A stretch of 64,000 nucleotides of DNA from Candidatus Cybelea sp. (GTDB taxonomy: Bacteria; Vulcanimicrobiota; Vulcanimicrobiia; Vulcanimicrobiales; Vulcanimicrobiaceae), in assembly GCA_035939175.1 (NCBI GenBank), contig DASZGC010000015.1:11261-75260 (forward strand). Direction: 5' to 3'. Position 1 is the stretch's first letter; the number at the start of each line of letters is the position of its first letter. Below the pieces are notes generated by a model. That model ran no database searches, had not been told where the DNA came from, and saw only the letters and a list, made by a program, of their open reading frames with translations. A program made the position numbers and the translations under genes. Shown one piece after another: positions 1 to 64,000 of this stretch.

Positions 1-310
1 CGGCCTCTCTGGCATAGTCCTGGGTCTTGACGCTCAAGTAGCCGACGAGAACGAACGACGCCGCCAGGAGCGCCCGGTCGCCGACTGCGATCGCACTCCA
101 ATGGTAGCCCGCGACGACGCCGTTGTAGTATCCGGCCGCAGCGTTGGCGATCTCCGCTGCCACCACCAAGCTCGTCGTGAGCCTGCTCTGCAGCGCAAGG
201 CTGCTGAGCGCGATCGGCCCGTTGAAGAGGATCGCGACGATCAGAAGCTGCGGCGTTAGGAGGTCGACGATCCACGCGGCAACGAGCAACCCGTAGCAGA
301 GTAGGGCCAC
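1..310 (-). CDS. N-terminal fragment of a polytopic membrane (sensor-like) protein; continues beyond the window edge
   Basis: Minus-strand frame is open from position 1 up to GTG at 310. It is absent from the ORF track because it is incomplete. Translation VALLCYGLLVAAWIVDLLTPQLLIVAILFNGPIALSSLALQ...AIAVGDRALLAASFVLVGYL shows several TM helices. Start codon is uncertain and no function can be assigned. Confidence 0.4.
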   Translation of the reverse strand, partial: MALLCYGLLVAAWIVDLLTPQLLIVAILFNGPIALSSLALQSRLTTSLVVAAEIANAAAGYYNGVVAGYHWSAIAVGDRALLAASFVLVGYLSVKTQDYAREA

Positions 311-373
311 AAACGCGCGCTTTCGGGCCGAGTGGCGGGGCAGCCTTGAGCGAGCGCGAAGGGGCCGGGCGTA

Positions 374-2512
374 ATGGATCGCACCGCCAAAGCCGAGGAG
401 CTGCTGCGCGAGCTGGGTGGCCGCGCGCGGCTCGTCGTCTACGTCGCCGGCGCACCGGGCGCGGGTAAGACGCGCCGTCTTCTCGAGGACGCGCGCCGCC
501 TCGCCGCCGATGGAAAACGGATCGTCATCGGCTGGATCGAGACGAAGGGTCGCCCCGATCTCGAACGTATCGCCGCGGGCCTTCCTCGCGTACCGCCGCG
601 CCGTGTAACGATCGGCGATCGCGTCTTCGAGGACTTCGACTACGAAGCGGCGGTGCGCGAGCGACCCGACGTCGTCGTGCTCGACGAGCTGGCGCACGAC
701 AATCTCGGCGAAGCCCCACACGCCAAACGCTGGCAAGACGCGCAGGCGCTCAAAGAGCACGGCATCGGTGTAATCGCGGCGTTCAACATCGCTCATTTGG
801 AGACCGTCGCACCCACCGCCGAGGCTCTGCTCGGGCATCCCGTGCGCGAGATCGTTCCGTTCTCGTTCCTGCAATCGGCCGACGAAGTGGTCGCGCTCGA
901 CGTCTCGCCACGGCTGCTGCAGAGCCGCGTACGCGCGGGAAAGATCGTCAACGAGCACGACGTCGAACGCGCACTTGCAGGAGCTTTCAAAGAGTCGACG
1001 CTTCATATGCTGCGCGAGCTCCTTCTGCGCACGGTCGACAGCCTGACGATGCCGGCGATAAAAGCCGGCCGCACCTCTATGGCGGCGGCGTTCGTCTACC
1101 CCGACATCGATGCTGCGCCGTTTCTCAAGCGAACCTCCGCGATCGCGGGCGCGCTCGATCTTGGTTTGGAGGTCGTGCCGGTTCCCGGCGTCGACCGCCA
1201 TGCGCTCGAGCCTATCGCGCGCGAGTTCCGAGGCGAGGTGCTGCACGAACCCGTCGATCCGGCCAGCTCCTCCGACTCGCTGCGTGCGGCATTGGTGGCG
1301 CTCCCCAAGGGCCGCGCCGCGACGAAGCTGGCCGGCAAACCGCTCCCCTACGATCTCTTCATCGTAGGCGTCGGACAGACGTACGTCGGCGAGAACCTCG
1401 CGCGCTCACCGTACTCGCAAACGGCCGGCGATCGCCTGCGCGTGGGCTACGGAAAGCTTACGGTCTATCTCGGCGCAGCGGCCGGCGCGGGAAAGACCTA
1501 CGCGATGCTCGATCGCGCGCATCAGCTTGCGGCCGAAGGCGTCGACGTGGTCGGCGGCTTCGTGGAGACGCACGGGCGCAGGGAGACGGCCGCGTTGCTC
1601 GACGGACTCGAGATCGTGGCGCCAAAGATCGTCAGCGAGAACGGGATCACGTATCGCGAGCTCGATCGCGCCGCCGTCATCGCGAGGAAGCCTGCAGTGG
1701 CGCTCATCGACGAGTTGGCGCACACCAATGCCCCGGGTTCGGTTGCACCCAAGCGCTTTCACGACGTGCTCGCGGTTCTGCGCGCCGGCATCGACGTGAT
1801 CACCACTCTGAACATCCAGCACCTCGAAGGGTTGGGCGATACGATCACGCGGCTCACGGGCACGGTCGTGCGCGAAACCCTTCCCGACGGCATCCTCACG
1901 CTCGCCGACGAGGTGATTCTGATCGACGTCACGCCCGAAACGCTGCGGCAGCGTCTACGCGAGGGAAAGATCTATCCGCCCGAGCGTTGCGAGACGGCCC
2001 TCGCGAACTTCTTCCGCACGGAGAACCTCTTCGCGCTGCGCGAGCTGGCTCTGAGGGAGGCGCTGCGCGCGCGGCACCGCGAGCGTATCGCCTCGCCATT
2101 CGACCGTATCCTGCTGGCGATCGGCTCTCGCGCCGTCGACCTGCCGATGATCGCTCGCGCCGGCAAGATCGCGGCGCGCTTGGCCATCGAGTTCGCGATC
2201 GCACACGTCGTCTCACCCAAGGAGCGCGTCGATTCCGCCGTCGTCGAAACGCTGCGCGCTGAGGCCCGAAAGACCAACGTCGAGTGGATCGAAGAAGTCG
2301 CCGACGACGTTCCGAAGCGCATCATCGAGATCGCGCGCTCGCGCCCGCAAACCACCGTCGCCCTCGCCGGCACGCAGCGCCAGCCGCGCCTCCTCGCCCG
2401 CCCTTCGTTCGCGCGCCGCCTACTCGACGCCGGGGCCTTCGAACTGCTCGTGTTGATGCCGCCGGCCAACGCAGCGTACGCATCGCCCGAAGAAGAGATT
2501 ACGTCACCCTGA
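374..2512 (+). CDS. Kinase-less KdpD-like protein with two tandem KdpD N-terminal sensor + USP-like modules
   Basis: 712-aa ORF with ATG at 374. Residues ~17-215 and ~358-575 both carry KdpD-N hallmarks: GAPGAGKT (nt 449-472) and GAAAGAGKT (nt 1472-1498), VLDELAHDN / LIDELAHTNAPGS, KRW/KRF, NIAHLE / NIQHLE. Each is followed by a USP-like stretch. There is no TM block and no HisKA/HATPase region. Confidence 0.8.
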   Translation: MDRTAKAEELLRELGGRARLVVYVAGAPGAGKTRRLLEDARRLAADGKRIVIGWIETKGRPDLERIAAGLPRVPPRRVTIGDRVFEDFDYEAAVRERPDVVVLDELAHDNLGEAPHAKRWQDAQALKEHGIGVIAAFNIAHLETVAPTAEALLGHPVREIVPFSFLQSADEVVALDVSPRLLQSRVRAGKIVNEHDVERALAGAFKESTLHMLRELLLRTVDSLTMPAIKAGRTSMAAAFVYPDIDAAPFLKRTSAIAGALDLGLEVVPVPGVDRHALEPIAREFRGEVLHEPVDPASSSDSLRAALVALPKGRAATKLAGKPLPYDLFIVGVGQTYVGENLARSPYSQTAGDRLRVGYGKLTVYLGAAAGAGKTYAMLDRAHQLAAEGVDVVGGFVETHGRRETAALLDGLEIVAPKIVSENGITYRELDRAAVIARKPAVALIDELAHTNAPGSVAPKRFHDVLAVLRAGIDVITTLNIQHLEGLGDTITRLTGTVVRETLPDGILTLADEVILIDVTPETLRQRLREGKIYPPERCETALANFFRTENLFALRELALREALRARHRERIASPFDRILLAIGSRAVDLPMIARAGKIAARLAIEFAIAHVVSPKERVDSAVVETLRAEARKTNVEWIEEVADDVPKRIIEIARSRPQTTVALAGTQRQPRLLARPSFARRLLDAGAFELLVLMPPANAAYASPEEEITSP

Positions 2513-2532
2513 GCGGGGTGGAAGCGCCGCGC

Positions 2533-3105
2533 TCACCTCGCTTTGGACTCCAGTGCTAGGTTCAGCTCCAGCACGTTAACCCTGGGCTCTCCCAAGAAGC
2601 CGAACGTTCGGCCCCGCACGTGCGCTGCGATTAGCGCGTCGATGGTTGCCACGCTCTCGCGGCGCGCTTTGGCGACGCGCGGGGCTTGCCAGTATGCGGC
2701 CTCCGGGCTGATGTCGGGATCGATGCCGCTTGCGCTAGAAGTAACGAGATCGATGGGCGGCGGCCCGCTCGCGTCGGGGTTTGCCTTTTCGAGCGCGGCG
2801 ATCGTCGCTTTCGTTGACGCGATCAGCTTCTTCGAGGTCGGGCCGTAGTTCGTGCCGCCGGTCGACGTCGGGTCGTAACCTTTGCCAGCCGCCGAGGGGC
2901 GTCCCCAAAAGTACTGCGGCTTGCTCCAGAGCTGACCGATGATCCGCGAACCGACAATTCGGCCGTCCGCCTCGACGAGCGAACCGTTGGCTTGGCGCGG
3001 AAAGAGCGCTTGCGCGAGCGCGGTCATCGCGAGCGGATAGAGGAGGCCTAACAGCACGATCGAGACGATCGTCATCCGCAGCGCGGTTCCCAGATAGCGT
3101 AGCAT
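2533..3105 (-). CDS. kdpC: K+-transporting ATPase subunit KdpC
   Basis: 190 aa with an N-terminal TM helix. Typical KdpC blocks are present: FWGRPSA, YDPTSTGGTNYGPTSKKL, TSSASGIDPDISPEAA. Confidence 0.9.
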   Translation of the reverse strand: MLRYLGTALRMTIVSIVLLGLLYPLAMTALAQALFPRQANGSLVEADGRIVGSRIIGQLWSKPQYFWGRPSAAGKGYDPTSTGGTNYGPTSKKLIASTKATIAALEKANPDASGPPPIDLVTSSASGIDPDISPEAAYWQAPRVAKARRESVATIDALIAAHVRGRTFGFLGEPRVNVLELNLALESKAR

Positions 3106-3118
3106 CGTTCGTTTCCTC

Positions 3119-5176
3119 CTACGTCAAGTGCAGCGCAGCGAGGATGATGTCGATGAGCTTGATGCCGATGAACGGCACGATAATGCCCCCAAGTCCGTAG
3201 AGCATCACATTCTCCAATAATACGCGGTTGGCGCCCTTGGGCTGATATCGCACGCCTCGAAGCGCAAGTGGAATCAACGCGACGATGATCAGCGCGTTGA
3301 AGATCACCGCCGAGAGGATCGCGCTCTGCGGCGTGCTCAGCCGCATGACGTTGAGCAAGCCCATCGCGGGATAGGCCACCGCGAACATCGCCGGCAGGAT
3401 CGCGAAGTACTTCGCTACGTCGTTGGCGATCGAGAACGTCGTGAGCGCTCCGCGGGTCATCAGCAGCTGCTTGCCGATCTCGACGATCTCGATGAGCTTG
3501 GTCGGGTCTGAATCGAGGTCGACCATGTTGGCCGCCTCTTTTGCGGCTTGCGTGCCCGAGTTCATCGCCACGCCGACGTCGGACTGCGCCAGCGCGGGCG
3601 CGTCGTTGGTACCGTCGCCCGTCATCGCGACGAGCCGTCCCGACGACTGCTCGCGCTTGATCAGCTCCATCTTCGTCTCTGGCGTCGCCTCTGCGAGGAA
3701 GTCGTCGACGCCGGCCTCCTTGGCGATCGTCGCGGCGGTCAGCGGATTGTCGCCGGTGATCATGACGGTGCGGATTCCCATCGCACGCAGGCGGTCGAAA
3801 CGCTCCGCCATGCGAGGCTTGAGGATGTCTTTGAGATAAATCACGCCGATGATCGCCGTATCTCGCGCCAGCAACAGCGGCGTGCCCCCGCTGCGCGCGA
3901 TTCGCTCGACCTGCGGCGCCAACGCCGTCGAGCCGTCGCCGCCCGACGATGCGATCCAGGCCAGCACTGAGTCCGGCGCGCCTTTGCGAATCTTTGTTCC
4001 CCCTGCAAGGTCGACGCCGCTCATCCGTGTGTAGGCGCTGAAGGGAACGAACGTCGAGCCGGGAGGCGCTTCGCCATCGCGCGCGCCCGCGTGTTGCGCG
4101 AGCGCCACGATCGAGCGCCCCTCCGGCGTCTCGTCCGCGAGCGACGAAAGGTAGGCAACGTGAGCGGCCTCGCCGGCCTCGACTCCCGGCGCAGCGAGGA
4201 TCTCGACGGCCTGGCGGTTTCCCAGCGTGATCGTTCCCGTTTTGTCGAGCAGCAGCGTATCGACGTCGCCTGCCGCCTCCACCGCTCGCCCGCTCATCGC
4301 CAGCACGTTGCGCTGCATCACGCGGTCCATGCCGGCTATACCGATTGCCGAGAGCAGGCCGCCGATCGTCGTCGGAATCAAGCAGACCAGCAGCGCGATG
4401 AGCACGGTAACGCTCTGATGCACGCCCGCATAGACCGAGAACGGCCCCAGCGTGGCAACCGCGATGAGAAAGATTATCGTGAGGCCCGCGAGCAAGATCG
4501 AGAGCGCGATCTCGTTTGGCGTCTTCTGGCGCTGCGCGCCTTCGACCAGCCGAATCATGCGATCGAGAAAACTCTCGCCGGGATTCGCCGTCACACGCGC
4601 AACGATCCGGTCGGAGAGGACGCGCGTCCCGCCGGTCACCGCGCTCCGGTCGCCGCCTGATTCGCGGATGACCGGCGCCGATTCGCCCGTAATCGCCGAT
4701 TCGTCGATCGTGGCCGCGCCTTCGAGCACGTCGCCGTCGGCAGGCACGATCTCCCCCGCCTCAACCACGTAGCGGTCGCCCTTGCGCAGAGCCGTGCTCG
4801 CGATCGACTCCTCGGTTCCGTCGTCGTGCAGCCTGCGCGCGAAGGTGTCGGACTTGGTGCGCCGCAGCGCCTCTGCCTGCGCCTTTCCGCGACCCTCTGC
4901 GACCGCTTCGGCGAAGTTGGCGAAGATCACGGTAAACCACAGCCACGCTGCGATCGCGAAGTCGAAGCCGGCCATGCCGTTGCGTTCGAGCAAATCGCGC
5001 GCGAAGAAAAACGTAGTGGCCAGTGACCCCACCTCGACGACGAACATCACCGGGTTGCGCGCCTGCCACCGCGGGTCGAGCTTGCGCAGCGAGTCGCTTA
5101 CCGCGCGCGCGAGGATCGCGCGGTCGAAGAGGGAGAGCGCCCTCGGGCGACGGTCGAGCCGGCGTTGCGCGAGCAT
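3119..5176 (-). CDS. kdpB: K+-transporting P-type ATPase subunit KdpB
   Basis: Real start is ATG at 5176 ([18 protein letters not shown]...). It overlaps the kdpA stop by 1 nt (TAATG). P-type motifs present: [23 protein letters not shown]. The upstream 397 codons of ORF 3119..6367 are out of frame with kdpA and R/G-rich, so spurious. Confidence 0.95.
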
Positions 5177-6876
5177 TAGAACGTCTTTCCTTGCTGTACG
5201 AGAAGGTGCTCCACCACCGGGCCGAGCGAATCGGCCGGCAAGAACGTGAGCGCGCCCACGATCACGATCACGCCGAGCAGCAGCGCGACGAAGATGGGCG
5301 AGTGCGTCGTGAAAGTGCCGGGCCCTTCGGGGACTGCCTTCTTGCCCGCCAGCGCGCCGGCGAGCGCGAGCGCGGGCACCGCGACGGCGAAACGCCCGAA
5401 CACCATGTTTACGCCCGTGAGCAGATTGTAGAACAGGTTCGGCCCCAAGCCGGCAAAGGCCGAGCCGTTGTTGGCGTTCGTCGACGTGAACGCGTAGAGA
5501 ATCTCCGAGAAGCCGTGCGGGCCACCGTTGTTGAGCGTCGCCAGACCCGCAGGGAGCACCGCCGCGATCGCGGTGGGCACCAGCGAGAGCATCGGCGTTA
5601 CCAACGCAGCCAAAATCGCGAACTGTACCTCGCGGCGCTCGATTTTCTTCCCGAGAAACTCCGGCGTGCGACCTACCATCAGGCCGGCTATGAAGACCGT
5701 GAGCACCACGAAGACGATCATGCCGTAGAGCCCGCTGCCGACGCCGCCAAATACGATCTCGCCGAGCTGCATGTTCACGAGCGGCACGAGCCCGCCGAGC
5801 GGCATGAACGAATCGTGCATCGCGTTCACCGCACCGCAGGACGTATCGGTCGTGACGGTCGCGAAGAGCGCCGAGGCGGAAATGCCGAAGCGGCACTCCT
5901 TGCCCTCCATGTTGCCGCCCACGACCCCCATTTGGTGCACGATCGGATTGCCCGCGGACTCCGCTCCGTACGCTACGACGAACCCCGCGAAGAACAGGAT
6001 CGCCATCGCGCTGAAGATCGCCCAGCCTTGGCGCGTATCCTTCACCATCTTGCCGTACGTATACGTAAGAGCCGCGCCGAGAACGAAGATCAAGAGCATC
6101 TCGATTAGGTTGGTCAGCGGCGTCGGATTCTCGTTGGGCGACGCCGAGTTGGCATTTACGAAGCCGCCGCCGTTGGTGCCCAGCTCCTTGATCACCTCTT
6201 GCGAGGCCATCGGGCCGCCGGTGACCGACTGCGTGAAACCTTCGACCGACTTCACGCTCTGGTAGGCGTGAAGGTTCTGGGGCATCCCCTGCGACACGAA
6301 AAAGAGCCCGACGACGATCGAGAGCGGCAGTAGCACGTAGAGCGAGCAGCGCGTGAGGTCGACCCAAAAGTTGCCCAGCATCTTCGTCGAGGTGCGCGCC
6401 AAGCCGCGAATCACGGCGATCGCGATCGCGATGCCGGCTGCTGCCGAGACGAAGTTATGCCACGCCAGACCCGCCATCTGCGAAAGGTAGCTCATCGCGC
6501 TCTCACCGGAGTAGAACTGCCAATTCGTGTTGGTCGTGAAGCTGACCGCGGTGTTCCAGGCCAGATCCGGCGACATGTTGTCGAAGTGCTGGGGATTGAG
6601 CGGAAGCCACTTCTGCGTACGCAGCAGCACGTAGAGATATGCGAGCCCGATCAGCGAGAACGCCAGCATCGAGAGTGCGTAGGCATACCACGTCATCTCC
6701 TCGTCGGGGCGCACCCCGCCGATGCGGTAGATCGCACGCTCGACCGGCGCGAACACCGGGCTCAGCCACGTCCGCTCGCCCTCGAAAACGCGGGACATAT
6801 ACGAGCCGACCGGCTTGGTCAGCGCGAGAACGATCGAGAAGAACGCGCCCGCCTGGAGCCAACCGATCGCCGTCAT
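5176..6876 (-). CDS. kdpA: K+-transporting ATPase subunit KdpA
   Basis: Start taken at ATG 6876 ([13 protein letters not shown]...), 566 aa. Polytopic membrane protein with KdpA blocks: [24 protein letters not shown]. Confidence 0.95.
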
Positions 6877-6886
6877 TCGCGCACTC

Positions 6887-6976
6887 CTAAAAGCGCTCCG
6901 GCCGCAGCATCGCAAAAATGAGGTACGCCAGTGCCGCGAGCGTAAGCGCGAGACCCAGCGCGTCGTCCAAGACCAT
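6887..6976 (-). CDS. kdpF: KdpF, 29-aa stabilising peptide of the Kdp complex
   Basis: Not in the ORF track; hand-translated codon by codon as MVLDDALGLALTLAALAYLIFAMLRPERF*. It has the classic single TM helix and C-terminal LRPERF signature. It ends 10 nt upstream of the kdpA start. Confidence 0.8.
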   Translation of the reverse strand: MVLDDALGLALTLAALAYLIFAMLRPERF

Positions 6977-6983
6977 CGCGCTC

Positions 6984-7106
6984 TTAAACCCTCTCGCAGC
7001 CAATCACGTAAAGGTCGAGCAGCACGAAGCAGACGACGGAGAGCACCACGATGCCGATCTCGAGAAGCACGGCCTCAGAATAGCCGAGCGAGAAGGCCCG
7101 CGCCAT
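6984..7106 (-). CDS. Second KdpF-like hydrophobic peptide (start uncertain: ATG 7106 gives 40 aa, GTG 7070 gives 28 aa)
   Basis: The C-terminal part of ORF 6984..7169 reads ...(V)LLEIGIVVLSVVCFVLLDLYVIGCERV*. That is one TM helix ending in an ERV tail, similar in size and shape to KdpF. Its stop lies 7 nt before the kdpF ATG. Confidence 0.4.
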   Translation of the reverse strand: MARAFSLGYSEAVLLEIGIVVLSVVCFVLLDLYVIGCERV

Positions 7107-7160
7107 CCGCCATTCGGATGATCCGAACGGACGAGCCGAACGGATCGTCCTTCCGACGGT

Positions 7161-7189
7161 TTGCTTCAATCGTCCGCAACTCTTATAAT
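7161..7189 (+). promoter_or_regulatory. Sigma70-like promoter (TTGCTT-17 nt-TATAAT)
   Basis: TTGCTT at 7161-7166, a 17-nt spacer, and a perfect TATAAT at 7184-7189. The GTG start at 7198 lies only 8 nt after the -10 element. Confidence 0.5.
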
Positions 7190-7197
7190 CAACCCTT

Positions 7198-8055
7198 GTG
7201 ATTTACGCGCGGCTCGTTCTGCCTTCAGTTGCGATGATCGTTCTCGCGGTCACCCGCGCCGCCGTCGCCCAGCCCGCGACACCGGCACCCTCACCCTCGC
7301 CAACCCCCACCGCGCCGAGCGACCCGTGCGGTTCGATTCTATCGATCGTCAACCGTCCGACGGTGACGACCGGTGTCTGCACGGTGCAACCGGGCCATTT
7401 CGACGTCGAAACCGGCTACACGAACACGACCACGACGGGTCCAGGTGGCGGCAGCGGCGCGAACTATCCGCAGGCGCTGATTCGCATCGGCACCGCCGAT
7501 CCGCACTTCGACCTCGAGTTCGGGCCGCCCAGCGCCGAAACGACGACCGCGGGAACGCCGCTGGTCGCCGGTGCGAGCGACGTCAACGTCGGCGCCAAGT
7601 ACGAACTAGGATACAGTTCCAACGCGGTCTGGGGCATCAACGGCGTCGCCACGTTCCCGACCGGCAGCCGCGCTTTCTCGGCCGGTAACGTGCAGTTCAC
7701 CGGCAATCTCAACGGGTCGTACACGCTTAGCCCGGAGTTCAGCCTTGCGAGCACGCTGAGTTTCAACGCCCTCAGCGGCCTCAACTCGGGAGGCGTGCCG
7801 CAGTCATACTTTGCCTTCATTCCAAGTGTCGAGCTCAGCGCGGCTCTGCCCGGCGGCCCTTCGCAGCTGATCGCCGAGTACGCCTATTTTTCGGCCGCGG
7901 GGCCGAACCTCGGCTCGAAGAGTCTCGTCGATTTCGTGTATCAGCGCGACTTCGGCGCACACGTCCAGTTCGACGTGGAATACGGTTTCTCGCCGACCGT
8001 GCTCAACGGCCAGACGCAGCATTACGTCGGCGCGGGCCTCTCCTTCATGAATTAG
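7198..8055 (+). CDS. Secreted outer-membrane beta-barrel-like protein (possibly MetA-pathway/transporter-type small barrel)
   Basis: 285 aa with a signal peptide ending AVA|QP and a P/S/T-rich linker. Alternating-hydrophobic, G/Y/N/T-rich strands run through to the terminal ...HYVGAGLSFMN. The family assignment comes from general pattern only. Confidence 0.55.
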   Translation: MIYARLVLPSVAMIVLAVTRAAVAQPATPAPSPSPTPTAPSDPCGSILSIVNRPTVTTGVCTVQPGHFDVETGYTNTTTTGPGGGSGANYPQALIRIGTADPHFDLEFGPPSAETTTAGTPLVAGASDVNVGAKYELGYSSNAVWGINGVATFPTGSRAFSAGNVQFTGNLNGSYTLSPEFSLASTLSFNALSGLNSGGVPQSYFAFIPSVELSAALPGGPSQLIAEYAYFSAAGPNLGSKSLVDFVYQRDFGAHVQFDVEYGFSPTVLNGQTQHYVGAGLSFMN

Positions 8056-8130
8056 CGGGAAAACCGCTTTCTCTGCCTAACCGCGGCCGGAACGCCTTTC
8101 TTCCCCGGACTTTTCATACGGAGGGATACG

Positions 8131-9375
8131 ATGGGTACCGCTGCGGCCTCGGTCAATATCGGAAACACCGGTTTTATGCTGCTCTGCGCGAGCCTCGTCA
8201 TGCTGATGACGCCTGGGCTCGCGTTCTTTTATGGGGGCCTGGTTCAGCGCAAGAACGTGCTGACCATCATGATGCAAAGCTTCATGTCGCTGGGGTGGAC
8301 CACGGTGATATGGTTCGCGTTCGGCTACTCCGAGAGCTTCGGCCCCGACTGGCACGGCATCATCGGCAATCCCGCCACCTACGCGATGCTGCGGGGCGTT
8401 ACGCTTCACACGATGTTCACCGGCAACGACGCGGGGATACCGCTCGTCGTCCACGTGGCCTATCAGATGATGTTCGCGATCATCACGCCGGCCCTGATCA
8501 CCGGTGCGTTCGCCAATCGCGTCACCTTCAAGGCATACTTTCTGTTCCTCACCTTCTGGCTAATCTTCGTGTACTTCCCGTTCGTGCACATGCTCTGGAG
8601 CCCGGACGGCATTCTGGCGAAGTGGGGCTGCCTCGACTTCGCCGGCGGCATCGTGGTGCACGCGTCGGCCGGCTTCGCGGCCCTGGCATCCGTGCTCTAC
8701 GTCGGGCGCCGTCACCTGATCGAGAACAAACCGCATAACGTGCCGCTGATCGCGCTCGGCACGGGCCTGCTGTGGTTCGGCTGGTACGGGTTCAACGCCG
8801 GCTCGGAACTGCGCGTCGACGCCGTCACCGCCTCGGCGTTTCTCAACACCGACATCGCCGCGTCGTTCGCCGCCATCGCGTGGCTGCTCGTCGAATGGGC
8901 GCGCGGACGCCAGCCGAAGTTCATCGGCTTGCTGACCGGTGCCGTCGCCGGACTCGCCACGATCACGCCGGCGGCGGGCTACGTGTCGCCCACCACTGCC
9001 GTGATCATCGGCATCGCTGCCGGCGTCGTTTGCTACTTTGCCGTCGCGCTCAAAAACCAACTTGGCTGGGACGACGCGCTCGACGTCTGGGGCGTGCACG
9101 GGGTCGGCGGATTTTTAGGAATCTGCCTGCTCGGCGTCTTTGCCTCCACGCTTTGGAACCCCAACGGCGCCGACGGTCTACTGCGCGGGAACCCCGCGTT
9201 CTTGGGTAAGCAGTTCGTCGCGGCAACGGTCTGCAGCGCCTGGGCGTTTTGCTTCACCTATGCGATGCTCTTCCTCATCAATCTCGTGACGCGCGTGAAG
9301 GTCGACGAAGCCGCGGAGCAACGAGGACTCGACGTCGAGCTGCACGGAGAGGAAGCCTATCCGCTCGGCGTGTGA
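8131..9375 (+). CDS. amtB: Ammonium transporter (Amt family)
   Basis: 414 aa with GGAGGG as RBS upstream. Amt blocks present: MTPGLAFFYGGLV, DFAGGIVVHASAGFAAL, GWYGFNAGS, VHGVGGFLG. Confidence 0.95.
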   Translation: MGTAAASVNIGNTGFMLLCASLVMLMTPGLAFFYGGLVQRKNVLTIMMQSFMSLGWTTVIWFAFGYSESFGPDWHGIIGNPATYAMLRGVTLHTMFTGNDAGIPLVVHVAYQMMFAIITPALITGAFANRVTFKAYFLFLTFWLIFVYFPFVHMLWSPDGILAKWGCLDFAGGIVVHASAGFAALASVLYVGRRHLIENKPHNVPLIALGTGLLWFGWYGFNAGSELRVDAVTASAFLNTDIAASFAAIAWLLVEWARGRQPKFIGLLTGAVAGLATITPAAGYVSPTTAVIIGIAAGVVCYFAVALKNQLGWDDALDVWGVHGVGGFLGICLLGVFASTLWNPNGADGLLRGNPAFLGKQFVAATVCSAWAFCFTYAMLFLINLVTRVKVDEAAEQRGLDVELHGEEAYPLGV

Positions 9376-10460
9376 CGCAGTGCGGCGCGCCGCACCACCG
9401 GATCCAGCGCGAAGCTGCCGATCACCAAAGTTGCGAGCGAGACGGCAAACGTCGCATCGATGATGGCTTCGCGATAGGGAAACGCCACCGGGATCGCTAG
9501 GGCGAGCGCGAGGCAGAGCGCGCCGCGCATCCCAGCGACCCGTACGACGTCGATCCACTCGCGCGGATACGGACCGGGCAAAAGCAATCCCCCGACCGCG
9601 GCGCGCGCCACGGCGACGCCGATCAGGCACGCGATCGTGAATATCGGTGCCTGCGCGACGCGCCCGATCTCTAGAGCGGCTCCCACCATGAAGAATACCA
9701 CCGCGTTTGCCACGGTCGCTCCGATGTCCCAAAAACGACTGACGTCGTCGACGATCCGCAACGTGATCCACGTTCGCTCGAAATAGCGCAGCGAGATGCC
9801 ACAGGCGATCGTCGCGAAGATTCCGGAAAGCTTGAGATAGTCGGCCGCAAAGTAGGCGCCATACGCACAGAATAGCGTCGCTGCGATCTGCAGGGCCGGC
9901 CGCCGCCTGCTCCGCAATGCCCGCGCGAACGCGTAGGCTAAGACGCAACCGAGCGCGATCCCGCCGAGCGCTCCGGCTATGGTTTCGATCGTGACGAGAG
10001 CGACGTCCACAATCCCGGCCCCGCCGAGACTTAGCGCAACGAGCACGCCGCGATAGAGAACGACGGCGACCGCGTCGTTGAAGAGCGACTCGCACTCGAC
10101 GATCGTGGCGAGCGTTCGCGGCACCGGCAGGCGGCGGAAGACGGCGACGACCGCAATCGGATCGGTTGCGCTAAGGATGGCTCCCGTCAGTAATGCGGGG
10201 CCGAACGGCACGCGCACGACGGCGAGCGCGCCGGCGACGATGACCGCCGTCAGTAAGACTCCCGGACCGGCGAGCACGCCGATGGCAATCCACTGACGGC
10301 GCATCGCGCGGACGTTCAGATTCCACGCGGCCTCGAACAGCAGCGGCGGCAGAAACACGTAGAGCGTCGCATGACCGAAAGCGTAGGCGAGGCGTCCCGG
10401 CTGGATCAGTCCGTACAGGATGCCGATCGCAAGCGCGACCAGGATCTGCCAGAGTTTCAC
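9357..10460 (-). CDS. Na+/H+ (cation/proton) antiporter, CPA1/NhaP-like
   Basis: 367 aa, polytopic. Exchanger blocks LPPLLFEAA and GAILSATDPIAV are present. The 3' end overlaps the convergent amt gene by 19 nt. Confidence 0.8.
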   Translation of the reverse strand: MKLWQILVALAIGILYGLIQPGRLAYAFGHATLYVFLPPLLFEAAWNLNVRAMRRQWIAIGVLAGPGVLLTAVIVAGALAVVRVPFGPALLTGAILSATDPIAVVAVFRRLPVPRTLATIVECESLFNDAVAVVLYRGVLVALSLGGAGIVDVALVTIETIAGALGGIALGCVLAYAFARALRSRRRPALQIAATLFCAYGAYFAADYLKLSGIFATIACGISLRYFERTWITLRIVDDVSRFWDIGATVANAVVFFMVGAALEIGRVAQAPIFTIACLIGVAVARAAVGGLLLPGPYPREWIDVVRVAGMRGALCLALALAIPVAFPYREAIIDATFAVSLATLVIGSFALDPVVRRAALRHTPSG

Positions 10461-10472
10461 TGAGGACCGTTC

Positions 10473-11711
10473 CTAATGCGTGTGGGTGAAGTTGCCGACG
10501 CGGGCAAGCGCGCCGATCGACTCGATCGCGCGTCGCATGCCCAGCGGCGACTTCGGCCGCCCGACCGCTTCGAAATAGACGACGGGGTCGATGTTGAGCG
10601 TGCGCGTTTGCACCATAGCCACCGGCGTCGCGCGTAGGAAGGCTTCCATCGCCGCCACCTCCGGCGCGTCGTCGGTGACGCCGGGATGCGTCAAGAGATT
10701 GAGGCTAACGCGCAGCCCGCGCGCAACCGCCATCCGAATCGAGTCGAAGACGTCTGCGAGATCGTAGCCGATCGGCCGGTAGTACGCCGCATAAACCTGG
10801 GGCCGAAACGAGTTGAGACTCACGCGCACGGCCCCAAGGCCCGCGTCGATGCAGCGCTCCAGCGACGTTGGGAGGCTGCCGTTGGTGTTGAGGTTGATCG
10901 TGCCGTTACTCGCGCCTTTGCGGATGCGCTCGATCGCGCGGGCGATCGTCGTGCCACGCAGCAGCGGCTCGCCCTCGCAGCCTTGACCGAACGAAACGAT
11001 GCCGTCGGGCACGCGCTCCAAGTGGTGCAGCGCCACCGCGGCGAGCTCGGCGGCTGCCGCCTCCTCCGCGATCCGCGCCTGCGGCGAAGGGATGCCGGCA
11101 CCGTCTTCCTGCTCGGAGATGCAGCCGATGCAGCGTGCGTTGCACTTCGGCGAAACCGGGAGCGCCGCTTCGCCGCGTTCGAGAAAGACGTTCTGCGCGG
11201 TGAAGCACGCGTATTCGCGCGAGCAGAGCGCGACTTGATGCAGCACGCCGTTTGTGGGATCGGCGCCCAGGCGGCGTTCGATCATACCCTCCAGCTCGCC
11301 ACGCTCGAAGCGACGGGGGCGCCAGTCGTCGCTCTCGTCGGTCTTCATTGCCGCCACATACAGCTCGTCGTCGACGGCGCAGGCAAACGTGTAACCAAAG
11401 AGCGGCAGCGCGGGCGCACCGCGCCCCGCCACGTACGCGGGAACCAGGAGGCGCGTATAACCGGCGGGTAGGGCGACGGCAAACGCCGTGCGCCCGGCCA
11501 CCGGGCCGATCGTCGTCAGCGGATGGCGTCCGGGCAGCATCATCTCCAGCGTGCTTGCCGGAGCGGCAATCAATTCGCGGCGCGCCGCCTCGCGGACGAT
11601 GCCGCCGTCGGCAAGCGGTACGAGCTCTTCGTCGAACGAGATCGAGCCATCGGGCGCGCACCAGACGAGTCCGGCGTGCGCGCGCTCACGAGGCGAGATC
11701 GTCGGCGGCAT
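10473..11711 (-). CDS. Radical SAM protein with an uncharacterised ~175-aa N-terminal domain
   Basis: 412 aa. CxxxCxxC motif CNARCIGC is present, with downstream GQGCEGEPLL, NLNTNG and VRVSLNS blocks typical of the radical SAM core. Confidence 0.75.
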   Translation of the reverse strand: MPPTISPRERAHAGLVWCAPDGSISFDEELVPLADGGIVREAARRELIAAPASTLEMMLPGRHPLTTIGPVAGRTAFAVALPAGYTRLLVPAYVAGRGAPALPLFGYTFACAVDDELYVAAMKTDESDDWRPRRFERGELEGMIERRLGADPTNGVLHQVALCSREYACFTAQNVFLERGEAALPVSPKCNARCIGCISEQEDGAGIPSPQARIAEEAAAAELAAVALHHLERVPDGIVSFGQGCEGEPLLRGTTIARAIERIRKGASNGTINLNTNGSLPTSLERCIDAGLGAVRVSLNSFRPQVYAAYYRPIGYDLADVFDSIRMAVARGLRVSLNLLTHPGVTDDAPEVAAMEAFLRATPVAMVQTRTLNIDPVVYFEAVGRPKSPLGMRRAIESIGALARVGNFTHTH

Positions 11712-12480
11712 CCACTTCCGTATCGAAAACGCGAACCGCGGGCCCGGTGAGATGCGCGTCGCCGGCGCCGTCCCACTCCACCGCCAGCCGTCCGCCGGGA
11801 ACCAGCACCTCGACGGGCGAGCCGCCGATTCCGCTGCGAATCGCGACGGTCGCGCAGGCGACCGCTCCGGTACCGCAGGCCATCGTCAAGCCCACGCCCC
11901 GCTCCCAGTGCCGCACGCGAATCGAGTCTTCGTCCTGCACCGCAGCGACGTGGACGTTGGTGCCGTTGGGAAACGTTGCATCGCGCTGCAGCCGCTCCGC
12001 AGCGATTTCGAGGTCGAGCTCGTCGACGTTCGGACGAAAGAACACGACGTGCGGATTGCCGAGATCGACGAACCACCCACTTCCCAGCGACGCGAGAAAG
12101 ATCTCCTCGATGTGGGGCGTGCCCATCGAGACGCGCACCGCGTACTCGCGCCCGCGCCCGAGGATCTCCGTCGCCACGAGGCCGGCATCGGTCTCGAACG
12201 TGAGGCTCCCTCGCTCGCCGGTCTCGTCGAGCCAACGGGCGGCGCAGCGAATGCCGTTGCCGCACATTTCGGCCTCGCTGCCGTCCGCATTGACGATTCG
12301 CATGCGGGCGTCGGCGAGCGCCGACGATTCGAGGACGATGAGGCCGTCGGCACCGATTCCAGCCCGCCGATCGCACGCCCAGCGTGCAAAGAGCGCGAGA
12401 TTCGCGCTCCGCTTCTTTCTACGATCGAGGATGACGAAATCGTTCCGCGCGCCGTGCATCTTGGTGACGGAGATGCGCAT
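11686..12480 (-). CDS. dapF: Diaminopimelate epimerase
   Basis: 264 aa. Motifs present: MHGARNDFVILD, the catalytic Cys motifs CGNGIRC and ACGTGAVA. Confidence 0.9.
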   Translation of the reverse strand: MRISVTKMHGARNDFVILDRRKKRSANLALFARWACDRRAGIGADGLIVLESSALADARMRIVNADGSEAEMCGNGIRCAARWLDETGERGSLTFETDAGLVATEILGRGREYAVRVSMGTPHIEEIFLASLGSGWFVDLGNPHVVFFRPNVDELDLEIAAERLQRDATFPNGTNVHVAAVQDEDSIRVRHWERGVGLTMACGTGAVACATVAIRSGIGGSPVEVLVPGGRLAVEWDGAGDAHLTGPAVRVFDTEVDAADDLAS

Positions 12481-12489
12481 TGCACTGTG

Positions 12490-13389
12490 CTAGTTCGCAG
12501 ACCACTCGAGTTTCTCCCGTACTACGGATTCGAGCGCGGCGGCGTCGCACCATAGCGCGCCGGGCTCGGAACGGAACCACGCGCGCTGTCTCCGGGCGTA
12601 GCGGCGCGTCGCCCGCTCGAGCGAGGCGCGCAGCTCGTCGGGCGTGCTCCAGCCGCGGAGGTGCGCCAGCGCCTGCGGATAGCCGACGGCGTCGGCAGCG
12701 ACCGCGCCGGCGCCGATGCGCTCGGCCTCCTCCAGCAGGCCGCCGGCCACCATGCGCTCCGTGCGCCGCGCGATGCGCCGGTCGATCTCAGCAAGCGGCA
12801 CGTCGAGAAAGACGAGCTCCGCGTGCAGACCGAGGCTGGCGAGGCTGGGTGCCGGCTGATGCGACGCGACCCGCGGCTCCCCCAACGCGACTTCGAGGGC
12901 TCGCAGCACGCGATAGGTATCCGCGGGGTGAAGCTCGCGCGCTCGCCGGGCGTCGCGCAGCGTCAGCCACTCGTAGAGCACGTCGGGCGGATGGAGCGTA
13001 CCTTCGCGCGCGATCCGCGCGCGAAGGACGTCGTCGTACTGCGGCGCCAGCGTTACGCCGCCGCGCAGCGCGCGAATGTAGAAACCGGTGCCACCGGCGA
13101 CGATCGCGCGCTTGCCGCGCTCGAGGATCTCAAGCACCGCGGCGAGCGCGTCGGCGGCGTAGCGCGCGGCCGAATAGCGCTCCGACGGATCAAGAAAACC
13201 CGTAAGGTGATGCGGCACGCGCGACAGCTGCTCCGGGGTGGGAGCGGCGGTTCCAACCGGCATGCCGTTGTAGATCTGGCGCGAATCCGCCCCCACGATC
13301 TCGCAGCCGTATCGCTGCGCGAGGTCGAGCGCCGCCTCCGTCTTTCCGCTCGCGGTCGCCCCCGCGAGAATGAGGATCCCGTCAGACAC
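12490..13389 (-). CDS. miaA: tRNA dimethylallyltransferase
   Basis: 299 aa. P-loop GATASGKT is present, along with ADSRQIYNGMPVGTAAP and PHHL. Confidence 0.9.
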   Translation of the reverse strand: MSDGILILAGATASGKTEAALDLAQRYGCEIVGADSRQIYNGMPVGTAAPTPEQLSRVPHHLTGFLDPSERYSAARYAADALAAVLEILERGKRAIVAGGTGFYIRALRGGVTLAPQYDDVLRARIAREGTLHPPDVLYEWLTLRDARRARELHPADTYRVLRALEVALGEPRVASHQPAPSLASLGLHAELVFLDVPLAEIDRRIARRTERMVAGGLLEEAERIGAGAVAADAVGYPQALAHLRGWSTPDELRASLERATRRYARRQRAWFRSEPGALWCDAAALESVVREKLEWSAN

Positions 13390-15073
13390 GCCGGAACATG
13401 CGCGCGATCTCGTCGGGACTCAGACGCACCATGGTCGGACGACCGTGCGGACAGTGCATCGGATTGGCGCAGGTTTGCAGCCGTTCGACGAGCGTCGCCA
13501 TCTCCGCCGGCGCGAGCGTTTCCCCCGCGATCGTTACGCTGTGACATGCCAGCGTCGCCCACACGCGCTCGCGTACGTCGCGCTGCTTGGGATCCTCCGT
13601 GAGATCGTCGAGCAGACCGCCGAGGTCGAACGCGCGTCCGCCGTAGCCTCCGGGCGTCGCGACGATGCGATACGTTCGCTCGCCGAACGCTTCGATCTCG
13701 AGGCCGCCCTCGCGCAGCGTCTCGAGCGCGCGGTCGAGCGCCGCGCTGCGCGGCGCATCGAGCTCGACGACGTGCGGCACCAGAAGCGGTTCGCTCGGCC
13801 GGCGCTGTGCCGCCGCCGCGACGATCGCCTCATAGGCGATGCGCTCGTGCGCGGCGTGCTGATCGACCAGCAGCAGCGATTCTCCGTCGCTCGCGAGGAT
13901 GAAGGTGCGGTGGAGCTGCGCCAGCACCGTCAGCCTCGGCGCCGCGCCGCCCTGCGCGAGCTGCGTTTCGTTCGGGAAGAGCGAGATGCGGGGCTCCGCC
14001 GCCGCGAGTTCGCCGTCGCCGGTTGCGGGTTCTCGAGCGAATGCTCCGCTGGTCTGCTCGGCGAAACGCTCGCGCGCATTGTTTTTCAGCGTCGCGGCGA
14101 TGCTGCGGCGCGCGGCCTCAAAGACTTGAGCTGCGTATCGCAGCCGCACGTCGGACTTCGTGGGATGCACGTTGGGATCGACGTGATCGGGCGGAAGATC
14201 GAGAAACAGCACCCCGTATGGATGGCGCCCAAGCATCGTGAAGGTCGCGTAGCCGCTCGTCCACGACGCGCTGAGCAGCGCGCTGCGCACCAAACGGCCA
14301 TTGACGAACAGCATCTGCATCCGGCGATCGGCCCGGTCGCTGCCGGGCGCGCTGATGAACCCGCGCAGACCGCCGCCGAGCATGGTCGCCGAGCCTCCGT
14401 CGAGCGGCAGCAGCGTCTTGGCCGCCTGCGCGCCGAAAACCATCGCCAAGCGGTCGCGCTCGTCGGCGGCTGGGGGCATGATCCACACATCTCGCCCGTC
14501 GTGCCGCAGCGAGAACGCGACGTTCGGATAGGCCAGCGCGAAGCTCGAGAGCCACGAGGAAATGCGGTTGAACTCCGCGTTGGCGCCGCGCAGATACTCG
14601 CGCCGCACGGGAACGCGCTCGAAGAGCGAGGCGGCGCGAACGCGGGTTCCCACCGGTGCCGCGGCCGGCTCGACCGCGCCGATCCGTTCCTCCAAGGCTG
14701 CGACGCGCGCGCCGATCGGCGCACCCGGCCGGCGCGAGAGGATCTCCACCTCCGACACGGCGGCGATCGATGCGAGACCTTCGCCGCGAAATCCCAGCGT
14801 CGCAATCGATTCCAGCTCCGGCGCGGAGCGCAGCTTACTGGTCGCGTGCCGGCGCACGGCCAGCGCCAGCTCGCCGGCGGCGATCCCTTCGCCGTCGTCG
14901 ACGACCTCGATGAGGTCCAAACCACCGCGCTCGACGCTTACCGCGACGCGCGTTGCGCCCGCGTCGACGGCGTTTTCGACCAACTCCTTGACGACCGACG
15001 CCGGTCGTTCGATCACTTCGCCTGCGGCGATTTGACCGATCGTGACCGGATCGAGTTCGGCGATGGGCTGCAT
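13382..15073 (-). CDS. mutL: DNA mismatch repair protein MutL
   Basis: 563 aa. N-terminal GHKL ATPase motifs IAAGEVIERPASVVKELVENAVDAG and DDGEGI are present. The C-terminal dimerisation region contains CPHGRP. Confidence 0.9.
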   Translation of the reverse strand: MQPIAELDPVTIGQIAAGEVIERPASVVKELVENAVDAGATRVAVSVERGGLDLIEVVDDGEGIAAGELALAVRRHATSKLRSAPELESIATLGFRGEGLASIAAVSEVEILSRRPGAPIGARVAALEERIGAVEPAAAPVGTRVRAASLFERVPVRREYLRGANAEFNRISSWLSSFALAYPNVAFSLRHDGRDVWIMPPAADERDRLAMVFGAQAAKTLLPLDGGSATMLGGGLRGFISAPGSDRADRRMQMLFVNGRLVRSALLSASWTSGYATFTMLGRHPYGVLFLDLPPDHVDPNVHPTKSDVRLRYAAQVFEAARRSIAATLKNNARERFAEQTSGAFAREPATGDGELAAAEPRISLFPNETQLAQGGAAPRLTVLAQLHRTFILASDGESLLLVDQHAAHERIAYEAIVAAAAQRRPSEPLLVPHVVELDAPRSAALDRALETLREGGLEIEAFGERTYRIVATPGGYGGRAFDLGGLLDDLTEDPKQRDVRERVWATLACHSVTIAGETLAPAEMATLVERLQTCANPMHCPHGRPTMVRLSPDEIARMFRRV

Positions 15074-15110
15074 GCTACGACCTTCGCGCCGTGCCGCGCG
15101 CTCTCATGGG

Positions 15111-15140
15111 TTGACCCTGCGGCCATGGGCGCAGTATCCT
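15111..15140 (+). promoter_or_regulatory. Sigma70-like promoter for the M-box leader (TTGACC-18 nt-TATCCT)
   Basis: TTGACC at 15111-15116 and TATCCT at 15135-15140. The predicted transcription start falls a few nt before the riboswitch P1 stem. Confidence 0.45.
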
Positions 15141-15150
15141 GGTTGTTGAT

Positions 15151-15311
15151 TCCTCGTTAGGTGAGGCGTCTGCATGAAGAGTTGCCGCTGCCCGGAAAGG
15201 TCGAGAGACCCCAACGGGTAACCAGATCCCGCCGAATCAAGGCGGAATCTAATGCGGCTGTCCTTCTTTACGAAGGTCTAGGTCGTGCAGTGCTAAAGCT
15301 CGACACTGAGG
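15151..15311 (+). promoter_or_regulatory. M-box (ykoK leader) Mg2+-sensing riboswitch aptamer
   Basis: 161 nt, colinear with the B. subtilis mgtE M-box as recalled. Matching blocks are CGUUAGGUGAGGC (15155-15167), CUGcAUGaAGA, GCUGCCCggAAAgGUC, AAcGGGUaACcAGA, UAAUGCgGCUG and CAGUGCUAAAGCUCgAC (15288-15304). P1 is CCUC (15152-15155) pairing with GAGG (15308-15311). Confidence 0.85.
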
Positions 15312-15345
15312 TGCCGCCGCGAACGTTCGCGTGCCGGTTCTGCAA

Positions 15346-15377
15346 CTGTCGATCTGCGAGGATCGGCAGTTTTTTTT
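15346..15377 (+). terminator. Intrinsic terminator (expression platform of the M-box)
   Basis: 9-bp stem CUGUCGAUC / GAUCGGCAG with a 6-nt loop, followed by a run of 8 U. That run is very unusual in this GC-rich DNA. The element sits 30 nt upstream of the ATG. UCGACA (15300-15305) can pair instead with UGUCGA (15347-15352). Confidence 0.8.
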
Positions 15378-15406
15378 CTTCTTCGAAGGGACACGTCTGC
15401 AGGGAG

Positions 15407-17248
15407 ATGCTCGCGGCAATGCTCCTCTCCGCGATTGCAGCGGTGACTGCCAGCGCGCCTTCGCCGTCGCCTTCGCCCGCCTCGCGCTTTGACGCGCGAG
15501 TAAGCGGGTCTAACGTGTTCGTCGATCAAGCGACCGGTGGCCCGGGTACGACGCCGCAAGGCTACGCGTTCGCGCACGGCTCGCCCGCCGCGCCGATGTC
15601 GCCCTACGATTGGCTCGGCAGCGCGCCGGTCACGTCGGGCGTCGCCGGCATCGCCCAGTACGAGTTGACCGGCAGCTATCGCGGGGACGGCTTCGACTTC
15701 GCCGCGACCTTCGGCATCGGCGGCATCAGCGGAAGCACGACCAATGCGCTCTATTGGGGCGAGCCGACGATCGCCAACCTCAACGTTCACGACCTCTCGC
15801 GCATGGTTCCCTACGCCGTCGTCTTTCCAACGCACGCCGGTCAGGACGACGCGACGGTCGGCAGCGCCAACCTGCTCGGGCTCTCGTTTGCCGCGCCCGA
15901 CGATAGCTGGAGGGTGCGTGGCGGCTATCTTGATCTCACCCAGAGCGATCGTTTCGTCTTCAACCCGCCGGCGATCACCAGCGTCACGCCCTCGCTCGGC
16001 CCCTCAACGGCGGAGACACTTGGGCCCGGACTCGCCTCCGTCGACAGGTGGGCGGCAGCTCCGACGTCGTTACCACTGCTCGGCGCCGATGCATACTGGC
16101 ATCGCGGCGGCGCGTCGGTCGAGCTGACCGACGCCCTCTTGCCCTCACTGCCAGGCACGCAGGCCCGCTTGACGATGGGCTCCTTCGTGCTCGATCGGGG
16201 CGACGCCGGCCGATTCTCGGTGCAGGTCGCGCACGTCGCGACGAGCGGCGCGCCGATCGCAACCACGACGTTCTTCGGCGCCGATGGGGAGCTGCACGAA
16301 GGCCCGCAGGGGCGCCTCTTTACCAGCACGCTGGCCGATCAAGATCAAACGATCGCCGGCGCGCGAGCATTCTTTCATCCGCTGCGCGGCTGGGATGCGC
16401 TAGCGGAGATCGGTCGCGCGTGGTACGACGCGGGCGTGGTCGCCTATCCGGGCACGTCGCACTTCGGCAACTACGAGCATTTCAGCATCGCCCGCCATCT
16501 GGGCGACGACGTCGCCACGCTCGAATATCATCGTTTCGACCCGACGTACGCCACCGTGATTCTCCCGTACGGCATTCCTGAGAACGTATGGAGCATTGCG
16601 TGGTCGTGGCCCGGCGTCTGGCTCAAGTCGAACTACCAGCTCGTCGACAACTCCACGATCGGCGCAAATCGCGCGGGATACCATCTCCGCTACGACCATC
16701 CCGGCAAGCGCGTTGAGATTCACGCGTCGTACGGCGATTGGCGCCAACTGCTTCCGGAGACCGAGGCCAACGCCTCGCAGGTCGGGTTCGTCGACGGATT
16801 CTTCTTATTGCAGAAGAACGGCTTCGGCACGCTGGGCCGCGATCGGCAGGCCGGCCTCTACGTGGCGTGGCACGCGCTGCGCGACGACGTCGCCGTCGAC
16901 GCCGTCGACGATTTTCTCAGCCGTCCGGCCGATGCGGGCCAAGCGATCGATACCGTCTCGACGCGCGCGCCGCAGACGATCTTCACCTGGACGCATCACT
17001 TCAGCCGCCGTCTGCTCGCGGCAGCCGGCTACGGCCGTTACGCGCTGGCCGGCACCTGGGCGACAAAGCCGGTCGACGGGATCTACGGCGTGGCATTCGC
17101 CGGCGTGCAGATCGCGACCACGGCGAATACCGCGCTGCTGGTGCAAGCCCGGCGCTACGCGCTCGTGGGGCTTCCCTCGATCCCCTTTGGCCCGTCGCCG
17201 GCGATGCACGGCACCGCGCTGATCGTCGACCAGAGGATATCGCTGTGA
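15407..17248 (+). CDS. Uncharacterised 613-aa secreted protein, outer-membrane barrel-like
   Basis: Start taken at ATG 15407 (MLAAMLLSAIAAVTASA|PSPSPSP); ATG 15419 is also possible. There are no Cys and no recognisable domain. Many amphipathic beta-like strands are present: AGLYVAWHAL, IFTWTHHFS, AAAGYGRYAL, GVAFAGVQIA. The stop overlaps the next start (GTGA). Confidence 0.65.
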   Translation: MLAAMLLSAIAAVTASAPSPSPSPASRFDARVSGSNVFVDQATGGPGTTPQGYAFAHGSPAAPMSPYDWLGSAPVTSGVAGIAQYELTGSYRGDGFDFAATFGIGGISGSTTNALYWGEPTIANLNVHDLSRMVPYAVVFPTHAGQDDATVGSANLLGLSFAAPDDSWRVRGGYLDLTQSDRFVFNPPAITSVTPSLGPSTAETLGPGLASVDRWAAAPTSLPLLGADAYWHRGGASVELTDALLPSLPGTQARLTMGSFVLDRGDAGRFSVQVAHVATSGAPIATTTFFGADGELHEGPQGRLFTSTLADQDQTIAGARAFFHPLRGWDALAEIGRAWYDAGVVAYPGTSHFGNYEHFSIARHLGDDVATLEYHRFDPTYATVILPYGIPENVWSIAWSWPGVWLKSNYQLVDNSTIGANRAGYHLRYDHPGKRVEIHASYGDWRQLLPETEANASQVGFVDGFFLLQKNGFGTLGRDRQAGLYVAWHALRDDVAVDAVDDFLSRPADAGQAIDTVSTRAPQTIFTWTHHFSRRLLAAAGYGRYALAGTWATKPVDGIYGVAFAGVQIATTANTALLVQARRYALVGLPSIPFGPSPAMHGTALIVDQRISL

Positions 17249-18558
17249 GCGCCGCCGCGCCGGTTCGTCGGCCGAGCCTCTGGCGGTCGATCGTGATGTT
17301 TTTCTCGATCGTCGGCCCGGGCTTGATCACGGCCAACGCCGACAACGACGTCGGCGGCATCTGGACCTATTCGCAGGCCGGCGCGCAGTTCGGCTACTCG
17401 ATGCTCTGGATCCTGGTACCGGTCACGATTGCACTCATCGTCGTCCAGGAGATGTGCGCGCGCATGGGTGCGGTCACCGGCAAGGGCCTCGCCGATCTGA
17501 TTCGCGAGAACTTCGGCGTCAAAGTGACGTTTTGGTGCCTTCTGCTCTTCGTGCTGGGCGACGTCGGCAACACGGCGACGGAGTTTGCCGGCGTCGCCTC
17601 CTCGGCGCCGATCCTCGGCGGTTACATCCATGTACCGAGCCCCGAAGCATTCAAGATCGCGCTGGTTGCGGGAGCGGCGCTCTTCGTTTTCCTCACCGTT
17701 ACGCGCGGCAATGCCAAGGTGATCGAGCGCGTCTTCTTCGCGTTCTGTTTCGTATATATCGCCTACGTGATCAGCGCGTTCGCGGTGCGCCCCGATTGGG
17801 GTGAGGTGCTGCGTCAGAGCGTCGTTCCCCACTTCCAAGCGTCGAAAGCCTACTTGCTGATGGTCATCGCGATCATCGGCACGACGATCTCGCCGTGGAT
17901 GCAGTTCTACATCCAGGCCGCCGTCGTCGACAAAGGCGTCCGCGAAGAGGATTACGGCTACTCGCGGATCGACGTCGTGACCGGCGGGATTTGGACCGAC
18001 GTCATCGCCTATTTCATCATCGTTGCCTGCGCGGCCACGATCTTCGTTCACAACCTGCACGCCTCGCACGCGATCGCCGTCACCAACGACGTCGGCGACG
18101 TGGCCGCCGCCCTAACGCCGCTGGCCGGTAAGTTCGCCGGACTGCTCTTTGCGCTCGGACTGCTCAACGCTGCCGTCTTCACGGCCTCGATCCTTCCGCT
18201 CTCAACCGCCTACTACGTGTGCGAAGCGTTCGGCTTCGAACGCGGCGTCGATCATCGCTTCTCCGAGGCGCCGATCTTCTACAGCTTCTACCTCGCGCTG
18301 ATTCTCATCGGCGCCGGCGTCGTGATCGTTCCGGGCGCCCCGCTCGGCGGCATCATCTTCTACTCGCAGGTGCTCAACGGCATGCTGCTGCCGATCGTGC
18401 TGGTGCTCATGTTGCTGCTCATCAACAACAAGCGGCTGATGGGCAAATGGACGAACAGCCGCGCCTTCAACGTCATCGCCTGGGCAACGGTCATCATCGT
18501 CGGCGCGCTGACGCTCGTCTCGACGGCGCAGATCGTCTTCCCGTCGCTCGGCAGTTAG
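17245..18558 (+). CDS. NRAMP-family divalent-cation transporter with non-canonical metal site (NRAMP-related Mg2+ transporter candidate)
   Basis: GTG at 17245; 437 aa; NRAMP fold indicated by GPGLITA...QAGAQFGYSMLW. TM1 reads D-V-G-G (nt 17347-17358) where MntH has DPGN. TM6 reads S-P-W (nt 17890-17898) where MntH has MPH. Confidence 0.85.
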   Translation: MSAAAPVRRPSLWRSIVMFFSIVGPGLITANADNDVGGIWTYSQAGAQFGYSMLWILVPVTIALIVVQEMCARMGAVTGKGLADLIRENFGVKVTFWCLLLFVLGDVGNTATEFAGVASSAPILGGYIHVPSPEAFKIALVAGAALFVFLTVTRGNAKVIERVFFAFCFVYIAYVISAFAVRPDWGEVLRQSVVPHFQASKAYLLMVIAIIGTTISPWMQFYIQAAVVDKGVREEDYGYSRIDVVTGGIWTDVIAYFIIVACAATIFVHNLHASHAIAVTNDVGDVAAALTPLAGKFAGLLFALGLLNAAVFTASILPLSTAYYVCEAFGFERGVDHRFSEAPIFYSFYLALILIGAGVVIVPGAPLGGIIFYSQVLNGMLLPIVLVLMLLLINNKRLMGKWTNSRAFNVIAWATVIIVGALTLVSTAQIVFPSLGS

Positions 18559-18563
18559 CAGCC

Positions 18564-19685
18564 TCAGGGTGACAACGGCGCGAGGTCCAAGCCGATTACG
18601 AGTGCCGTCTTCGTTCCCGGTTTGACCGGCGCGGCGAAGGTACGCGCGAGCAGCGTGGCCGCGGGCGATGCGCCGATCACGACGCTCTTCGGTTTCGCGC
18701 GTTCGTCGACGAATGTGGGCACGTTCCAGCCCGCACCGCGCAGCGTGCCGACCAGCGTGCCGTCGAATGCCGTGTTGCCGGTGGCGTTGGCAACGAGCAC
18801 TTCGTCCTGCGGCGGGTCCTTGCGGGCGAAGAGGAGCGCTCCGATCGCCTTGGCCCACCGAACATCGGCGAAGACGACCGACGCATCTCCCACCCAGCCG
18901 GCCTTACTGGGGAGCGTGAACGAGCGGACGTCATCAGCGGGAATGTTGCGGTAGATCGCCAGCAGCGAGACGAGCTGCGCGTTGCTCAAGGTCGTGTTGA
19001 CGTTCCTTCGCGCGAGCGCCACGATCGCCGGCAGCTTCGCCCACTGCTGCGGTTGGCTGACGCGGTCCATCATCAGCTCGAGTACGCGCCGCTGGCGGCC
19101 CACGCGCCCGAAATCCGACGCGGCATCGTGGCGAAAGCGCACGTACCCGGCGACCTGGTCGCCGTCGAGATGCTGCTGCCCCTGCCGCAGGTGGATGTGC
19201 AGGCCGCCGCTGGCGTCGTCGTAATCCATATCCTCGTCGACGTCGACGTCGAGGCCGCCCATTGCGTCGACGATTGCCGCGGCACCTTCGGGCTGCACCG
19301 CGACGATGGCGTCGACGGGCACCCCGCCGAGCAGCGAGGCAACCACGCGGCCAGTCTCGTGCGCCCCCCCGTACGCGTATGCCGCATTGACCTTCATGTA
19401 ACCGTGCGGCGGAACGTTCACCCAGGTGTCGCGCGGTATCGAAACGAGCGTCGCGATCCGCCGCCCGGCATCGAGATGCGCGAGCATGATCGTGTCGGTC
19501 GTCGCCTCGTCGGCCTGAAATCCCAGAATCAGCAGGTTGAGCTTCACGTCCCCGAACGAGCGGCGCGCGGTCTGCGCCACGATCTGCCGGCGCACCGGTT
19601 CGCGCAGTCCAACGTATGCCGCGACGAGCGCCACCAGCACCGCGCCGGTCAGCGCTGCGATGAGCAGCCGAGTCTTGTTCAACAC
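18564..19685 (-). CDS. LytR-CpsA-Psr (LCP) family protein with a LytR_C-like C-terminal domain
   Basis: 373 aa with GTG start and GGAGGA RBS 6 nt upstream. One N-terminal TM helix. LCP block LLILGFQADEATTDTIMLAHLD...LVSIPRDTWV is present. Confidence 0.85.
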   Translation of the reverse strand: MLNKTRLLIAALTGAVLVALVAAYVGLREPVRRQIVAQTARRSFGDVKLNLLILGFQADEATTDTIMLAHLDAGRRIATLVSIPRDTWVNVPPHGYMKVNAAYAYGGAHETGRVVASLLGGVPVDAIVAVQPEGAAAIVDAMGGLDVDVDEDMDYDDASGGLHIHLRQGQQHLDGDQVAGYVRFRHDAASDFGRVGRQRRVLELMMDRVSQPQQWAKLPAIVALARRNVNTTLSNAQLVSLLAIYRNIPADDVRSFTLPSKAGWVGDASVVFADVRWAKAIGALLFARKDPPQDEVLVANATGNTAFDGTLVGTLRGAGWNVPTFVDERAKPKSVVIGASPAATLLARTFAAPVKPGTKTALVIGLDLAPLSP

Positions 19686-19697
19686 GTAGAGTCCTCC

Positions 19698-19718
19698 AAA
19701 AAACGCGCGACGGCGCGC
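19698..19718 (-). terminator. Probable intrinsic terminator after the mutS-linked membrane gene
   Basis: Read on the minus strand: GCGCG-CCGU-CGCGC hairpin (5 GC pairs), then G and a U6 run. It lies between the stop at 19752 and the LCP gene RBS. Confidence 0.45.
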
Positions 19719-19751
19719 AAGGTTATGCGCCCAGAATGCGGGGCGCTCGGA

Positions 19752-20357
19752 CTAACCCTGGAGGACGGGCGGTCCCCGCTCGCCGATGCGGCAGAGCACG
19801 GGAACGAGGTGCACGATGCGCTGGTCGGGGCGTCGTCGAAGCGAGAGCGGGCGACCGCCTTGCGCGCGCAACGTGGCGAGCGCGCGTACCAGCCGGATCA
19901 CCCGCAGCGCCGTCGCCGCCAGGCGCGGCGCCGAGCGCGCGAACCAGAGCGTCAATGCGGCGCCGAAGAGCGCGTGAACGCCAAGACTAAAACCGGTGGG
20001 ACCGCCGAGCCACACCGCCGGTCCGAGCAGATGTCCAAATACGGCCAGCTGTTCCGCGCTCTCCATGGCAAAGAGCGCGACCAATTGCAAGGCCAAGACC
20101 GCGGGGATCAGCACCGCGGCGTTCCGCGGCAGCGCACGGCCGGCCAGCAGCGCGTTCGCGCGGCGTACGCAGTAGAGCACCAGCATCGCCACGCCCGCTA
20201 CCAATGCGGGAAGAACGTCGAGATTGCTGCGATCGGTGAACGTCCCGGGCCCAAAGCAGCCGGCGTTCGAGACGAACTCGACGAGCGGATCCGCAAATGC
20301 CGCCGCGATCACGGCGACCGCCGCGCAAAAGCCCAAGCGGATCGAGAGACGTTTCAC
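19752..20357 (-). CDS. Hypothetical 201-aa polytopic membrane protein translationally coupled to mutS
   Basis: GTG at 20357 overlaps the mutS TGA (GTGA). Translation VKRLSIRLGFCAAVAVIAAAF...LIPAVLALQLVALFAM...GVHALFGAALTLWF gives about 5 TM helices. Only this C-terminal part of ORF 19752..22877 looks protein-like. Confidence 0.55.
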   Translation of the reverse strand: MKRLSIRLGFCAAVAVIAAAFADPLVEFVSNAGCFGPGTFTDRSNLDVLPALVAGVAMLVLYCVRRANALLAGRALPRNAAVLIPAVLALQLVALFAMESAEQLAVFGHLLGPAVWLGGPTGFSLGVHALFGAALTLWFARSAPRLAATALRVIRLVRALATLRAQGGRPLSLRRRPDQRIVHLVPVLCRIGERGPPVLQG

Positions 20358-22807
20358 CGCAGGAACGAGAGCTGCCGCTGCGGCGGCGGTCCTTTGGGCA
20401 TCTTCGCCTTCGGCGGCACGCGGGTCTCGAGGTCGGCCTCGCCCGAGAGCGCGTCGGCGATCTCTTGCGCGCGCTCGATCACCGCGCTCGGTAATCCCGC
20501 CATCCGCGCGACCTGGATCCCGAACGAACGCGACGAGCTTCCCGGCTGCACGCGATGCGAGAAGACGGGTGCGCCGTCGCGCGCCGTGTTCTCGACGGCC
20601 GTGATGTGATAGTTTGCGACCAGGCTCGAATGCGCGGCTAGCGAGCACAGCTCGTGGAAATGCGTCGCAAAGAGCACCAGCGGCGCCTGCTCCTGGAGGC
20701 CAAGCAGAAACTCGCAGATGGCCTGCGCGATCGCCAGGCCGTCCAGCGTGCCCGTCCCACGGCCCACCTCGTCGATCAGCAGCAGCGAGCGCGGCGTGCT
20801 GCGGCGCAGGATGTTTGCGGCCTCGGCCATCTCCATGTAGAACGTCGACTGTCCCGACGCCAGATCGTCGCCGGCGCCGATGCGGGTGAAGATCCGGTCG
20901 ATCGCGCCGAGTCGCATCGCTTTCGCCGGAACGAACGAGCCGATTTGCGCCATGATCGCCAGCAGGCCGGCCTGGCGCAGATAGGTCGACTTGCCGCCCA
21001 TGTTCGGCCCCGTCAACAGGATGAAGCGGTGGTCGCCGGCGCTCAGCTGCAGGTCGTTGGGCACGAAGTGCGCGTGCAGCATGGCCTCCATCACCGGATG
21101 GCGCCCCTCCTCGATCGTGACGACGCTTTCGTCGACGAATTCGGGCCGCACGTAACCGCGTTCCGCGGCGCACTGCGCGAGCGCGGCGAGCGCGTCGATC
21201 TGCGCGATCGCGCACGCGGCCTCGGAGAGCGCGCCGGCGCGCGCGGCAATGCGTTCGACCAGCGCCTCGAAGAGCTGACGTTCCAGCCGCTCCTGACGCG
21301 TCTGCGCCGTCGAGATCGCCAGCTCCAGCTCCTTGAGCTCCGGAGTCACGTAACGCTCGCCGGTGGTTAGCGTCTGCTTGCGAACGTAATCGGCCGGCAC
21401 GGCGTCGGCCTGGCTCTTCGGTACTTCGATCGCATAACCGAAGGCGCTCGCGTACTTTACGCGGAGCGTTTTGATACCGGTGCGCTCGCGCTCGCGAAGC
21501 TCCAGCTCGGAGAGCCTCGTGCGCGCGTCGGTGCGCAAAGCGACGCACTCGGCCAGCTCGGCGTCGGCCTGCGGCCGGATCGCGCCGCCGTCGCCGAGCT
21601 GGGCCGGCGGGTCCTCGACGAGCGTTTGCACCAGGTCGGCGAGCACGTCGCCGAAATCTTCCACCCGCTCGAGCAGCGTGGCCACCTCCGGCACCGCGGT
21701 CTCGCGCAGCGGCTCGAAAATCTCCAGCGTGCGGCGCAACGATGCCAGATCGCGCGGCCCGGCGCGGCGGAAGCGCACCTTCTGCGCGATGCGCTCCAGG
21801 TCGAACATGCCGCGCAGAATTTCGCGCAGCGAGACGCGCCGCGTGTGCTGCGCGAGCATCGCCGCGACGACCTCTTGACGCTCTCCGATCGCCGCGGCGT
21901 CGATCAGGGGCGCGAGGATCCAGCGCGCGAGCATGCGCGAGGCCATCGCGGTTGCACAGACGTCCAAGGTTGCGAGCAGCGTCGCCTTGGGATTCTGGCC
22001 TTGCGCGCGGGTCAGCTCGAGGTGTTTGCGCGTCGAGGGATCGAGCACCAGGAATTCTTGGCGCCGGTAGAGCTGCGCCTCGCCGAGCCCGCGTTCGCCG
22101 TTGGTGACGCCGGTGCGCCGCACGAACGCGCTCAGCGCGTCGAGCGCGCGATGGATCGCCAGCGACTCCTCCATTGAGAATCCGTCGAACGCGCGGCGGT
22201 CGCGCGTTTCGACCAAGTTTAGTGCCGGCGTGGCCAAGCGCGCGCCGGCGGCCTCGACCGCCGTCGCCAGCGCGGCGCGCATCGCCGGCGGCACGTCGGC
22301 GACGATCTCCGCGGGCCCGATGCGTGCCAGCTCGGCCAGCAGCTCGTCGTACCCGCTCTCGCCCCCCAGCGCGGTTGCGGCCGCGTAACTCGTCGACACG
22401 TCGGTGTAGGCGATCGCGAACGTTTCGCCTTCGAGGGCCGTCGCCGCGAGGTAGTTGTTCTGCTTGCCGTCGAGCAGCTGCTCCTCGATCAGCGTTCCCG
22501 GCGTGACCAAACGCACGACGTCGCGCCGCACCAACCGGTTTGGCTGCGGGATCTCCAGCTGCTCCGCGAGCGCGACGATGAAGCGCTGCTGTACCAGCCG
22601 CGCGAGGTAATTGCTCAGCGCGTGATGGGGAACGCCGGCCATCGCCACGCGCTGGCCGGCGCCGGCCTCCTTGCTCGTCAACGCGATCTGCAGCGCGCGC
22701 GCCAGCGTCTCGGCGTCGTCGCCGTAGGCTTCGTAGAAGTCGCCGACGCGCGAGAGCAGGATCGCCTCCGGATGTTTGGTTTTCATTCCGAAGTACTGCT
22801 CGAGCAT
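20354..22807 (-). CDS. mutS: DNA mismatch repair protein MutS
   Basis: 817 aa. Motifs present: MLEQYFGMKTKHPEAILLSRVGDFYE, Walker A TGPNMGGKST, DEVGRGT. Confidence 0.95.
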   Translation of the reverse strand: MLEQYFGMKTKHPEAILLSRVGDFYEAYGDDAETLARALQIALTSKEAGAGQRVAMAGVPHHALSNYLARLVQQRFIVALAEQLEIPQPNRLVRRDVVRLVTPGTLIEEQLLDGKQNNYLAATALEGETFAIAYTDVSTSYAAATALGGESGYDELLAELARIGPAEIVADVPPAMRAALATAVEAAGARLATPALNLVETRDRRAFDGFSMEESLAIHRALDALSAFVRRTGVTNGERGLGEAQLYRRQEFLVLDPSTRKHLELTRAQGQNPKATLLATLDVCATAMASRMLARWILAPLIDAAAIGERQEVVAAMLAQHTRRVSLREILRGMFDLERIAQKVRFRRAGPRDLASLRRTLEIFEPLRETAVPEVATLLERVEDFGDVLADLVQTLVEDPPAQLGDGGAIRPQADAELAECVALRTDARTRLSELELRERERTGIKTLRVKYASAFGYAIEVPKSQADAVPADYVRKQTLTTGERYVTPELKELELAISTAQTRQERLERQLFEALVERIAARAGALSEAACAIAQIDALAALAQCAAERGYVRPEFVDESVVTIEEGRHPVMEAMLHAHFVPNDLQLSAGDHRFILLTGPNMGGKSTYLRQAGLLAIMAQIGSFVPAKAMRLGAIDRIFTRIGAGDDLASGQSTFYMEMAEAANILRRSTPRSLLLIDEVGRGTGTLDGLAIAQAICEFLLGLQEQAPLVLFATHFHELCSLAAHSSLVANYHITAVENTARDGAPVFSHRVQPGSSSRSFGIQVARMAGLPSAVIERAQEIADALSGEADLETRVPPKAKMPKGPPPQRQLSFLR

Positions 22808-22827
22808 CGGCGAATATTTCGGCAGCT

Positions 22828-23859
22828 TCAGTCGCCTCCGCTACCGAGCGCCTTGGAGATCGCGCGCACGTACGCACCTTTGGGACGCCCGGTTCCGTCG
22901 GGCGGCTGTTGGGGATTGTCGAGGTCGAGGTCCCAGATCATGATGCCGCGATAACCCAGGCGGCGCACGTCATTTCCGTAACCCGAGGCGTCGTTCGGCG
23001 TGATTACCACGCCGTCGTCGGCTTTGCCGATCATCAGTCCGAGCGCGATCTTATTTTTGGGCAGCGTCCCGCCGCCCGAGAGCGCGATGTTGGCGAACTG
23101 CGCCAGCACGTCGAGGCGACAATCGTCGCGAGATCCCTGGCGGTAGCTGCAGTTGGGGTGGTTCGATGGTTTCCAGCCGTACTGATCGTAGGCCATCACG
23201 TTGAGGTAGTCGATGTCGGCGGCCGTCTGCGCGACGATCGGAATGTCCTCGCCTTGATGGCCGCTGCCCGCCTGCGGATCCGCACCGTCGATGAACGCGT
23301 CGAACGAGATGACGGCCGAGGGGAAAGCGCCGCGTACCGCTTGCAGCACGTCGATGAGCTGCTGCTGGCCGTTGACGGGTATCACTTCGTCGTCGAAATC
23401 GAAACCGTCATAGATCTTGGGATTCGCCTTGACGTACGCCTGGAGATTCTGTGAGAACAGGTTGGGATCGGTGATCTCGAAGCCCGAGGTCGCGCCGCCG
23501 AACGAGAGCAGCACCTTCCCGCCGTGCGCGTGGATGTGGTTGGCTCCGGGCCGCAGCGGATAGGTGTTCTGCGGCGGCGAGATGTCGTTGCTGTCGGCGA
23601 TGCTGAACGCGACGTCGACGCTCGTCACGCTCGTGGGCACGCTTCCCAAGCGCGAGAACGCATCGTTACGGTTCGTATCCGACCACGACTCCCAGAAGCC
23701 GACGAACTCGCTGGAGCCCGACGACGACGCCGGCTTCACGGCCGGGCCGGCTGCTGGTGCCGCGGGATTCTGCGCCGGCACGCTGCCGGAAGCGCCGTTG
23801 CACCCGCTTGTCGCCAACGCGGCGGTCAGAGCCCAAAAAAACGCGGCGCGCCGTGGCAT
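22828..23859 (-). CDS. Glycoside hydrolase family 18 (chitinase / endo-beta-N-acetylglucosaminidase-like) lipoprotein
   Basis: Start set at ATG 23859 (MPRRAAFFWALTAALATSGC, a lipobox). The GH18 catalytic motif DxxDxDxE is present as DGFDFDDE, along with MAYDQYGW. Confidence 0.75.
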   Translation of the reverse strand: MPRRAAFFWALTAALATSGCNGASGSVPAQNPAAPAAGPAVKPASSSGSSEFVGFWESWSDTNRNDAFSRLGSVPTSVTSVDVAFSIADSNDISPPQNTYPLRPGANHIHAHGGKVLLSFGGATSGFEITDPNLFSQNLQAYVKANPKIYDGFDFDDEVIPVNGQQQLIDVLQAVRGAFPSAVISFDAFIDGADPQAGSGHQGEDIPIVAQTAADIDYLNVMAYDQYGWKPSNHPNCSYRQGSRDDCRLDVLAQFANIALSGGGTLPKNKIALGLMIGKADDGVVITPNDASGYGNDVRRLGYRGIMIWDLDLDNPQQPPDGTGRPKGAYVRAISKALGSGGD

Positions 23860-23866
23860 GCCGGCG

Positions 23867-25240
23867 CTACGACGCGACCGGCTCCGCCGCCCCGGCGAAC
23901 GTTGCGGCGCGCGCGACGATGCTGCCGGTGCAGCCCCATACGTGCGCGCTCGCGATGCGCACGTCGAGCCACGGCGTGCGCGCATCGACGTCGACCGCGG
24001 GCTTGGGAGCGACGACCGTCACGTTGTCCGGCGCTTTGGAGGTGAGTTTGGCGGGGTCTTTCTTCGAGTCGCCGCAGACGAGCACGCGCAATACTTTGCC
24101 GACGTGCCGTTCGTGATAGGCGCGAGTCGCCTCGTTCTGCGCGGCGAAGAGGCGGCGGAAGCGCTCCAACGCGACCTCTTTGGGCACTTGCGGCCAGTGG
24201 GCCGCAGGGGTGCCGCGCCGGATCGAATAGACGAACACGAAGGCGTTGGCGAAGACGCCGCTCTGCACGTAGCGTAACGTCGCGTCGAAATCCTCGTCGG
24301 TTTCACCGGGAAAGCCGACGATGATGTCGGTCGTGATCGCGCACTGCGGGATGCGGCGGCGAATCCCCTGGGCGATCGCGTCGAAGCGTTCCAGCGTGTA
24401 CTTGCGATTCATGCGGCGCAGCATCGCGTCACTTCCGGATTGCAGCGGCAGGTGCACCCGCGGATTGAGCTGCGGAAGCGATGCCAGATCGTCGAGGATC
24501 TTCTCGGTAAAGTCCTTGGGATGCGGCGAGATGAAACCGAGTCGTTCGAACCCGGACAGCGCCGCGATCTCGCGGCAGAGGTCGCCGAAATCTGCGCCGG
24601 TGGCGGGATCCTTCCACGCGTTGACCGTCTGGCCGACGAGCACGATCTCGCGCGCGCCCTGCGCGAGGCGCCCACGCGTCTCCTCGAGGATCTCGCGGGT
24701 GGGGCGGTGGTCGAAGCGTCCGCGCACGTGCGGCACGATGCAGAAAGTGCAGTAGTACGAGCAGCCGCGCTGCACCGTCACGAACGCCCGCAGGTGCGTA
24801 AAGGCATCGGCAACGCCGTCGGCGGTGCCCCCGAGCGGCTCGAGCAAGTGGCGTTCGTCGGAGAAGTCGACCTCTTCGAAGCCCGGCTCCCACGAGGCCA
24901 ACCGTTCGCCAAGCGCTCCCAGCTCGCGCGTTCCGAAGACCGCATCGACGTGCGGCGCCAGCCGCTGCATCCGGTCGCGGTCCTGCTCGGCCAGGCACCC
25001 GGTAACGACCAGACGGAGACTCGGGTCGGCGCGCTTGAGCGCGTTGAGGTGGTGGATTCTGCCGTACGCGCGGCGTTCGGCGTTGTCGCGCACCGTGCAC
25101 GTGTTGAGCACGACCACGTTGGCCGCTTCGGGCGCCGTGGCGACGGTGTACCCCGCGGAGATCGCGCGCTCGGCGATCTGCCGTGAGTCGGCTTCGTTCA
25201 TCTGGCAACCGAACGTCTCGATATAGATACTGGGCGGCAC
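23867..25240 (-). CDS. miaB: tRNA-2-methylthio-N6-dimethylallyladenosine synthase
   Basis: Start set at GTG 25240 (VPPSIYIETFGCQMNEADS). Radical SAM motif CSYYCTFC is present, followed by a TRAM-like C-terminus. 457 aa. Confidence 0.9.
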   Translation of the reverse strand: MPPSIYIETFGCQMNEADSRQIAERAISAGYTVATAPEAANVVVLNTCTVRDNAERRAYGRIHHLNALKRADPSLRLVVTGCLAEQDRDRMQRLAPHVDAVFGTRELGALGERLASWEPGFEEVDFSDERHLLEPLGGTADGVADAFTHLRAFVTVQRGCSYYCTFCIVPHVRGRFDHRPTREILEETRGRLAQGAREIVLVGQTVNAWKDPATGADFGDLCREIAALSGFERLGFISPHPKDFTEKILDDLASLPQLNPRVHLPLQSGSDAMLRRMNRKYTLERFDAIAQGIRRRIPQCAITTDIIVGFPGETDEDFDATLRYVQSGVFANAFVFVYSIRRGTPAAHWPQVPKEVALERFRRLFAAQNEATRAYHERHVGKVLRVLVCGDSKKDPAKLTSKAPDNVTVVAPKPAVDVDARTPWLDVRIASAHVWGCTGSIVARAATFAGAAEPVAS

Positions 25241-25277
25241 GTGGGTCCCGTTCGCTCTCGGTGAGAAAGGAACTGCC

Positions 25278-26627
25278 GTGCTTTCGCCTGCGACCGTAGC
25301 TATCGTCGGACGGCCGAACGTCGGGAAGAGCGCGCTCTTCAACCGGTTGATCGGCCGCAGGCTGGCCATCGTCGAGGATACGCCGGGGGTTACGCGCGAC
25401 CGTCTCTACGCGCTCTGCGATTGGCGCGGGCACTACTTCAGCCTCGTCGACACGGCGGGGATCGACCCCGACGCCGACGTAGCGCACGGCGCCGAGCTTG
25501 CCGATGCGACGCGCCGCCAAGCCGAAGCGGCCGCCGAAGAGGCCGGCGTCGTCGTGATGGTCGTCGACGCCCAGACCGGGCTGCACCCGCTCGACGACGA
25601 CGTCGCGATGATCCTGCGTCGCAAACGTCGGCCGCTCGTGCTGGTCGCCAATAAAGCCGAATCCCCCGACGCGTCCGCGGCAGTGCACGCCGAGTTTTCG
25701 GCATTGGGATTTGGCGAACCGATCTCCGTCTCGGCGATCCACGGCGAAGGCACCGGCGACTTGCTCGACCGCATCGTCGAGCTGCTCCCCACGCAAAGCG
25801 CCGAACCTTCGACCGACGGCGAGCTGGCGCTGGCGGTGATCGGCCGACCCAACGTCGGCAAGAGCTCGTTGGTCAACTCGCTGCTCGGTGAGGAGCGAAC
25901 GCTCGTCTCGCAGATTCCCGGAACCACGCGCGACGCGATCGACACTCCCTTCCGCTGGCACGACCGCCCCTTCCGGCTCGTCGACACCGCGGGCGTTCAC
26001 AAAACGCCGAAAGCGCACGGCGCGATCGAGTACTATGCGGCACTGAGATCGCTCAACGCCATCGCGCGGTGCGACATCGCGCTGCTGGTTTTCGACGCGA
26101 TGATCGGCGTCATGGCGCAGGACCGCCGCCTCGCCGGCATCGCTCTCGAAGAGCGTAAGGGTCTCATCGTCGTCGGCAACAAATGGGACCTCGTGCGCGA
26201 GCAAGGAGGCGACTTCAGCCGCAGCGACCTCGCCGGCGCCGTGCGCGATGCGCTGCCCTTTGCGGCGTTCGCGCCCGTAACGTTTCTCTCGGCGAAGACG
26301 CACCGGCGCTTGGGCAGCCTGATGCCGGTCGTCAGCATGCTGGCCGAGAACCTCGACCGCCGCGTTCCCACTCCGGCGCTCAATGCGCTGGTGCGCGACG
26401 CGGTGCTGGCGCATCCGCCGGCGATCTCGTCGGGCAAGGTGCTGCGCATCTACTACGCGTCGCAGCCCGGAACGCATCCGCCGGTTTTCGTGTTCCACTG
26501 CAACGATCCGCAACTGGTCGCGCCGCACTACAAGCGCTTCTTGGAGAACGTGATCCGGCAGAACTTCGATTTCGAGGGCGTGCCGCTCACGCTGGAGTTC
26601 CGTCCGCGCCGCGAGGAGTTGGAGTGA
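25278..26627 (+). CDS. der: Ribosome-associated GTPase Der (EngA)
   Basis: 449 aa with two G domains, marked by GRPNVGKSALFN and GRPNVGKSSLVN, then a KH-like C-terminus. Confidence 0.95.
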   Translation: MLSPATVAIVGRPNVGKSALFNRLIGRRLAIVEDTPGVTRDRLYALCDWRGHYFSLVDTAGIDPDADVAHGAELADATRRQAEAAAEEAGVVVMVVDAQTGLHPLDDDVAMILRRKRRPLVLVANKAESPDASAAVHAEFSALGFGEPISVSAIHGEGTGDLLDRIVELLPTQSAEPSTDGELALAVIGRPNVGKSSLVNSLLGEERTLVSQIPGTTRDAIDTPFRWHDRPFRLVDTAGVHKTPKAHGAIEYYAALRSLNAIARCDIALLVFDAMIGVMAQDRRLAGIALEERKGLIVVGNKWDLVREQGGDFSRSDLAGAVRDALPFAAFAPVTFLSAKTHRRLGSLMPVVSMLAENLDRRVPTPALNALVRDAVLAHPPAISSGKVLRIYYASQPGTHPPVFVFHCNDPQLVAPHYKRFLENVIRQNFDFEGVPLTLEFRPRREELE

Positions 26628-26631
26628 GCGA

Positions 26632-27249
26632 GTGAGCGACGTCGGCATTTTGTCGGGGGTCGCAATCTTCGCCGCCGCGTTTCTCATCGGTTCGATTCCG
26701 TTCGGATATATCGTCGGACGGCTCTTCTACCACACCGACATCCGCAGCGCAGGTTCGGGCAATATCGGGGCGATGAACGCTCTGCGCACGCTCGGCAAAG
26801 GCGGCGCCGCGGCCGTGCTGCTGCTCGACGTCCTCAAAGGCTTCGTCCCAACGCTGTGGGCGCTCTGGTTCTTCGGCGCCGGCGTCCACGTCATGGCCGC
26901 GCTCGTCGCCACGGGTACGGTTTTGGGACACTGCTTCTCCCCGTGGCTGCGATTTCGAGGAGGAAAGGGCGTCGCGACGTCGTTCGGAGCGGTCTTCGCG
27001 CTCTCGTGGCCGGCCGGGCTCGTCGCCGTGGCGGGCTGGATCGCCGGTGCCGCGATCACCCGCTACTCGTCGGTCGGCTCGATGCTCGGCGCCGTGCTGG
27101 CGCCCTTCGCGCTCTGGATTTTTACCCGCTCGCTTCCCGAGACGGCCTACGGCGTCTTCGCCATGCTGCTGATCCTGCTGCGGCACCGCGAAAACATCGA
27201 ACGGCTGCGCCTGGGAGAGGAGGGCCCCATTCGCCTTTCCAAGCCCTAG
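26632..27249 (+). CDS. plsY: Glycerol-3-phosphate acyltransferase PlsY
   Basis: 205 aa with GTG start. Motifs GSIPFGYIVG, GSGNIGAMN and RFRGGKGVAT are present. Confidence 0.9.
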   Translation: MSDVGILSGVAIFAAAFLIGSIPFGYIVGRLFYHTDIRSAGSGNIGAMNALRTLGKGGAAAVLLLDVLKGFVPTLWALWFFGAGVHVMAALVATGTVLGHCFSPWLRFRGGKGVATSFGAVFALSWPAGLVAVAGWIAGAAITRYSSVGSMLGAVLAPFALWIFTRSLPETAYGVFAMLLILLRHRENIERLRLGEEGPIRLSKP

Positions 27250-27252
27250 GCA

Positions 27253-27813
27253 ATGATTTCGTCAAACGATCTACGCAACGGCGTGACCATCAATGTGGAC
27301 GGCCAGCTCTGGACCGTCATCGAGTTCCTTCACGTCAAGCCCGGCAAGGGATCGGCCTTCGTTCGCACGCGACTGAAGAATGTCAAGACCGGCACGACGC
27401 TGGAACGCACCTTCCGCGCCGGCGAGAAGCTCGAGCGCGCGACCGTCGACAACCGACAGATGCAGATGCTCTACAACGACGGCGATGGCTACCACTTCAT
27501 GGATCAGGAAAGCTTCGAGAACGTCACGCTGCAGCGCGACCTCATCGGCGATCCGGCCGATTTCCTCAAGGACGGCATGGTCGTCGACATGCAGTTCCAC
27601 GAGGGCACGGCGATCGGCGTCGACTTACCCGCGCACGTCGAACTGAAGATCGTCGAAACCGATCCGGGCTTCAAAGGCGACACCGCCCAAAACGCAACCA
27701 AGCCCGCCAAACTGGAGACCGGCGCGACGGTCAACGTGCCGCTCTTCGTCGAGTCCGGCGACGTCATCCGCATCGACACGCGGGATCGCCGCTATCTCGG
27801 CCGCGCCGGCTGA
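27253..27813 (+). CDS. efp: Elongation factor P
   Basis: 186 aa. The VKPGKGSAFVRTRLKN loop carries the conserved Lys (K32). Confidence 0.95.
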   Translation: MISSNDLRNGVTINVDGQLWTVIEFLHVKPGKGSAFVRTRLKNVKTGTTLERTFRAGEKLERATVDNRQMQMLYNDGDGYHFMDQESFENVTLQRDLIGDPADFLKDGMVVDMQFHEGTAIGVDLPAHVELKIVETDPGFKGDTAQNATKPAKLETGATVNVPLFVESGDVIRIDTRDRRYLGRAG

Positions 27814-27882
27814 GCCTCCTCCATCGTACGCTTTGAGTTAGAACTCTTCGCCGCCGCGTTCTTCGCGAGCGTCTTCGGCTCG

Positions 27883-28596
27883 ATGGTCGGCCTCGGCGGC
27901 GGCTTCATCCTCGTTCCGATTTTGCGGCTCTTCCTGGGATTCTCGCCGGCGTACGCCGCGGGAACGTCGCTCGTGCTCATCGTGGCCAACAGCGCGAGCG
28001 GCGCCTTCACCTACTTGCTGCAGCGGCGCGTCCATCTGAAGATCGGCTGGCTCATCGCCGCGGGCGGCTTACCGGGCGGCATCCTTGGCGCGATCGCCTC
28101 GGTGCACATCTCGCCGCGGCTTTTCGACGCGACCCTTGCCGTGCTGCTAGTGGGCGTTGCGATCGACATGGCCTGGAACGCGGAGCGGCGAATGGCCGGC
28201 CGCCCGGAGCACCAGCGCGTGAAAGAGATCAAAGGGATGTCGTACCGGGCGGCGCTGGGGCTCGGCTTCGTGGTCGGGATCTTCTCGAGTCTCTTCGGGT
28301 TGGGCGGCGGCATCATTTTGGTGCCGACGTTCCTCTATTTCTCCGAGCTGCCGGCGCACGCGATCAGCGCGACGTCGCACTTCGCCATCCTGCTCACCTC
28401 GCCCGTCGGGCTCGTCACTCACATCATGCAACGCGACATCGTCGGACGCGACGTCCTGCCGCTCGTCGCGGGAGGATTGACCGGCGGCCCGATCGGCGCG
28501 CGCCTTTCGCTGCGGCTGAAATCACCGCAGTTGCTGATCGTCGTGGCGATCGCGCTCGTCGTGGCCGCCCTAAGCCTGATCTGGCGCCAGCTATAA
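27883..28596 (+). CDS. TauE/SafE-family (DUF81) anion exporter membrane protein
   Basis: 237 aa from ATG 27883, with GLGGGFILVPIL and GLGGGIILVP repeats. The 23 in-frame codons upstream (...ELELFAAAFFASVFGS) look like part of TM1 but contain no canonical start codon. Confidence 0.75.
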   Translation: MVGLGGGFILVPILRLFLGFSPAYAAGTSLVLIVANSASGAFTYLLQRRVHLKIGWLIAAGGLPGGILGAIASVHISPRLFDATLAVLLVGVAIDMAWNAERRMAGRPEHQRVKEIKGMSYRAALGLGFVVGIFSSLFGLGGGIILVPTFLYFSELPAHAISATSHFAILLTSPVGLVTHIMQRDIVGRDVLPLVAGGLTGGPIGARLSLRLKSPQLLIVVAIALVVAALSLIWRQL

Positions 28597-29775
28597 CGCC
28601 GGCGGTTTACAGACCCCGCTCTCGCTCTTGCAGGTAGCCATCCAGGCCGGATTCGTGCCGGTTCCAAACGGCGAGCCCTTCACGTCGGTAAGCGCTCCGC
28701 TGGACGCGTTGATCTTGTATGCAGAGATGTCCGTACCACCCCAATTCGCCGAGTATCCGAACTTGCCGTCGGGATCGACGGCGAACCCCGTCGCTTCGCT
28801 GCCCGCCTGCCACGGCGATCCCGTGATTTGCGTCAGCACGCCGGTCATGACGTTGACGGAGTATCCCGAAACGCTGCCGTCGGTGTAGTTCGGAACGTAC
28901 GCGAATTTGCCGTCGGGCGATAACGAGAATCCGCCCGGCCCTTGGCCAGCAGCGAAAGGCGAGCCCTTGACCGCATGGATCGTGCCCTTGGTCGGTGTAA
29001 TCCGAAACGCATACACGTCGTTGGATTGATCGTCGGAGACGTAGAGGAAATTGTTGCTGGGCGAGACTGTCGCGCTAGTGATGCCGTAACCGACGTCGTG
29101 GAGCGTGACGGGTTCTAGCGCGCCGGTGGCCGGGTTGACGCGGAACCCGCTGACGTCGCCGGAACCGAAGTTGGCGACGAACACCCACCGGCCGTTGGGC
29201 GTAATGCCGATGGCAATCGGTGAGGTATGCGCCGCGAACGGCGAACCTTTGATCGGGGTCAGTTCGCCCGTGCTCGCATCGACGTCGTAACCCGAGACGT
29301 TGCCGCTTCCGTAGTTGGCGACGTAAAGATGCTTGCCCTTAGGGTCGGCCGCGATCGCGCTCGGACTCGTGCCCGCGGTAAAGGGTGAGTTCTTCACCGG
29401 GGTGAGCGCGCCGTCGCTCGCGTCGATCTTGAAGCCGCTGACGGTCGTCGTTCCTTCGTCGGCGACGTAAGCGTACTTGCCGCCGGCATCGATCGCCACG
29501 GCCACGGCGCCGCTGCCCGCAGCGAACGGCGAACCTCTCACTGCCCGCAGCGCGCCGTCGGTCGCGTCGATGGCGTAGGCATAGATGTCGCTGGTTCCGG
29601 CGTTGGCCACGTAAGCATACTCCTGCACGCCGGCATTCGGCCGCGAGCCGTGGCTCTTCATGGCGTTTGCAGCGGAGGGAGTGAGCGAGCCGGAGCCCCC
29701 ATTGGAGCATCCGGCCAGAAGTGCAGCGATCCCGAGCAAAGTCAGCGTGCGAACGACGACGTGATTGCGTAACAT
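28591..29775 (-). CDS. Lipoprotein, lactonase-type 7-bladed beta-propeller
   Basis: 394 aa with lipobox LLAGC. About seven repeats of the pattern YAYVAN..S..+SGY.+D..TG.LT.+.GSPF. Confidence 0.7.
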   Translation of the reverse strand: MLRNHVVVRTLTLLGIAALLAGCSNGGSGSLTPSAANAMKSHGSRPNAGVQEYAYVANAGTSDIYAYAIDATDGALRAVRGSPFAAGSGAVAVAIDAGGKYAYVADEGTTTVSGFKIDASDGALTPVKNSPFTAGTSPSAIAADPKGKHLYVANYGSGNVSGYDVDASTGELTPIKGSPFAAHTSPIAIGITPNGRWVFVANFGSGDVSGFRVNPATGALEPVTLHDVGYGITSATVSPSNNFLYVSDDQSNDVYAFRITPTKGTIHAVKGSPFAAGQGPGGFSLSPDGKFAYVPNYTDGSVSGYSVNVMTGVLTQITGSPWQAGSEATGFAVDPDGKFGYSANWGGTDISAYKINASSGALTDVKGSPFGTGTNPAWMATCKSESGVCKPPAL

Positions 29776-29937
29776 GAACCGGTCCCGTTTTGAGCCCGCG
29801 AAAGTGCAGAGGAGCCGAAGTCGTACGGATGCCGAAAGCCGCGGGCCCGAAAGGATTCGAATCCGACCGACTATTACGCCGCAACTTCCAAGGTCGCGGT
29901 CGTTTACCTGCCGGCCATGATTCCTTGGGGCGCCGCC

Positions 29938-31365
29938 TTACCGCGGATAGGTCATCTCCTTGGGGACGACGATCCGATCGTACTCCTCTTCCGTGACGTG
30001 CCCCAACGAGAGCGCCGCCTTTTTCAGCGTCGTCTTCTCGTGGTGGGCCTTCTTGGCGATCTCCGCCGCCTTGTCGTACCCGATCTTCGGCGAGAGCGCG
30101 GTCACCACCATCAGCGACTCGTCGAGGTACTTCTTGATCTGCTCTTCGTTGACTTGGAGTCCCTCGACGGCGTGCTCGCGAAACATCGTGCAGGCGTCGC
30201 GCAGCAGCCGCGTGGAGTGCAGGAAGTTGTAGATCATCACCGGGTTGAACACGTTGAGCTCGAAGTTGCCCTGCGAGGCGCCGAAGCTGATCGCGAGGTC
30301 GTTACCGTAGACTTGTACGCAGACCATCGTCATCGCTTCGGATTGCGTGGGGTTCACCTTACCGGGCATGATCGAGCTGCCCGGCTCGTTCTCGGGGAGA
30401 ATTAACTCACCGATGCCGGCGCGCGGTCCGGAGGCCAGCCAGCGGATGTCGTTGGCGATCTTCATCAGCGCGGCGGCGAGCATCTTGAGCGCGCCCGACG
30501 CGAAGACGAAATCGTCGTGTGACGCCAGCGCCGTAAACTTGTTGGGATGCGAGCGGAACGGCAGTCCCGTCAGCTCGGCGATCTTCGCCGCGGTGCGCTC
30601 CCCGAACTCGGGGTGTGCGTTGAGTCCCGTACCCACCGCGGTGCCGCCGATGGCGAGATCGAAGAGCGGATCGAGGGCCTCTTTGCAAGCGCGCAGGGCG
30701 CGGTCGAGCTGGGTGACGTATCCCGAGAACTCTTGCCCCAGCGTCAAGGGCGTCGCGTCCTGCAGGTGCGTGCGCCCGACCTTGACCACGTGCGACCAGG
30801 CCTGCGCTTTGGCGTGCAGCGCGTCGCGCAGCGCCTGCACGGCCGGAAGCAGCTCCGACATTGACTGCGCGGCCGCCACGTGCATCGCCGTGGGAAACGT
30901 ATCGTTGGACGACTGCGACATGTTGACGTCGTCGTTGGGATGCACGGGCTTCTTCGAGCCCATCTCTCCGCCGGCGATCTCGATCGCCCGATTGGAGATC
31001 ACCTCGTTGACGTTCATGTTCGTCTGCGTGCCGGAGCCCGTCTGCCACACGCGCAGAGGAAAGTGCGCGTCGAGCTTGCCGGCGATCACTTCGTCGGCAG
31101 CCTGCACGATCAGCTTCGCTTTCTCGTCGGAGAGCTTTCCGAGCCCTTGATTCACCAGGGCCGCGGACTTCTTCAGCAACGCCATCGCATGGATCACTCT
31201 TCGCGGCATCACGTCGCGCGGCCAATCGCCGTCGCCGATGTCGAAATGAACGAGCGAGCGGGCAGACTGCGCTCCATAATACTTGTCGGCCGGAACCGCG
31301 ATCGTTCCCATCGAGTCGCTCTCGGCGCGCGTCGCGGCGCCGTTTGTCGCTTTTGTCGTACTCAT
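29938..31365 (-). CDS. fumC: Class II fumarate hydratase
   Basis: Start set at ATG 31365 (MSTTKATNG...). Signature [16 protein letters not shown] is the FumC type, not the aspartase type. 475 aa. Confidence 0.9.
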
Positions 31366-31384
31366 ACCAAGCGCAGATTCGGCG

Positions 31385-31984
31385 TCAACGAGGCCCTTTC
31401 CGGGCGGCTTTGCGCAGATCGAGCGTCGTTCCGGCAGCGCGCATTTCGACGACCTCGTAGATCGTGAGCGGAAAGCGTGCGTCGAAGCGACGTTTGTTGC
31501 AGCGCCCGCAGCTCGACGGGCGGCTGGGGCGGTTTCGGCGCAGCGTCTCGAAGCCGCAGGCCTCGCAGCGCAGGATGTAGCGTCTCGCCGATTCGCGCAG
31601 CGGCAGAACGTTCCCCAGCTCGTGATAGATCGAGCCGAGACCGCATTCGCGCAGCTTGCGCTTGAAGCGAGCACCGTGCCCCGTCTCTTTGAACTTGGTG
31701 AAGCACCAGGCGTGGACCATCTCGTGCAGCAGCGTCTCTTCGAGCGCTTCGGGCCGGCTGCGAAAGTGTTTGGGCGACAGCTCGATCAGCAGCGGCGCTC
31801 CCGTGTAGCTGATGCGCCCGGCCGAGTTCGAAAAACGCTCGTTGTAGGCGATGCGGCAATCGGGCACCTCGCCGTTAAAATGTTGGTAGTTCAACCGTGC
31901 GAACGTTAGTTGGAGATCGGCCTCGGAAGGGAGCACGAATGGTTTTATTCGCGCAGCGTCCAACCGATTCTTCGTGCAAGCCAA
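31385..31984 (-). CDS. SprT-like zinc metalloprotease-domain protein with C-terminal Cys4 zinc ribbon
   Basis: Motifs HEMVHAW (HExxH) and CEACG...CGRC are present. The longest ORF starts at TTG 31984. In-frame TTG 31963 or GTG 31936 would avoid overlap with the divergent gene. Confidence 0.7.
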
Positions 31985-32396
31985 TGCGCCCGGCGGACTC
32001 CCGCCGCGGATCTACGTGCCGATCGTGGTCGTCATCGCCGCGATCTTCCTCGGCGTCATGGCCTATTTGGTCGCCGACGGGTTCGGCGTTTCGGGATCGG
32101 TGTTCGGAAAGGCGGTCAAGTCGCAGCCGCTGCGTCAGATGGATCAGCAGGGCTCTCAGGACGCCGTAGAGGGCGGACCGCCGGCTCCGGTGGTGGCCGC
32201 TCTGCGAACGCTGCGCGCGCGCGTCGCCGCGCATCCCAACGACGACGTCACGCTCACGCAGCTCGGCGACATGTACCTCGCCTCGAATCACTTCAGTGAG
32301 GCGATCCCGTTTTACCAGCGAGCCCTGCGCGCCAACCCACACAACGTCGCCGCACAGACGGGTCTCGCGCAGGCCCGAGCGGCGCTGCGCCCGTGA
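31974..32396 (+). CDS. Membrane-anchored TPR-repeat protein
   Basis: 140 aa with GTG start. One TM helix (IYVPIVVVIAAIFLGVMAYLVA) followed by a TPR-like LGDMYLASNHFSEAIPFYQRALRANP. Confidence 0.55.
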   Translation: MQANAPGGLPPRIYVPIVVVIAAIFLGVMAYLVADGFGVSGSVFGKAVKSQPLRQMDQQGSQDAVEGGPPAPVVAALRTLRARVAAHPNDDVTLTQLGDMYLASNHFSEAIPFYQRALRANPHNVAAQTGLAQARAALRP

Positions 32397-33226
32397 ATCT
32401 CTTCATCTCCGCCGATATGGAGGGCACGGCCGGGGTTTGCTCTTGGAACCAATGCGACCCGTCGAACACCTTCGAGTACCCGGTCTACCGACGCTATATG
32501 ACGCTCGAGGTGCGCGCCGCGATCGAAGGCGCGCGCGAGGCCGGCGCGCGCTTCGTCCTCGTCAACGACTCGCACTGGTCGATGCGCAACCTGCTGCTCG
32601 ACGAGCTGCCCGAAGACGACGATCTGCGGGTGATCTCCGGCGCGCCCAAGCCCTGGAGCATGATGCAAGGCATGGGATCGACGTTCGACGCCGCGTTCTT
32701 TACGGGGTATCACGCCAAAGCCGGCGACGCGGCAACGCTCTCGCATACGTTCTCAGAGACGCTCTACAGCGTCACGGTCAACGGCACGCGCTGCAGCGAA
32801 GCCTTGCTCAACGCGGCGCTTGCGGGCAGTTACGGCGTTCCGGTGCTGCTCGTCAGCGGCGACGGCGCGATCGTCGACGAGACGCTCGCGCATCTGCCGT
32901 GGGCCGTCGGCGTGCGCGTGAAAGATGCGATCGGCTACTCCGCAGTCGACTCCCTGACGCCCGCGGCTGCGCGCGAGGCGATCCGCGCGGGCGCCCGCGA
33001 CGCGCTCGGGCGCATCGGCAACGCCCGGCCCTTCGGCTTCGATCCGCCGTACGAGCTGGTCGTTGAAACGGTGGGGGTCGAGCACGCCGAGTACGTCGAG
33101 TTGATGCCGGGATTTACGCGAATCGGCGGCCGTGCCGTGCGCTACTCCGCCCCGGATTTTCCCCGGATGATGCGCGCCTTCATCGCCGCCACGCGCATGT
33201 CGGCCGCCGCCGATTCAATCGCATGA
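32393..33226 (+). CDS. Peptidase M55 (D-aminopeptidase DppA-type), copy 1
   Basis: 277 aa. Starts MNLFISADMEGTAGV and contains VNDSHWSMRNL and GYHAKAGD. The start overlaps the upstream stop (GTGA). Confidence 0.85.
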   Translation: MNLFISADMEGTAGVCSWNQCDPSNTFEYPVYRRYMTLEVRAAIEGAREAGARFVLVNDSHWSMRNLLLDELPEDDDLRVISGAPKPWSMMQGMGSTFDAAFFTGYHAKAGDAATLSHTFSETLYSVTVNGTRCSEALLNAALAGSYGVPVLLVSGDGAIVDETLAHLPWAVGVRVKDAIGYSAVDSLTPAAAREAIRAGARDALGRIGNARPFGFDPPYELVVETVGVEHAEYVELMPGFTRIGGRAVRYSAPDFPRMMRAFIAATRMSAAADSIA

Positions 33227-34047
33227 AGCTCTATATTTCCTCCGATATGGAGGGCGTTGCCGGCGTTTGCGCGTGGCAGCAGGTCGATGCGCGTACGCCC
33301 CATCCCGAGTACGATCGCTACCGGAGTTTCTACACGCAGGAGGTCGTCGGCGCAATCGAGGGCGCGCGCGCCGGCGGCGCGGGGGAGGTGCTCGTCAACG
33401 ACTCCCACGGGCCGATGCGCAACTTGCTGGTCGACGAGTTGCCCGGCGACGTGCGTGTGATCTTCGGCAACCGCAAACCGTTCTCGATGGTGCAGAACGC
33501 AGAGGACGGCTACGAAGGAGCGTTCTTTGTGGGATACCACGGGGCGGCGGGCGATGCCGACGCAGTGCTCTGCCACACCTATACGCCGTCGGTGATCTAC
33601 GAGGTGCGCGTCAACGGCGTGCGCTGCAGCGAGGCGACGATTAACGCCGGACTGCTCGGATACTATGGCGTTCCGCTGCTGCTGGTGACCGGCGACCGCA
33701 CGACCGTCGAGAGCGTGCGGGCGCAGATGCCCTGGGTGCGCGGCGTGGTGGTCAAAGAGTCGATCGGCAACTTCGCCGCCGACTCGATGATGCCGGCGGC
33801 GGCGCAGCGCGCGATTCGCCGCGAGGCCGAGGCCGCGCTCCGCGAGCGCTGCAGCGCCCAGCTCTACCGTTTCGAGCCCCCGGTCGTGCTCGACGTGACG
33901 CTGGTGACGGCGGCGCAGGCGCACCTCGTGGCCCTGATTCCGGAGTTCGAGCGCACCGGTGCGCGCAGCGTCCGCTTCACTCACGACTCCTATGAGGTCG
34001 TGTTCAAAGCGTTCGTGGCCACCTGGCGGCTCGGCGCACAGGCCTAA
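33223..34047 (+). CDS. Peptidase M55 (D-aminopeptidase DppA-type), copy 2
   Basis: 274 aa. Starts MKLYISSDMEGVAGV and contains VNDSHGPMRNL and GYHGAAGD. The start overlaps the stop of copy 1 (ATGA). Confidence 0.85.
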   Translation: MKLYISSDMEGVAGVCAWQQVDARTPHPEYDRYRSFYTQEVVGAIEGARAGGAGEVLVNDSHGPMRNLLVDELPGDVRVIFGNRKPFSMVQNAEDGYEGAFFVGYHGAAGDADAVLCHTYTPSVIYEVRVNGVRCSEATINAGLLGYYGVPLLLVTGDRTTVESVRAQMPWVRGVVVKESIGNFAADSMMPAAAQRAIRREAEAALRERCSAQLYRFEPPVVLDVTLVTAAQAHLVALIPEFERTGARSVRFTHDSYEVVFKAFVATWRLGAQA

Positions 34048-34094
34048 CAGCAAGCGAGCAGGTGATAGCCCGCCGGGCTTTAAAAATCCGCCGC

Positions 34095-34565
34095 ATGAAG
34101 CATTTGAAGGGTCTCGCGCTGGCCGCTGCGGCGGCAGCGCTTCTTGCCATGCCCTATCCCGCTGCCGCAGCGGGAAGCACGCCGATGGCGGCCATCAACC
34201 AGGCAGTCATCGACTTCAACAAAGGCGACTACAACGGCTGGGCCGCCGCCTGCGCCTCGCCGTCCCAGATCATCGACGATTTTCCGCCGCACGTTTGGAG
34301 CGGTCCGACGGCCTGCAGCGATTGGGTGACCTCGTTCCAGGCGTTCGTCAAGAAAAGCAAGATGACCAGCATGACGGTGATCCTCGGCACGCCTTGGAAA
34401 ATGGCGATCGCGGGCAACGTCGCCTACGTCGTTCTGCCGGTAACCTTCCACTTCAATCAAAACGGGAAGCCGATGAAACTCCTGGGCTCGGTAATGACGA
34501 TCGCTCTCAAGAAGAGCGCCGGCGGCTGGCTGATGACGGGCTGGGCGTGGGCTGACGGACACTAG
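34095..34565 (+). CDS. Secreted NTF2-like (SnoaL/DUF4440-type) small protein
   Basis: Start set at ATG 34095 (MKHLKGLALAAAAAALLAMPYPAAAAG, a signal peptide). Size and pattern fit the NTF2 fold: AINQAVIDFNKGDY...AYVVLPVTFHF...WLMTGWAW. Assignment is by resemblance only. Confidence 0.5.
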   Translation: MKHLKGLALAAAAAALLAMPYPAAAAGSTPMAAINQAVIDFNKGDYNGWAAACASPSQIIDDFPPHVWSGPTACSDWVTSFQAFVKKSKMTSMTVILGTPWKMAIAGNVAYVVLPVTFHFNQNGKPMKLLGSVMTIALKKSAGGWLMTGWAWADGH

Positions 34566-34620
34566 GAGCCTGGAGGATTATGGCAATCCGTTCGAAGCGA
34601 TCGATCACGTCCAGCTTGCC

Positions 34621-34965
34621 ATGCCGCGCGGCAAGGAGGACGTGGCTCGCATGTTTTACTGCGGCGTGCTCGGCATGACGGAGATTCCCAAACCGCCCCC
34701 GTTGCTGATGCGCGGGGGCGTTTGGTTTTCGAGTGGCAGCGTGCTGGTGCATCTCGGCGTCGACCCCGAGTTCCGAGGTGCGACGAAGGCGCATCCTGCG
34801 TTTCGCTGCACCGACTACGCCGCGCTCGTGGCGCATCTGCGCGACTGCGGCATCGAAGTCGCGCGCGACGAGCATCTCGTCAACGGTCGCGAGCACTGCT
34901 ACATCGCCGACCCATTCGGCAACCGGCTAGAGCTGATCGCTTCCGCAGCGCCTGGGTGCACGTGA
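34621..34965 (+). CDS. Glyoxalase/VOC-family protein (N-terminus unresolved)
   Basis: VOC pattern FYCGVLGM...HPAFRC...ADPFGNRLELI. The expected first-strand motif FEAIDHVQLA is encoded in frame just upstream of ATG 34621. Only CTG codons are available there as starts. Confidence 0.65.
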   Translation: MPRGKEDVARMFYCGVLGMTEIPKPPPLLMRGGVWFSSGSVLVHLGVDPEFRGATKAHPAFRCTDYAALVAHLRDCGIEVARDEHLVNGREHCYIADPFGNRLELIASAAPGCT

Positions 34966-34979
34966 TCCGGTAGAGCCTG

Positions 34980-35945
34980 CTATTTCCTGCCCTTACTAAC
35001 GGTCACCCCGTATGGGGTCGCAGCCTTGTCGCTAATGGTTTTGGTCGCGTTTCCACCAACGGGATACTTCCAGTAAGCCACGTCGGCGGCGCTCTGGTCT
35101 GCCGCGACAACCCTCGTACTTTGCGGATTGATCTTGCCGCTGCCGAACTTTGGAAGCCAGAACTGATCGATGCCGTAACTGCCCGTTAGCGAGGTCGTAC
35201 CGGCCAGCTTTCCTTTCGAACCCGAGATCGAAAACTCATATATCACGTTAGGCGGCGTTCCGCTGTCGCAGATCGCCAGGTACTTGCCGTCCCATTGCAG
35301 ACCACCGGCCCTGCCGATGTGCTGGTTCAAGGTGACGAGACCCAGCCTGCCGCCGCCTTTACGCAGTTCCGCGAGCGCAAAGTGGTTGGCGTAACTGCCG
35401 TCGACAAAAAGATTACCTTGAGCGTCATACCCAATGAAAAGATAATGCTCGAAGCCCGAATAGGAGTAAAGCTTCGGGGTGCCCTTGGCATTCGCAAAGA
35501 CGAAGACGCCGTTTTGGTCGTCGCTGACGGCGAGATTGCCGGTGGTCGGATCGATCGAGCACGCCGTGGGGTAGATATACGGCTCCGTTAGCGTTTCGAT
35601 CGGTCTATTGCGGCCGTGTGCGTACTTAAGAATGTTCCCGGTGAAATAATCCGTAACGTAGACGTGTTGTGCCTTATCCACGCAGAGTCCAAGTGGATTA
35701 CTAGGGCCCGTCAGCGTTCCCACGAGTTTCGCCCGCCAAAATGAATAGACGTTAACCTGGTTCGGCGATTGGTAGGAGACGTAAAGCAGGTCCTCGACTC
35801 TGGCGTCCGGAGACATCCAAGCGTGTTGCTGTCCCGTGCGAATGGATGTGCGCGCCTCGGGGATAGGCTGCGACGGCGATGCGCACCCTGCGATCGTTAG
35901 CGCCGCCAAGAGCGCGGCGCCGCAGCCCATCTTTCGTACCTTCAA
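34980..35945 (-). CDS. Lipoprotein, beta-propeller-like (NHL/YncE-like), compositionally atypical
   Basis: 321 aa with lipobox LTIAGC. Repeated V(Y/F)V.D-type strands are present. The gene is visibly more AT-rich and uses A/T-ending codons, unlike its neighbours. Confidence 0.6.
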   Translation of the reverse strand: MKVRKMGCGAALLAALTIAGCASPSQPIPEARTSIRTGQQHAWMSPDARVEDLLYVSYQSPNQVNVYSFWRAKLVGTLTGPSNPLGLCVDKAQHVYVTDYFTGNILKYAHGRNRPIETLTEPYIYPTACSIDPTTGNLAVSDDQNGVFVFANAKGTPKLYSYSGFEHYLFIGYDAQGNLFVDGSYANHFALAELRKGGGRLGLVTLNQHIGRAGGLQWDGKYLAICDSGTPPNVIYEFSISGSKGKLAGTTSLTGSYGIDQFWLPKFGSGKINPQSTRVVAADQSAADVAYWKYPVGGNATKTISDKAATPYGVTVSKGRK

Positions 35946-35952
35946 TCCGCGT

Positions 35953-37344
35953 TCACGACGCTTTGGCCGGGGCTCCTAAAGCGATCGCGATGTCGACGAC
36001 GTCTTCTTCGCTCAGCGAGAGGCGGCTCATCGCGACTTCGTAGAGCTCGATCGTCTCCTCGCTCCTGCTCGACGCGGCGCGCTCTTCGCGCAGCCGTTTG
36101 ACCTCTTCGGTGACGCGTTGCGCGAGCGCGTTCGAAGGCTCGATGCCCGCGCGCGCCAGCCGATCGGCGTTGCGGCGCAGCGTGTCTTCCACGAGCGACG
36201 CGCCGGTATGCTTGCCGAAGACCCAGCTCGTGCTCGCGCCTACCAACTCGCCGGGAACTGCCTCGTACATGCGGTGATCGATCAGCATGGCTTGCGTGTG
36301 GATCCCCGATTCGTGCGCGAAGACCTTCGAGCCGACGATCGGCTCGTGCTGCTGTAGCGGAATGCCGCTCATCCGTTCCATAAAGCGGGCCAGTTCGCGC
36401 AGCTTCCCGTACTGAAAGCCCGGCAGCTCGATGCCGTAGAGCACGCGCAGCGCCACGACGAACTCGTGCAGCTTTACGTTGCCGGCGCGTTCGCCGTAGC
36501 CGTTGGCGGTGACGGAGACCACTTTGAAACCGCTCGACACGGCGGTGATCGCGTTGATCGTCCCCAAGCCGTAGTCGTTGTGCAGGTGCGCGACGATCGG
36601 CAGACCCCGCGGCAGCCCGGCGACGATGCGCGAGCAGTACCAGCGGGTCGCTTCGGGCGTGAGCGTGCCGACCGTGTCCGGCCATGCCGGGCGGGTGCCG
36701 CCGGCAGCCAAGCCTTCCTTGAAGTATTCGATGAAATAGTCGACGTCGCCGCGGCTGCCGTCCTCGGCGCCGAACTCGATGCGCTCGACGCCGCACTCGC
36801 GCGCGTGGCGGATCGCGTCGCACTGCAGATGGACGTTCGCTTCGCGGAAGAACGAGAGGGGCAGGTCGATAAGCTCGCTTTCGTCGCGACCCTCGTAACG
36901 CAGGAGGGTCTTGCCGATCTTATACTTGAGGTGCAGATCGCTGCCGCTGGTGAACACGAAAAACGTCACGTCGCGCGGCTCGATGCCGACGTCGCGCAGC
37001 GTCTTCACCGTGACGTCGATGTCGTTACGATTGCTGCGGCACATCACGACGATCTCGACGTCCCCAAGCTGTCCGCGGCGCTTTGCGTCCATCACTAGCT
37101 GCAGCGTCTTACGGTCGCCCTCCGACGCTGCAGGGAAGCCCACGCTCATCACGTGTACGCCGACGCCGGCCAGCACTTTGGCGATTTCGAGCTTCTGCGC
37201 CGGCGTGTAGCAGACGCCCGGCATCTGCTCGCCGTCGCGCAGCGTCTCGTCGTAGATCCGAATCTCGCTCGGATCGGGAAAAGGGATGTCTTTGGTAAAT
37301 TCTTTGGGATCGCGGATGAGGCGCTCGATCGGTTCGCGGAGCAT
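35953..37344 (-). CDS. HMGL-like synthase (homocitrate / citramalate / 2-isopropylmalate synthase family)
   Basis: Start set at ATG 37344 (MLREPIERL...). Motifs IYDETLRDGEQMPGV and HLHNDYGLGTINA are present. 463 aa. Substrate specificity cannot be assigned from sequence alone. Confidence 0.8.
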   Translation of the reverse strand: MLREPIERLIRDPKEFTKDIPFPDPSEIRIYDETLRDGEQMPGVCYTPAQKLEIAKVLAGVGVHVMSVGFPAASEGDRKTLQLVMDAKRRGQLGDVEIVVMCRSNRNDIDVTVKTLRDVGIEPRDVTFFVFTSGSDLHLKYKIGKTLLRYEGRDESELIDLPLSFFREANVHLQCDAIRHARECGVERIEFGAEDGSRGDVDYFIEYFKEGLAAGGTRPAWPDTVGTLTPEATRWYCSRIVAGLPRGLPIVAHLHNDYGLGTINAITAVSSGFKVVSVTANGYGERAGNVKLHEFVVALRVLYGIELPGFQYGKLRELARFMERMSGIPLQQHEPIVGSKVFAHESGIHTQAMLIDHRMYEAVPGELVGASTSWVFGKHTGASLVEDTLRRNADRLARAGIEPSNALAQRVTEEVKRLREERAASSRSEETIELYEVAMSRLSLSEEDVVDIAIALGAPAKAS

Positions 37345-37355
37345 GTTTGAGCCTT

Positions 37356-38648
37356 CTACGAAGGCCGCGGCATCTCTTGGCGCTGCCCGTCCTCCTCGCC
37401 GAAGCGAAGCTCGGCCGTATCGCGCGGAAAGAGCAAGTCGAGCGTCCAGTCGAACGCGACGCGCAGCTTGCGGTCGAGCCCCGGCAGACGCAGCAGGTAG
37501 TACGAGCGCCAGAGAAACCACGCGATGAAGCCGGTGATCACGCGGTTCCCGGGAAGCTGCGCGACGGCTTTGCGGCCTCCCAACGCCGCCATCATTCCGA
37601 GCGACGTGAAAGAGAACGGCGTGGGCGTGCGGCCGCGGAGCGCGGCGACGAGATTGTCGGCTAAGTGGGGGCCTTCGCGTATCGCGTGCTGAGCCGTCAT
37701 CGGATAGACGCCGCCCTTCCCATCGGGAATCGCGGCGCAATCGCCCAGGGCCCACACCGATCCGGCGGCATCGACGCGCATCTCGCGGTCGGTCTCCACG
37801 GCACCGCGTTTGGTCGTCGGAAGGCGCGTCTTTGCGATCGTCGGCGACGGTTTCACACCCGCGCTCCAGATCACGGCGGCGCTTTCGATGCGCCGGCCGC
37901 TCTGCAGCGTCAGCCCGTTCTCGTCGACGGCGGCCACGCCGTCTCCCAAGATTACCTCGACGCCGCGGCGCTCGAGTATGCGCCGCGAATACTCGCCCAT
38001 CTTTGCGGGCAAACCCGCGAGGAGCACCGGACCCGCTTCGACGAGCAGCATCTTTACTTCGTCGAGGCGCAGCTGCGCGTAGAAGCGCAGCACGCTGCGG
38101 AACAGCTCGACGATCTCACCCGCGGTCTCGACGCCGGTGAAGCCGCCGCCGACCACGACGAGCGTCAGCAGCCGCCGGCGGCGCGCGGCGTCGTCGATCG
38201 CATCGGCCAGCTCGAGGAGCATCACGAGATGATTGCGCAGTGCGTCGGCGTCGTCGAGCGTCTTGAGCGGCCACGTGTGTTCGGCGACCCCGGGGATTCC
38301 GAAGGTCGAGGTCGAGGAACCCAGCGCGAGCACGAGGCGGTCGTAGTGCTGTTCGCCCAGCGCGCCGGTAAGCAGGTGACGGAAACGAACGCTGCGGCGC
38401 GCGAGATCGATCTCCTCGACGTTGGCCAGCACGAAGCGGGTACGGTGAAGCTGCGCGCGGATCGGCGTCACCACGTGGCGCACCTCCAGCTCGCCCGAGG
38501 TCACCTCCGGGAGCATCGGCGTAAAGAGCGTGTAGTTCTCGCGGCTAAAGAGAACGATCTCCGCCTCGGCGGGGCGCAGACGCCGCTCCAGCCGTCGCGC
38601 AACCGAGACGCCGGCGAATCCTCCGCCCACGATCACGATGACCGGCAC
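37356..38648 (-). CDS. ndh: Type II NADH dehydrogenase (NDH-2)
   Basis: 430 aa. Two dinucleotide-binding motifs, IVIVGGGFAGV and VVVGGGFTGVE, are present. Confidence 0.9.
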   Translation of the reverse strand: MPVIVIVGGGFAGVSVARRLERRLRPAEAEIVLFSRENYTLFTPMLPEVTSGELEVRHVVTPIRAQLHRTRFVLANVEEIDLARRSVRFRHLLTGALGEQHYDRLVLALGSSTSTFGIPGVAEHTWPLKTLDDADALRNHLVMLLELADAIDDAARRRRLLTLVVVGGGFTGVETAGEIVELFRSVLRFYAQLRLDEVKMLLVEAGPVLLAGLPAKMGEYSRRILERRGVEVILGDGVAAVDENGLTLQSGRRIESAAVIWSAGVKPSPTIAKTRLPTTKRGAVETDREMRVDAAGSVWALGDCAAIPDGKGGVYPMTAQHAIREGPHLADNLVAALRGRTPTPFSFTSLGMMAALGGRKAVAQLPGNRVITGFIAWFLWRSYYLLRLPGLDRKLRVAFDWTLDLLFPRDTAELRFGEEDGQRQEMPRPS

Positions 38649-38671
38649 GCTGCGCGGTTGAAGAGGGTTGC

Positions 38672-39496
38672 GTGCAAACCCTGCCTCCCCCCAACCCGGC
38701 GGACGATCAAGAGGAGCAAAAGGCGGCTCAGCGGCGCACCGGCGGCATCGGCGCCGTCGTCGCCGCGCTGGCCGCGTTTCTACTCAAGTTCAAGTTTCTG
38801 CTGTTCTTCGGCGCCAAGCTGATCGGAGTCAGCTGGACCTTTCTGCTCTCGCTCTGGGTCTACGTGCTGATCTTCGGCTGGAAGCTCGCGGTCGTGGTGA
38901 TGCTGCTTCTGCTGGCGCACGAGCTGGGCCACTACTTCGCGTTTCGAGCCTACGGCCTGCCGGCGCGATTGCCCGCGTTCGTTCCGCTGCTCGGGGCGTT
39001 CACCGTTGGCGCGCCCCCCGACGACCTCGAGCACGACGCGTACATCGCGCTCGCGGGGCCGCTGACGGGGTTCGGCCTCGCCGCGGCCTGCTACGTCATC
39101 GGCGACGCGACCCAGGAGCGCTTCTGGTACGCTTGCGCCGACCTCTCGGCATTCCTAAACCTCTTTAACATGATTCCGGTACCGCCGTTCGACGGAGGTC
39201 GCATCATCAACGCGGTCTGGCCGCCGCTGTGGATCGTGGGGTTTGCAATCTTCATCGGCCTCTCGATCTTCTGGCACATTCCGCTGCTTTTCATCGCGAT
39301 CATCGGCATTCTGGGCTTGCCGGCGGTGTTCGCCGCGTGGCGCGGTCACGTCGATCCGCGCGCCGCGCGCATGACGTTTGCGGCAAAAGCCCGCGTCAGC
39401 GTCTGGTATCTCGCAACGCTCTTCGGATTGCTGATCGTGATGTCGCAATCGCACGCGATCGCGGCGCCGGGATCGGCGGGCGCGTTCGGACGGTGA
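38672..39496 (+). CDS. Peptidase M50 (site-2 protease-like) membrane metalloprotease
   Basis: 274 aa. HExxH is present as HELGH inside a TM helix. The second motif is NMIPVPPFDGGRI. Confidence 0.75.
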   Translation: MQTLPPPNPADDQEEQKAAQRRTGGIGAVVAALAAFLLKFKFLLFFGAKLIGVSWTFLLSLWVYVLIFGWKLAVVVMLLLLAHELGHYFAFRAYGLPARLPAFVPLLGAFTVGAPPDDLEHDAYIALAGPLTGFGLAAACYVIGDATQERFWYACADLSAFLNLFNMIPVPPFDGGRIINAVWPPLWIVGFAIFIGLSIFWHIPLLFIAIIGILGLPAVFAAWRGHVDPRAARMTFAAKARVSVWYLATLFGLLIVMSQSHAIAAPGSAGAFGR

Positions 39497-40902
39497 GGCG
39501 CGCGGCGTCTCTGACGCTGGCGTACGTGGCGATCGCGATTGCAATTCTGGCGGCGCGGCCCCAGGCGACGCCCGGTCCGGCGGCGCGAGACTTCGAAGCG
39601 TACTGGTCGGCCGGGGCGGCGTGGAACGCGCACGCCGATCCGTATTCGGCGGGGATCTGGACGTTCGAGCGCGCGGTGCCCGGCGTAGACCCACGCCGTT
39701 ACGAGTTGCTTCCCTTCGTCGGGCCGCCGCCGGCGCTGCCCGCGTGGAGCCTCTTTGCGCGCCTGCCTTACGGCGCGGCGACGGCGCTCTGGCTCTCACT
39801 GATCGGCGCGGCGATCGTCGCGCTGGCGCTGACCGCGGCGCGCGGAAGCGGCGCGCCGCCGAACGTCGCCACGACGCTGGGCGCGATCGCGCTCGCGCTT
39901 TCGTTCGGGCCGGTCACCAGCGACTTCGCGCTTGGACAACTTGCGCTCCCGGCATTTCTCGGCGCCACGCTGCTTGCTGCCGGTACGGCGCCCTTATCCG
40001 GCGCGACGATCTACGCGCTGCTCGCGTATGCGCAGCCGAACGTCGCGCTGGGACTGCTCTCGCAACTCGGGCGCAACCGCGCGACGCTGGCGATGATTGC
40101 CGGCGCTCTCGCGACCTACGCGCTTGGTGCGATCGCGGCGGGCCCGATGTGGCCGGTGCTCTACGCGCGCGCGCTCGCGGCCCATGCCGGAGCGGAGCGG
40201 TTTGCCGCGATTCAGCTCACGCCTGCGGCCATCGCTTACGGTTTCGGCGCGCCGCCGCCGATCGCGCAGGTCGCGGGCTTCGCATTCGCCGTGGCCGCGC
40301 TGACGGCTGGGATAGCTCTCACCGTGATGCTGCGCGAGCGATTCGCGCGCTTTGCCGCGTGCTCGGCGCTGGTGCCGTTCGTTTCGTCCTTCGCGCACGA
40401 GCACGATCTCGTCGTCGCCTATGCAGCGGCGCTCTGGTGCGCGCTGCGGACGCAAGGCGTCACTCGCGCAATCGCGCTCGTGGGAACGATCTTGGTAAGC
40501 GTCGACTGGCTCGGGCTGGCGCAGCGCCCCACCGGCGTGGGCCAGAGCGCGCTGCTCCTCGCCGCGGCGCTCGCGGCCTTTGTGGCGCTCGGCCCCATAG
40601 CCGTCAGGGCGACAATGGGGGTGAGAACGGTGGCGATAACGGCCGTGCTGATCCTGGCCGTCTTTGTCTCCGGTGCGTTGCTGGGCGCCGCGCACCCCGC
40701 GCCGGTGTGGCCCGACGCGATGCACTCCTTTGCGCCGCCACCCGGCGCTGCGGCGGCGACGCTGTGGCTAGCGGAGCAGCGAGCGACGGGGCTGCTCGCT
40801 GCGGTCCCCGCGTGGGCGTTGCTGAGAGCGCTCTCTCTCGGCGGCTGCGCGCTGCTGGTTTACGCTATATATCGACGTTCGTCATGTTGTCGAATGGCGT
40901 GA
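39493..40902 (+). CDS. Polytopic GT-C-type membrane protein (DUF2029/GT87-like glycosyltransferase)
   Basis: GTG at 39493 overlaps the M50 stop (GTGA). 469 aa with more than 10 TM helices. The N-terminal loop ARDFEAYWSAGAAWNAHADPYS is typical of DUF2029-type proteins. Confidence 0.55.
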   Translation: MRRAASLTLAYVAIAIAILAARPQATPGPAARDFEAYWSAGAAWNAHADPYSAGIWTFERAVPGVDPRRYELLPFVGPPPALPAWSLFARLPYGAATALWLSLIGAAIVALALTAARGSGAPPNVATTLGAIALALSFGPVTSDFALGQLALPAFLGATLLAAGTAPLSGATIYALLAYAQPNVALGLLSQLGRNRATLAMIAGALATYALGAIAAGPMWPVLYARALAAHAGAERFAAIQLTPAAIAYGFGAPPPIAQVAGFAFAVAALTAGIALTVMLRERFARFAACSALVPFVSSFAHEHDLVVAYAAALWCALRTQGVTRAIALVGTILVSVDWLGLAQRPTGVGQSALLLAAALAAFVALGPIAVRATMGVRTVAITAVLILAVFVSGALLGAAHPAPVWPDAMHSFAPPPGAAAATLWLAEQRATGLLAAVPAWALLRALSLGGCALLVYAIYRRSSCCRMA

Positions 40903-42481
40903 ACGCGCCCGGATTGTAACCCGTCAGGTTGGGATTATAGGTGAAGCCCGTGTCGAGTATCGCGAGAACGATCGTCGGGCAGTCGGCGATCACCATCCGC
41001 ACCTCCTGATCGAAGAGCTTGGCCTGTTCCGCCGGATCGTAGGTCGTCTTGATCTTTTCCATCAACGCGTCGGCCCTGGCGTTGCAGTAGTGGAGCACGT
41101 TTTGGCCATTGGGCGGAATCTGATTGCACTCCAGCGTGTTGGAGTAGTCGGGGATCGGGATGTCCTGCCAGGCAAACATCGTCATGTCCCATTTGCTGCC
41201 GTAGACGATGCCGCCGTTCTGATAGGGAGCGAAGAACATCGCCGGCGCGAACTTGCGCGTTTGAATGTCGATCCCCACGGCGCGCAGCTCTTCGCGGATC
41301 ATCTCAACCGTATCGTCGGCCGTCGAGACGCCGGTGTAGTAGGGGAACTGCAGCGAGAGCCTCTGGCCGTTCTTCACGCGAATGCCGCCCGGACCCATCT
41401 TCCAGCCCGCAGCTTCTAGCAACGCCCGCGCCTTGTCGGCGTCGTGTTCGAAGAACGGAATCCCCTTGGGCGCGAAGGGGAGAACGGGCGAGACGAAGCT
41501 CTCCTGAAGCGTCGCATAGCCATGCGAGATCTTGGCGACCATCTGACGGCGGTCGATTGCGTAGCGGATCGCCTGGCGCACGCGGACGTCGCTTACGAGC
41601 GGGCGCGTCACGTTGAAATCCAGGTGCGAGTAATATATCCCCGGGTGCACGTCGGTGTGCACGTTCGGGAGCGCTTTGGTCTGATAGATGTACGACGGCG
41701 CCACCTCGGGCCATAGCTCGACTTCGCCCGTCTGCATCAACGTGAGCAGCGTATCGCGCGACGGAATCAGCTTGTAGGTGATGCGCTGCAGCTTCGCCGC
41801 GCCGCGGAAATAGTAGGGGTTGGCCTCCAGGTCGATCGTGTCTCCACGCTTCCAGTCGACCACGCGGAAAGGCCCGATGCCCACGGGCTTGGAGTTGTAC
41901 GGGATGTTGTTGATATTGGGAAATTTCGCGAGCAGATGCACGGGAAGAACCGTCGGGTTCGCGCCGGCGCTGCCGAAAAACGTCGGGATGTACGGCGAGT
42001 AGGGGTGTTTGAGATGGTACACGACCGTGTACTTGTCGGGCTCGTCGATCTTCGTGATCAGATTCCAGCCGTCGCGGCCCACCTCGTTGTTCGCGGGGTT
42101 CAGCACGACTTTCGTTGAGAATACGACGTCGTCGGCCGAAAACGGCGCCCCGTCCGACCAGCGCACCCCTTTGCGCAGACGCCAGGTGATCGTATCGCCA
42201 TCCTTGCTGATCCCGCCGTTGGCCTGCGTCGGCACGACGGTGAGAAGCTCGGGATACGGCCGGTTCTGCGCGTCGTACTTCACGAGATACGCCTGGGTCA
42301 TCTGCGAGATGTAGCCCAACGTCGTCTCGGTGAAGAGGTGCGGATTGAGGGTCGTCACGTCGCCGGTGCCATCGGCGATCGTCAGGTAGTGCGGCGTGGC
42401 GCTGCTCTGGCCGCCTTTGGTGCACGAGCAGAGTGCGGCCACCGCGACGGCGACCGCCAGCAGGCGCGAAATCCTCGACAT
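40865..42481 (-). CDS. ABC-transporter substrate-binding lipoprotein, family 5 (peptide/nickel/opine type), copy 2
   Basis: Start set at ATG 42481 (MSRISRLLAVAVAVAALCSC, a lipobox) with GAGGAG upstream; the alternative is ATG 42502. SBP_bac_5 pattern is present: WRLRKGVRWSDGAPFSADDV, GIGPFRV. Confidence 0.85.
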   Translation of the reverse strand: MSRISRLLAVAVAVAALCSCTKGGQSSATPHYLTIADGTGDVTTLNPHLFTETTLGYISQMTQAYLVKYDAQNRPYPELLTVVPTQANGGISKDGDTITWRLRKGVRWSDGAPFSADDVVFSTKVVLNPANNEVGRDGWNLITKIDEPDKYTVVYHLKHPYSPYIPTFFGSAGANPTVLPVHLLAKFPNINNIPYNSKPVGIGPFRVVDWKRGDTIDLEANPYYFRGAAKLQRITYKLIPSRDTLLTLMQTGEVELWPEVAPSYIYQTKALPNVHTDVHPGIYYSHLDFNVTRPLVSDVRVRQAIRYAIDRRQMVAKISHGYATLQESFVSPVLPFAPKGIPFFEHDADKARALLEAAGWKMGPGGIRVKNGQRLSLQFPYYTGVSTADDTVEMIREELRAVGIDIQTRKFAPAMFFAPYQNGGIVYGSKWDMTMFAWQDIPIPDYSNTLECNQIPPNGQNVLHYCNARADALMEKIKTTYDPAEQAKLFDQEVRMVIADCPTIVLAILDTGFTYNPNLTGYNPGAFTPFDNMTNVDI

Positions 42482-42502
42482 GACCGGCGTTGCTCCTCTC
42501 AT

Positions 42503-44164
42503 CTAGATCGAGTAGTCCCAGGGGTTCCAAAACGCTGAAATCACCGGCGATGGGTCGAATCCCTTCAAGTCGCTGTTATAGACGTACGGCACGCGAGAAA
42601 AGTTGATGATGATCGTTGGCACGTCGTACGTCAGCTGCTGCTGAACGATCACGTAATCACGTTTTCTGCGGACCTGGTCGACCGTCGAGAGCGCGTCGTT
42701 CATTGCGGCGGTGGCTTTGGCGTTGTTCCAGAACATCGCATTCTGCCCATGCGGCGCGAAGTTCTCCGCGGAGTAGATGGCGCTGTCGTCGGGGTCGGCG
42801 GCTCCGGCCCAGCTGAAGCCGGCAACGTCGTAGTGTCCGCCCTGGAGCGTGCCGTTGGAGGAATTCTCAAAGAATTCGCTCGACGGGTAATTCTTGATGT
42901 CGGCTTGGATCCCGACCTCGCGCCATTGGTGCTGCAGCACCGTTTGCAGTGCCTTGCCGTAGGTCGACTCGGTCTGCGTGCTCAGCTGGAACTCCAATCG
43001 CTGCCCGTTCTTCACCCGAACGCCGTCAGGCCCGAGCTTCCAACCGTCGGCCTCGAGCGTTTGGCGCGCCTTGTCGGGGTCGTACGGATAGTGCGTGACG
43101 TCATCGGTATGCGCCCAAGACAGCAGGGGATTCTGATCGGTCTCGGAGGCAATCGCCGAGCCGTGCAGCAGCTTGTCGATGATCTCTTGGCGGTTTGTCG
43201 CGTAGGCGACGGCGACGCGCACGTTGCGGTCGCTCACGATCGGATGGCGCAAATTGAAGTCGAGATGTGAGAAGAAATACGAGTTGACGCGCGTCGCCAC
43301 GAGGCCGTTGGCCGGATCGGCCGCCAGCGAGGCGTACTGCGGCCACTTCATCGCCGAACCGGTCGCCAGCATGTCGATCTCGTGCGTCTGCAGCTGCGTC
43401 TCCTCGGTGTTCTCGTCGGGTAGGATCTTGTAGATCACCTGGCTGAGCTTCGGCTTTCCAAGATAGAAGTCTGGATTGGCCACCATTCGCACGTCCTGTG
43501 CGCGATTCCACGCCACCACTTTGAAGGGACCGCTGCCGATCGGCATCGAGTTGTAGGGCGCCGTGTTGAAGGAGCCCTTGTCGTCGTTGTACTTCTCTAA
43601 AAGGTGCTTGGGCAGGATCGGCGCGTTGCCGTTCACGCTCCAGAGCTGCTGCAGGAAGGGCGCGTAGAGCTTGTTCATGTGGATGAGCGCAACGTGTGGA
43701 TCCGAGCAGTCGATGCTTCCGATGCTCTTATAGCCGTCGGTCGTCACCACGTTGTTGTGCGTGTTCATGACGACTTGCCAGGTGAACTTCAGGTCGTCAC
43801 AGGTCAACGGCACGCCGTCTTGCCATTTGATGTTGGGGCGAAGTTTGTACTTGAGCGTAAGGCCGTCTTTGCTCACGTCTCCGTTAGCGATCGTCGGCAC
43901 CTCTCGCAAGGCATCGGGCACGGGGTTCGCCTTGGAGTCGTAGCGGATCGCCCACGAGAAGATGAACATCGAGAGATCGAGGGTGGGCGACGCGGAGTCG
44001 AGCACGGGGTTAAGACCCTTCGGATCGGTGGCTTCGGAGAAGCGAAAGACGCCGGGTTGCGTCCACGAATGCGTGCCGCCGGCACCGCCAGTCGAAACTT
44101 TGGTGCAGCCGGCGGCGCCGGCTCCCACGGCGAGCGCCGCGATGGCAACGAGGACCTTTCTCAT
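42503..44164 (-). CDS. ABC-transporter substrate-binding lipoprotein, family 5, copy 1
   Basis: 553 aa with lipobox AAGC. Pattern YKLRPNIKWQDGVPLTCDDL and GSGPFKV is present. The start overlaps the upstream stop (ATGA). Confidence 0.85.
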   Translation of the reverse strand: MRKVLVAIAALAVGAGAAGCTKVSTGGAGGTHSWTQPGVFRFSEATDPKGLNPVLDSASPTLDLSMFIFSWAIRYDSKANPVPDALREVPTIANGDVSKDGLTLKYKLRPNIKWQDGVPLTCDDLKFTWQVVMNTHNNVVTTDGYKSIGSIDCSDPHVALIHMNKLYAPFLQQLWSVNGNAPILPKHLLEKYNDDKGSFNTAPYNSMPIGSGPFKVVAWNRAQDVRMVANPDFYLGKPKLSQVIYKILPDENTEETQLQTHEIDMLATGSAMKWPQYASLAADPANGLVATRVNSYFFSHLDFNLRHPIVSDRNVRVAVAYATNRQEIIDKLLHGSAIASETDQNPLLSWAHTDDVTHYPYDPDKARQTLEADGWKLGPDGVRVKNGQRLEFQLSTQTESTYGKALQTVLQHQWREVGIQADIKNYPSSEFFENSSNGTLQGGHYDVAGFSWAGAADPDDSAIYSAENFAPHGQNAMFWNNAKATAAMNDALSTVDQVRRKRDYVIVQQQLTYDVPTIIINFSRVPYVYNSDLKGFDPSPVISAFWNPWDYSI

Positions 44165-45342
44165 GCACTTGTCCCTTCTTCGCCCGGATCGGCTCGCATC
44201 GTTTCGGGATCGATGCCATGTTCGATGCAGAACTCGCGATACGCGCTCGGTGCGATCTCCGATGGCTTGATCTCGCTGCGTCCTCCCCAGAAGACGTTCG
44301 TATACGAAAACTCGATGCCCGCCTCATGGAGGTGCGCGTCGATCGCCTCTTTATGTGCGAGAACGAACGGCTTTTCCATTCCGTGAGCTACGGCCATTAC
44401 GTTGACGTCGTGGAACTCAGGCCCCGCCTCTCGCCAGTAGGCGTGCGTGATCACGTAGTGGCGCCCCACCTCGCAGCCCGCGGCCATCTCGCTGCCCGGG
44501 GGTACCGCCCAGTGGAAGAGGGCGTTGTAGCGGGTCACGCGCTCGTTGCCGGCGGTCGGCTTCACGTGCTCGAGGAACGTGGAGAAGCGGCCGATGACGC
44601 CGCGCTCCTGCAGCTCCTGCGCCACCTCCAGGAAGCGCTCGCGGGAGAGGCCGGCTTCGCGGGCACGCCCGGCCCACAGATCGGCGGCAAGCTCGCCCGG
44701 CGCGAACTCGCGCTTGAGTGCGACGAGCACGCGCCACTGAAGATCCGACAGCTCGACGATCGCGGTATCGATGGCACGGGCCGGCTCCGGAGCGCGCGCG
44801 CCCGGCTCCAGGCCGCGCCGGCGAACGTGCCCGACGCCGAGCGCGAAGAGCTTTTTGGCGGGCATGATCTTGAATCGCTGCGCTCCCACGTAGCTCTGCA
44901 GCCAGAGCGCGTGCTTGCGCAAGGAGTATCCTTGCGGCACCTTCAGCGTCGTCCAGAGCCGGTAGCTGCTGCCGGCGGTGACGGAGTCGGTCGAGCGAAT
45001 CACGACGTGGCCCGAAAACGGATCGTCGCGGAACATCGCATCGAAGGCGGCGTCGAGTCGCTCGGGGGGCACTTCCCAGGCGCAGAGCGCGCCTCGCGCC
45101 AGACTCGTCGAAAGCAGCGTCTGGCGCACGCGCCGAATCGTGCCGGCGCGCAGCATCGCCGCCACGCGCTCGATGACGAACTCGCGATCGAGTCCGGTGC
45201 GCTGCGCAATTTCGCCGAACGGATCGGCCTGAAAACCAACGAGGCGATCCTCCGAAACTGCCAGGATCGCCGCATTAACAGGATCCGAAACCGTCGCCGG
45301 CACCGCTCCCGGTGGCGTCACTCTGGAACCTTTACCTCGCAC
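44161..45342 (-). CDS. Tandem AsnC/Lrp-type protein resembling siroheme decarboxylase NirDL/AhbAB
   Basis: 393 aa made of two halves. Each has an HTH-like segment (...FGEIAQRTGLDREFVIERVAAMLRAGTIRRV / ...RAREAGLSRERFLEVAQELQERGVIGRF). Each then has an AsnC-type ligand domain (ALCAWEVPPERLD...SGHVVIR...RLWTTL / ALFHWAVPP...THAYWRE). Confidence 0.55.
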   Translation of the reverse strand: MRGKGSRVTPPGAVPATVSDPVNAAILAVSEDRLVGFQADPFGEIAQRTGLDREFVIERVAAMLRAGTIRRVRQTLLSTSLARGALCAWEVPPERLDAAFDAMFRDDPFSGHVVIRSTDSVTAGSSYRLWTTLKVPQGYSLRKHALWLQSYVGAQRFKIMPAKKLFALGVGHVRRRGLEPGARAPEPARAIDTAIVELSDLQWRVLVALKREFAPGELAADLWAGRAREAGLSRERFLEVAQELQERGVIGRFSTFLEHVKPTAGNERVTRYNALFHWAVPPGSEMAAGCEVGRHYVITHAYWREAGPEFHDVNVMAVAHGMEKPFVLAHKEAIDAHLHEAGIEFSYTNVFWGGRSEIKPSEIAPSAYREFCIEHGIDPETMRADPGEEGTSA

Positions 45343-45356
45343 CTCTGCGGGGTACC

Positions 45357-46949
45357 CTAGAGCTGTACGTCGCTGATGCCCGAAGCGTAGAGATAGTTCT
45401 GCTGCGCGGTATAGACGCCGTAGAGCGCGGTGATGTAGGCCGATTGCGCCGTCGTCAGGTTCGCTTCCGCGGTGACGACGTTGAGAATCGTAGTCGCGCC
45501 GACTTTGTACTGCGCCTGCGTCGCGTCGAGCGAGACCTGCGCCGAGGTCAGCTCGGAACGCGCCTGCACCAGCGATGACCGTGAAGAGATCAGCGTAGCT
45601 AACGCCGAGCGCACGTCGGACTCGACCGTGAGACGGGTCGTGTTCAGCGTCGCGACCGCTTGATCGAGTTGCGACGCCGCGACGGCGACGTTGTAGTTGG
45701 TTTGGCCCTGATCGTAGATCGGCACGGTGAGCTGCAGACCCAACTCTTTATCGTTCGTCCAGCTTCCCGGACCCGGACAGAACGACGCCGCCTGCGGTCC
45801 CGTGAGACCCGGCTCGCTGAAGCAGTCGACGAACTGACGCGTGACGCCGTCGCTCGCGGCCGCGGTCAGGATCGGCACGCGCGCGAGTTTCTCGTAGCGC
45901 AGGTTCTCCTTTGCCGAGTCGACGTTGTACGAAGCGGAGATGTAGTCGGGACGCATGATCAGCGCGCGCTTCAACGACGCCGCATACGACGGGTTGGGCG
46001 CCGGCGGTGCGGCGCTCAGCGATTTCGGCACGACCATCGCGTCGGCGTCGAGGCCGAGCGTCGTCGCGAAGGTCGCCTGCGCGCCGATCGCCGTGCCCTG
46101 CGCGGTAACGAGGTTGCCGCGCGCCTGCGCCGTTTGGAACTGCGCTGCCGCAATATCGGAGCGCGCCGCAGCGCCGTTACGAATTTGCGCCGCTACCGAA
46201 GCTTCGTTCACTTCGAACTCGTGCACCAACTGCGCGTCGGCGGCGACCGTCGCGTTATCCTCGAGCACGGCGTAGTAGGAGTTGGCCACGTTGAGTGCCA
46301 GCGTTTGCAAGTCGCGCAGCAGCGTGGCGCGGCCGGCGATATCGGCGGCCTTAGCCGAACGGATGGCCGCAATCGTGCGTCCGCCATCGAAGATGAGCTG
46401 GCTAATCGTGATGGTCGCCGCCTCGTTGACGATCGTCGCCTTGGAGACCGGTGCCGGCGATGCCAGGCCGAAGACCGCCAGTGGCGTCGGACCGGTGCTG
46501 GGCTGCGTCGTCGGCGAAGGGCCGCCACCCGAGCTGGTCGTGCCGTTGCTGAACTGCTTGCCCATGCTCGCGCTGCCGCTGACGGCGGGGAAGAGCGCCT
46601 GTTTCTCCGAGGTGTACTTCGCGTGGATCGCGGCCCACTGCGCGTTGTCGTTGGCGAACACCGGCGAGAGTGCGACGCCGATTCGAATCGCGTCGGTGAG
46701 CGAGATGCTCTGCGGCACGCCCTTCTTGGGGGTCATCTGCTCGACGTCGGGCGCGGGTGCGCCGTAGGCCGGATACGGAAGCGGCGTTCCGCTGACCGTC
46801 GGTTGCGGCATCGGTGACGGCATCACCACGCCGGGTACGACCTGTTCCCCCTGATCGGGAGCCGTCTGCGCCAGACCGACGCCGGTCACGAGGCCGCCCA
46901 GCACGAGCGCCGTCACGAGCTCTCGCGCGCGGAGGTTGCGTCGCTTCAT
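45357..46949 (-). CDS. TolC-family outer-membrane efflux protein (OMF)
   Basis: 530 aa with a signal peptide. Two OEP repeats with long coiled-coil Ala/Gln-rich helices are present. A S/T/P-rich insertion (GTTSSGGGPSPTTQPSTGPTP) is also present. Confidence 0.85.
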   Translation of the reverse strand: MKRRNLRARELVTALVLGGLVTGVGLAQTAPDQGEQVVPGVVMPSPMPQPTVSGTPLPYPAYGAPAPDVEQMTPKKGVPQSISLTDAIRIGVALSPVFANDNAQWAAIHAKYTSEKQALFPAVSGSASMGKQFSNGTTSSGGGPSPTTQPSTGPTPLAVFGLASPAPVSKATIVNEAATITISQLIFDGGRTIAAIRSAKAADIAGRATLLRDLQTLALNVANSYYAVLEDNATVAADAQLVHEFEVNEASVAAQIRNGAAARSDIAAAQFQTAQARGNLVTAQGTAIGAQATFATTLGLDADAMVVPKSLSAAPPAPNPSYAASLKRALIMRPDYISASYNVDSAKENLRYEKLARVPILTAAASDGVTRQFVDCFSEPGLTGPQAASFCPGPGSWTNDKELGLQLTVPIYDQGQTNYNVAVAASQLDQAVATLNTTRLTVESDVRSALATLISSRSSLVQARSELTSAQVSLDATQAQYKVGATTILNVVTAEANLTTAQSAYITALYGVYTAQQNYLYASGISDVQL

Positions 46950-46951
46950 GC

Positions 46952-48208
46952 TTAATGCACCGCGCCGTTGCCCGAGGCAGGCCCGGCGTTTGCGTTATTG
47001 ACTGCCACCAGGCTTCCGTCTTTGAGCGTATCGGGCCGGGTGGTAACCACCATCGTCCCCGGCGCGATCCTGGGACTGATCACCTGCGCGAGCGTATCGG
47101 TCTGGACCCCGAGCCGCACCGGCACCGCCTCCGCCTTATTTCCGGCCACCACGTAGACGACGTTGCCGTTGGGTGTCTGCGCCACGGCGCCTCGCGGCAC
47201 GACGGTGGCTCCGACGGCCCGGTCGCGGGTAACGGTGACGTTGACGAGCATTCCCCCCCGCAGAGCGTAGCCCGGATTGACGAGTTCGAGGCGGGCGAGA
47301 TACGAGAGGGTTCCCGCGGTAGGCACCGCGTTGACCGTCTGAATCGGTGCCGTGAAGTGGCGCCCCGGGAGCGAGCTTGAGGTGAAGGCTACCACGTTGC
47401 CCGCTCGCACGACCGGCAAATCTTCGTCAGGTACGTTGACGTTGATCCAGACGCGGTCGATCCGCGCGACCTGAAGCACGGGCTGGGAGGGGGAGGCGTA
47501 GGCGCCGGGATCGAGGAGCCGATTGGCTACGACCGCGTCGTAGGGAGCGTAGAGATAGGTCTGCGAGAGCTGCGTGCTCAGAACGTGGGCCTGGGCGGCG
47601 GCGGCCTGTGCCGATGCCTGCTGCGACTTGACGTTCTGATAGCTCACGACGTCGTTGCGCAGCCCGACGACGGCGTTGTTATAGGTCTGCTGAGCCTGAA
47701 CGTAGTTGGCCTGGGATTGCTGCAGCGCCGTCTCGGAGACGTAGCCCTCCTTGTAAAGCTGCTTATTCTGATCGTAGACGAGTTTGGCGTTTTCCAGGGA
47801 GGCCTTGGCGGTCTGGAGAGCCGCGGCGTTGGTCTGCGTCTGAACGGGGTACCCGGCAACGGCGCCCTGCGCCGAGGCGGAGGCTTGCGCCGCCTGCGCC
47901 TGGGCCTGATCGAGTTGCGCCTGCAGCGTCGAGGGGTCGATGGTGGCCAAGAGCGCCCCTTTGTGCACCATGTCCCCGATGTTGACGTTGATCCGGGTGA
48001 TCGTGCCGCTCTGCTGAAAGGCCAGGGTCGACTGGTCCAGCGGCGCGATTTGTCCGTCGAGCGTGACGTAATTCGCTATCGTCTGCCGCACGGCAGCCGC
48101 CGCGTCGACCGAGAGCGGCATCGGCGCCGCCGGGGGTTTCTTACCGCACGCGGCGAGCGCCGGGAGTGCGATGGTCATGGCAAGCGCCAGCAGCGTAGGT
48201 CTAAGCAT
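46952..48208 (-). CDS. Periplasmic adaptor (membrane fusion protein, HlyD/RND-MFP family) lipoprotein
   Basis: Start set at ATG 48208 (MLRPTLLALAMTIALPALAAC, a lipobox) with GAAGGA as RBS. It has a lipoyl-like hairpin, a coiled coil (QAQLDQAQAQAAQA) and beta-barrel domains. Confidence 0.85.
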   Translation of the reverse strand: MLRPTLLALAMTIALPALAACGKKPPAAPMPLSVDAAAAVRQTIANYVTLDGQIAPLDQSTLAFQQSGTITRINVNIGDMVHKGALLATIDPSTLQAQLDQAQAQAAQASASAQGAVAGYPVQTQTNAAALQTAKASLENAKLVYDQNKQLYKEGYVSETALQQSQANYVQAQQTYNNAVVGLRNDVVSYQNVKSQQASAQAAAAQAHVLSTQLSQTYLYAPYDAVVANRLLDPGAYASPSQPVLQVARIDRVWINVNVPDEDLPVVRAGNVVAFTSSSLPGRHFTAPIQTVNAVPTAGTLSYLARLELVNPGYALRGGMLVNVTVTRDRAVGATVVPRGAVAQTPNGNVVYVVAGNKAEAVPVRLGVQTDTLAQVISPRIAPGTMVVTTRPDTLKDGSLVAVNNANAGPASGNGAVH

Positions 48209-48336
48209 CGGTTCCTTCGTCCGGTCCTTCATGGTCTGATATACGGAGCCCGAGGGCTTTTGATTCATCGGCCCGGGGGCCCTATCGTGGAACCGCGGCA
48301 TGAGGTAAACGGCTGCAGGGCGTATTTCAACGGGGC

Positions 48337-48732
48337 ATGAGCGCGAAACTCGACATCGGCCGCTCGTATAGCCTGCAAAGCCGCGTCGAGGAATGGATGA
48401 CGGCTGAGAAGGCCGGAAACAAGGGCGTCGACGTGCTCTCCACCTCGATGCTCGTTCAGCTGGTCGAGAGCGCGGCGATTCACTGCGTGGAGCCGATCTT
48501 GGCGGCCGGCCAGATCACCCTCGGGACGCATATCGATCTCGAACACCGCAAGCCCGTTCCGGTGGGCTTCATCATCAGAACGCAAGTCGAAGTGGTGATG
48601 CTCGACGGACCTCGCGTGAGCTTCGCCGTCCAAGTATTCGACGAGCAGGAACCCGTGGCCGAGGGCAGCCACGAACGCTACATCATAGAAAAGTCGAAGT
48701 TCCTCGCAAAACTGCGTGAAAAGCTCGCCTGA
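48337..48732 (+). CDS. Hotdog-fold thioesterase (FlK-like)
   Basis: 131 aa. The C-terminal EGSHERYIIEKSKFLAKL and the overall length resemble FlK-type thioesterases. Confidence 0.6.
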   Translation: MSAKLDIGRSYSLQSRVEEWMTAEKAGNKGVDVLSTSMLVQLVESAAIHCVEPILAAGQITLGTHIDLEHRKPVPVGFIIRTQVEVVMLDGPRVSFAVQVFDEQEPVAEGSHERYIIEKSKFLAKLREKLA

Positions 48733-48854
48733 CACGGCTCCCACTGCAGGGGAGCCAATCGGCCCTCCCCGAAAGCAAACGGAACGTGCCGGAGCCCGTC
48801 CCCAGGGCGGTCGAAGGCAAGAGTCTCAGGTCTCATAACAGCTAGGAGGACACA

Positions 48855-50195
48855 TTGAAGCGACTGAGCACCGGAATCCTGGCCGTGCTGATGGCAGCCG
48901 GTCTCGGATTCACCGCGGTCGCCGCCCAACCTAGCGCTTCGCATGGCAACATAGGAACCAACGCGATAGCGCAAGACCAAAGCGGCAACCCTGCTCCGCC
49001 GGCGGACTTCGGTTCGCCGCCGTCGGGTCAGTACCCGATTCTCTACAATGACCACCACGTCTATGCCAAGCCCGATATCCTCAAACAGGGCCGCGTCCTC
49101 GCGGCACTCGTGAGAGGCGGAACGATGTTGATCCCACTTCGCTCGATGTTCGAGCAGATGGGGGCGACCGTTTCGTACGATGCGGGAAGCAAGACCGTGA
49201 CGGTCAGCAAAGCCGGTGCCGAGGTCAAGGTGACCGTCGGTAAACCGGAAGTCGTAATCAACGGCGAATCGCGTCCGCTGGACGTGCCGCCGATGATCTA
49301 TCAAGGCGTCATTCTCGTGCCGGTTCGCGTGATTTCGGAAGGCATGGGTGCGTACGTTCTGTGGGTTCCGGATCGCCGGATCGTCGTCGTGCGGTATATC
49401 CCCGCGACGCCGCCGCCGTCGCCGGCTCCCCCGCCGCCGCCCCCGCCGCCTCCGCCGCCGCCGCCGCCCACGCCGACGCCGGCACCCTACTACGACTTCT
49501 ACGCCGCGGGCGATTATCTGATCTCACCAAAGATCTATAACGAGTTCGTCCCCGGTCAAACCAGCAACAACAACAATGGCGGGTTCTCGTATCGCCTTCA
49601 CGGCGCCGTCGAGATCCCGGTAATGAACCTTCCGTTCATGGTGGCGGTCGACTATCGCCAGTTCAACTGGCAGCATCCGTGCGCCACCAGCAGCGATCCG
49701 GCATGCTTCGTTACGACGATCGGTGGCTTCGGCCAGTCGTACGTGAAGACGTTCCCGGGTCACGACTACGACCTCGATGCGCGTCTGGGTATCCGTATCC
49801 TGAAGCCGCGAATCTATCTCGCGGGCGCGTACATGTGGCGTAGAAACAACTACGGCTATCCGGAAGAGACCGGCGCCGGTGTCGGGCTCGAAAAGCTGCC
49901 CGACCTCGATCGTCCGTTCTCGTTCTACGGTAGCGCCTACTACTTCTTCGACGTCAACGGCAACTATTCGAGCGTTCCGCTCGCGTGCGGCACGACTGCC
50001 GTAAGCGGCAGCGGGTGTACGTTCAACGTTGGCTACAACGTCCTGAAGTACGACATCGGCGTCAACTACTCGTTCAGCGGATTCCCGCTCTTCATCGAAG
50101 CCGGCTTCCTCGGCGATCGAGGCTACAACCTCAACGCCGCGCCAATCGGATTCTCGGAAAGCGGACCGTACGCGGGTATCGGCCTGAAGATCTAA
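48855..50195 (+). CDS. Secreted protein: copper-amine-oxidase-N-like stalk domain + poly-Pro linker + beta-barrel-like C-terminal domain
   Basis: TTG start with AGGAGGA as RBS, and a signal peptide ending AVAAQP. The stalk domain reads VLAALVRGGTMLIPLRSMFEQMGATVSYDAGSKTVTV...VINGESRPLDVPPMIYQGVILVPVRVISEGMGAYV. A 14-Pro run follows, then about 240 aa of Y/F/G/N-rich alternating strands. Confidence 0.75.
   Translation: MKRLSTGILAVLMAAGLGFTAVAAQPSASHGNIGTNAIAQDQSGNPAPPADFGSPPSGQYPILYNDHHVYAKPDILKQGRVLAALVRGGTMLIPLRSMFEQMGATVSYDAGSKTVTVSKAGAEVKVTVGKPEVVINGESRPLDVPPMIYQGVILVPVRVISEGMGAYVLWVPDRRIVVVRYIPATPPPSPAPPPPPPPPPPPPPPTPTPAPYYDFYAAGDYLISPKIYNEFVPGQTSNNNNGGFSYRLHGAVEIPVMNLPFMVAVDYRQFNWQHPCATSSDPACFVTTIGGFGQSYVKTFPGHDYDLDARLGIRILKPRIYLAGAYMWRRNNYGYPEETGAGVGLEKLPDLDRPFSFYGSAYYFFDVNGNYSSVPLACGTTAVSGSGCTFNVGYNVLKYDIGVNYSFSGFPLFIEAGFLGDRGYNLNAAPIGFSESGPYAGIGLKI
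49401..49487 (+). repeat. CCN/CCG low-complexity tract encoding PATPPPSPA-P14-TPTPAP
   Basis: Codon-by-codon reading gives 14 consecutive Pro codons at 49428-49469, mostly CCG. Confidence 0.9.
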
Positions 50196-50350
50196 GCTTC
50201 GGACCGAACGCTACATCCTAAAGCAAGGGCCCTCGCACCGCGGGGGCTCTTCGATTTTCGCATCCACGCGCGTTGCGGCTCGCGACAAGACGCGCGCCGC
50301 AAAACCGCCGCGGTGTTTATCCCGGCCTTCGAAGCGGCCTCACGGCGCGC

Positions 50351-50386
50351 AAAAAAAAGAAGACGAGCGTCGCGGGACGCTCGTCT
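50351..50386 (-). terminator. Intrinsic terminator of the 50429..51361 gene
   Basis: 11-bp perfect stem (AGACGAGCGUC / GACGCUCGUCU) with a 4-nt loop. On the minus strand it is followed by UC and a U8 run (the A8 at 50351-50358 on the plus strand). Confidence 0.75.
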
Positions 50387-50428
50387 TTGCCGAGACTCGT
50401 GGTTTCGGCTACGGCCTCGTCGGCTCGT

Positions 50429-51361
50429 TCAGAGACGCGCCTTTGCGCTCGGGATGGGGAATGGGCCGGGGACTGGCGTGCCGAGGCCGCTGGGCGGCGG
50501 CGTCATCGGCGTGCCGGGCGCCCGCGATCCCGAGGTGCCGGGGAAGTCCGTTGGAAGCCCGACGGGCTCCGGCGTCGCAGGCGCGATCGTTGCCCGGGTC
50601 TTCGGTGTGGGCGTCGCTTTGGCCGAAGGGGTGGGTGTCGCCGTCTCGAGCATCGGCTCTTCCGTCGGCGAGGGCTGCACGCAGGGCGGCGTGATGACGT
50701 CGACGGCGGCATGGCCGGGAGCCGGCGAGGGAATCTCGGTTGCGTTGGGCGTCGTCTCGGGCATCACCCCAGGCGGCAACGGCGTCGGGCAGATTTGCGC
50801 GAGGCCGAACCAATGCTCGGTGAAACCGCGCGCGAGGCTCGCCTTTTCGGTCTTGCCGAAATACGTGTTGCCGTACTTGGTCGCCAGCAGCTGCATGAAG
50901 GTGAACGTCATCTCCTGCTCGGGCTGCGTGTAGACTTTCTGGAGCACTTGGATCGCCAAGAAGTAGGAGCGCGCGAGCTGCGGATCGTTGGGATACTTAC
51001 TCGCCCACCGGCGTAGCGCTTCGGTTGCAAAGTCGAGCTTCGCGATCAAGTGCGGATCGGTCGTGTACGCGCCGGCGCTCACCGACCCGTCCTTATAGGT
51101 GTTATCGATGCCGAGATAGCTCATCTTCATGCGCCCGAAGTATTCGTCTCCAGGCGCCGAAGAGTTGAATTCTTCGCACTGCAGGTGCGCCCACTTGCTC
51201 TTCGTTGCGCCGCAAACGTCTTTCGACGCGGCGTTCGTCGGTGAGCCCGAGGGTTTGGGGGTTGTCGTTGCGGTGGGCGAAGCGTTCGGCGTGGCTGCGG
51301 CCAAGAGAACCGCGCTCGCGGCGGCAAGCGCAACGGACAGCGTGGACAGCGTACGTTTCAC
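50429..51361 (-). CDS. Hypothetical secreted protein with a ~110-aa Pro/Thr-rich C-terminal tail
   Basis: GTG at 51361 (VKRTLSTLSVALAAASAVLLAAATPNASP, a signal peptide). A globular helical core follows (...ALRRWASKYPNDPQLARSYFLAIQVLQKVY...). The tail is a P/T/S-rich tract. Only this part of ORF 50429..52297 looks protein-like. Confidence 0.55.
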   Translation of the reverse strand: MKRTLSTLSVALAAASAVLLAAATPNASPTATTTPKPSGSPTNAASKDVCGATKSKWAHLQCEEFNSSAPGDEYFGRMKMSYLGIDNTYKDGSVSAGAYTTDPHLIAKLDFATEALRRWASKYPNDPQLARSYFLAIQVLQKVYTQPEQEMTFTFMQLLATKYGNTYFGKTEKASLARGFTEHWFGLAQICPTPLPPGVMPETTPNATEIPSPAPGHAAVDVITPPCVQPSPTEEPMLETATPTPSAKATPTPKTRATIAPATPEPVGLPTDFPGTSGSRAPGTPMTPPPSGLGTPVPGPFPIPSAKARL

Positions 51362-51449
51362 GTTCGCCAAGCTTCTTTCGCGCAGGGCGCGCGGCCTTCT
51401 CGCGGGGGCGATGAGGGGCGCTCCCACACCGTCGCGAACGACGCGCGTC

Positions 51450-52739
51450 ATGGCGCGCTCGATTCGCGTTGCCGCGGCGCAGCTCGCCGCGCACGACCGT
51501 ACCGACTTTCCTGCGGCGCTCGAGGCCGCAATCGTTGCCACGCGCCACGCGTGCAGCGACGCCGACGTCGTCGTTATGCCCGAGGGGACGATTCCGGCGT
51601 ACGTGCTCGGGCGCGCTGCGCTCGATTGGAACGAAGTCGACGTTGCAATCGCGCGGCTGCGCGATCTCGCGCGCGAGACGCGCACCGTAATCGTCGCCGG
51701 AGCGGCGGCGGCGGTGGAGGGCCGCGCGCGCAACGGCGCCGTCGTCATCGATGCGGACGGCTCGCCCGCCGGCCGCGCCGATAAGTTCTTCCTCTGGCAT
51801 TTCGACCGGCGCTGGTTCGAGCCGGGCGATCGCATCGCGCCGATCGCGACCCGCGCGGGCTCGCTCGGCGTGCTGGTCTGCGCCGACGGACGGCTGCCGA
51901 CGATCGCCCGGGCGCTCGTCGATCGCGGTGCCGAGATCCTCGTCATGCCCACCGCGTGGGTGACGAGCGGACGCGACCCCAGCGCGCTGGAGAACGTGCA
52001 GGCCGATCTGCTGGCACGCGTGCGCGCGTACGAGAACGGCGTGCCGTTCGTTGCAGCCAACAAGTGCGGCAGCGAGCTCGGCATGGTCGCGTATTGCGGC
52101 AAGAGCCAGATCGTCGACGCGCGCGGCGAGATCGTGGCGCTGGCGAGCGAAACGCAGCCCGAAACGCTGCACGCCACGGTAGCGCTGGGCGATGCCGGCC
52201 CCCGCCGCGGCACGCCGCCGGCCGTGACGCCGCGCGCGCGCACCGTCGGCGATACGTTGCGCGTCGCGATCTCTTTCGATCCGCTGCCCGACGACATCGC
52301 CGAGCGTCTCGCGCTGCTCGACGGCGATTATGCGATAGCGCCGCACGAGCCGGGCCGTCTTGCCATGCTCGATGGCGCGCTCGGCGCAGCCGAAGCCGGC
52401 GACGAAACCGTGCTCGATCCCGGCGGTCTGGTGGCCTACCGCCGTGCCGGTTACGCGCTGATCTGTTGGACGAGCGCGCTGCCGGCACCCTGGCTCGAGC
52501 GCGTCGCGCGCGCCCGGGCGCTCGAACTGCGGCTCTACGTCATCGTCTTCGATCGCGCGCAGCGCCGCGCATTCGCGGTCGATCCCGACGGCGCGATCGT
52601 CGCCGGCACCTTCGGCGAGTACCGGCTGGCGAGCTTTTCTCTCGCTGCGGCTAAAACCGCTCAGACGGCCGTTGCACCCGGTACCGACGTCGCCGCCGGT
52701 CTCGAGCGCGTCGCGGCCGCGTTGGGGGGTCCGGCGTGA
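51450..52739 (+). CDS. Carbon-nitrogen hydrolase (nitrilase superfamily) with a degenerate second CN-hydrolase-like half
   Basis: Start set at ATG 51450 (MARSIRVAAAQL). E-K-C triad context is present: VMPEG, ADKFFLWH, GVLVCADG. Residues ~250-429 repeat the fold loosely but without the Cys motif. Confidence 0.75.
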   Translation: MARSIRVAAAQLAAHDRTDFPAALEAAIVATRHACSDADVVVMPEGTIPAYVLGRAALDWNEVDVAIARLRDLARETRTVIVAGAAAAVEGRARNGAVVIDADGSPAGRADKFFLWHFDRRWFEPGDRIAPIATRAGSLGVLVCADGRLPTIARALVDRGAEILVMPTAWVTSGRDPSALENVQADLLARVRAYENGVPFVAANKCGSELGMVAYCGKSQIVDARGEIVALASETQPETLHATVALGDAGPRRGTPPAVTPRARTVGDTLRVAISFDPLPDDIAERLALLDGDYAIAPHEPGRLAMLDGALGAAEAGDETVLDPGGLVAYRRAGYALICWTSALPAPWLERVARARALELRLYVIVFDRAQRRAFAVDPDGAIVAGTFGEYRLASFSLAAAKTAQTAVAPGTDVAAGLERVAAALGGPA

Positions 52740-53260
52740 AGTTCTTTCGGCAGGTGCGCTTCGTTTCGCTCGCCGCGGCGATCATCGCGGTGCTGGCGGC
52801 GCTCGGCACGCTCTCCGCCCATCACCGCTCGGTGGCGGCGCTAACGGCCAAGAACGAGGCAATCCTGTCACAAGGCAAGGCCTTCGACGCCTACAACCGT
52901 TACGAGGCCAAACAAATTCGATACACAATTTATCAAGCGCTTCTCGCCGCGAACGTTACGCACGCTCCTCCGGCGATCTCGCGGCTGGAGTCGGTGGCGC
53001 GCAGCGAGCAGCAGTCGTCGCCGGCAATTCTCGCGCAGGGTGAGGCGCTCGAAGCCGCCGCCACGGCGGACGAGGAGCACTCGGAAACGCTGATGCAATC
53101 GTACGAGACGCTGCAATTCGCCACGACGTTCTTTGAGGTCGCGATCGTCTTCGTCTCGCTCGCGGCACTCACGAACACGGTCCTCTTTTTTCCGGTCGGC
53201 TGCCTGTCCGCCCTCGTCGGCATCGTGCTGTTCAGCATCGGCCTCGTCGCCGGCAGGTGA
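52736..53260 (+). CDS. Small membrane protein (DUF4337-like)
   Basis: 174 aa; GTG start overlaps the upstream stop (GTGA). It has an N-terminal TM helix, a helical middle (AYNRYEAKQIRYTIYQ) and a C-terminal TM pair. Confidence 0.45.
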   Translation: MKFFRQVRFVSLAAAIIAVLAALGTLSAHHRSVAALTAKNEAILSQGKAFDAYNRYEAKQIRYTIYQALLAANVTHAPPAISRLESVARSEQQSSPAILAQGEALEAAATADEEHSETLMQSYETLQFATTFFEVAIVFVSLAALTNTVLFFPVGCLSALVGIVLFSIGLVAGR

Positions 53261-54507
53261 AAGCGCCGTCGGCGCGCGGGATATTCGGCATCACCCTCGC
53301 TGCGCTCACGCTCGCGGCGATGCCCAAAGTGCCGCAGCCGCGTCTGGCCGCCGCGACGATCGACGCCGCGCACTGGCCGTATCTGCCGGGAAGCGTTCTT
53401 CCGCTGCGCGTCGAGGGGATCTCGATTCCCTACCACGTCGGCGTGCTGGGACCGGGCGGCCTCGATGCGGGCGGCCACGCCTACGAGATTCCCGCGACGG
53501 CTACGGCGGGAACGGCGCTGTTGGTCGCGGGCAACGCGGCGGGGATCGGTGCCAGGCAGCTGCGCATCGGCGGCCCACCCGACGCGCGGCGCCCGCTCGT
53601 GTTGGTGGCCTCCTACGACGACGGGCTCATCGTGCACGATGCGCGCGACCTTTCGGTGATCGGTCTGTTGGCGACCGGCGGCGTTCCCAGCGACGTCGCC
53701 GTCGACGCCTCCGGACGCGTGGCGGTGACCGACACGCAGGGCAGCGCATTGACGCTGCTCCAGCTCGATCCCTGGAGCGTCGGCCGAGTCGACGGCGTGG
53801 TCTCCGCCGACGACGTCGACATCGACGGCACCACGCACGACGTGTTCGTGACCGATCGCGATTGGAACGGTACCGGCGCGCTCACCCGCATCAGCGCTAG
53901 CGGCGACGTCACGCGCGTCCCAACCGGCGATACCGCCGAGGGCCTCGCGATCGACGAACACCGCGGGCTCGTCTACGTCGCGAACACCAACGACGGAACC
54001 GTCGCGGTGGTCGACGCGCGTACGATGCGGCTCGTCCGCCGCTTCTACGCCGTGGCGCGCGTCTTCTCGCTGGCGCTCTCCGACGACGGCTCGCGACTCT
54101 TCGCAATCTCCAACCAGTCGGCCGACTCGCCGTTCGCGCGCCCCGGCGCGGCGGTCGCGATCTCGCTGGCCGGCGCTCGCACGAGCGTTGTCGCGCGCAG
54201 CGCCGCGTTGGCCTTTCCCATCGGCCTCGCGCTCGACTCCGCAAGTCATACGCTCTTCGTCAGCGACGAGCAACTGCACGAGATCGACGTGCTCGACGCG
54301 CGCACCCTGCGCCGCAAGCACGACGCGCTGCCGACGTGCGCCATTCCGTGGAAGCTGACGCTCGACGGCAGCGGCGAGCGGCTCTACGTTCCCTGTGCGG
54401 GCGACAACGCCGTCGACGTCTTCGATGCGCGGACGCTGCGGCGCATGCGCGGCGCGCCCTTTGCGACAGGCGGCTATCCCCTCGCCATCGCAGTATGGCG
54501 GGGATGA
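53257..54507 (+). CDS. Secreted YVTN/YncE-type beta-propeller repeat protein
   Basis: 416 aa; GTG start overlaps the upstream stop. Repeats are LVYVANTNDGTVAVVDARTMRLV, TLFVSDEQLHEIDVLDARTLR and RLYVPCAGDNAVDVFDARTLR. Confidence 0.65.
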   Translation: MKAPSARGIFGITLAALTLAAMPKVPQPRLAAATIDAAHWPYLPGSVLPLRVEGISIPYHVGVLGPGGLDAGGHAYEIPATATAGTALLVAGNAAGIGARQLRIGGPPDARRPLVLVASYDDGLIVHDARDLSVIGLLATGGVPSDVAVDASGRVAVTDTQGSALTLLQLDPWSVGRVDGVVSADDVDIDGTTHDVFVTDRDWNGTGALTRISASGDVTRVPTGDTAEGLAIDEHRGLVYVANTNDGTVAVVDARTMRLVRRFYAVARVFSLALSDDGSRLFAISNQSADSPFARPGAAVAISLAGARTSVVARSAALAFPIGLALDSASHTLFVSDEQLHEIDVLDARTLRRKHDALPTCAIPWKLTLDGSGERLYVPCAGDNAVDVFDARTLRRMRGAPFATGGYPLAIAVWRG

Positions 54508-56582
54508 TCGCCGTCGCGCTTCTCGCCGTATCGCTCCTGCCCGCACGCCTCCAGCCCGACCCTCCCTTCCCGCGCATCGTCACCCAGGCGCCAACGATCG
54601 AAAGCGTCGCACCGGGCGTCGACTACGGCGACTACGCGCTGGACACGTCCGAGGGTCCGCTCGCGGTGCGCGTGGTGGGAATCGAAACGCGTCGAAGCGA
54701 CGTGCGCCTGGGAACCGTCGTCGCGAACGACTCGCTGGTCTCGCGCGGCGAGACGATCGGCTCGATGGCGCAACGCACGAGTGCGGTCGCCGGCATCAAC
54801 GGCGACTACTTCGACATCGGCAACACCAACCGTCCCGTCAACATGGTTATCCGCGGCGGCGCCTTGCTGCAGCTGCCGTACAAGCGTTACGTCATCGCGA
54901 TCGGACGCGACGGGACGCCGCATATTGCCGAGTTCGCTTTTACCGGTGAGATCGAGATCTCGCAGCGCACGATGCCGCTCGACGGCATCGACGAGATGCC
55001 GCAGCCCGGCGGCGGGCTCTCGCTGCTCACGCCGCTCTATGGGCGCGTGCCGCCGCACGACGACATCACGCTCGTCGCGCTGGCGCCGCTGGACGGAATG
55101 CCGCCGCTGGCCCGCTATCGCGTCACGAGAATCGCCGATAATACGAGCCCGCAGCCGCCGGGGTACTACGCGGCAATCGGGCTCTCGGATTACGGCGCCG
55201 TCGGCGTTCCCGACGTCGGTTCGATCGTTTCCGTCGGCGGCGATCTCTCGCCGCTGGGTCTGAGCTCGATCGTCACGGCGGTCGGCGGCGGCGCACTGAT
55301 CCTCCACGACGGCGCCTGGTACGACGACGGCGACGCGCCCTACCGCGAGGAGAACGTGCGGCGCATGCCTTGCTCGGGCGTGGCCTTCGCGGCAGACGGG
55401 CGACTCTTCTTCGTCGAGGTCGACGGACGCGAGCCCGAGCGCAGCGTCGGGGTTACGCGCCCGGCGTTCGCGGCACTGATGCGCTCGCTGGGCGCGAGCG
55501 AAGGGCTCCTGCTCGACGGCGGCGGTTCTTCGACGCTCGTCGTGAGGCGGTTGGGCGACGAGCAGCCGCAGGTCGTCAACGCGCCGTCTGACGGAAAGGA
55601 GCGTCCCGTCGCCGACGGCCTCTTCGCGTACAGCAGCGCGCCGGTCGGGCCGGCCGTACGACTGATCGCGCAGCCCGGGATCGTGCGTGCGCTGCCGGGA
55701 GCACAGATTGCGTTACGCGTTGCCGCCGTCGACGCCGGCGACCACGTCGCTGCGGGCGAGCGACCGGTGCACGTTGCCGTCTCCCCGCCGTCGCTCGGCG
55801 AGTATCGTGACGGTGCGTTCGTTGCCCGGCACTCGGGAAGCGGGCAGCTGCTTTTGAGCGACGGGGCCCTGCACGGCGACGTCGCGGTCGAGGTTAGCGG
55901 CCAGCCCGCAAGCACGCGCATCACGCCGCTGCGGCCGAACGTCGACGTCGGAGGGAGCGTCGCGCTCGTCGCGCGCGCCTTCGACGCCCGCGGCTACCCG
56001 CTCGCAGTGCCGGACGCGCTTGCGTGGCGCGCGACGAGCGGCTCGATCGACGCGCGCGGCCTCTTCCGCGCCGGATCCCACGACGCCGACGTGAGCGTTC
56101 GCATCGGCGACGTGCCGGCAACCGCACGCGTGACCGTCGGCTCGCACGACGAAGCGCTCGCGTTCGCGCAGGCCGCGCACTTCGTCACCGCACCTCGCGG
56201 GGGCGCCGGCTCGCTCGAAAAGAACGCGGGATGCGACGGCTGCATCTCGCTGCACTTCTCGTTCGCCGGGAACGAACGCGCTGCGTACGCGATGGCGGAA
56301 ATCCCACTCCCCGACGACACGCTGGGGGTGACGTTCGACGTTCTCGATGACGGCAGCGCCGGCCGCATGCGCCTCTCGGTGCGCAACGAGATCAACGAAG
56401 ACGTTTTGCTCGACGCTACGCGCTTAGGCAATCCCGGCTGGCGCCGAGTCGTGGTGCGCTTCCCCGCCGGCACGCAAGCCAAACACCTCACCGCGATCTA
56501 CGTGCTGGCGCTCAAAGGCATCGAACTCTCGGAAGGCACGGTCACGATTCGCAACGTTCGCGCCATCGTCGCGGGGCAGTAG
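54504..56582 (+). CDS. Phosphodiester glycosidase (NAGPA-domain) family protein with C-terminal Ig/CBM-like domains
   Basis: ATG at 54504 overlaps the upstream stop (ATGA); in-frame ATG 54495 is an alternative. Motifs AVAGINGDYFDIGNTNRP and LLLDGGGSSTLV are present. Confidence 0.7.
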   Translation: MIAVALLAVSLLPARLQPDPPFPRIVTQAPTIESVAPGVDYGDYALDTSEGPLAVRVVGIETRRSDVRLGTVVANDSLVSRGETIGSMAQRTSAVAGINGDYFDIGNTNRPVNMVIRGGALLQLPYKRYVIAIGRDGTPHIAEFAFTGEIEISQRTMPLDGIDEMPQPGGGLSLLTPLYGRVPPHDDITLVALAPLDGMPPLARYRVTRIADNTSPQPPGYYAAIGLSDYGAVGVPDVGSIVSVGGDLSPLGLSSIVTAVGGGALILHDGAWYDDGDAPYREENVRRMPCSGVAFAADGRLFFVEVDGREPERSVGVTRPAFAALMRSLGASEGLLLDGGGSSTLVVRRLGDEQPQVVNAPSDGKERPVADGLFAYSSAPVGPAVRLIAQPGIVRALPGAQIALRVAAVDAGDHVAAGERPVHVAVSPPSLGEYRDGAFVARHSGSGQLLLSDGALHGDVAVEVSGQPASTRITPLRPNVDVGGSVALVARAFDARGYPLAVPDALAWRATSGSIDARGLFRAGSHDADVSVRIGDVPATARVTVGSHDEALAFAQAAHFVTAPRGGAGSLEKNAGCDGCISLHFSFAGNERAAYAMAEIPLPDDTLGVTFDVLDDGSAGRMRLSVRNEINEDVLLDATRLGNPGWRRVVVRFPAGTQAKHLTAIYVLALKGIELSEGTVTIRNVRAIVAGQ

Positions 56583-56590
56583 GCTCGCTC

Positions 56591-56624
56591 GGGAATTTGA
56601 GGCGGCGAGCCGCCTCAAGTTCCC
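56591..56624. terminator. 15-bp hairpin at a convergent gene junction (possible bidirectional terminator, no U-tract)
   Basis: GGGAAUUUGAGGCGG-CGAG-CCGCCUCAAGUUCCC with one G-U pair. It begins 9 nt after the plus-strand stop. It also contains the minus-strand stop codon (56615-56617). Confidence 0.4.
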
Positions 56625-57562
56625 AGTTGGGAATTAGGTGATTTCGTCCGCGGTTCTTGGGAAAGAAGCGTCCCGGCAAGTCCGGCAACGATGAGCAGCG
56701 AGCCGATCGCGACCGCGATCAGGTTTGGTGCGGCCAGAACGTCGACTTGCGGGTAGCTCGCGAGCGTTCCTCGCAGTACGAGGCCGCCGACGCTCACGGG
56801 ACGACCGCCCGCGGACAGTGCGATGCCGTGCGGCACCGGACGATCGCTTTCGTCGTCGACGACGAAAAGTACCGCGCCTTCACCGGGCGCGGTCGCGGCG
56901 CGCGCCAGCAGTGCGGCCTGCGCCGGCGTGAACATGATCGCGCGCACGATCCGGTGCGCGGCGGGAATGTTGAACGAGTCGAAGGGCAGGTCCATGCCTT
57001 CGATCTTCTGTTGGTGCTGCATCAACAGCACCGGCGAGAGAAAGACGGCGCCCTGCGGTTGCGTGATGGTCAGCCGGTCTCCCGCGGCGTCGCGCGCCTC
57101 GACGTAGACGGCGCTGCGCGGCGTCGCGCGCAGAATGAAGCTGCCCGCGTTGCGCGCACGCGTTCCAACTTGCAGCGGTGGTCGCAGCGGGCGCTCGAGC
57201 GCGACCTCCGGCAATGCCGCGGCCTGCGAGGCGAGCGGAAACACGAGCGTCCCGAGGCCTTCGACGCGCACGTGCTCGCCGGGCGCCCCGACGTAAGTGC
57301 GATCGTCGGGCGCGAACAGGCCGTTCGCGACACCGGCGATGCCGGTCGCCACCGTTCCAAGCACGACGGCGAGCACGGCGGTTCGGGCGCGAACGCCGTT
57401 GGCTCGCCCCGCATATCGTCGCCCCCAGATCGGTACGACGACGACGAGCGCGGCCAGCGCGACGTTGTACGAGCCGTAGTGGTAGAGCGCGTGCCCGGGC
57501 CAGAGAACCTCGACGGCAACCGCGACGCCGACGACGACGGCTCCGAGAAGAAAGCGCTTCAA
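56615..57562 (-). CDS. Hypothetical membrane protein (N-terminal TM cluster, large extracytoplasmic domain, C-terminal TM)
   Basis: TTG at 57562 overlaps the tlpA-like stop (TTGA). 315 aa. Starts LKRFLLGAVVVGVAVAVEVLW... and ends ...APNLIAVAIGSLLIVAGLAGTLL. The topology resembles ResB/Ccs1, but no motif was recognised. Confidence 0.5.
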   Translation of the reverse strand: MKRFLLGAVVVGVAVAVEVLWPGHALYHYGSYNVALAALVVVVPIWGRRYAGRANGVRARTAVLAVVLGTVATGIAGVANGLFAPDDRTYVGAPGEHVRVEGLGTLVFPLASQAAALPEVALERPLRPPLQVGTRARNAGSFILRATPRSAVYVEARDAAGDRLTITQPQGAVFLSPVLLMQHQQKIEGMDLPFDSFNIPAAHRIVRAIMFTPAQAALLARAATAPGEGAVLFVVDDESDRPVPHGIALSAGGRPVSVGGLVLRGTLASYPQVDVLAAPNLIAVAIGSLLIVAGLAGTLLSQEPRTKSPNSQLGT

Positions 57563-58092
57563 TCCGAACGCATCGCATCGGCAACGGCTGCGCGCATCTG
57601 CTCCAGCGTCAGCGGCCCGTCGAAGCCGCGCATCACGATGCCGCGCCGGTCGACGATCACCGTCGTCGGCAAACCGAGCGCCGCGTAGATGAGACCGTAT
57701 CGCTCGTTGGAATCGAGCCAAATCGGAAAGCGGATCTGCAGCGCATCGGCGAAGGCTCGTGCCTTCTGCGGCGACTCGCCCTCGTTGACGCCCACCACGG
57801 CGACTCCACGATGCGCGTTGGCTTTCGCCAGCTGCTGGAGGTCGGGCATCTCGGCACGGCACGGCGGACACCACGACGCCCAGAGGTTCATCACGACGAT
57901 GCTGCCGCGATAGCGGTCCAGCGAGACGGAGCGGCCGAGGTCGTCCTGCAAGGGGAATACCGGAGCCTGACGCCCGGCGAGCGCGGCGGGCCCGCTCGTT
58001 GCCGGCGATTGCGAGACGACGTAGGGTTCCGCGACGAACGCGGCGACGATCGCCGCCAGCGCGACGACCGCCCATCCGATATACCGTTGCAT
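57559..58092 (-). CDS. Membrane-anchored thiol:disulfide oxidoreductase (TlpA/ResA-like thioredoxin)
   Basis: Start set at ATG 58092 (MQRYIGWAVVALAAIVAAF). Active site is WASWCPPCRAEMP. 177 aa. Confidence 0.85.
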   Translation of the reverse strand: MQRYIGWAVVALAAIVAAFVAEPYVVSQSPATSGPAALAGRQAPVFPLQDDLGRSVSLDRYRGSIVVMNLWASWCPPCRAEMPDLQQLAKANAHRGVAVVGVNEGESPQKARAFADALQIRFPIWLDSNERYGLIYAALGLPTTVIVDRRGIVMRGFDGPLTLEQMRAAVADAMRSD

Positions 58093-58160
58093 TATTCGAC
58101 CGCAGGTCTTCCGGACGCGTAAGCGAGGAGCCCTGCTGCGGCGGACGAAACGGCGACGGC

Positions 58161-59021
58161 GTGCCTGCTGCCATTCTCGACGGACGCGCGCTTGCCGCCG
58201 AACTGCGCACCGAACTGGTCGAGCGGACCGGTGTCCTGCGTGCGCGCGGAATCGAGCCGCGTCTCGCGATCGTTTTCGTCGGCGAAAACGAGTCGAGCCT
58301 GGCGTACGTGCGCAACCTCGTGCGCACCGGCGAGCGCGCGGGTATCGCCGTCGACGTCGTGCACCTGCGGCCGGATGCTTCCGTCGCGACGGTGCGCGAG
58401 AGGCTCGAAGAGCTGCGCGACGATCCCGCGACGCACGGGGTGCTGCTGCAGCAGCCGCTGCCGGCGAATCTCTCGATTCGCGAGATCGCCGACGCGATTC
58501 CGGCGCACAAGGACGTCGACGGAGCTCACCCCACAAACCAAGGCCACTTGGCGTTTGGCAGCGGCACCGAGTACGTGCCCGCCACCCCGGCGGCGGTGAT
58601 GCTGTTGCTGGAACGCAGCCCGCACTGGCCGCTGCGCGGCCGCAGTGCCGTGATGATCGGCCGGTCGATCGTCGTCGGCGCGCCGGTCGCGATGCTGATG
58701 CTCGCACAGGACGCGACGGTGACGGTGCTGCACAAAGAGTCGGCATCGCTGCAGCCTTTCGTGAGGCTCGCCGAGGTCGTCGTCGTTGCGGCGGGCGTTC
58801 CGGGCTTGATCCGTGGGGAGGATTTGATGCCGGGCGCAACGGTGATCGACGTCGGCACCACGCTGATCGACGGCGTACTGCGCGGCGACGTCGATTTCGA
58901 AAGCGCGCTGCCCGTAGCGGGAGCGATTACGCCGGTTCCGGGAGGCGTCGGTCCGGTAACCAACGTCGCACTGCTGCGCAACGTCGTCAAGGCGGCCGAA
59001 TACGCCACGGCAGGTCGGTAG
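58161..59021 (+). CDS. folD: Bifunctional methylenetetrahydrofolate dehydrogenase/cyclohydrolase
   Basis: Start set at GTG 58161 (VPAAILDGRALA). Motifs YVRNLV, LLQQPLP, KDVDG, GRSIVVGAP and PVPGGVGP are present. 286 aa. Confidence 0.9.
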   Translation: MPAAILDGRALAAELRTELVERTGVLRARGIEPRLAIVFVGENESSLAYVRNLVRTGERAGIAVDVVHLRPDASVATVRERLEELRDDPATHGVLLQQPLPANLSIREIADAIPAHKDVDGAHPTNQGHLAFGSGTEYVPATPAAVMLLLERSPHWPLRGRSAVMIGRSIVVGAPVAMLMLAQDATVTVLHKESASLQPFVRLAEVVVVAAGVPGLIRGEDLMPGATVIDVGTTLIDGVLRGDVDFESALPVAGAITPVPGGVGPVTNVALLRNVVKAAEYATAGR

Positions 59022-59047
59022 TTCTGCCGCGGTAAAGCCGCTGCACG

Positions 59048-59626
59048 GTGAAGCCGTCCGCTCACGAACTCGACGCACTGCACGCGGCACCCCATCCCCT
59101 TCTGCTCGAGCTGGAACAGCACGCCCGCAAGGATGCCGTGCCCGTAACCGCGCGCGAAACGGGGCGCCTTCTCGCAACGCTCGTGGTTGCGATGCAAGCG
59201 AGCCGCATCCTCGAGATCGGCACCGGCTACGGCTATGCGACGCTGTGGATGGCGCTCGCTCAGCCCCGCATGGGGCGGATCTGGACGATCGACGCCGATT
59301 CCCACAAGACCGACGTCGCGCGCTCGTACTTCGAGCGCGCCGAAGAAGACGACTACATCGAGGTCTTCAATACGCCGGTACCCGAGCTGTTGGACAACTT
59401 TCCGCACCGCAACCTGGACATCGCCTTCGTCGCCGTCAACGAAATGGAGTACGGCCGCTATCTCGAGCTGATCATGCCGATGCTCAAGCTCTCGGGATTG
59501 TTGATCTTCGATCGCGCGTTACTCGCGCCGCACTCCTTCGTACATCAGTTCCTCGCGCACGACGCCCTCGAAGCAACGCTGCTGCCGCTGGGAGACGGCA
59601 TCGCGATCGGCGCGCGGCGCCGGTGA
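59048..59626 (+). CDS. Class I SAM-dependent O-methyltransferase (family 3, CCoAOMT-like)
   Basis: 192 aa. SAM motif ILEIGTGYGYATLWMA is present, along with DIAFVAVNEMEY. Confidence 0.8.
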   Translation: MKPSAHELDALHAAPHPLLLELEQHARKDAVPVTARETGRLLATLVVAMQASRILEIGTGYGYATLWMALAQPRMGRIWTIDADSHKTDVARSYFERAEEDDYIEVFNTPVPELLDNFPHRNLDIAFVAVNEMEYGRYLELIMPMLKLSGLLIFDRALLAPHSFVHQFLAHDALEATLLPLGDGIAIGARRR

Positions 59627-60105
59627 GCGACGCCGCGGCCTTCCGTCAGGCGATGCGGCGCGTTCCGACCGGCGTCACCGTCGTCACCAGCCTGAAAGAC
59701 GGCGAGCCGCGAGGCATCACGGTCAACGCCTTCGCCAGCGTCTCTCTCGAGCCGCCATCGCTGCTGATCTGCATCAATCGCGAAGCGCGCAGCTACCTCT
59801 TCATCTCTACCTCGCGTATCTTCTGCGTCAACGTGCTCGCAGGCGACCAGCGCGAGTTGGCCGAGCGCTTCTCCGGCAAGGTGCGCGAGCTGCAGTTCGC
59901 AGACGTCCGCTACTCGGTCGACGCGACCGGTGCGCCCGTGCTCGACGGCTGCATCGCGCACTTCGACTGCGAGGTTGCGCACGAGTACCAGGTCGGCTCT
60001 CACTCGATCCTCGTGGGCTCGGTGCTCTCGTGCAGCGCGCGTCCCGGCTCGCCGCTGGGCTACTTCAACGGGGGCTTTCACGACTTCGGGATCCACGTGG
60101 ACTAG
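59623..60105 (+). CDS. Flavin reductase-like (FMN-binding split barrel) protein
   Basis: GTG at 59623 overlaps the upstream stop (GTGA). Motifs FRQAMRRVPTGVTVVT and GITVNAFASVSLEPP are present. 160 aa. Confidence 0.8.
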   Translation: MSDAAAFRQAMRRVPTGVTVVTSLKDGEPRGITVNAFASVSLEPPSLLICINREARSYLFISTSRIFCVNVLAGDQRELAERFSGKVRELQFADVRYSVDATGAPVLDGCIAHFDCEVAHEYQVGSHSILVGSVLSCSARPGSPLGYFNGGFHDFGIHVD

Positions 60106-60107
60106 CC

Positions 60108-60746
60108 GTGGTGCTCGAAACGCTGGCGGTGGGGCCGCTGGACTGCAACTGTACGATTCTGGCCGACGAGAAGAGCGGAGAGGCGATCGTGGTCGACGGT
60201 GGCGACGGGGTTGCCGAGGTGACGTCGCTACTCGACGAGCGCGGCTGGCGAGCGAAGCTTTTAATTCACACGCACGCCCACATCGACCACATCGGCGATC
60301 TCGGCGGCTTGCGCGAAGCCACCGGCGCGCGCGGCCTGCTGCATCCCGCCGACCTACCGCTCTACCACATGCTGGCGCTCCAGGCGAAGTGGATCGGCCT
60401 GTTGCGCGCGCCGCGCATCGTCGCTCTCGACGGCGACCTCGCCGACGGTCAGCGATTCGACGTCGGCGCGGCGCGCGTCGAAGTGCTGCACACGCCGGGC
60501 CACACGCCGGGGAGCGTCTCCTTCGCCGTGCATGACGGAGGGGAGACGACGCTGCTCACGGGCGACACGCTCTTCGCCGGCGCGATCGGGCGCTGGGATC
60601 TCGGGGGCACCTCGATGGCGGACATCGTCCGCTCGATTCGCACCAAGCTTCTCGACTTCGCCGACGGCACGGTGGTGATCCCTGGGCACGGGCCGTTCAC
60701 GACGATCGGCGTCGAGCGCTTCTCCAATCCCTATCTGCGTGGCTGA
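60108..60746 (+). CDS. MBL-fold metallo-hydrolase (glyoxalase II-like)
   Basis: Start set at GTG 60108 (VVLETLAVGPLDCNCT). Motifs HTHAHIDHIG, HTPGHTPGS, GDTLFAG and PGHG are present. Confidence 0.85.
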   Translation: MVLETLAVGPLDCNCTILADEKSGEAIVVDGGDGVAEVTSLLDERGWRAKLLIHTHAHIDHIGDLGGLREATGARGLLHPADLPLYHMLALQAKWIGLLRAPRIVALDGDLADGQRFDVGAARVEVLHTPGHTPGSVSFAVHDGGETTLLTGDTLFAGAIGRWDLGGTSMADIVRSIRTKLLDFADGTVVIPGHGPFTTIGVERFSNPYLRG

Positions 60747-61302
60747 GCTCGCGCGCCGGCGGCGTCTTTTCGTCGGCATCGCTCTCGACGGCGCGGCGCG
60801 CGCCCGCTGTGCGGCCATATCGGAGCGGCTCGCGCAGACCGGGTTCGACGGGCGCTACGAGGCGCCCGAGAAGCTCCACGTCACGCTGGCATTCTTAGGC
60901 AACGTCGACGATGCCGCCGTGCCTCCCGTCATCGCCGCGTTAGGGGAGAGCGCCGCCGGCAGGGTGCCGTTCTCGCTCACGCTCGACCGGCTCGGCGCGT
61001 TTCCGCACGAGCGCAAGCCCCGCGTCGTCTATCTCGGGGCGCGCGAACAAGGCGCCGCGTTCCGCGGCCTCGCCGCCGCCGCGCGCCGCGCCTACGAACC
61101 GTTGGGTTTTCCGTTCGAGAAGGATGCGGTCGCGCACGTCACCATCGCGCGCGTCAAAGAGGCGCGACGACCGTTGCCCAACGTCGAGTTTGCGCCGATC
61201 GCACTTGCCGTGGCGTCGCTCGCACTCTTCGAATCGATCTTCGACGCCAAGGCCAACACGTCGAGGTACGAAGTCGTCGACTCCGTCGCGCTTGGGTCAT
61301 AG
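60739..61302 (+). CDS. thpR: RNA 2',3'-cyclic phosphodiesterase (2H phosphoesterase, LigT/ThpR)
   Basis: 187 aa. Two HxT/S motifs are present: HVTLAFLG and HVTIARV. Confidence 0.8.
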   Translation: MAELARRRRLFVGIALDGAARARCAAISERLAQTGFDGRYEAPEKLHVTLAFLGNVDDAAVPPVIAALGESAAGRVPFSLTLDRLGAFPHERKPRVVYLGAREQGAAFRGLAAAARRAYEPLGFPFEKDAVAHVTIARVKEARRPLPNVEFAPIALAVASLALFESIFDAKANTSRYEVVDSVALGS

Positions 61303-61376
61303 CGTCATCGCAACAAATGCTGCGATGGGCGATCGCTACTCGTCCGGCGGCCGCGCTCGGGATGACCGCGGACGCT

Positions 61377-61868
61377 TTAGTGAAGTTTGATTAACAGCTT
61401 GCCGTCGCCGTTTGCGCCGGCCGCGGGCGCGGCGGCTTGTGGCTGCGCGGCTGGGGCGGCGGGACGCGCCATCGATCCGAAGTCGGGAATCGTTTTCGCG
61501 GCGACTTTCGCTCGATAATCGTCGAGCGCCACGTGCAGCGCCTCGAGCGCGCGTTCGGGATAATCCTTCTTCTTCTCGGGATAGCCGCCGAGCTGCGCCT
61601 CGACCTCGCCGGTAGCGATCGCGGCGGCCTCGTCGATCGTCTTGCCCTTTGCGAGTTCGACGACCAGGCTGCACGTCGCCGTGCCGAAGCCGCAGCCGGT
61701 GGTGAAGTACGAGATATCCTCGATCACCGCGCCGGGGCCAATCTTCAAAAAGAAGTTGTACATGTCGCCGCACGAGTCGCTGAAATACTCACCACTCGCG
61801 GTCGGGCTCTCCATCGTGCGAAAGCCCGTGCGCTCTTCGACGAGGCGTTGAAACTTTGGAAAATCCAT
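61377..61868 (-). CDS. NifU-N/IscU-like Fe-S scaffold-domain protein with Ala/Pro-rich C-terminal tail
   Basis: Start set at ATG 61868 (MDFPKFQRLVEE) with AGGAG upstream. SCGD and TGCGFG motifs are present. The usual C-terminal Cys motif was not seen. The tail is ARPAAPAAQPQAAAPAAGANGDGKLLIKLH. Confidence 0.7.
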   Translation of the reverse strand: MDFPKFQRLVEERTGFRTMESPTASGEYFSDSCGDMYNFFLKIGPGAVIEDISYFTTGCGFGTATCSLVVELAKGKTIDEAAAIATGEVEAQLGGYPEKKKDYPERALEALHVALDDYRAKVAAKTIPDFGSMARPAAPAAQPQAAAPAAGANGDGKLLIKLH

Positions 61869-61882
61869 ACGATCGATAACTC

Positions 61883-62533
61883 CTACGAAGCCGCTCTGGT
61901 TGCCGCTTGCGGATGCAGTTCGAAGCGGCACTCCTTGCCGCCGTGCGCCAGCGACTCCGTCTGCGAATGCGCGCCGCCGATCGTTTCGTCGATCACGCTG
62001 TGGATCACTTGGCAGACCTCCGGATGCTCCTTCGCGGCGTTGGAGTACGGGCAATTGTGCTCGTGGATCACGAAGCCGTCGTCGAGCAGGCTGTACTCCG
62101 CCACGACGCCGCTCTTGCGCAGCATGTCGGTGAGCTGGGCGACGCGCTCCTCCGGCGCCTGCGCGGTAACGGTGAGGCGGGCGCGGGCGACCGCGCGCTC
62201 GGCGAGCCCGTCGAAAATCTGCTTGATCGCCGGCGCGCCGAACTGGTCGCGCACCTCGCGCAGCACGGCACTGAGCATCTTGTCGTAGGCCTGCGGAAAA
62301 AGCCGGTCGGCCTCGGTCGTAAGCGAGAACTCGATCGTGGGCTTGGTCGGCCCGCGGCGTACGGAGGTCTCGGCGACTAGGCCGTCCCGCTCCAGGACGG
62401 TCAGTTGCTGTCGCACCGCATTGGGCGAGAGGGCGAACACCGCGGCAAGATCGGCCGCCGAAGCCGAGCCTCGCCGGCGCAGCTCGCTCACGATCTTCCC
62501 GCGGGTGCTCTGAAAAAACCGATCGGAGTGCAT
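61883..62533 (-). CDS. sufR: SufR-like winged-helix transcriptional regulator
   Basis: 216 aa. N-terminal ArsR/DeoR-like HTH (GKIVSELRRRGSASAADLAAVFALSPNAVRQQLTVLERDGLV). The C-terminal Cys cluster is C-x12-C plus a third Cys (HNCPYSNAAKEHPEVC...KEC). The gene is divergent from sufC. Confidence 0.65.
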   Translation of the reverse strand: MHSDRFFQSTRGKIVSELRRRGSASAADLAAVFALSPNAVRQQLTVLERDGLVAETSVRRGPTKPTIEFSLTTEADRLFPQAYDKMLSAVLREVRDQFGAPAIKQIFDGLAERAVARARLTVTAQAPEERVAQLTDMLRKSGVVAEYSLLDDGFVIHEHNCPYSNAAKEHPEVCQVIHSVIDETIGGAHSQTESLAHGGKECRFELHPQAATRAAS

Positions 62534-62581
62534 CTTTGGCGCTATCCTAGCACGAAAGGTCGCAGATAGTAAAGTTTTTCC

Positions 62582-62611
62582 TTGACTTTCTAAGAGAGCC
62601 TCGGCTACGAT
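62582..62611 (+). promoter_or_regulatory. Candidate sufC promoter (TTGACT-18 nt-TACGAT) in an AT-rich spacer
   Basis: TTGACT at 62582-62587 and TACGAT at 62606-62611. The ATG at 62620 is 8 nt after the -10 element, and there is no purine-rich SD in AATTTCCT. Confidence 0.4.
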
Positions 62612-62619
62612 AATTTCCT

Positions 62620-63387
62620 ATGTCGGATCAAGGCCTTCACATCAAGAATTTGCACTGCAGCGTCGCCGGCAACGACATCCTGCGGGGAATCGACCTAAGC
62701 GTCCACCCGGGCCGCGTCGCAGCCCTCATGGGGCCCAACGGCAGCGGCAAGTCGACGCTCGCCTTTTCGCTTACCGGTCACCCCAACTATGAGGTGACGG
62801 GCAGCGTGACCCTCGACGGTGAGGATCTGCTCTCCCTCGCACCCGATAAGCGAGCCCGTGCCGGGCTCTTCCTCTCGTTTCAGTATCCTGCGGCCATTCC
62901 GGGGGTGAAAGTCGCGAACTTTCTCCACGCGGCGCGCCAGGCAGAACGCCCCGGCGACCTGCCGCCGGCGAAGTTCCGCGCGCTGCTCTTGGAAAAGATG
63001 GATCAGCTCGGAATCGATCCGTCGTTCATGGGACGCTATCTCAACGACGGGTTCTCCGGCGGCGAAAAGAAGCGCTTGGAGATGCTGCAGCTCGCGGTGC
63101 TCGCGCCGAAGTACGCCATCCTCGACGAGACCGATTCCGGTCTCGACATCGATGCCCTCAAGGACGTCGGCACCTCGATCGGAGCGCTGCGCGCCAGTGA
63201 CGAAGGGCGCAACGCCGGCTTCCTGATCATCACGCACTATCCGCGAATTCTGCAGTACGTCGTTCCCGACGTCGTGCACGTGATGATCGACGGCCGCATC
63301 GTCAAGACCGGCGATGCCGAACTCGCCCAACGCATCGAACGCGAAGGCTACGACAAGCTGCGCGAAGAGGCCGCGGCGATTGCCTAG
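62620..63387 (+). CDS. sufC: Fe-S cluster assembly ATPase SufC
   Basis: 255 aa. Walker A GPNGSGKST, the signature FSGGEKKR, and Walker B ILDETDSGLD are present. Confidence 0.95.
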   Translation: MSDQGLHIKNLHCSVAGNDILRGIDLSVHPGRVAALMGPNGSGKSTLAFSLTGHPNYEVTGSVTLDGEDLLSLAPDKRARAGLFLSFQYPAAIPGVKVANFLHAARQAERPGDLPPAKFRALLLEKMDQLGIDPSFMGRYLNDGFSGGEKKRLEMLQLAVLAPKYAILDETDSGLDIDALKDVGTSIGALRASDEGRNAGFLIITHYPRILQYVVPDVVHVMIDGRIVKTGDAELAQRIEREGYDKLREEAAAIA

Positions 63388-64000
63388 CGTCGTCGCGCAG
63401 GAACGCTCGCCGGCCGCGCGCGAGCTCTACGACCGCCTCTTGGCGCTCCCATCGGCACCGTTCTCATCCGAAGAGAGAGCAAGCGCGCTCGACCGCTTCT
63501 TCTCTCTGCCGAGCGGCCGCGAGAGACCGGGGCGCTTCTGGCGCGTCGACTTCGAGTCGCTGGCGCCCGAGGCTGCCGCGATCGGCACCGGTCCGCAAGC
63601 CGCGCAGTTCGAGACCCGCGAGGGCGGCGTCACCGTCTGCGATCTCGCGACGGCGGCCGCGCGCTGGCCGGAACTTCTCGCCCGCGCCTTCGGCGCCACC
63701 GCCGCATCGGGCACGAAGTTTGGATCGCTCACCGCGGCATTCGCGCAGAGCGGCGCCTTCGTGCACGTGCGCGCCGATCACGCGAGCGACGAGCCGGTCG
63801 TCGTTACGTATCGTGCGCCCGATGGCGGCGCCATCTTTCCTTGGACGGTTCTGCTGGCGGAGCGGGGCTCGCGCGTAACGCTCGTCGAGCGCATCGAGGG
63901 CGCCGGCAGCGCGTTCGTCTGCGGCACCACGGAGATCGTCACCGACGAAAACGCTGAGGTGTGCCACGCCGTGCTGCAGCGCAGCGGCGACGCGGCGCGC
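63380..64000 (+). CDS. sufD: SufD (SufB/SufD family) Fe-S assembly protein, 5' part; continues past the window end
   Basis: Hand translation from TTG 63380 gives 207 codons with no stop. It reads LPSVVAQERSPAARELYDRLLALPSAPFSSEE...RFWRVDFESL...GAFVHVRADHASDEPVVVTYRAP...RVTLVERIEG. This is the typical SufD N-terminal/beta-helix pattern. The gene is not in the ORF track because it is incomplete. Confidence 0.7.
   Translation, partial: MPSVVAQERSPAARELYDRLLALPSAPFSSEERASALDRFFSLPSGRERPGRFWRVDFESLAPEAAAIGTGPQAAQFETREGGVTVCDLATAAARWPELLARAFGATAASGTKFGSLTAAFAQSGAFVHVRADHASDEPVVVTYRAPDGGAIFPWTVLLAERGSRVTLVERIEGAGSAFVCGTTEIVTDENAEVCHAVLQRSGDAAR

Follow-up and report, generated by a model that had tools for sequence, protein, structure and literature searches.

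An M-box riboswitch with a terminator/antiterminator platform, very probably controlling an operon for a predicted outer-membrane barrel and an NRMT-type transporter in Eremiobacterota

Introduction

In a 64-kb stretch of DNA from Candidatus Cybelea sp. (hereafter the window), an open reading frame runs unbroken from 15161 to 17248 across a segment which, on a reading of its letters, looks like a Mg2+ riboswitch. The locus therefore raises a simple question: does this segment encode protein or a regulatory RNA and, if the latter, how would the RNA act, on which genes, and in response to which ion? The sequence-only reading from which this work started proposed an M-box with its own promoter and expression platform, acting as an OFF switch in front of a Mg2+ import gene. 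To our knowledge, the Eremiobacterota have only one cultured representative.

M-box control of transporters of the NrmT type is already published, and the reported cases come chiefly from Clostridia and Deltaproteobacteria (PMC4072509). The founding member of the M-box family (RF00380) is the leader of mgtE (ykoK) of Bacillus subtilis, a member of the Firmicutes, whereas the host of the present locus belongs to a high-GC, Gram-negative-type uncultured phylum, Eremiobacterota/Vulcanimicrobiota. The features discussed below are collected in Table 1.

Table 1. Positions of the regulatory elements and genes of the locus in the window.
Feature	Positions	Strand	Basis or remark
-35-like hexamer TTGACC	15111-15116	+	Consensus match; conserved block in relatives
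-10-like hexamer TATCCT	15135-15140	+	Consensus match; conserved block in relatives
M-box (RF00380) aptamer, full length	15146-15317	+	Covariance model; consensus of 20 relatives
5' strand of P1/P2-base helix, UUCCUCGUUAGGUGAGGCGUC	15150-15170	+	Covariance-model structure line; constrained fold
P1 3' strand, including switching segment GCUCGACACUGAGG (15298-15311)	15290-15313	+	Covariance-model alignment; constrained fold
Antiterminator 5' strand, overlapping P1 3' strand	15297-15311	+	Fold of transcript ending at 15358
Spacer hairpin between aptamer and terminator, capping the antiterminator in the ON fold	15313-15338	+	Folds
Antiterminator 3' strand (terminator 5' arm)	15340-15355	+	Folds; 45-leader alignment
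Intrinsic terminator: 12-pair stem (15344-15355 with 15360-15371), GCGA loop, U8 (15370-15377)	15344-15377	+	
CGAGGA across terminator loop and 3' arm	15357-15362	+	Near-invariant columns in relatives
Gene 1: 613-aa exported protein, predicted outer-membrane beta-barrel	15407-17248	+	Alternative start ATG 15419
Gene 2: NRAMP-family transporter, NRMT (Mg2+) type	17245-18558	+	Pfam; solved relative

Identity of the aptamer

When the window was searched with 4227 Rfam families (cmscan), the M-box was the sole match. It lies on the forward strand at 15146-15317, with a score of 124.4 bits where the gathering score is 44 (E 2e-27, or 1.6e-29 with the search restricted to 15000-15500). The alignment spans positions 1-169 of the 169 in the model, that is, the whole model, with only five non-canonical positions. 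Such a search had been named as the proper check in the sequence-only reading, and the significant match agrees closely with the aptamer drawn there: the proposed limits, 15151-15311, are those of the match less 5-6 nt at each end. The blocks quoted in its favour (CGUUAGGUGAGGC, GCUGCCCGGAAAGGUC, AACGGGUAACCAGA, UAAUGCGGCUG and CAGUGCUAAAGCUCGAC) are present in the sequence, as is the CCUC/GAGG closure, and all of them align to the consensus. The closing P1/P2 helix is present, as is a multi-helix core with conserved internal loops, and an RNAalifold consensus of 20 members of the clade recovered the M-box helices independently, with 48 consensus pairs of which 8 carry compensatory changes. 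The segment is a genuine and complete M-box Mg2+ riboswitch, an element of a type already known. By analogy with the published behaviour of the family, its ligand would be Mg2+ and its logic that of an OFF switch.

Promoter and conservation of the leader

The promoter that had been proposed, TTGACC-18-TATCCT, was found upstream of the aptamer at 15111-15140; it is the sole promoter-like site in 14800-15700, where shuffled sequence averaged 0.1 sites. A GGGTTGAC block is kept at the -35 position of about 40 related leaders, a GTATCCT/GTATTCT block stands at a constant distance from the aptamer, and the spacer varies in sequence. The two conserved blocks are just ~8 nt apart in one subclade (L045, L051 and L052), so that the -35/-10 assignment is insecure in places. 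Transcription of the leader would start at about 15147-15149.

M-boxes in 80 genome loci were located with an nhmmer profile built from ten Rfam-reported matches (nine loci and the window), and in the 19 loci scanned with both this profile and Rfam the calls of presence and absence were identical. An M-box precedes the barrel gene in 49 of the 76 loci that could be evaluated, and three gene orders are represented among them. The operon of relatives also bears a second leader element and a conserved ORF of ~46 codons, features that suggest additional control. In one such relative (L002) the second leader block had no Rfam match at E <= 1, and a search of the window for the block and the small ORF found neither.

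The overlapping reading frame and the true gene start

The ORF 15161..17248 does exist, as had been stated; its description as annotated did not hold, since the window carries no annotation, and the ORF is merely a mechanical six-frame extension whose first 82 codons lie upstream of the gene. GC3 is 0.60 in this extension vs 0.83 in the gene. The public gene call P0001 starts the protein at 15419, its orthologue P0002 (94% identical) has a start equivalent to 15407, and the homologues and public gene calls of the barrel begin past the terminator. The first 82 codons of the ORF are non-coding read-through, and no real gene overlaps the riboswitch; identification of the M-box thus also fixes the true start of the gene downstream.

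It is scarcely credible, then, that the region is coding and resembles an M-box incidentally, or that it holds a decaying M-box relic with no present function. The unbroken frame across the element would suit the former, and the close relatives L018 and L014, in which the operon is kept and the M-box is lost or disrupted, illustrate that loss does happen; however, a full-length match to the model at 124 bits is impossible by chance at the E-value given above, the base composition and gene starts just described place the coding region past the terminator, and the aptamer, the promoter blocks and the terminator are intact and conserved among species whose barrels are merely 45-74% identical.

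Terminator, antiterminator and switching folds

A hairpin followed by U8 had been placed at 15346-15377 and given nine base pairs. The terminator is there, but its stem is longer, with 12 pairs from 15344; some of these are G-U, and two are A-U pairs in which the first two U's of the tract take part. In 45 distinct leaders the 8-pair core of the terminator is 97.7% paired, compared with 21-65% in a control with slid partners, and four of its pairs are changed on both sides. The alternative pairing proposed for UCGACA (15300-15305) and UGUCGA (15347-15352) also proved sound: the two are exact complements, and when the nascent transcript is folded to 15358, the segment 15297-15311 pairs spontaneously with 15340-15355.

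The outer helix of this antiterminator is 98.8% paired in the 45 leaders and has one covarying pair, made up of alignment columns 11 and 71 (AU 33, GC 8, GU 3); column 11 has no partner in the P1 structure of Rfam. Column 71 also covaries with column 97, to which it pairs in the terminator (UA 27, UG 9, CG 8), giving a three-way covariation. The inner helix is less regular (83% paired in the same leaders); as most antiterminator positions are invariant, the support from covariation amounts essentially to one pair of the outer helix and the less regular inner helix. The spacer hairpin occurs in relatives with variable sequence and length. The near-invariant CGAGGA (15357-15362) is complementary to UCCUCG (15151-15156) in the 5' strand of P1, a pairing seen in the ON-state fold, and this complementarity suggests that four strands may be exchanged.

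Folding with and without a P1 constraint had been put forward as a check, and the outcome was divided. In constrained folding, the OFF fold (P1 and terminator) has -98.0 kcal/mol and the ON fold -93.6 kcal/mol, and the two states are thus close in energy. Unconstrained minimum-free-energy folding of the leader (15146-15385) did not reproduce P1, so the thermodynamic model is by itself no proof of a switch; as a test of the aptamer the unconstrained fold was set aside in favour of the covariance model and of folds that were constrained or made on a shortened transcript, because the M-box relies on Mg2+-mediated tertiary contacts and such an outcome is to be expected of it. By computation, the leader contains an expression platform in which a strand of the aptamer competes against the terminator.

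The M-box might act otherwise, through translation initiation, Rho or RNA stability, with the hairpin and U-tract being a constitutive attenuator or irrelevant. This is highly improbable. A GGAG stands immediately 5' of the ATG at 15407 and only a short leader separates terminator and gene, as such a mode of action would favour; the ribosome-binding region is nevertheless free of predicted pairing in both folds, the 5' arm of the terminator is the exact complement of the P1 3' strand, the relation among the three strands is conserved and covarying in the 45 leaders, and the majority of M-box riboswitches use a terminator (PMC4072509).

Computation shows the identity of the aptamer, the terminator, the conserved and mutually exclusive pairing and the identities of the genes, and the best explanation is very probably an M-box OFF switch that controls the two-gene operon through terminator and antiterminator. 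A sigma-70-type promoter (15111-15140) would start the transcript, whose first ~170 nt would fold into the aptamer (15146-15317). When cytoplasmic Mg2+ is high, compaction of the aptamer would hold the 3' strand of P1 (15290-15313) against the 5' strand (15150-15170); the downstream segment would then be left to fold as the terminator (15344-15377), which would halt RNA polymerase ahead of the genes. When Mg2+ is low, P1 would not be stabilized, and 15297-15311 could pair with the 5' arm of the terminator (15340-15355) around the spacer hairpin. The antiterminator so formed would block the terminator and transcription would proceed into the operon for the barrel (15407-17248) and the NRMT-type transporter (17245-18558).

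The NRMT-type transporter

A Mg2+ importer had been expected behind the riboswitch, and one is predicted there, but as the second gene; the first encodes an uncharacterized exported beta-barrel. The GTG start of gene 2 overlaps the stop of gene 1 by 4 nt (GTGA). The Pfam Nramp profile (PF01566) matches its product at 1.4e-93 over profile positions 2-357 of 357, in keeping with an SLC11/NRAMP fold, and a gene of the Mg2+-transporter type (17245-18558) thus lies on the same strand and in the same operon as the M-box. The best solved relative is EleNRMT of Eggerthella lenta (7QIA; PMC8806188), with E 1.5e-93 and 317.6 bits and an alignment over residues 14-430, whereas the best MntH match has E 5.5e-26 and 95 bits.

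In the NRMT signature, DxxG in helix 1 and TxxA/T in helix 6 replace DxxN and AxxM (PMC8806188). The DVGG of gene 2 fits the helix 1 motif. In helix 6 the sequence is TTIS, which keeps the Thr and lacks the Met but closes with Ser, not Ala or Thr. D55, G58 and T224 of EleNRMT are matched by the D and G of the first motif and the T of the second; Q379 is conserved as well, and both proteins have a Trp in place of the first His of the proton path. A227 of EleNRMT is replaced by Ser (TTIA vs TTIS), and transport of Mg2+ by gene 2 is a prediction. The gene product, which also has neither the Met nor the Asn of the transition-metal site, is probably a Mg2+ importer, not an importer of Mn2+ or Fe2+.

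A true M-box fold could also answer physiologically to another divalent cation, such as Mn2+, imported by the NRAMP gene. NRAMP proteins classically import Mn2+ and Fe2+, as the Pfam and NCBIfam names reflect, EleNRMT also transports Mn2+ (PMC8806188), the possibility has been raised for M-box variants (PMC4072509), and the binding-site signature of gene 2 departs from that of NRMTs in its final Ser. Yet this is quite improbable here: gene 2 scores 137.6 bits against the NCBIfam MntH cut-off of 430, is much nearer to EleNRMT than to any MntH and lacks the two transition-metal residues, the aptamer fits the consensus along the entire model, and the pairs of M-box and Nramp-related transporter that have been tested sensed and transported Mg2+ (PMC4072509). 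The core of the sequence-only reading, namely an M-box with promoter, platform and OFF logic before Mg2+ import, is therefore supported by the covariance-model score, the 45 leaders, the folds and the NRMT gene. In terms of annotation, the M-box indicates that this homologue of NRAMP probably imports Mg2+.

The exported barrel protein

Gene 1 appears to encode an exported outer-membrane beta-barrel, as judged by its modelled structure. The AF2 model is all-beta with ~24 long strands (pTM 0.62), and the Foldseek matches listed against the PDB are nearly all outer-membrane barrels, the rest being complexes with such a barrel as a component (LamB in 8xcj, SlpA in S-layer entries); TM-scores are only 0.2-0.42, a generic barrel similarity to which no specific barrel family can be assigned. 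By inspection of the sequences, members of the family begin with a hydrophobic, signal-like stretch that leads into a Pro/Ser-rich linker, and their C-termini end in VDQRISL/I/F. Eremiobacterota possess an outer membrane (PMC9758169).

No Pfam or NCBIfam profile matched the barrel protein, even at E <= 10. Rescanning this protein and its homologue P0114 at permissive settings, with a Pfam copy without PF27998, gave nothing usable. P0114 itself bears a precomputed PF27998 tag. At E <= 0.001 there are 568 homologues; those that are named, and all 80 genome loci, belong to Eremiobacterota or to MAGs labelled otherwise. A second copy of the barrel or of the NRAMP gene was sought in the window and none was found; one weak tblastn match at 62931-62984 was spurious.

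A more tentative proposal, which we hold to be possible rather than probable, is that the barrel is an outer-membrane channel induced by Mg2+ starvation and paired with the NRMT of the inner membrane, with the second leader element and ORF of relatives as further control. If so, the operon would provide a riboswitch-controlled route of Mg2+ uptake through both membranes. Were the barrel a Mg2+-related channel or stabilizer, one riboswitch would govern both an outer-membrane protein and the importer that matches it in the inner membrane. Mg2+ limitation offers a functional handle on a large and conserved family of hypothetical outer-membrane barrels of Eremiobacterota.

Relation to known systems

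The aptamer belongs to the same family as that of B. subtilis mgtE, and the proposed mechanism would share with it a terminator that is blocked by a strand otherwise sequestered in the Mg2+-compacted aptamer (PMC4072509), as well as a logic that shuts off Mg2+ import when the ion is abundant; the genes controlled here, however, are those for the beta-barrel and the NRMT, not MgtE. Closer in content are Ca_c0685/Ca_c3329 of Clostridium acetobutylicum, where an M-box likewise precedes an Nramp-related Mg2+ transporter as a terminator-type OFF switch (PMC4072509). In that species NrmT directly follows the riboswitch, whereas here the gene for the 613-aa barrel intervenes and overlaps that of the NRMT. 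The leader of mgtA in Salmonella enterica, with its mgtL ORF, similarly lets transcription elongation reach a gene for Mg2+ import only at low Mg2+ (PMC4072509), but it is an unrelated RNA outside RF00380, with another mechanism and no similarity of sequence or structure to 15146-15317.

Since M-boxes and their control of NRMT-type genes are established, the riboswitch itself adds little, and its practical value is one of annotation. The only part that is mildly new is the M-box-controlled, Eremiobacterota-specific barrel family, found almost only in genomes labelled as Eremiobacterota. In the literature searched, nothing connected the M-box with outer-membrane barrels or porins, and nothing connected riboswitches with Eremiobacterota, which is not proof of absence. 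The terms ‘M-box riboswitch’ and ‘porin’ do co-occur there in one general review of bacterial regulatory RNAs.

An intergenic M-box aptamer

The leader is a genuine M-box riboswitch that had been correctly interpreted by the sequence-only reading, but it is an ordinary one, since M-box control of NrmT transporters has already been published. RF00380 (M-box, ykoK leader) matches over the full model (positions 1-169 of 169) at 124.4 bits against a threshold of 44, and was the sole family above its gathering score when the whole 64-kb window was compared with all 4227 Rfam models; a permissive Rfam rescan of 15000-15500 revealed no further RNA family. The complete aptamer claimed earlier is thus borne out by the covariance-model search proposed as its check (E 2e-27), and the sequence blocks quoted in its favour were all found. 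They fit the consensus when aligned, and among them is the CCUC/GAGG pairing that closes P1, the closing helix of the aptamer. Every defining feature of RF00380 that is open to computation is present in the window element, and folding 20 diverse members of the clade to a consensus recovered the M-box architecture (48 pairs, 8 compensatory). The distal hairpin (columns 117-195 of A4, the alignment of aptamers of relatives; window 15261-15279) ranges from ~15 to ~80 nt among relatives. Large insertions occupy this hairpin in L021 and L041, two of the barrel-family loci fetched from related genomes, and the remainder of the aptamer is almost invariant.

The promoter TTGACC-18-TATCCT that had been read upstream is present, and is the single promoter-like site in 14800-15700 (mean of 0.1 in shuffles). 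In about 40 relatives, a GGGTTGAC block and a GTATCCT/GTATTCT block occupy fixed positions just 5' of the aptamer, and the spacer sequence varies freely. In L045, L051, L052, L054, L057 and L070, a TTGACA block lies ~8 nt from a TAnnnT block, as against 16-18 nt in the main clade, and therefore the -35/-10 assignment is not transferable to those species.

The element had also been placed inside an annotated ORF, which does not hold: the window carries no annotation, and ORF 15161..17248, which could favour reading the element as coding sequence, is a mechanical six-frame ORF. Such a reading finds little support. In one and the same frame, the third-position GC content is 0.60 over 15161-15406 and 0.83 over 15407-17248; an identical public protein (P0001) is called from ATG 15419, and a 94%-identical orthologue (P0002) from the equivalent of ATG 15407; and 14 homologues, when aligned, all begin at ATG 15407 or downstream of it, with an N-terminus that is hydrophobic and signal-like. 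For these reasons the riboswitch is assigned to a 333-nt intergenic region between mutL and the true start of gene 1, outside any gene. The operon is embedded in a housekeeping cluster (window 10473-25369), of which mutL and the LytR-CpsA-Psr gene are Pfam-confirmed; the latter ends 5 nt past the stop of the transporter gene, which leaves no room for a separate terminator.

Features of the M-box operon and its surroundings (window positions)
Feature	Coordinates	Strand	Basis or remark
dapF-like ORF	11686-12480	-	by eye from translation
miaA-like ORF	12490-13389	-	by eye from translation
mutL	13382-15073	-	Pfam; divergent from riboswitch operon
Promoter-like site TTGACC-18-TATCCT	15111-15140	+	consensus scan
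M-box aptamer, RF00380	15146-15317	+	Rfam scan
Terminator: 12-pair stem, GCGA loop, then eight T's	stem 15344-15371	+	consensus scan
Gene 1, predicted barrel protein, 613 aa	15407-17248	+	
Gene 2, NRAMP-family	17245-18558	+	GTG start; Pfam Nramp
LytR-CpsA-Psr gene, convergent	18564-19685	-	Pfam
mutS-like ORF	20354-22807	-	by eye from translation
miaB-like ORF	23867-25369	-	by eye from translation

Terminator and antiterminator

The hairpin with U8 described earlier is indeed the one terminator-like site on the + strand in 14800-15700, but its stem is longer than the 9 bp first given, at 12 pairs counting G-U and the terminal A-U. When the nascent transcript is folded to 15343 the aptamer has P1 closed. 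When it is folded to 15358, with the 3' arm of the terminator still missing, AGCUCGACACUGAGG (15297-15311), which is the 3' strand of P1, pairs with 15340-15355, which is the 5' arm of the terminator, and this antiterminator pairing encloses a spacer hairpin at 15313-15338. The alternative pairing UCGACA/UGUCGA that had been noticed by eye is contained within it. Folding the leader under constraint gave -98.0 kcal/mol for P1 plus terminator (the OFF fold) and -93.6 kcal/mol for the antiterminator (ON) state, which makes OFF and ON near-isoenergetic, a requirement for a switch. These energies are consistency checks rather than proof, because the unconstrained minimum free energy fold of the full leader (-97.9 kcal/mol) does not draw P1.

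The competing helices were then compared across 45 distinct leaders aligned from the 3' strand of P1 to the U-tract. Pairing holds in 97.7% of the cells of the terminator core and falls to 21-65% with the partners slid; four pairs are changed on both sides, and the covariation score was reached by none of 500 shuffles, a count that is not a probability, the leaders being related to one another. The outer helix of the antiterminator is 98.8% paired, the inner helix is less regular (83%), and most other antiterminator positions are invariant. The informative pair is column 11 with column 71 (AU 33, GC 8, GU 3). The Rfam P1 structure leaves column 11 without a partner and so free of the P1 constraint; in the terminator, column 71 is paired with column 97, with which it covaries too (UA 27, UG 9, CG 8). 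A nucleotide that tracks two partners in this way is what one expects of a switch between helices that exclude each other. Both a relic and a mode of action other than termination have little support, and each has to contend with this conserved pairing.

A further pairing may take part. CGAGGA (15357-15362), which covers the terminator loop and the first bases of the 3' arm, is complementary to UCCUCG (15151-15156) in the 5' strand of P1. Its near-invariance in the 45 leaders, next to stem positions that vary, is uncommon in a terminator loop. The fold of the ON state pairs 15147-15157 with 15356-15365. The modelling suggests a four-strand exchange: in the OFF state the two strands of P1 would pair with each other, as would the two arms of the terminator, and in the ON state the 3' strand of P1 would pair with the 5' arm and the 5' strand of P1 with the 3' arm. 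Covariation is uninformative for the CGAGGA/UCCUCG pairing because both partners are invariant.

A classical Mg2+ OFF-switch acting through terminator and antiterminator is, with high confidence, the best-supported account. At high Mg2+ the aptamer would compact, P1 would be locked, the terminator would form and transcription would end near 15377; at low Mg2+ the 3' strand of P1 would be freed to form the antiterminator, and the operon would be transcribed. The folds and alignments show what the parts are and which helices compete; Mg2+ as the ligand, the OFF direction and the likely transcription start (~15147-15149) are taken by analogy from the published behaviour of the family.

The regulated genes

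An M-box had been expected to precede a Mg2+ importer. A transporter gene of the NRMT (NRAMP-related Mg2+ transporter) type does lie downstream, though not directly, as an uncharacterised barrel gene comes first. Gene 2 matches Pfam Nramp over its full length (1.4e-93) and scores 137.6 bits against the NCBIfam MntH cut-off of 430; among solved structures, its nearest relative by a wide margin is 7QIA (1.5e-93; the best MntH reaches 5.5e-26), which is EleNRMT, the NRAMP-related Mg2+ transporter of Eggerthella lenta (PMC8806188). In NRMTs the signature DxxG-TxxA/T replaces DxxN-AxxM (PMC8806188), and the aligned residues of gene 2 are DVGG and TTIS: D55, G58 and T224 of EleNRMT are conserved, whereas A227 is Ser. 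On its sequence, gene 2 fits the NRMT type in all but one variant residue. A different physiological metal has little support for an operon of this kind, and stands against the published finding that M-boxes before Nramp-related genes respond to Mg2+ and that their transporters (NrmT) carry Mg2+ (PMC4072509). The stop of gene 1 and the GTG start of gene 2 overlap (GTGA), which suggests translational coupling of the two genes, and AGAGGA lies six bases before this start.

For gene 1, neither Pfam nor NCBIfam gives a match at E <= 10, but 568 homologues were found at E <= 0.001. The named homologues belong to Eremiobacterota (Candidatus Cybelea, Baltobacteraceae, Aquilonibacter), except for two with other MAG labels, and all 80 genomic loci are from Eremiobacterota or from MAGs labelled otherwise with the same locus. 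Family members carry a signal-like N-terminus and a Pro/Ser-rich linker, and end in ...VDQRISL/I/F. An AlphaFold2 model built from a 14-sequence alignment is all-beta with ~24 long strands (pTM 0.62; strand pLDDT ~75-85, loops poorly resolved). Among the Foldseek matches listed from the PDB, nearly all are outer-membrane barrels (porins, Occ channels, ushers, AlgE, LptD, TonB-dependent receptors), and the exceptions are complexes containing a barrel (LamB in 8xcj, SlpA in S-layer entries); the TM-scores are only 0.2-0.42, and hence no specific barrel family can be named. Only one member of the phylum is in culture, and its envelope is of the typical Gram-negative kind, outer membrane included (PMC9758169).

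The recurrent placement of the M-box in three gene orders argues that the barrel is part of a Mg2+-limitation response. One possible role is that of an outer-membrane channel admitting Mg2+. Pseudomonas OprH is induced by Mg2+ limitation, and by analogy the barrel could alternatively be an envelope-stabilising protein. Paralogues lacking an M-box occur in unrelated neighbourhoods, so the family is not exclusively Mg2+-linked; as for example, those of L044 and L046 (~53% identity) are flanked by an OYE-type flavin oxidoreductase-like ORF and EtfB/EtfA-like (electron-transfer flavoprotein) ORFs, identified by eye from their N-termini.

Gene orders among relatives

The 80 loci were fetched via the barrel protein family. 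Rfam placed full-length M-boxes (115-140 bits) upstream of the barrel gene, on the same strand, in 9 of 19 diverse loci, and an nhmmer profile made from the reported hits located M-boxes across all 80, with identical presence or absence in the 19 loci scanned by both. The arrangement of the window (M-box, barrel, NRMT) is found in 39 loci, M-box, NRAMP, barrel in five, and M-box, barrel with no NRAMP seen in another five; one locus has barrel and NRMT with the M-box lost, 26 have no M-box within the 3-kb flank, and four were not evaluable. What is modestly new is an uncharacterised barrel family repeatedly under M-box control, in three gene orders and in genomes almost all labelled Eremiobacterota. 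A limited literature search found no link between M-box and outer-membrane barrel, one general review of bacterial regulatory RNAs containing both 'M-box riboswitch' and 'porin', and found no mention of riboswitches in Eremiobacterota.

The inverted loci (L045, L051, L052, L054, L070) read M-box, small ORF, NRAMP, barrel. The NRAMP beside the barrel in L054, L070 and L049 is only ~36% identical to the window NRMT; L049 has no M-box within the flank, and the M-boxes of L054 and L070 indicate that a second NRAMP lineage is also M-box-linked. In L018 (2690-3060) the M-box is wholly lost while the barrel-NRMT operon and upstream mutL are kept as in the window, and in L014 (2540-2700) only a fragment remains before the retained operon. 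Both are close relatives, and as natural 'deletion mutants' they could be informative.

A second leader block and a small ORF

In most loci with the order M-box, barrel, NRMT, ~370 nt separate the M-box terminator from the barrel gene. This stretch holds a second conserved non-coding block, AAGGGGGUGAU..CCAUGGACGACGGACC...GGCUCGCGAUGAGCC...CGGCGCGG...AGGAGGU..CGUGUCAUGAAG, followed by a conserved ORF of ~46 codons (MK..LA.LL...HDD.LRANQ....F.(Y/F)WR.LV). Both occur in L002 (2694-2978), L003-L017, L022-L028, L031-L038, L043, L045, L051, L052, L054, L057, L060, L062, L065, L070, L076 and L077, and both are absent from the window and its closest relatives (L001, L019-L021, L029, L039-L041). The block is retained in L018 and L014, and Rfam holds nothing that matches it at E <= 1. 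For 26 copies, RNAalifold predicts one hairpin that shows compensatory changes, together with a long-range helix of CAUGGACGACG with CGUGUCAUG, by which the small ORF's start codon would be masked. The first AUG, after a strong SD-like GGGGGUGAU, could start a short leader peptide, MDDGPS(S)R; beyond these residues the frame shows no conservation. The block is a candidate regulatory element and may be more novel than the M-box of the window. Weak but consistently placed tblastn matches to the small ORF also lie just 5' of barrel paralogues without an M-box (L046 2795-2863, L047 2788-2856, L048 2711-2797, L050 2788-2862, L053 2711-2797, L064 2710-2796), so that the small ORF seems to accompany the barrel throughout the family, whether or not the riboswitch is there.

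Follow-up and report, generated by a model that had tools for sequence, protein, structure and literature searches.

A two-gene M-box operon encoding a predicted 24-stranded β-barrel and an NRMT-type transporter suggests a two-membrane Mg2+ uptake route in a soil Eremiobacterota bacterium

Models of Mg2+ homeostasis ignore the outer membrane, and general porins are usually assumed to pass Mg2+. The NRMT class comprises Mg2+ transporters (PMC4072509; PMC8806188), which carry a Gly for the TM1 Asn and a Thr for the TM6 Ala and have lost the TM6 Met (PMC8806188). Operons in which an M-box precedes NrmT are known in Clostridia and Deltaproteobacteria, and M-box control of NRMT genes is established (PMC4072509). 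In Bradyrhizobium japonicum, the outer-membrane Mn2+ channel MnoP is co-regulated with the NRAMP transporter MntH (Hohle et al. 2011, as cited in PMC9334652), and in Mycobacterium tuberculosis the M-box-controlled pe20–ppe31 genes are needed for Mg2+ acquisition across the mycomembrane (PMC12810186). A literature search for a porin controlled by an M-box or magnesium riboswitch found none.

Here we report an analysis of a 64,000-nucleotide stretch of DNA (the window) from a soil bacterium of the Eremiobacterota, in which an M-box riboswitch is followed by an uncharacterised gene, hereafter the barrel gene, and by a gene for an NRMT-type transporter. The locus is best explained as a two-gene Mg2+-starvation operon consisting of a promoter, an M-box aptamer, an intrinsic terminator, the barrel gene and the NRMT gene. 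The placement of both genes under one Mg2+-sensing RNA switch suggests a two-membrane Mg2+ uptake route, and on balance we lean towards the reading that the 613-residue protein is a Mg2+-starvation-induced outer-membrane cation channel feeding the NRMT. The computed features of the locus are as follows.

15111–15140, + strand: promoter-like site, TTGACC-18 nt-TATCCT, immediately ahead of the riboswitch; a pattern match from a consensus scan
15146–15317, + strand: M-box (Mg2+) riboswitch aptamer, RF00380; cmscan 124.4 bits, E = 2e-27, full model 1–169
15344–15379, + strand: expression platform with intrinsic terminator; 12-bp stem at 15344–15371, then TTTTTTTT (T8); terminator scan and RNA fold
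15407–17248, + strand: barrel gene, 613 residues, uncharacterised; list of open reading frames; alternative ATG at 15419
15407–15457, + strand: putative Sec signal peptide MLAAMLLSAIAAVTASA, residues 1–17; sequence and family N-terminal alignment
15458–15484, + strand: Pro/Ser linker PSPSPSPAS, residues 18–26, kept family-wide as a (P-S/T)n tract; alignment
15485–17242, + strand: predicted 24-stranded β-barrel, residues 27–612, C-terminus ...ALIVDQRISL; AlphaFold2 and Foldseek
16559–16630, + strand: the family's most conserved segment, PYGIPENVWSIAWSWPGVWLKS, residues 385–408; alignment
16883–16912, + strand: strand 19, DDVAVDAVDD, the 'aspartate ladder'; Asp 494, 498 and 502 invariant in clade A
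17233–17248, + strand: Shine–Dalgarno GAGGA (17233–17237) and GTGA overlap (17245–17248), coupling both genes; sequence
17245–18558, + strand: NRMT-type (NRAMP-related Mg2+ transporter) gene, 437 residues; PF01566 at 1.4e-93

The M-box leader and the coupled transporter gene

An earlier note on this DNA had described a 613-residue reading frame as the first gene behind a riboswitch, and the list of open reading frames and the Rfam search agree on both points. At 124.4 bits, above the RF00380 gathering score of 44, the M-box is the sole Rfam match within the 64,000-nt window; it is full length, lies on the same strand as the barrel gene and is followed by an expression platform with its terminator stem, with no gene in between, which places the barrel gene in the predicted M-box regulon. 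The terminator hairpin and its T-run are also kept in the aligned relatives. Between the end of the T-run and the start codon of the barrel gene (ATG 15407) lie 27 nt, in which inspection revealed no in-frame start codon. A 6-bp pairing of nucleotides 15300–15305 (UCGACA) with 15347–15352 (UGUCGA), read off the sequence, is a possible antiterminator. The promoter-like site is the only such match in 14900–18800, where 0.5 would be expected by chance. In most relatives' operons a small open reading frame follows the M-box and precedes the first gene; the window lacks it. The conserved leader of the relatives includes an MDDGPS mini-ORF and a small open reading frame of 40–48 residues, and a conserved leader element of the relatives had no Rfam match at E ≤ 1.

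The TGA of the barrel gene overlaps the GTG of the transporter gene, exactly as the earlier note had read it, and the Shine–Dalgarno GAGGA lies 7 nt upstream of this GTG. Of the 43 loci in which the barrel gene precedes an NRMT gene, about 35 retain such an overlap, as ATGA, GTGA or TGATG. Neither start of the barrel gene itself (15407 or 15419) has a well-spaced Shine–Dalgarno sequence. The neighbours in the window are mutL, the NRMT gene and a LytR-family gene.

The downstream gene had been called an NRAMP gene; its membership of the PF01566 family stands, and the generic NRAMP/MntH label has to be replaced, since the protein is an NRMT-type Mg2+ transporter. Its best match in the PDB is EleNRMT (7QIA, 1.4e-93), whereas MntH structures match at 6e-26 to about 1e-26. 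The metal site reads D-V-G-G (NDVGG) in TM1, not DPGN, and T-T-I-S-P-W in TM6, not A-x-x-M-P-H, so the 437-residue transporter combines all three NRMT substitutions with a closer relationship to NRMTs than to Mn2+/Fe2+ NRAMPs. This identity strengthens the assignment of the locus to Mg2+.

Predicted fold of the 613-residue protein

The host phylum is diderm. An outer membrane is visible in electron micrographs of cultured V. alpinus (PMC9758169), LPS and BamA genes are present in Eremiobacterota genomes (PMC9758169, PMC6664022), and the TolC-like gene that the earlier note had seen in the window is an OEP-family gene (45357–46949, − strand) adjoining an HlyD-type gene (46952–48301, − strand).

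The protein begins with MLAAMLLSAIAAVTASA, comprising an h-region and an A-S-A cleavage motif, directly followed by PSPSPSP, and contains no Cys residue, in line with the signal peptide, linker and absence of Cys noted before. Judged from the sequence and the alignment, it thus has a putative Sec signal peptide, as outer-membrane barrels do, with the caveat that the n-region lacks Lys and Arg, here and throughout the close clade; we count this atypical feature against the channel reading. The more distant relatives of clade B have canonical signal peptides, such as MRTFFFTAATVLLAFITVCVPARAQE. The form stored in the protein database (P0001) starts at ATG 15419 and has 609 residues, a 4-residue difference that changes no conclusion.

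Searches of Pfam and NCBIfam yielded no match at E ≤ 1, and PDB sequences gave none either, with phmmer using the single protein and with a profile search alike; the earlier statement that no domain is recognisable holds. We accordingly rejected several described classes. None of the described porin families (Porin_1/4, OprB, OprD, LamB, BBP2 and others) has an HMM that matches the protein. A TonB-dependent transporter is excluded by the lack of any Plug or TonB_dep_Rec match and by strand 1, which begins 9 residues past the predicted cleavage site, and a PapC/FimD usher by the lack of a Usher/PapC Pfam match and by strands that fill residues 27–612, leaving no space for extra domains. The protein has neither the SLH domain nor the stalk of the SLH-anchored OmpM/SlpA porins, and a PE/PPE protein of the PE20/PPE31 type is rejected on the lack of a Pfam match and on the all-β predicted fold.

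In the AlphaFold2 model (pTM 0.79, mean pLDDT 75.5), the β-strand-like segments of the earlier note appear as 24 strands of 8–19 residues each. The 11 even-to-odd turns, predicted to be periplasmic, have 2–5 residues, and the odd-to-even loops have up to 48; in the predicted structure, this alternation of short turns and long loops is the canonical topology of outer-membrane proteins. The C-terminus ...ALIVDQRISL resembles a β-signal, and throughout the family the final position is occupied by L, I or F. Foldseek returned 300 PDB matches at E < 1e-3, the best 50 of which are all outer-membrane barrels. A second structure model, of a 52%-identical clade B relative (pTM 0.61, from an alignment of 18 sequences), agrees in being all-β and in having only outer-membrane barrels among the Foldseek matches listed; given its moderate confidence, we used it as a consistency check alone. 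The model thus indicates that the protein is probably a previously undescribed, 24-stranded outer-membrane barrel. To our knowledge, the known ion-selective porins are all far smaller than 24 strands, a point that we count against the channel reading.

Could AlphaFold2 have misdrawn a soluble or periplasmic β-rich protein, for example a Mg2+-binding one, as a barrel? The structure prediction proposed in the earlier note did not give a soluble, non-barrel fold, and the pTM of 0.79, the regular hairpin meander of 24 strands with its short turns on one side only, the restriction of matches to outer-membrane barrels in two independent models, the β-signal-like C-terminus and the SLH anchor of a remote relative (P0255, described below) all speak against such a protein. 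In its favour are the atypical signal peptide, the 95 residues with pLDDT below 50 and the fact that closure of the barrel is presumed from the strand pattern and the Foldseek matches. The hydrophobicity of the strand faces also alternates clearly in strands 1–9 and 21–24 and only weakly in strands 14–20, which have no clearly hydrophobic face, and this, too, we count against the channel reading. Taken together, we give a soluble protein very little credence.

The structural matches also raise the question of whether the barrel exports a polysaccharide, a pilus or a periplasmic protein, or forms a sheath, as AlgE, ushers and MtrB do. The predicted barrel is large, and its leading matches are the 24-stranded ushers FimD and PapC (best E 8.6e-9), with AlgE, MtrB, LptD and SlpA also among them. 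The TM-scores of 0.25–0.41 are low, however, and generic, pointing to no specific barrel family. The protein lacks a plug and any periplasmic domain. Neither the operon nor the conserved neighbourhood contains chaperone, pilin, synthase or cytochrome genes, the M-box and the NRMT being the sole conserved partners. An export or sheath function is therefore very improbable. On the same grounds of low TM-scores, missing accessory domains and lacking partner genes, we rejected LptD, MtrB, AlgE, ushers and TonB-dependent receptors as the identity of the protein.

Family distribution, conserved linkage and conserved residues

The protein database search identified at least 568 homologues. Those with organism names are all Eremiobacterota, or metagenome-assembled genomes under other names at 66–69% identity, and going by the record names the family is small and confined to Eremiobacterota. 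With HMMER, a profile search across 1.84 billion representatives returned 139 matches, many of them short fragments, and none that links the family to a described porin family. The search for distant families suggested by the earlier note thus reached one remote SLH-bearing relative and no porin family. This relative, P0255 (labelled Eremiobacteraeota), is the most distant informative match with an annotated domain and consists of an SLH domain, a stalk and a barrel; the barrel aligns to the family (hhalign 93%, 328 columns), and the SLH domain and stalk match OmpM and SlpA. Among the other records, P0144 (1352 residues, with a chemoreceptor ahead of the barrel) and a few further 'fusions' resemble merged gene calls, and the precomputed PF27998 tag of P0114 was not reproduced with a local copy of Pfam.

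To the locus in the window we added 80 species genomes, giving a census of 81 loci. An M-box lies upstream of the barrel locus in 53 of these, 52 of them intact, in all three clades of the family. The gene orders number at least four; the M-box is followed by the barrel gene and then the NRMT gene in 40 loci, by the barrel gene alone in five, and by an NRMT-type gene and then the barrel gene in eight. Rfam confirmed the M-boxes of the variant arrangements. In at least four species the barrel gene stands directly behind the M-box with no NRAMP gene within 5 kb, and elsewhere it recurs beside two different NRMT subfamilies. We therefore rejected the explanation that the M-box serves the NRMT gene alone with the barrel gene as a passenger, since M-box–barrel loci without an NRAMP gene exist and the gene order varies. 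Because it is found again in dozens of species, the arrangement of M-box, barrel gene and NRMT gene is far beyond chance. The synteny with M-box and NRAMP genes that the earlier note had asked about is thus conserved, stop/start overlap included, and with no soluble fold and no loss of synteny seen, its reading of an M-box-linked outer-membrane barrel paired with an inner-membrane transporter is supported.

The remaining loci qualify this picture. In 24 of the 81, there is neither an M-box nor an NRAMP gene within 5 kb, and no other riboswitch was found in the loci lacking an M-box; the link between the family and Mg2+ limitation is, therefore, not an exclusive one. Since these copies retain all invariant motifs, including the aspartate ladder, they favour the explanation that the protein is the phylum's general diffusion porin, not selective for Mg2+, with the M-box-controlled copies adding unspecific permeability and the M-box-free copies being constitutive. 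The generic structural matches and the OmpM/SlpA architecture of the sole remote relative point in the same direction, as OmpM and SlpA are general porins. By contrast, among the best 80 of the 139 profile matches, the clade A copy found per genome lies behind an OFF-switch M-box, second copies being possible, and one would not expect cells replete in Mg2+ to switch off a housekeeping porin. The M-box linkage, moreover, arose or persisted across several gene orders, and the long loops are better conserved than the strands, unlike the variable surface loops of general porins. We consequently regard a general porin as unlikely.

The loop between strands 15 and 16, which has 44 residues and pLDDT below 50, shows the highest conservation of all segments (0.88), and within it the residues of PYGIPENVWSIAWSWPGVWLKS are invariant in clades A1 and A2; we propose this loop as a candidate in-pore constriction or plug. 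Asp 494, 498 and 502, whose clade B counterparts are D505, D509 and D513, fall on the less hydrophobic face of strand 19, judged by residue alternation, and presumably face the lumen. The mature protein is acidic, with 52 Asp and Glu against 37 Lys and Arg residues, and so are its long loops (18 against 5).

His, Asp, Ser and Trp are also invariant at many positions of the alignment, which would suit a protein that protects or remodels the envelope under Mg2+ starvation, either by stabilising LPS, as OprH does, or as a lipid enzyme such as PagP, PagL or OMPLA. Low-Mg2+ induction, predicted here from the M-box, fits this idea, and the low-Mg2+ regulons of Pseudomonas and Salmonella do include envelope-protecting or -remodelling outer-membrane proteins. 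Proteins of the OprH, PagP, PagL and OMPLA types, however, are barrels of 8–12 strands, not 24, and no HMM of such families in Pfam or NCBIfam matches the protein. The conserved coupling to an importer and the presence of two NRMT subfamilies as neighbours argue instead for a partnership in transport, making an envelope-protecting function distinctly unlikely.

Proposed uptake route and comparison with known systems

The channel reading leads to the following mechanism. At high cytoplasmic Mg2+, the M-box would be compact and the terminator at 15344–15371 would form, stopping transcription ahead of the genes. At low Mg2+, read-through would allow both proteins to be made from one mRNA, with their translation tied by the GTGA overlap. 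The Sec pathway would carry the 613-residue protein out of the cytoplasm. The protein would then enter the outer membrane as a β-barrel of 24 strands without a separate plug domain, and its long, unusually conserved loops would probably fold into the barrel lumen. Together with the invariant aspartate ladder and the net acidic charge, these loops may form a cation-conducting path that raises the Mg2+ permeability of the outer membrane, and the uncoupled inner-membrane NRMT would then take up the periplasmic Mg2+. General porins are usually enough for Mg2+ entry in well-studied diderms, which we count against this reading.

A bolder version, which we put forward tentatively as possible rather than probable, is that the protein is both the first β-barrel channel of the outer membrane known to be governed by a riboswitch and the first such channel with a specialisation for Mg2+, representing a new class of plug-less 24-stranded barrels in which the in-folded loops and the aspartate ladder select hydrated Mg2+, and which is made in fixed proportion to the NRMT as part of a dedicated two-membrane pathway. 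If so, growth in acidic, oligotrophic soils can be limited by how readily Mg2+ passes the outer membrane, regulation of Mg2+ uptake in some diderm bacteria extends to the outer-membrane step, and the M-box regulon reaches past inner-membrane transporters to a β-barrel. Several hundred 'hypothetical proteins' would acquire a function, and the outer-membrane proteins of Terrabacteria would gain a new large-barrel architecture, possibly derived from OmpM/SlpA. The phylum now has a cultured member, which makes the barrel hypothesis approachable.

Among proteins of known structure, the ushers FimD and PapC share the apparent strand number of the window protein and give the best Foldseek E-values, with a TM-score of only about 0.32. 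The window protein, unlike them, has no plug, no N- or C-terminal domains and no chaperone or pilin neighbours, so that barrel size alone is shared. OmpM and SlpA (PDB 8BYS, 8BYM and 7ZGX), the SLH-anchored porin-tethers of diderm Terrabacteria, are resembled by P0255, and SlpA is also among the Foldseek matches of the window protein, which by contrast has only a Pro/Ser linker after its signal peptide and no sequence similarity to the solved OmpM/SlpA barrels detectable by phmmer or profile searches of the PDB. The window NRMT resembles EleNRMT (7QIA; PMC8806188) in the TM1 Gly that replaces the NRAMP Asn, in the same TM6 Thr and in the lack of Met, whose position in classical NRAMPs is occupied by Ser in the window NRMT and by Ala in EleNRMT.

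In regulation, pe20–ppe31 is a close parallel. The earlier note knew of no outer-membrane protein under M-box control; PE20/PPE31 of the M. tuberculosis mycomembrane provide a precedent, of a non-barrel kind (PMC12810186). Both systems place an M-box over an outer-membrane step of Mg2+ acquisition, a proposed one in the window, and in pe20–ppe31 a conserved small open reading frame separates the M-box from the first gene, as it does in most relatives of the window operon. The likeness is one of functional analogy only, because PE/PPE proteins are α-helical rather than β-barrels, and the M. tuberculosis M-box acts on translation and via Rho (PMC12810186), whereas that of the window has a classical intrinsic terminator.

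A close parallel in logic is MnoP–MntH, which we compare by its published description. In both cases, a divalent-metal channel of the outer membrane (here proposed from the predicted fold and the conserved linkage) would be combined with an NRAMP-family importer switched on under metal scarcity. As described, the MnoP–MntH pair serves Mn2+ under a protein regulator, whereas the locus reported here would serve Mg2+ under a cis-acting riboswitch, with both genes in one translationally coupled operon and a barrel of about 24 strands from an unannotated family. Finally, the M-box–NrmT operons described so far have no outer-membrane component, whereas in the window the barrel gene leads the operon and overlaps the start of the NRMT gene.

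Operon layout and the Mg2+ transporter

The barrel gene lies in a window of 66% G+C content, from a host in Eremiobacterota, a phylum also named Vulcanimicrobiota. A full-length M-box Mg2+ riboswitch (124.4 bits against an Rfam gathering score of 44) precedes the gene and is the sole RNA family matched by Rfam across the 64-kb window.

Features of the operon
15111-15140: sigma-70-like site, just 5′ of the M-box
15146-15317, forward strand: M-box Mg2+ riboswitch
15344-15371: 12-bp hairpin, then eight T, just 3′ of the M-box
15407-17248, forward strand: barrel gene, from ATG 15407 (alternative ATG 15419) to TGA 17246-17248
17245-18558, forward strand: gene for the NRAMP-related Mg2+ transporter (NRMT), starting with GTG 17245-17247

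The M-box followed by a hairpin and T-run is the classical layout of a transcriptional OFF switch, and the next open reading frame (ORF) begins at 15407, consistent with the earlier placement of the barrel gene first after the riboswitch. Its two candidate ATG codons are 4 codons apart, neither with a well-spaced Shine-Dalgarno sequence, and P0001, the database copy of the protein, uses the second. The GTG of the NRMT gene, preceded 7 nt upstream by GAGGA, overlaps the TGA of the barrel gene, and thus the GTGA described in the earlier note is common to both genes.

The downstream product had been called NRAMP, and its match to PF01566 (Nramp; Pfam, 1.4e-93) bears out that assignment, which can now be refined to the NRMT type. 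Among solved structures, the closest is EleNRMT (7QIA, E = 1.4e-93), a Mg2+ transporter of Eggerthella lenta (PMC8806188), whereas MntH proteins match at about 1e-26. The metal site (D-V-G-G in TM1 and T-T-I-S-P-W in TM6) has Gly at the NRAMP Asn position, keeps the extra Thr and lacks the Met; these are the hallmarks of NRMTs, which give the site room for partly hydrated Mg2+ (PMC8806188). The two match values and the NRMT-type site rule out an MntH-like Mn2+/Fe2+ transporter. M-box control of NRMT genes is already established (PMC4072509).

Linkage of barrel, riboswitch and transporter across relatives

When one genome was searched for each species, 139 relatives were found, and the best 80 of the 139 loci were analysed together with the window. 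Barrel genes, NRAMP-type genes and M-boxes were located by tblastn and nhmmer, and M-box-negative loci and variant arrangements were checked with Rfam.

Gene arrangements at the 81 loci (5′ to 3′)
M-box, barrel, NRMT: 40
M-box, barrel alone: 5
M-box, NRMT, barrel: 3
M-box, NRMT, second NRMT-like paralogue, barrel: 1
M-box, second NRMT-like paralogue, barrel: 3
M-box, paralogue, barrel, NRMT: 1
Barrel, NRMT, without M-box: 3 (two truncated upstream; M-box deleted in L021)
Paralogue, barrel: 1
Barrel alone: 24

The survey of other genomes suggested in the earlier note thus revealed M-box linkage in each of the three major family clades, in several gene orders. Four or more species have the barrel gene directly 3′ of the M-box with no NRAMP gene within 5 kb; Mg2+ control is therefore aimed at the barrel itself, which is no mere passenger of NRMT. 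Such control would also suit a Mg2+-starvation protein that stabilizes or remodels the envelope, a quite improbable reading to set beside the recurrent pairing with NRMT. A stop/start overlap (ATGA, GTGA or TGATG) occurs in about 35 of the 43 loci in which the barrel gene precedes NRMT, indicating that translational coupling has been conserved. The invariant motifs of the family are all kept in the 24 loci without an M-box, so use of the barrel is not limited to riboswitch control. These loci would accord with a general non-selective porin family that had part of its copies drawn into M-box operons; given the linkage in several gene orders, we regard this as unlikely.

Two sister species retain barrel and NRMT with a damaged or missing switch. 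L017, counted above with an M-box, has only a truncated remnant (3′ half and terminator deleted, L017:4540-4700), and in L021 the M-box is entirely gone and the small ORF of the leader (below) carries an in-frame deletion (L021:4600-4800). As read from their sequences, both are putative natural derepressed variants. Four close-clade species have neither M-box nor NRMT (L003/L036:5001-6764, L029, L033 and L039), the L003/L036 barrel gene occupying the same mutL/LytR-family site; riboswitch and transporter therefore appear to have been gained or lost together.

A second, longer NRAMP-related subfamily (538-603 residues, about 35% identical to the window NRMT), marked by the motifs DNDAGA and TTVAPWQ and extended at its C terminus, is placed between M-box and barrel gene (L056:3244-4860, L071:3074-4885, L073:758-2490, L074:3217-4836 and L051:3241-4863).

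In most relatives a leader of 370-600 nt separates the M-box terminator from the first gene (L005:4628-5000; equivalent spacers in L006-L019, L025, L026, L034, L047, L053, L056, L059, L071 and L074); it is absent from the window (15318-15406) and from a few relatives. It comprises a strong Shine-Dalgarno sequence (GGGGGTGA) with a start, ATGGACGACGGNCCNAGTAG ('MDDGPS'), that is conserved apart from synonymous changes, a pair of conserved hairpins and, just 5′ of the first gene, a conserved small ORF of 40-48 residues (consensus MK.iLAFLL...H[DN]D.LRA[NG]Q...F[SR][YF]WR[SA]LV[SD]). The leader matched no Rfam family at E ≤ 1, and recalls the conserved uORF 3′ of the Mycobacterium tuberculosis pe20 M-box (PMC12810186). 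In L051 the 'MDDGPS' element follows the first NRMT gene and precedes the second NRAMP-like gene (L051:3127-3240); as it has no M-box of its own there, it may be a regulatory module that works independently.

A predicted outer-membrane barrel family

The barrel protein, for which the earlier note had recognized no domain, remained unmatched in single-sequence and profile searches covering Pfam, NCBIfam and PDB sequences; every descriptive item reported there is correct, the PSPSPSP tract and lack of Cys among them. At least 568 homologues, all unnamed or 'hypothetical', occur in a collection of 5.8 billion proteins and are labelled Eremiobacterota, save for a few differently labelled metagenome-assembled genomes (MAGs) whose proteins are 66-69% identical. 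The closest locus, L004 (a MAG labelled Candidatus Eremiobacteraeota), has a 94% identical copy. The family is small and closed, because just 139 proteins emerged when 1.84 billion representatives were searched exhaustively with its profile. In P0144 (1352 residues) a full barrel is attached to a methyl-accepting chemotaxis protein, probably through a merged gene call, and P0114 bears a precomputed Pfam tag (PF27998) that a local Pfam copy did not reproduce.

An AlphaFold2 model (39-sequence alignment; pTM 0.79, mean pLDDT 75.5) is all-β with 24 long strands, in agreement with the β-rich, barrel-like protein originally proposed. All even-to-odd connections are turns of 2-5 residues, and the odd-to-even connections include loops of 34, 37, 48, 44 and 30 residues, a predicted pattern that is the standard outer-membrane-protein layout, in which turns on the periplasmic side are short and loops on the outside are long. 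Foldseek gave 300 PDB matches at E < 1e-3, the best 50 of which are outer-membrane barrels throughout (FimD/PapC, SlpA, MtrB, LptD, OccD/K, chitoporin and AlgE); TM-scores of just 0.25-0.41 indicate a resemblance to barrels in general, not to any one family. Such generic similarity would accommodate a barrel for export or a sheath, a highly improbable reading when M-box and NRMT are the only conserved partners. A less confident model of a clade B member (52% identical; separate 18-sequence alignment; pTM 0.61) has the same strand order and matched outer-membrane barrels only. Strands 14-20 lack a clearly hydrophobic face, as might a β protein outside the membrane; in view of the layout and structural neighbours, we give that idea very little credence.

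Unlike in typical porins, the long loops of this predicted membrane barrel equal or exceed the strands in conservation (0.72-0.88 versus 0.72), which suggests that they are functional parts within the barrel. The best conserved segment, PYGIPENVWSIAWSWPGVWLKS, lies in the loop joining strands 15 and 16 and is modelled with low confidence (pLDDT < 50), and Asp 494, 498 and 502, invariant across clades A and B, share one, less hydrophobic, face of predicted strand 19. The mature protein is acidic (52 D+E versus 37 K+R; pI 5.6). The C terminus (...ALIVDQRISL; last residue L, I or F family-wide) resembles a β-signal. Signal peptides of the close clade have an n-region without a basic residue, Lys and Arg being absent from these peptides in every member, which counts against the barrel assignment.

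The sole detectable remote relative is the barrel of P0255 (MCD6310082.1; 697 residues, low G+C, labelled Eremiobacteraeota), which aligns to the family over 328 columns (hhalign, 93%). Its SLH domain and stalk match OmpM and SlpA, whose SLH-stalk-barrel style it shares, hinting that the family derived from SLH-anchored porins. The diderm host assumed from a TolC-like gene is well founded: the window encodes an OEP/TolC and HlyD pair, an outer membrane is visible in electron micrographs of cultured V. alpinus (PMC9758169), and LPS and BamA genes are present in genomes of the phylum (PMC6664022).

Further transport genes in the window
374-2512: kdpD
5176-6915, reverse strand: kdpA
8131-9375: ammonium transporter gene
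40865-44164, reverse strand: two family-5 solute-binding proteins
45357-48301, reverse strand: OEP/TolC and HlyD efflux pair

In L064 (7707-10821) and L060 (7753-10887), a BBP2/OmpL-like porin gene (PF07642, 3.7e-47) and then kdpA lie directly 3′ of the barrel gene; here again, in this phylum, an outer-membrane barrel is encoded beside an inner-membrane cation-uptake system.

Proposed function and known systems

The best-supported reading, towards which we lean on balance, is a low-Mg2+ operon that makes an outer-membrane channel and an inner-membrane Mg2+ transporter. The operon would be silent while cytoplasmic Mg2+ is sufficient and read through when Mg2+ is low; the channel and the uncoupled transporter would be produced in linked amounts, and the channel would increase Mg2+ flux into the periplasm. 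Such uptake would fit the ecology of the relatives, whose MAGs, according to their record titles, derive from acidic oligotrophic soils such as peat and palsa.

We found no report in the open-access literature of a porin or β-barrel under M-box control. The T-NRMT operon (T, the barrel gene) has the same logic as MnoP-MntH of Bradyrhizobium, an outer-membrane Mn2+ channel co-regulated with an NRAMP (PMC9334652). It also matches the logic of the M-box-controlled pe20-ppe31 operon, which M. tuberculosis requires in order to grow when Mg2+ and pH are low (PMC12810186). In contrast to both, the outer-membrane component in the window would be a β-barrel of an undescribed family, with about 24 predicted strands and no predicted plug domain, and it is controlled by a terminator-type riboswitch and translationally coupled to NRMT.
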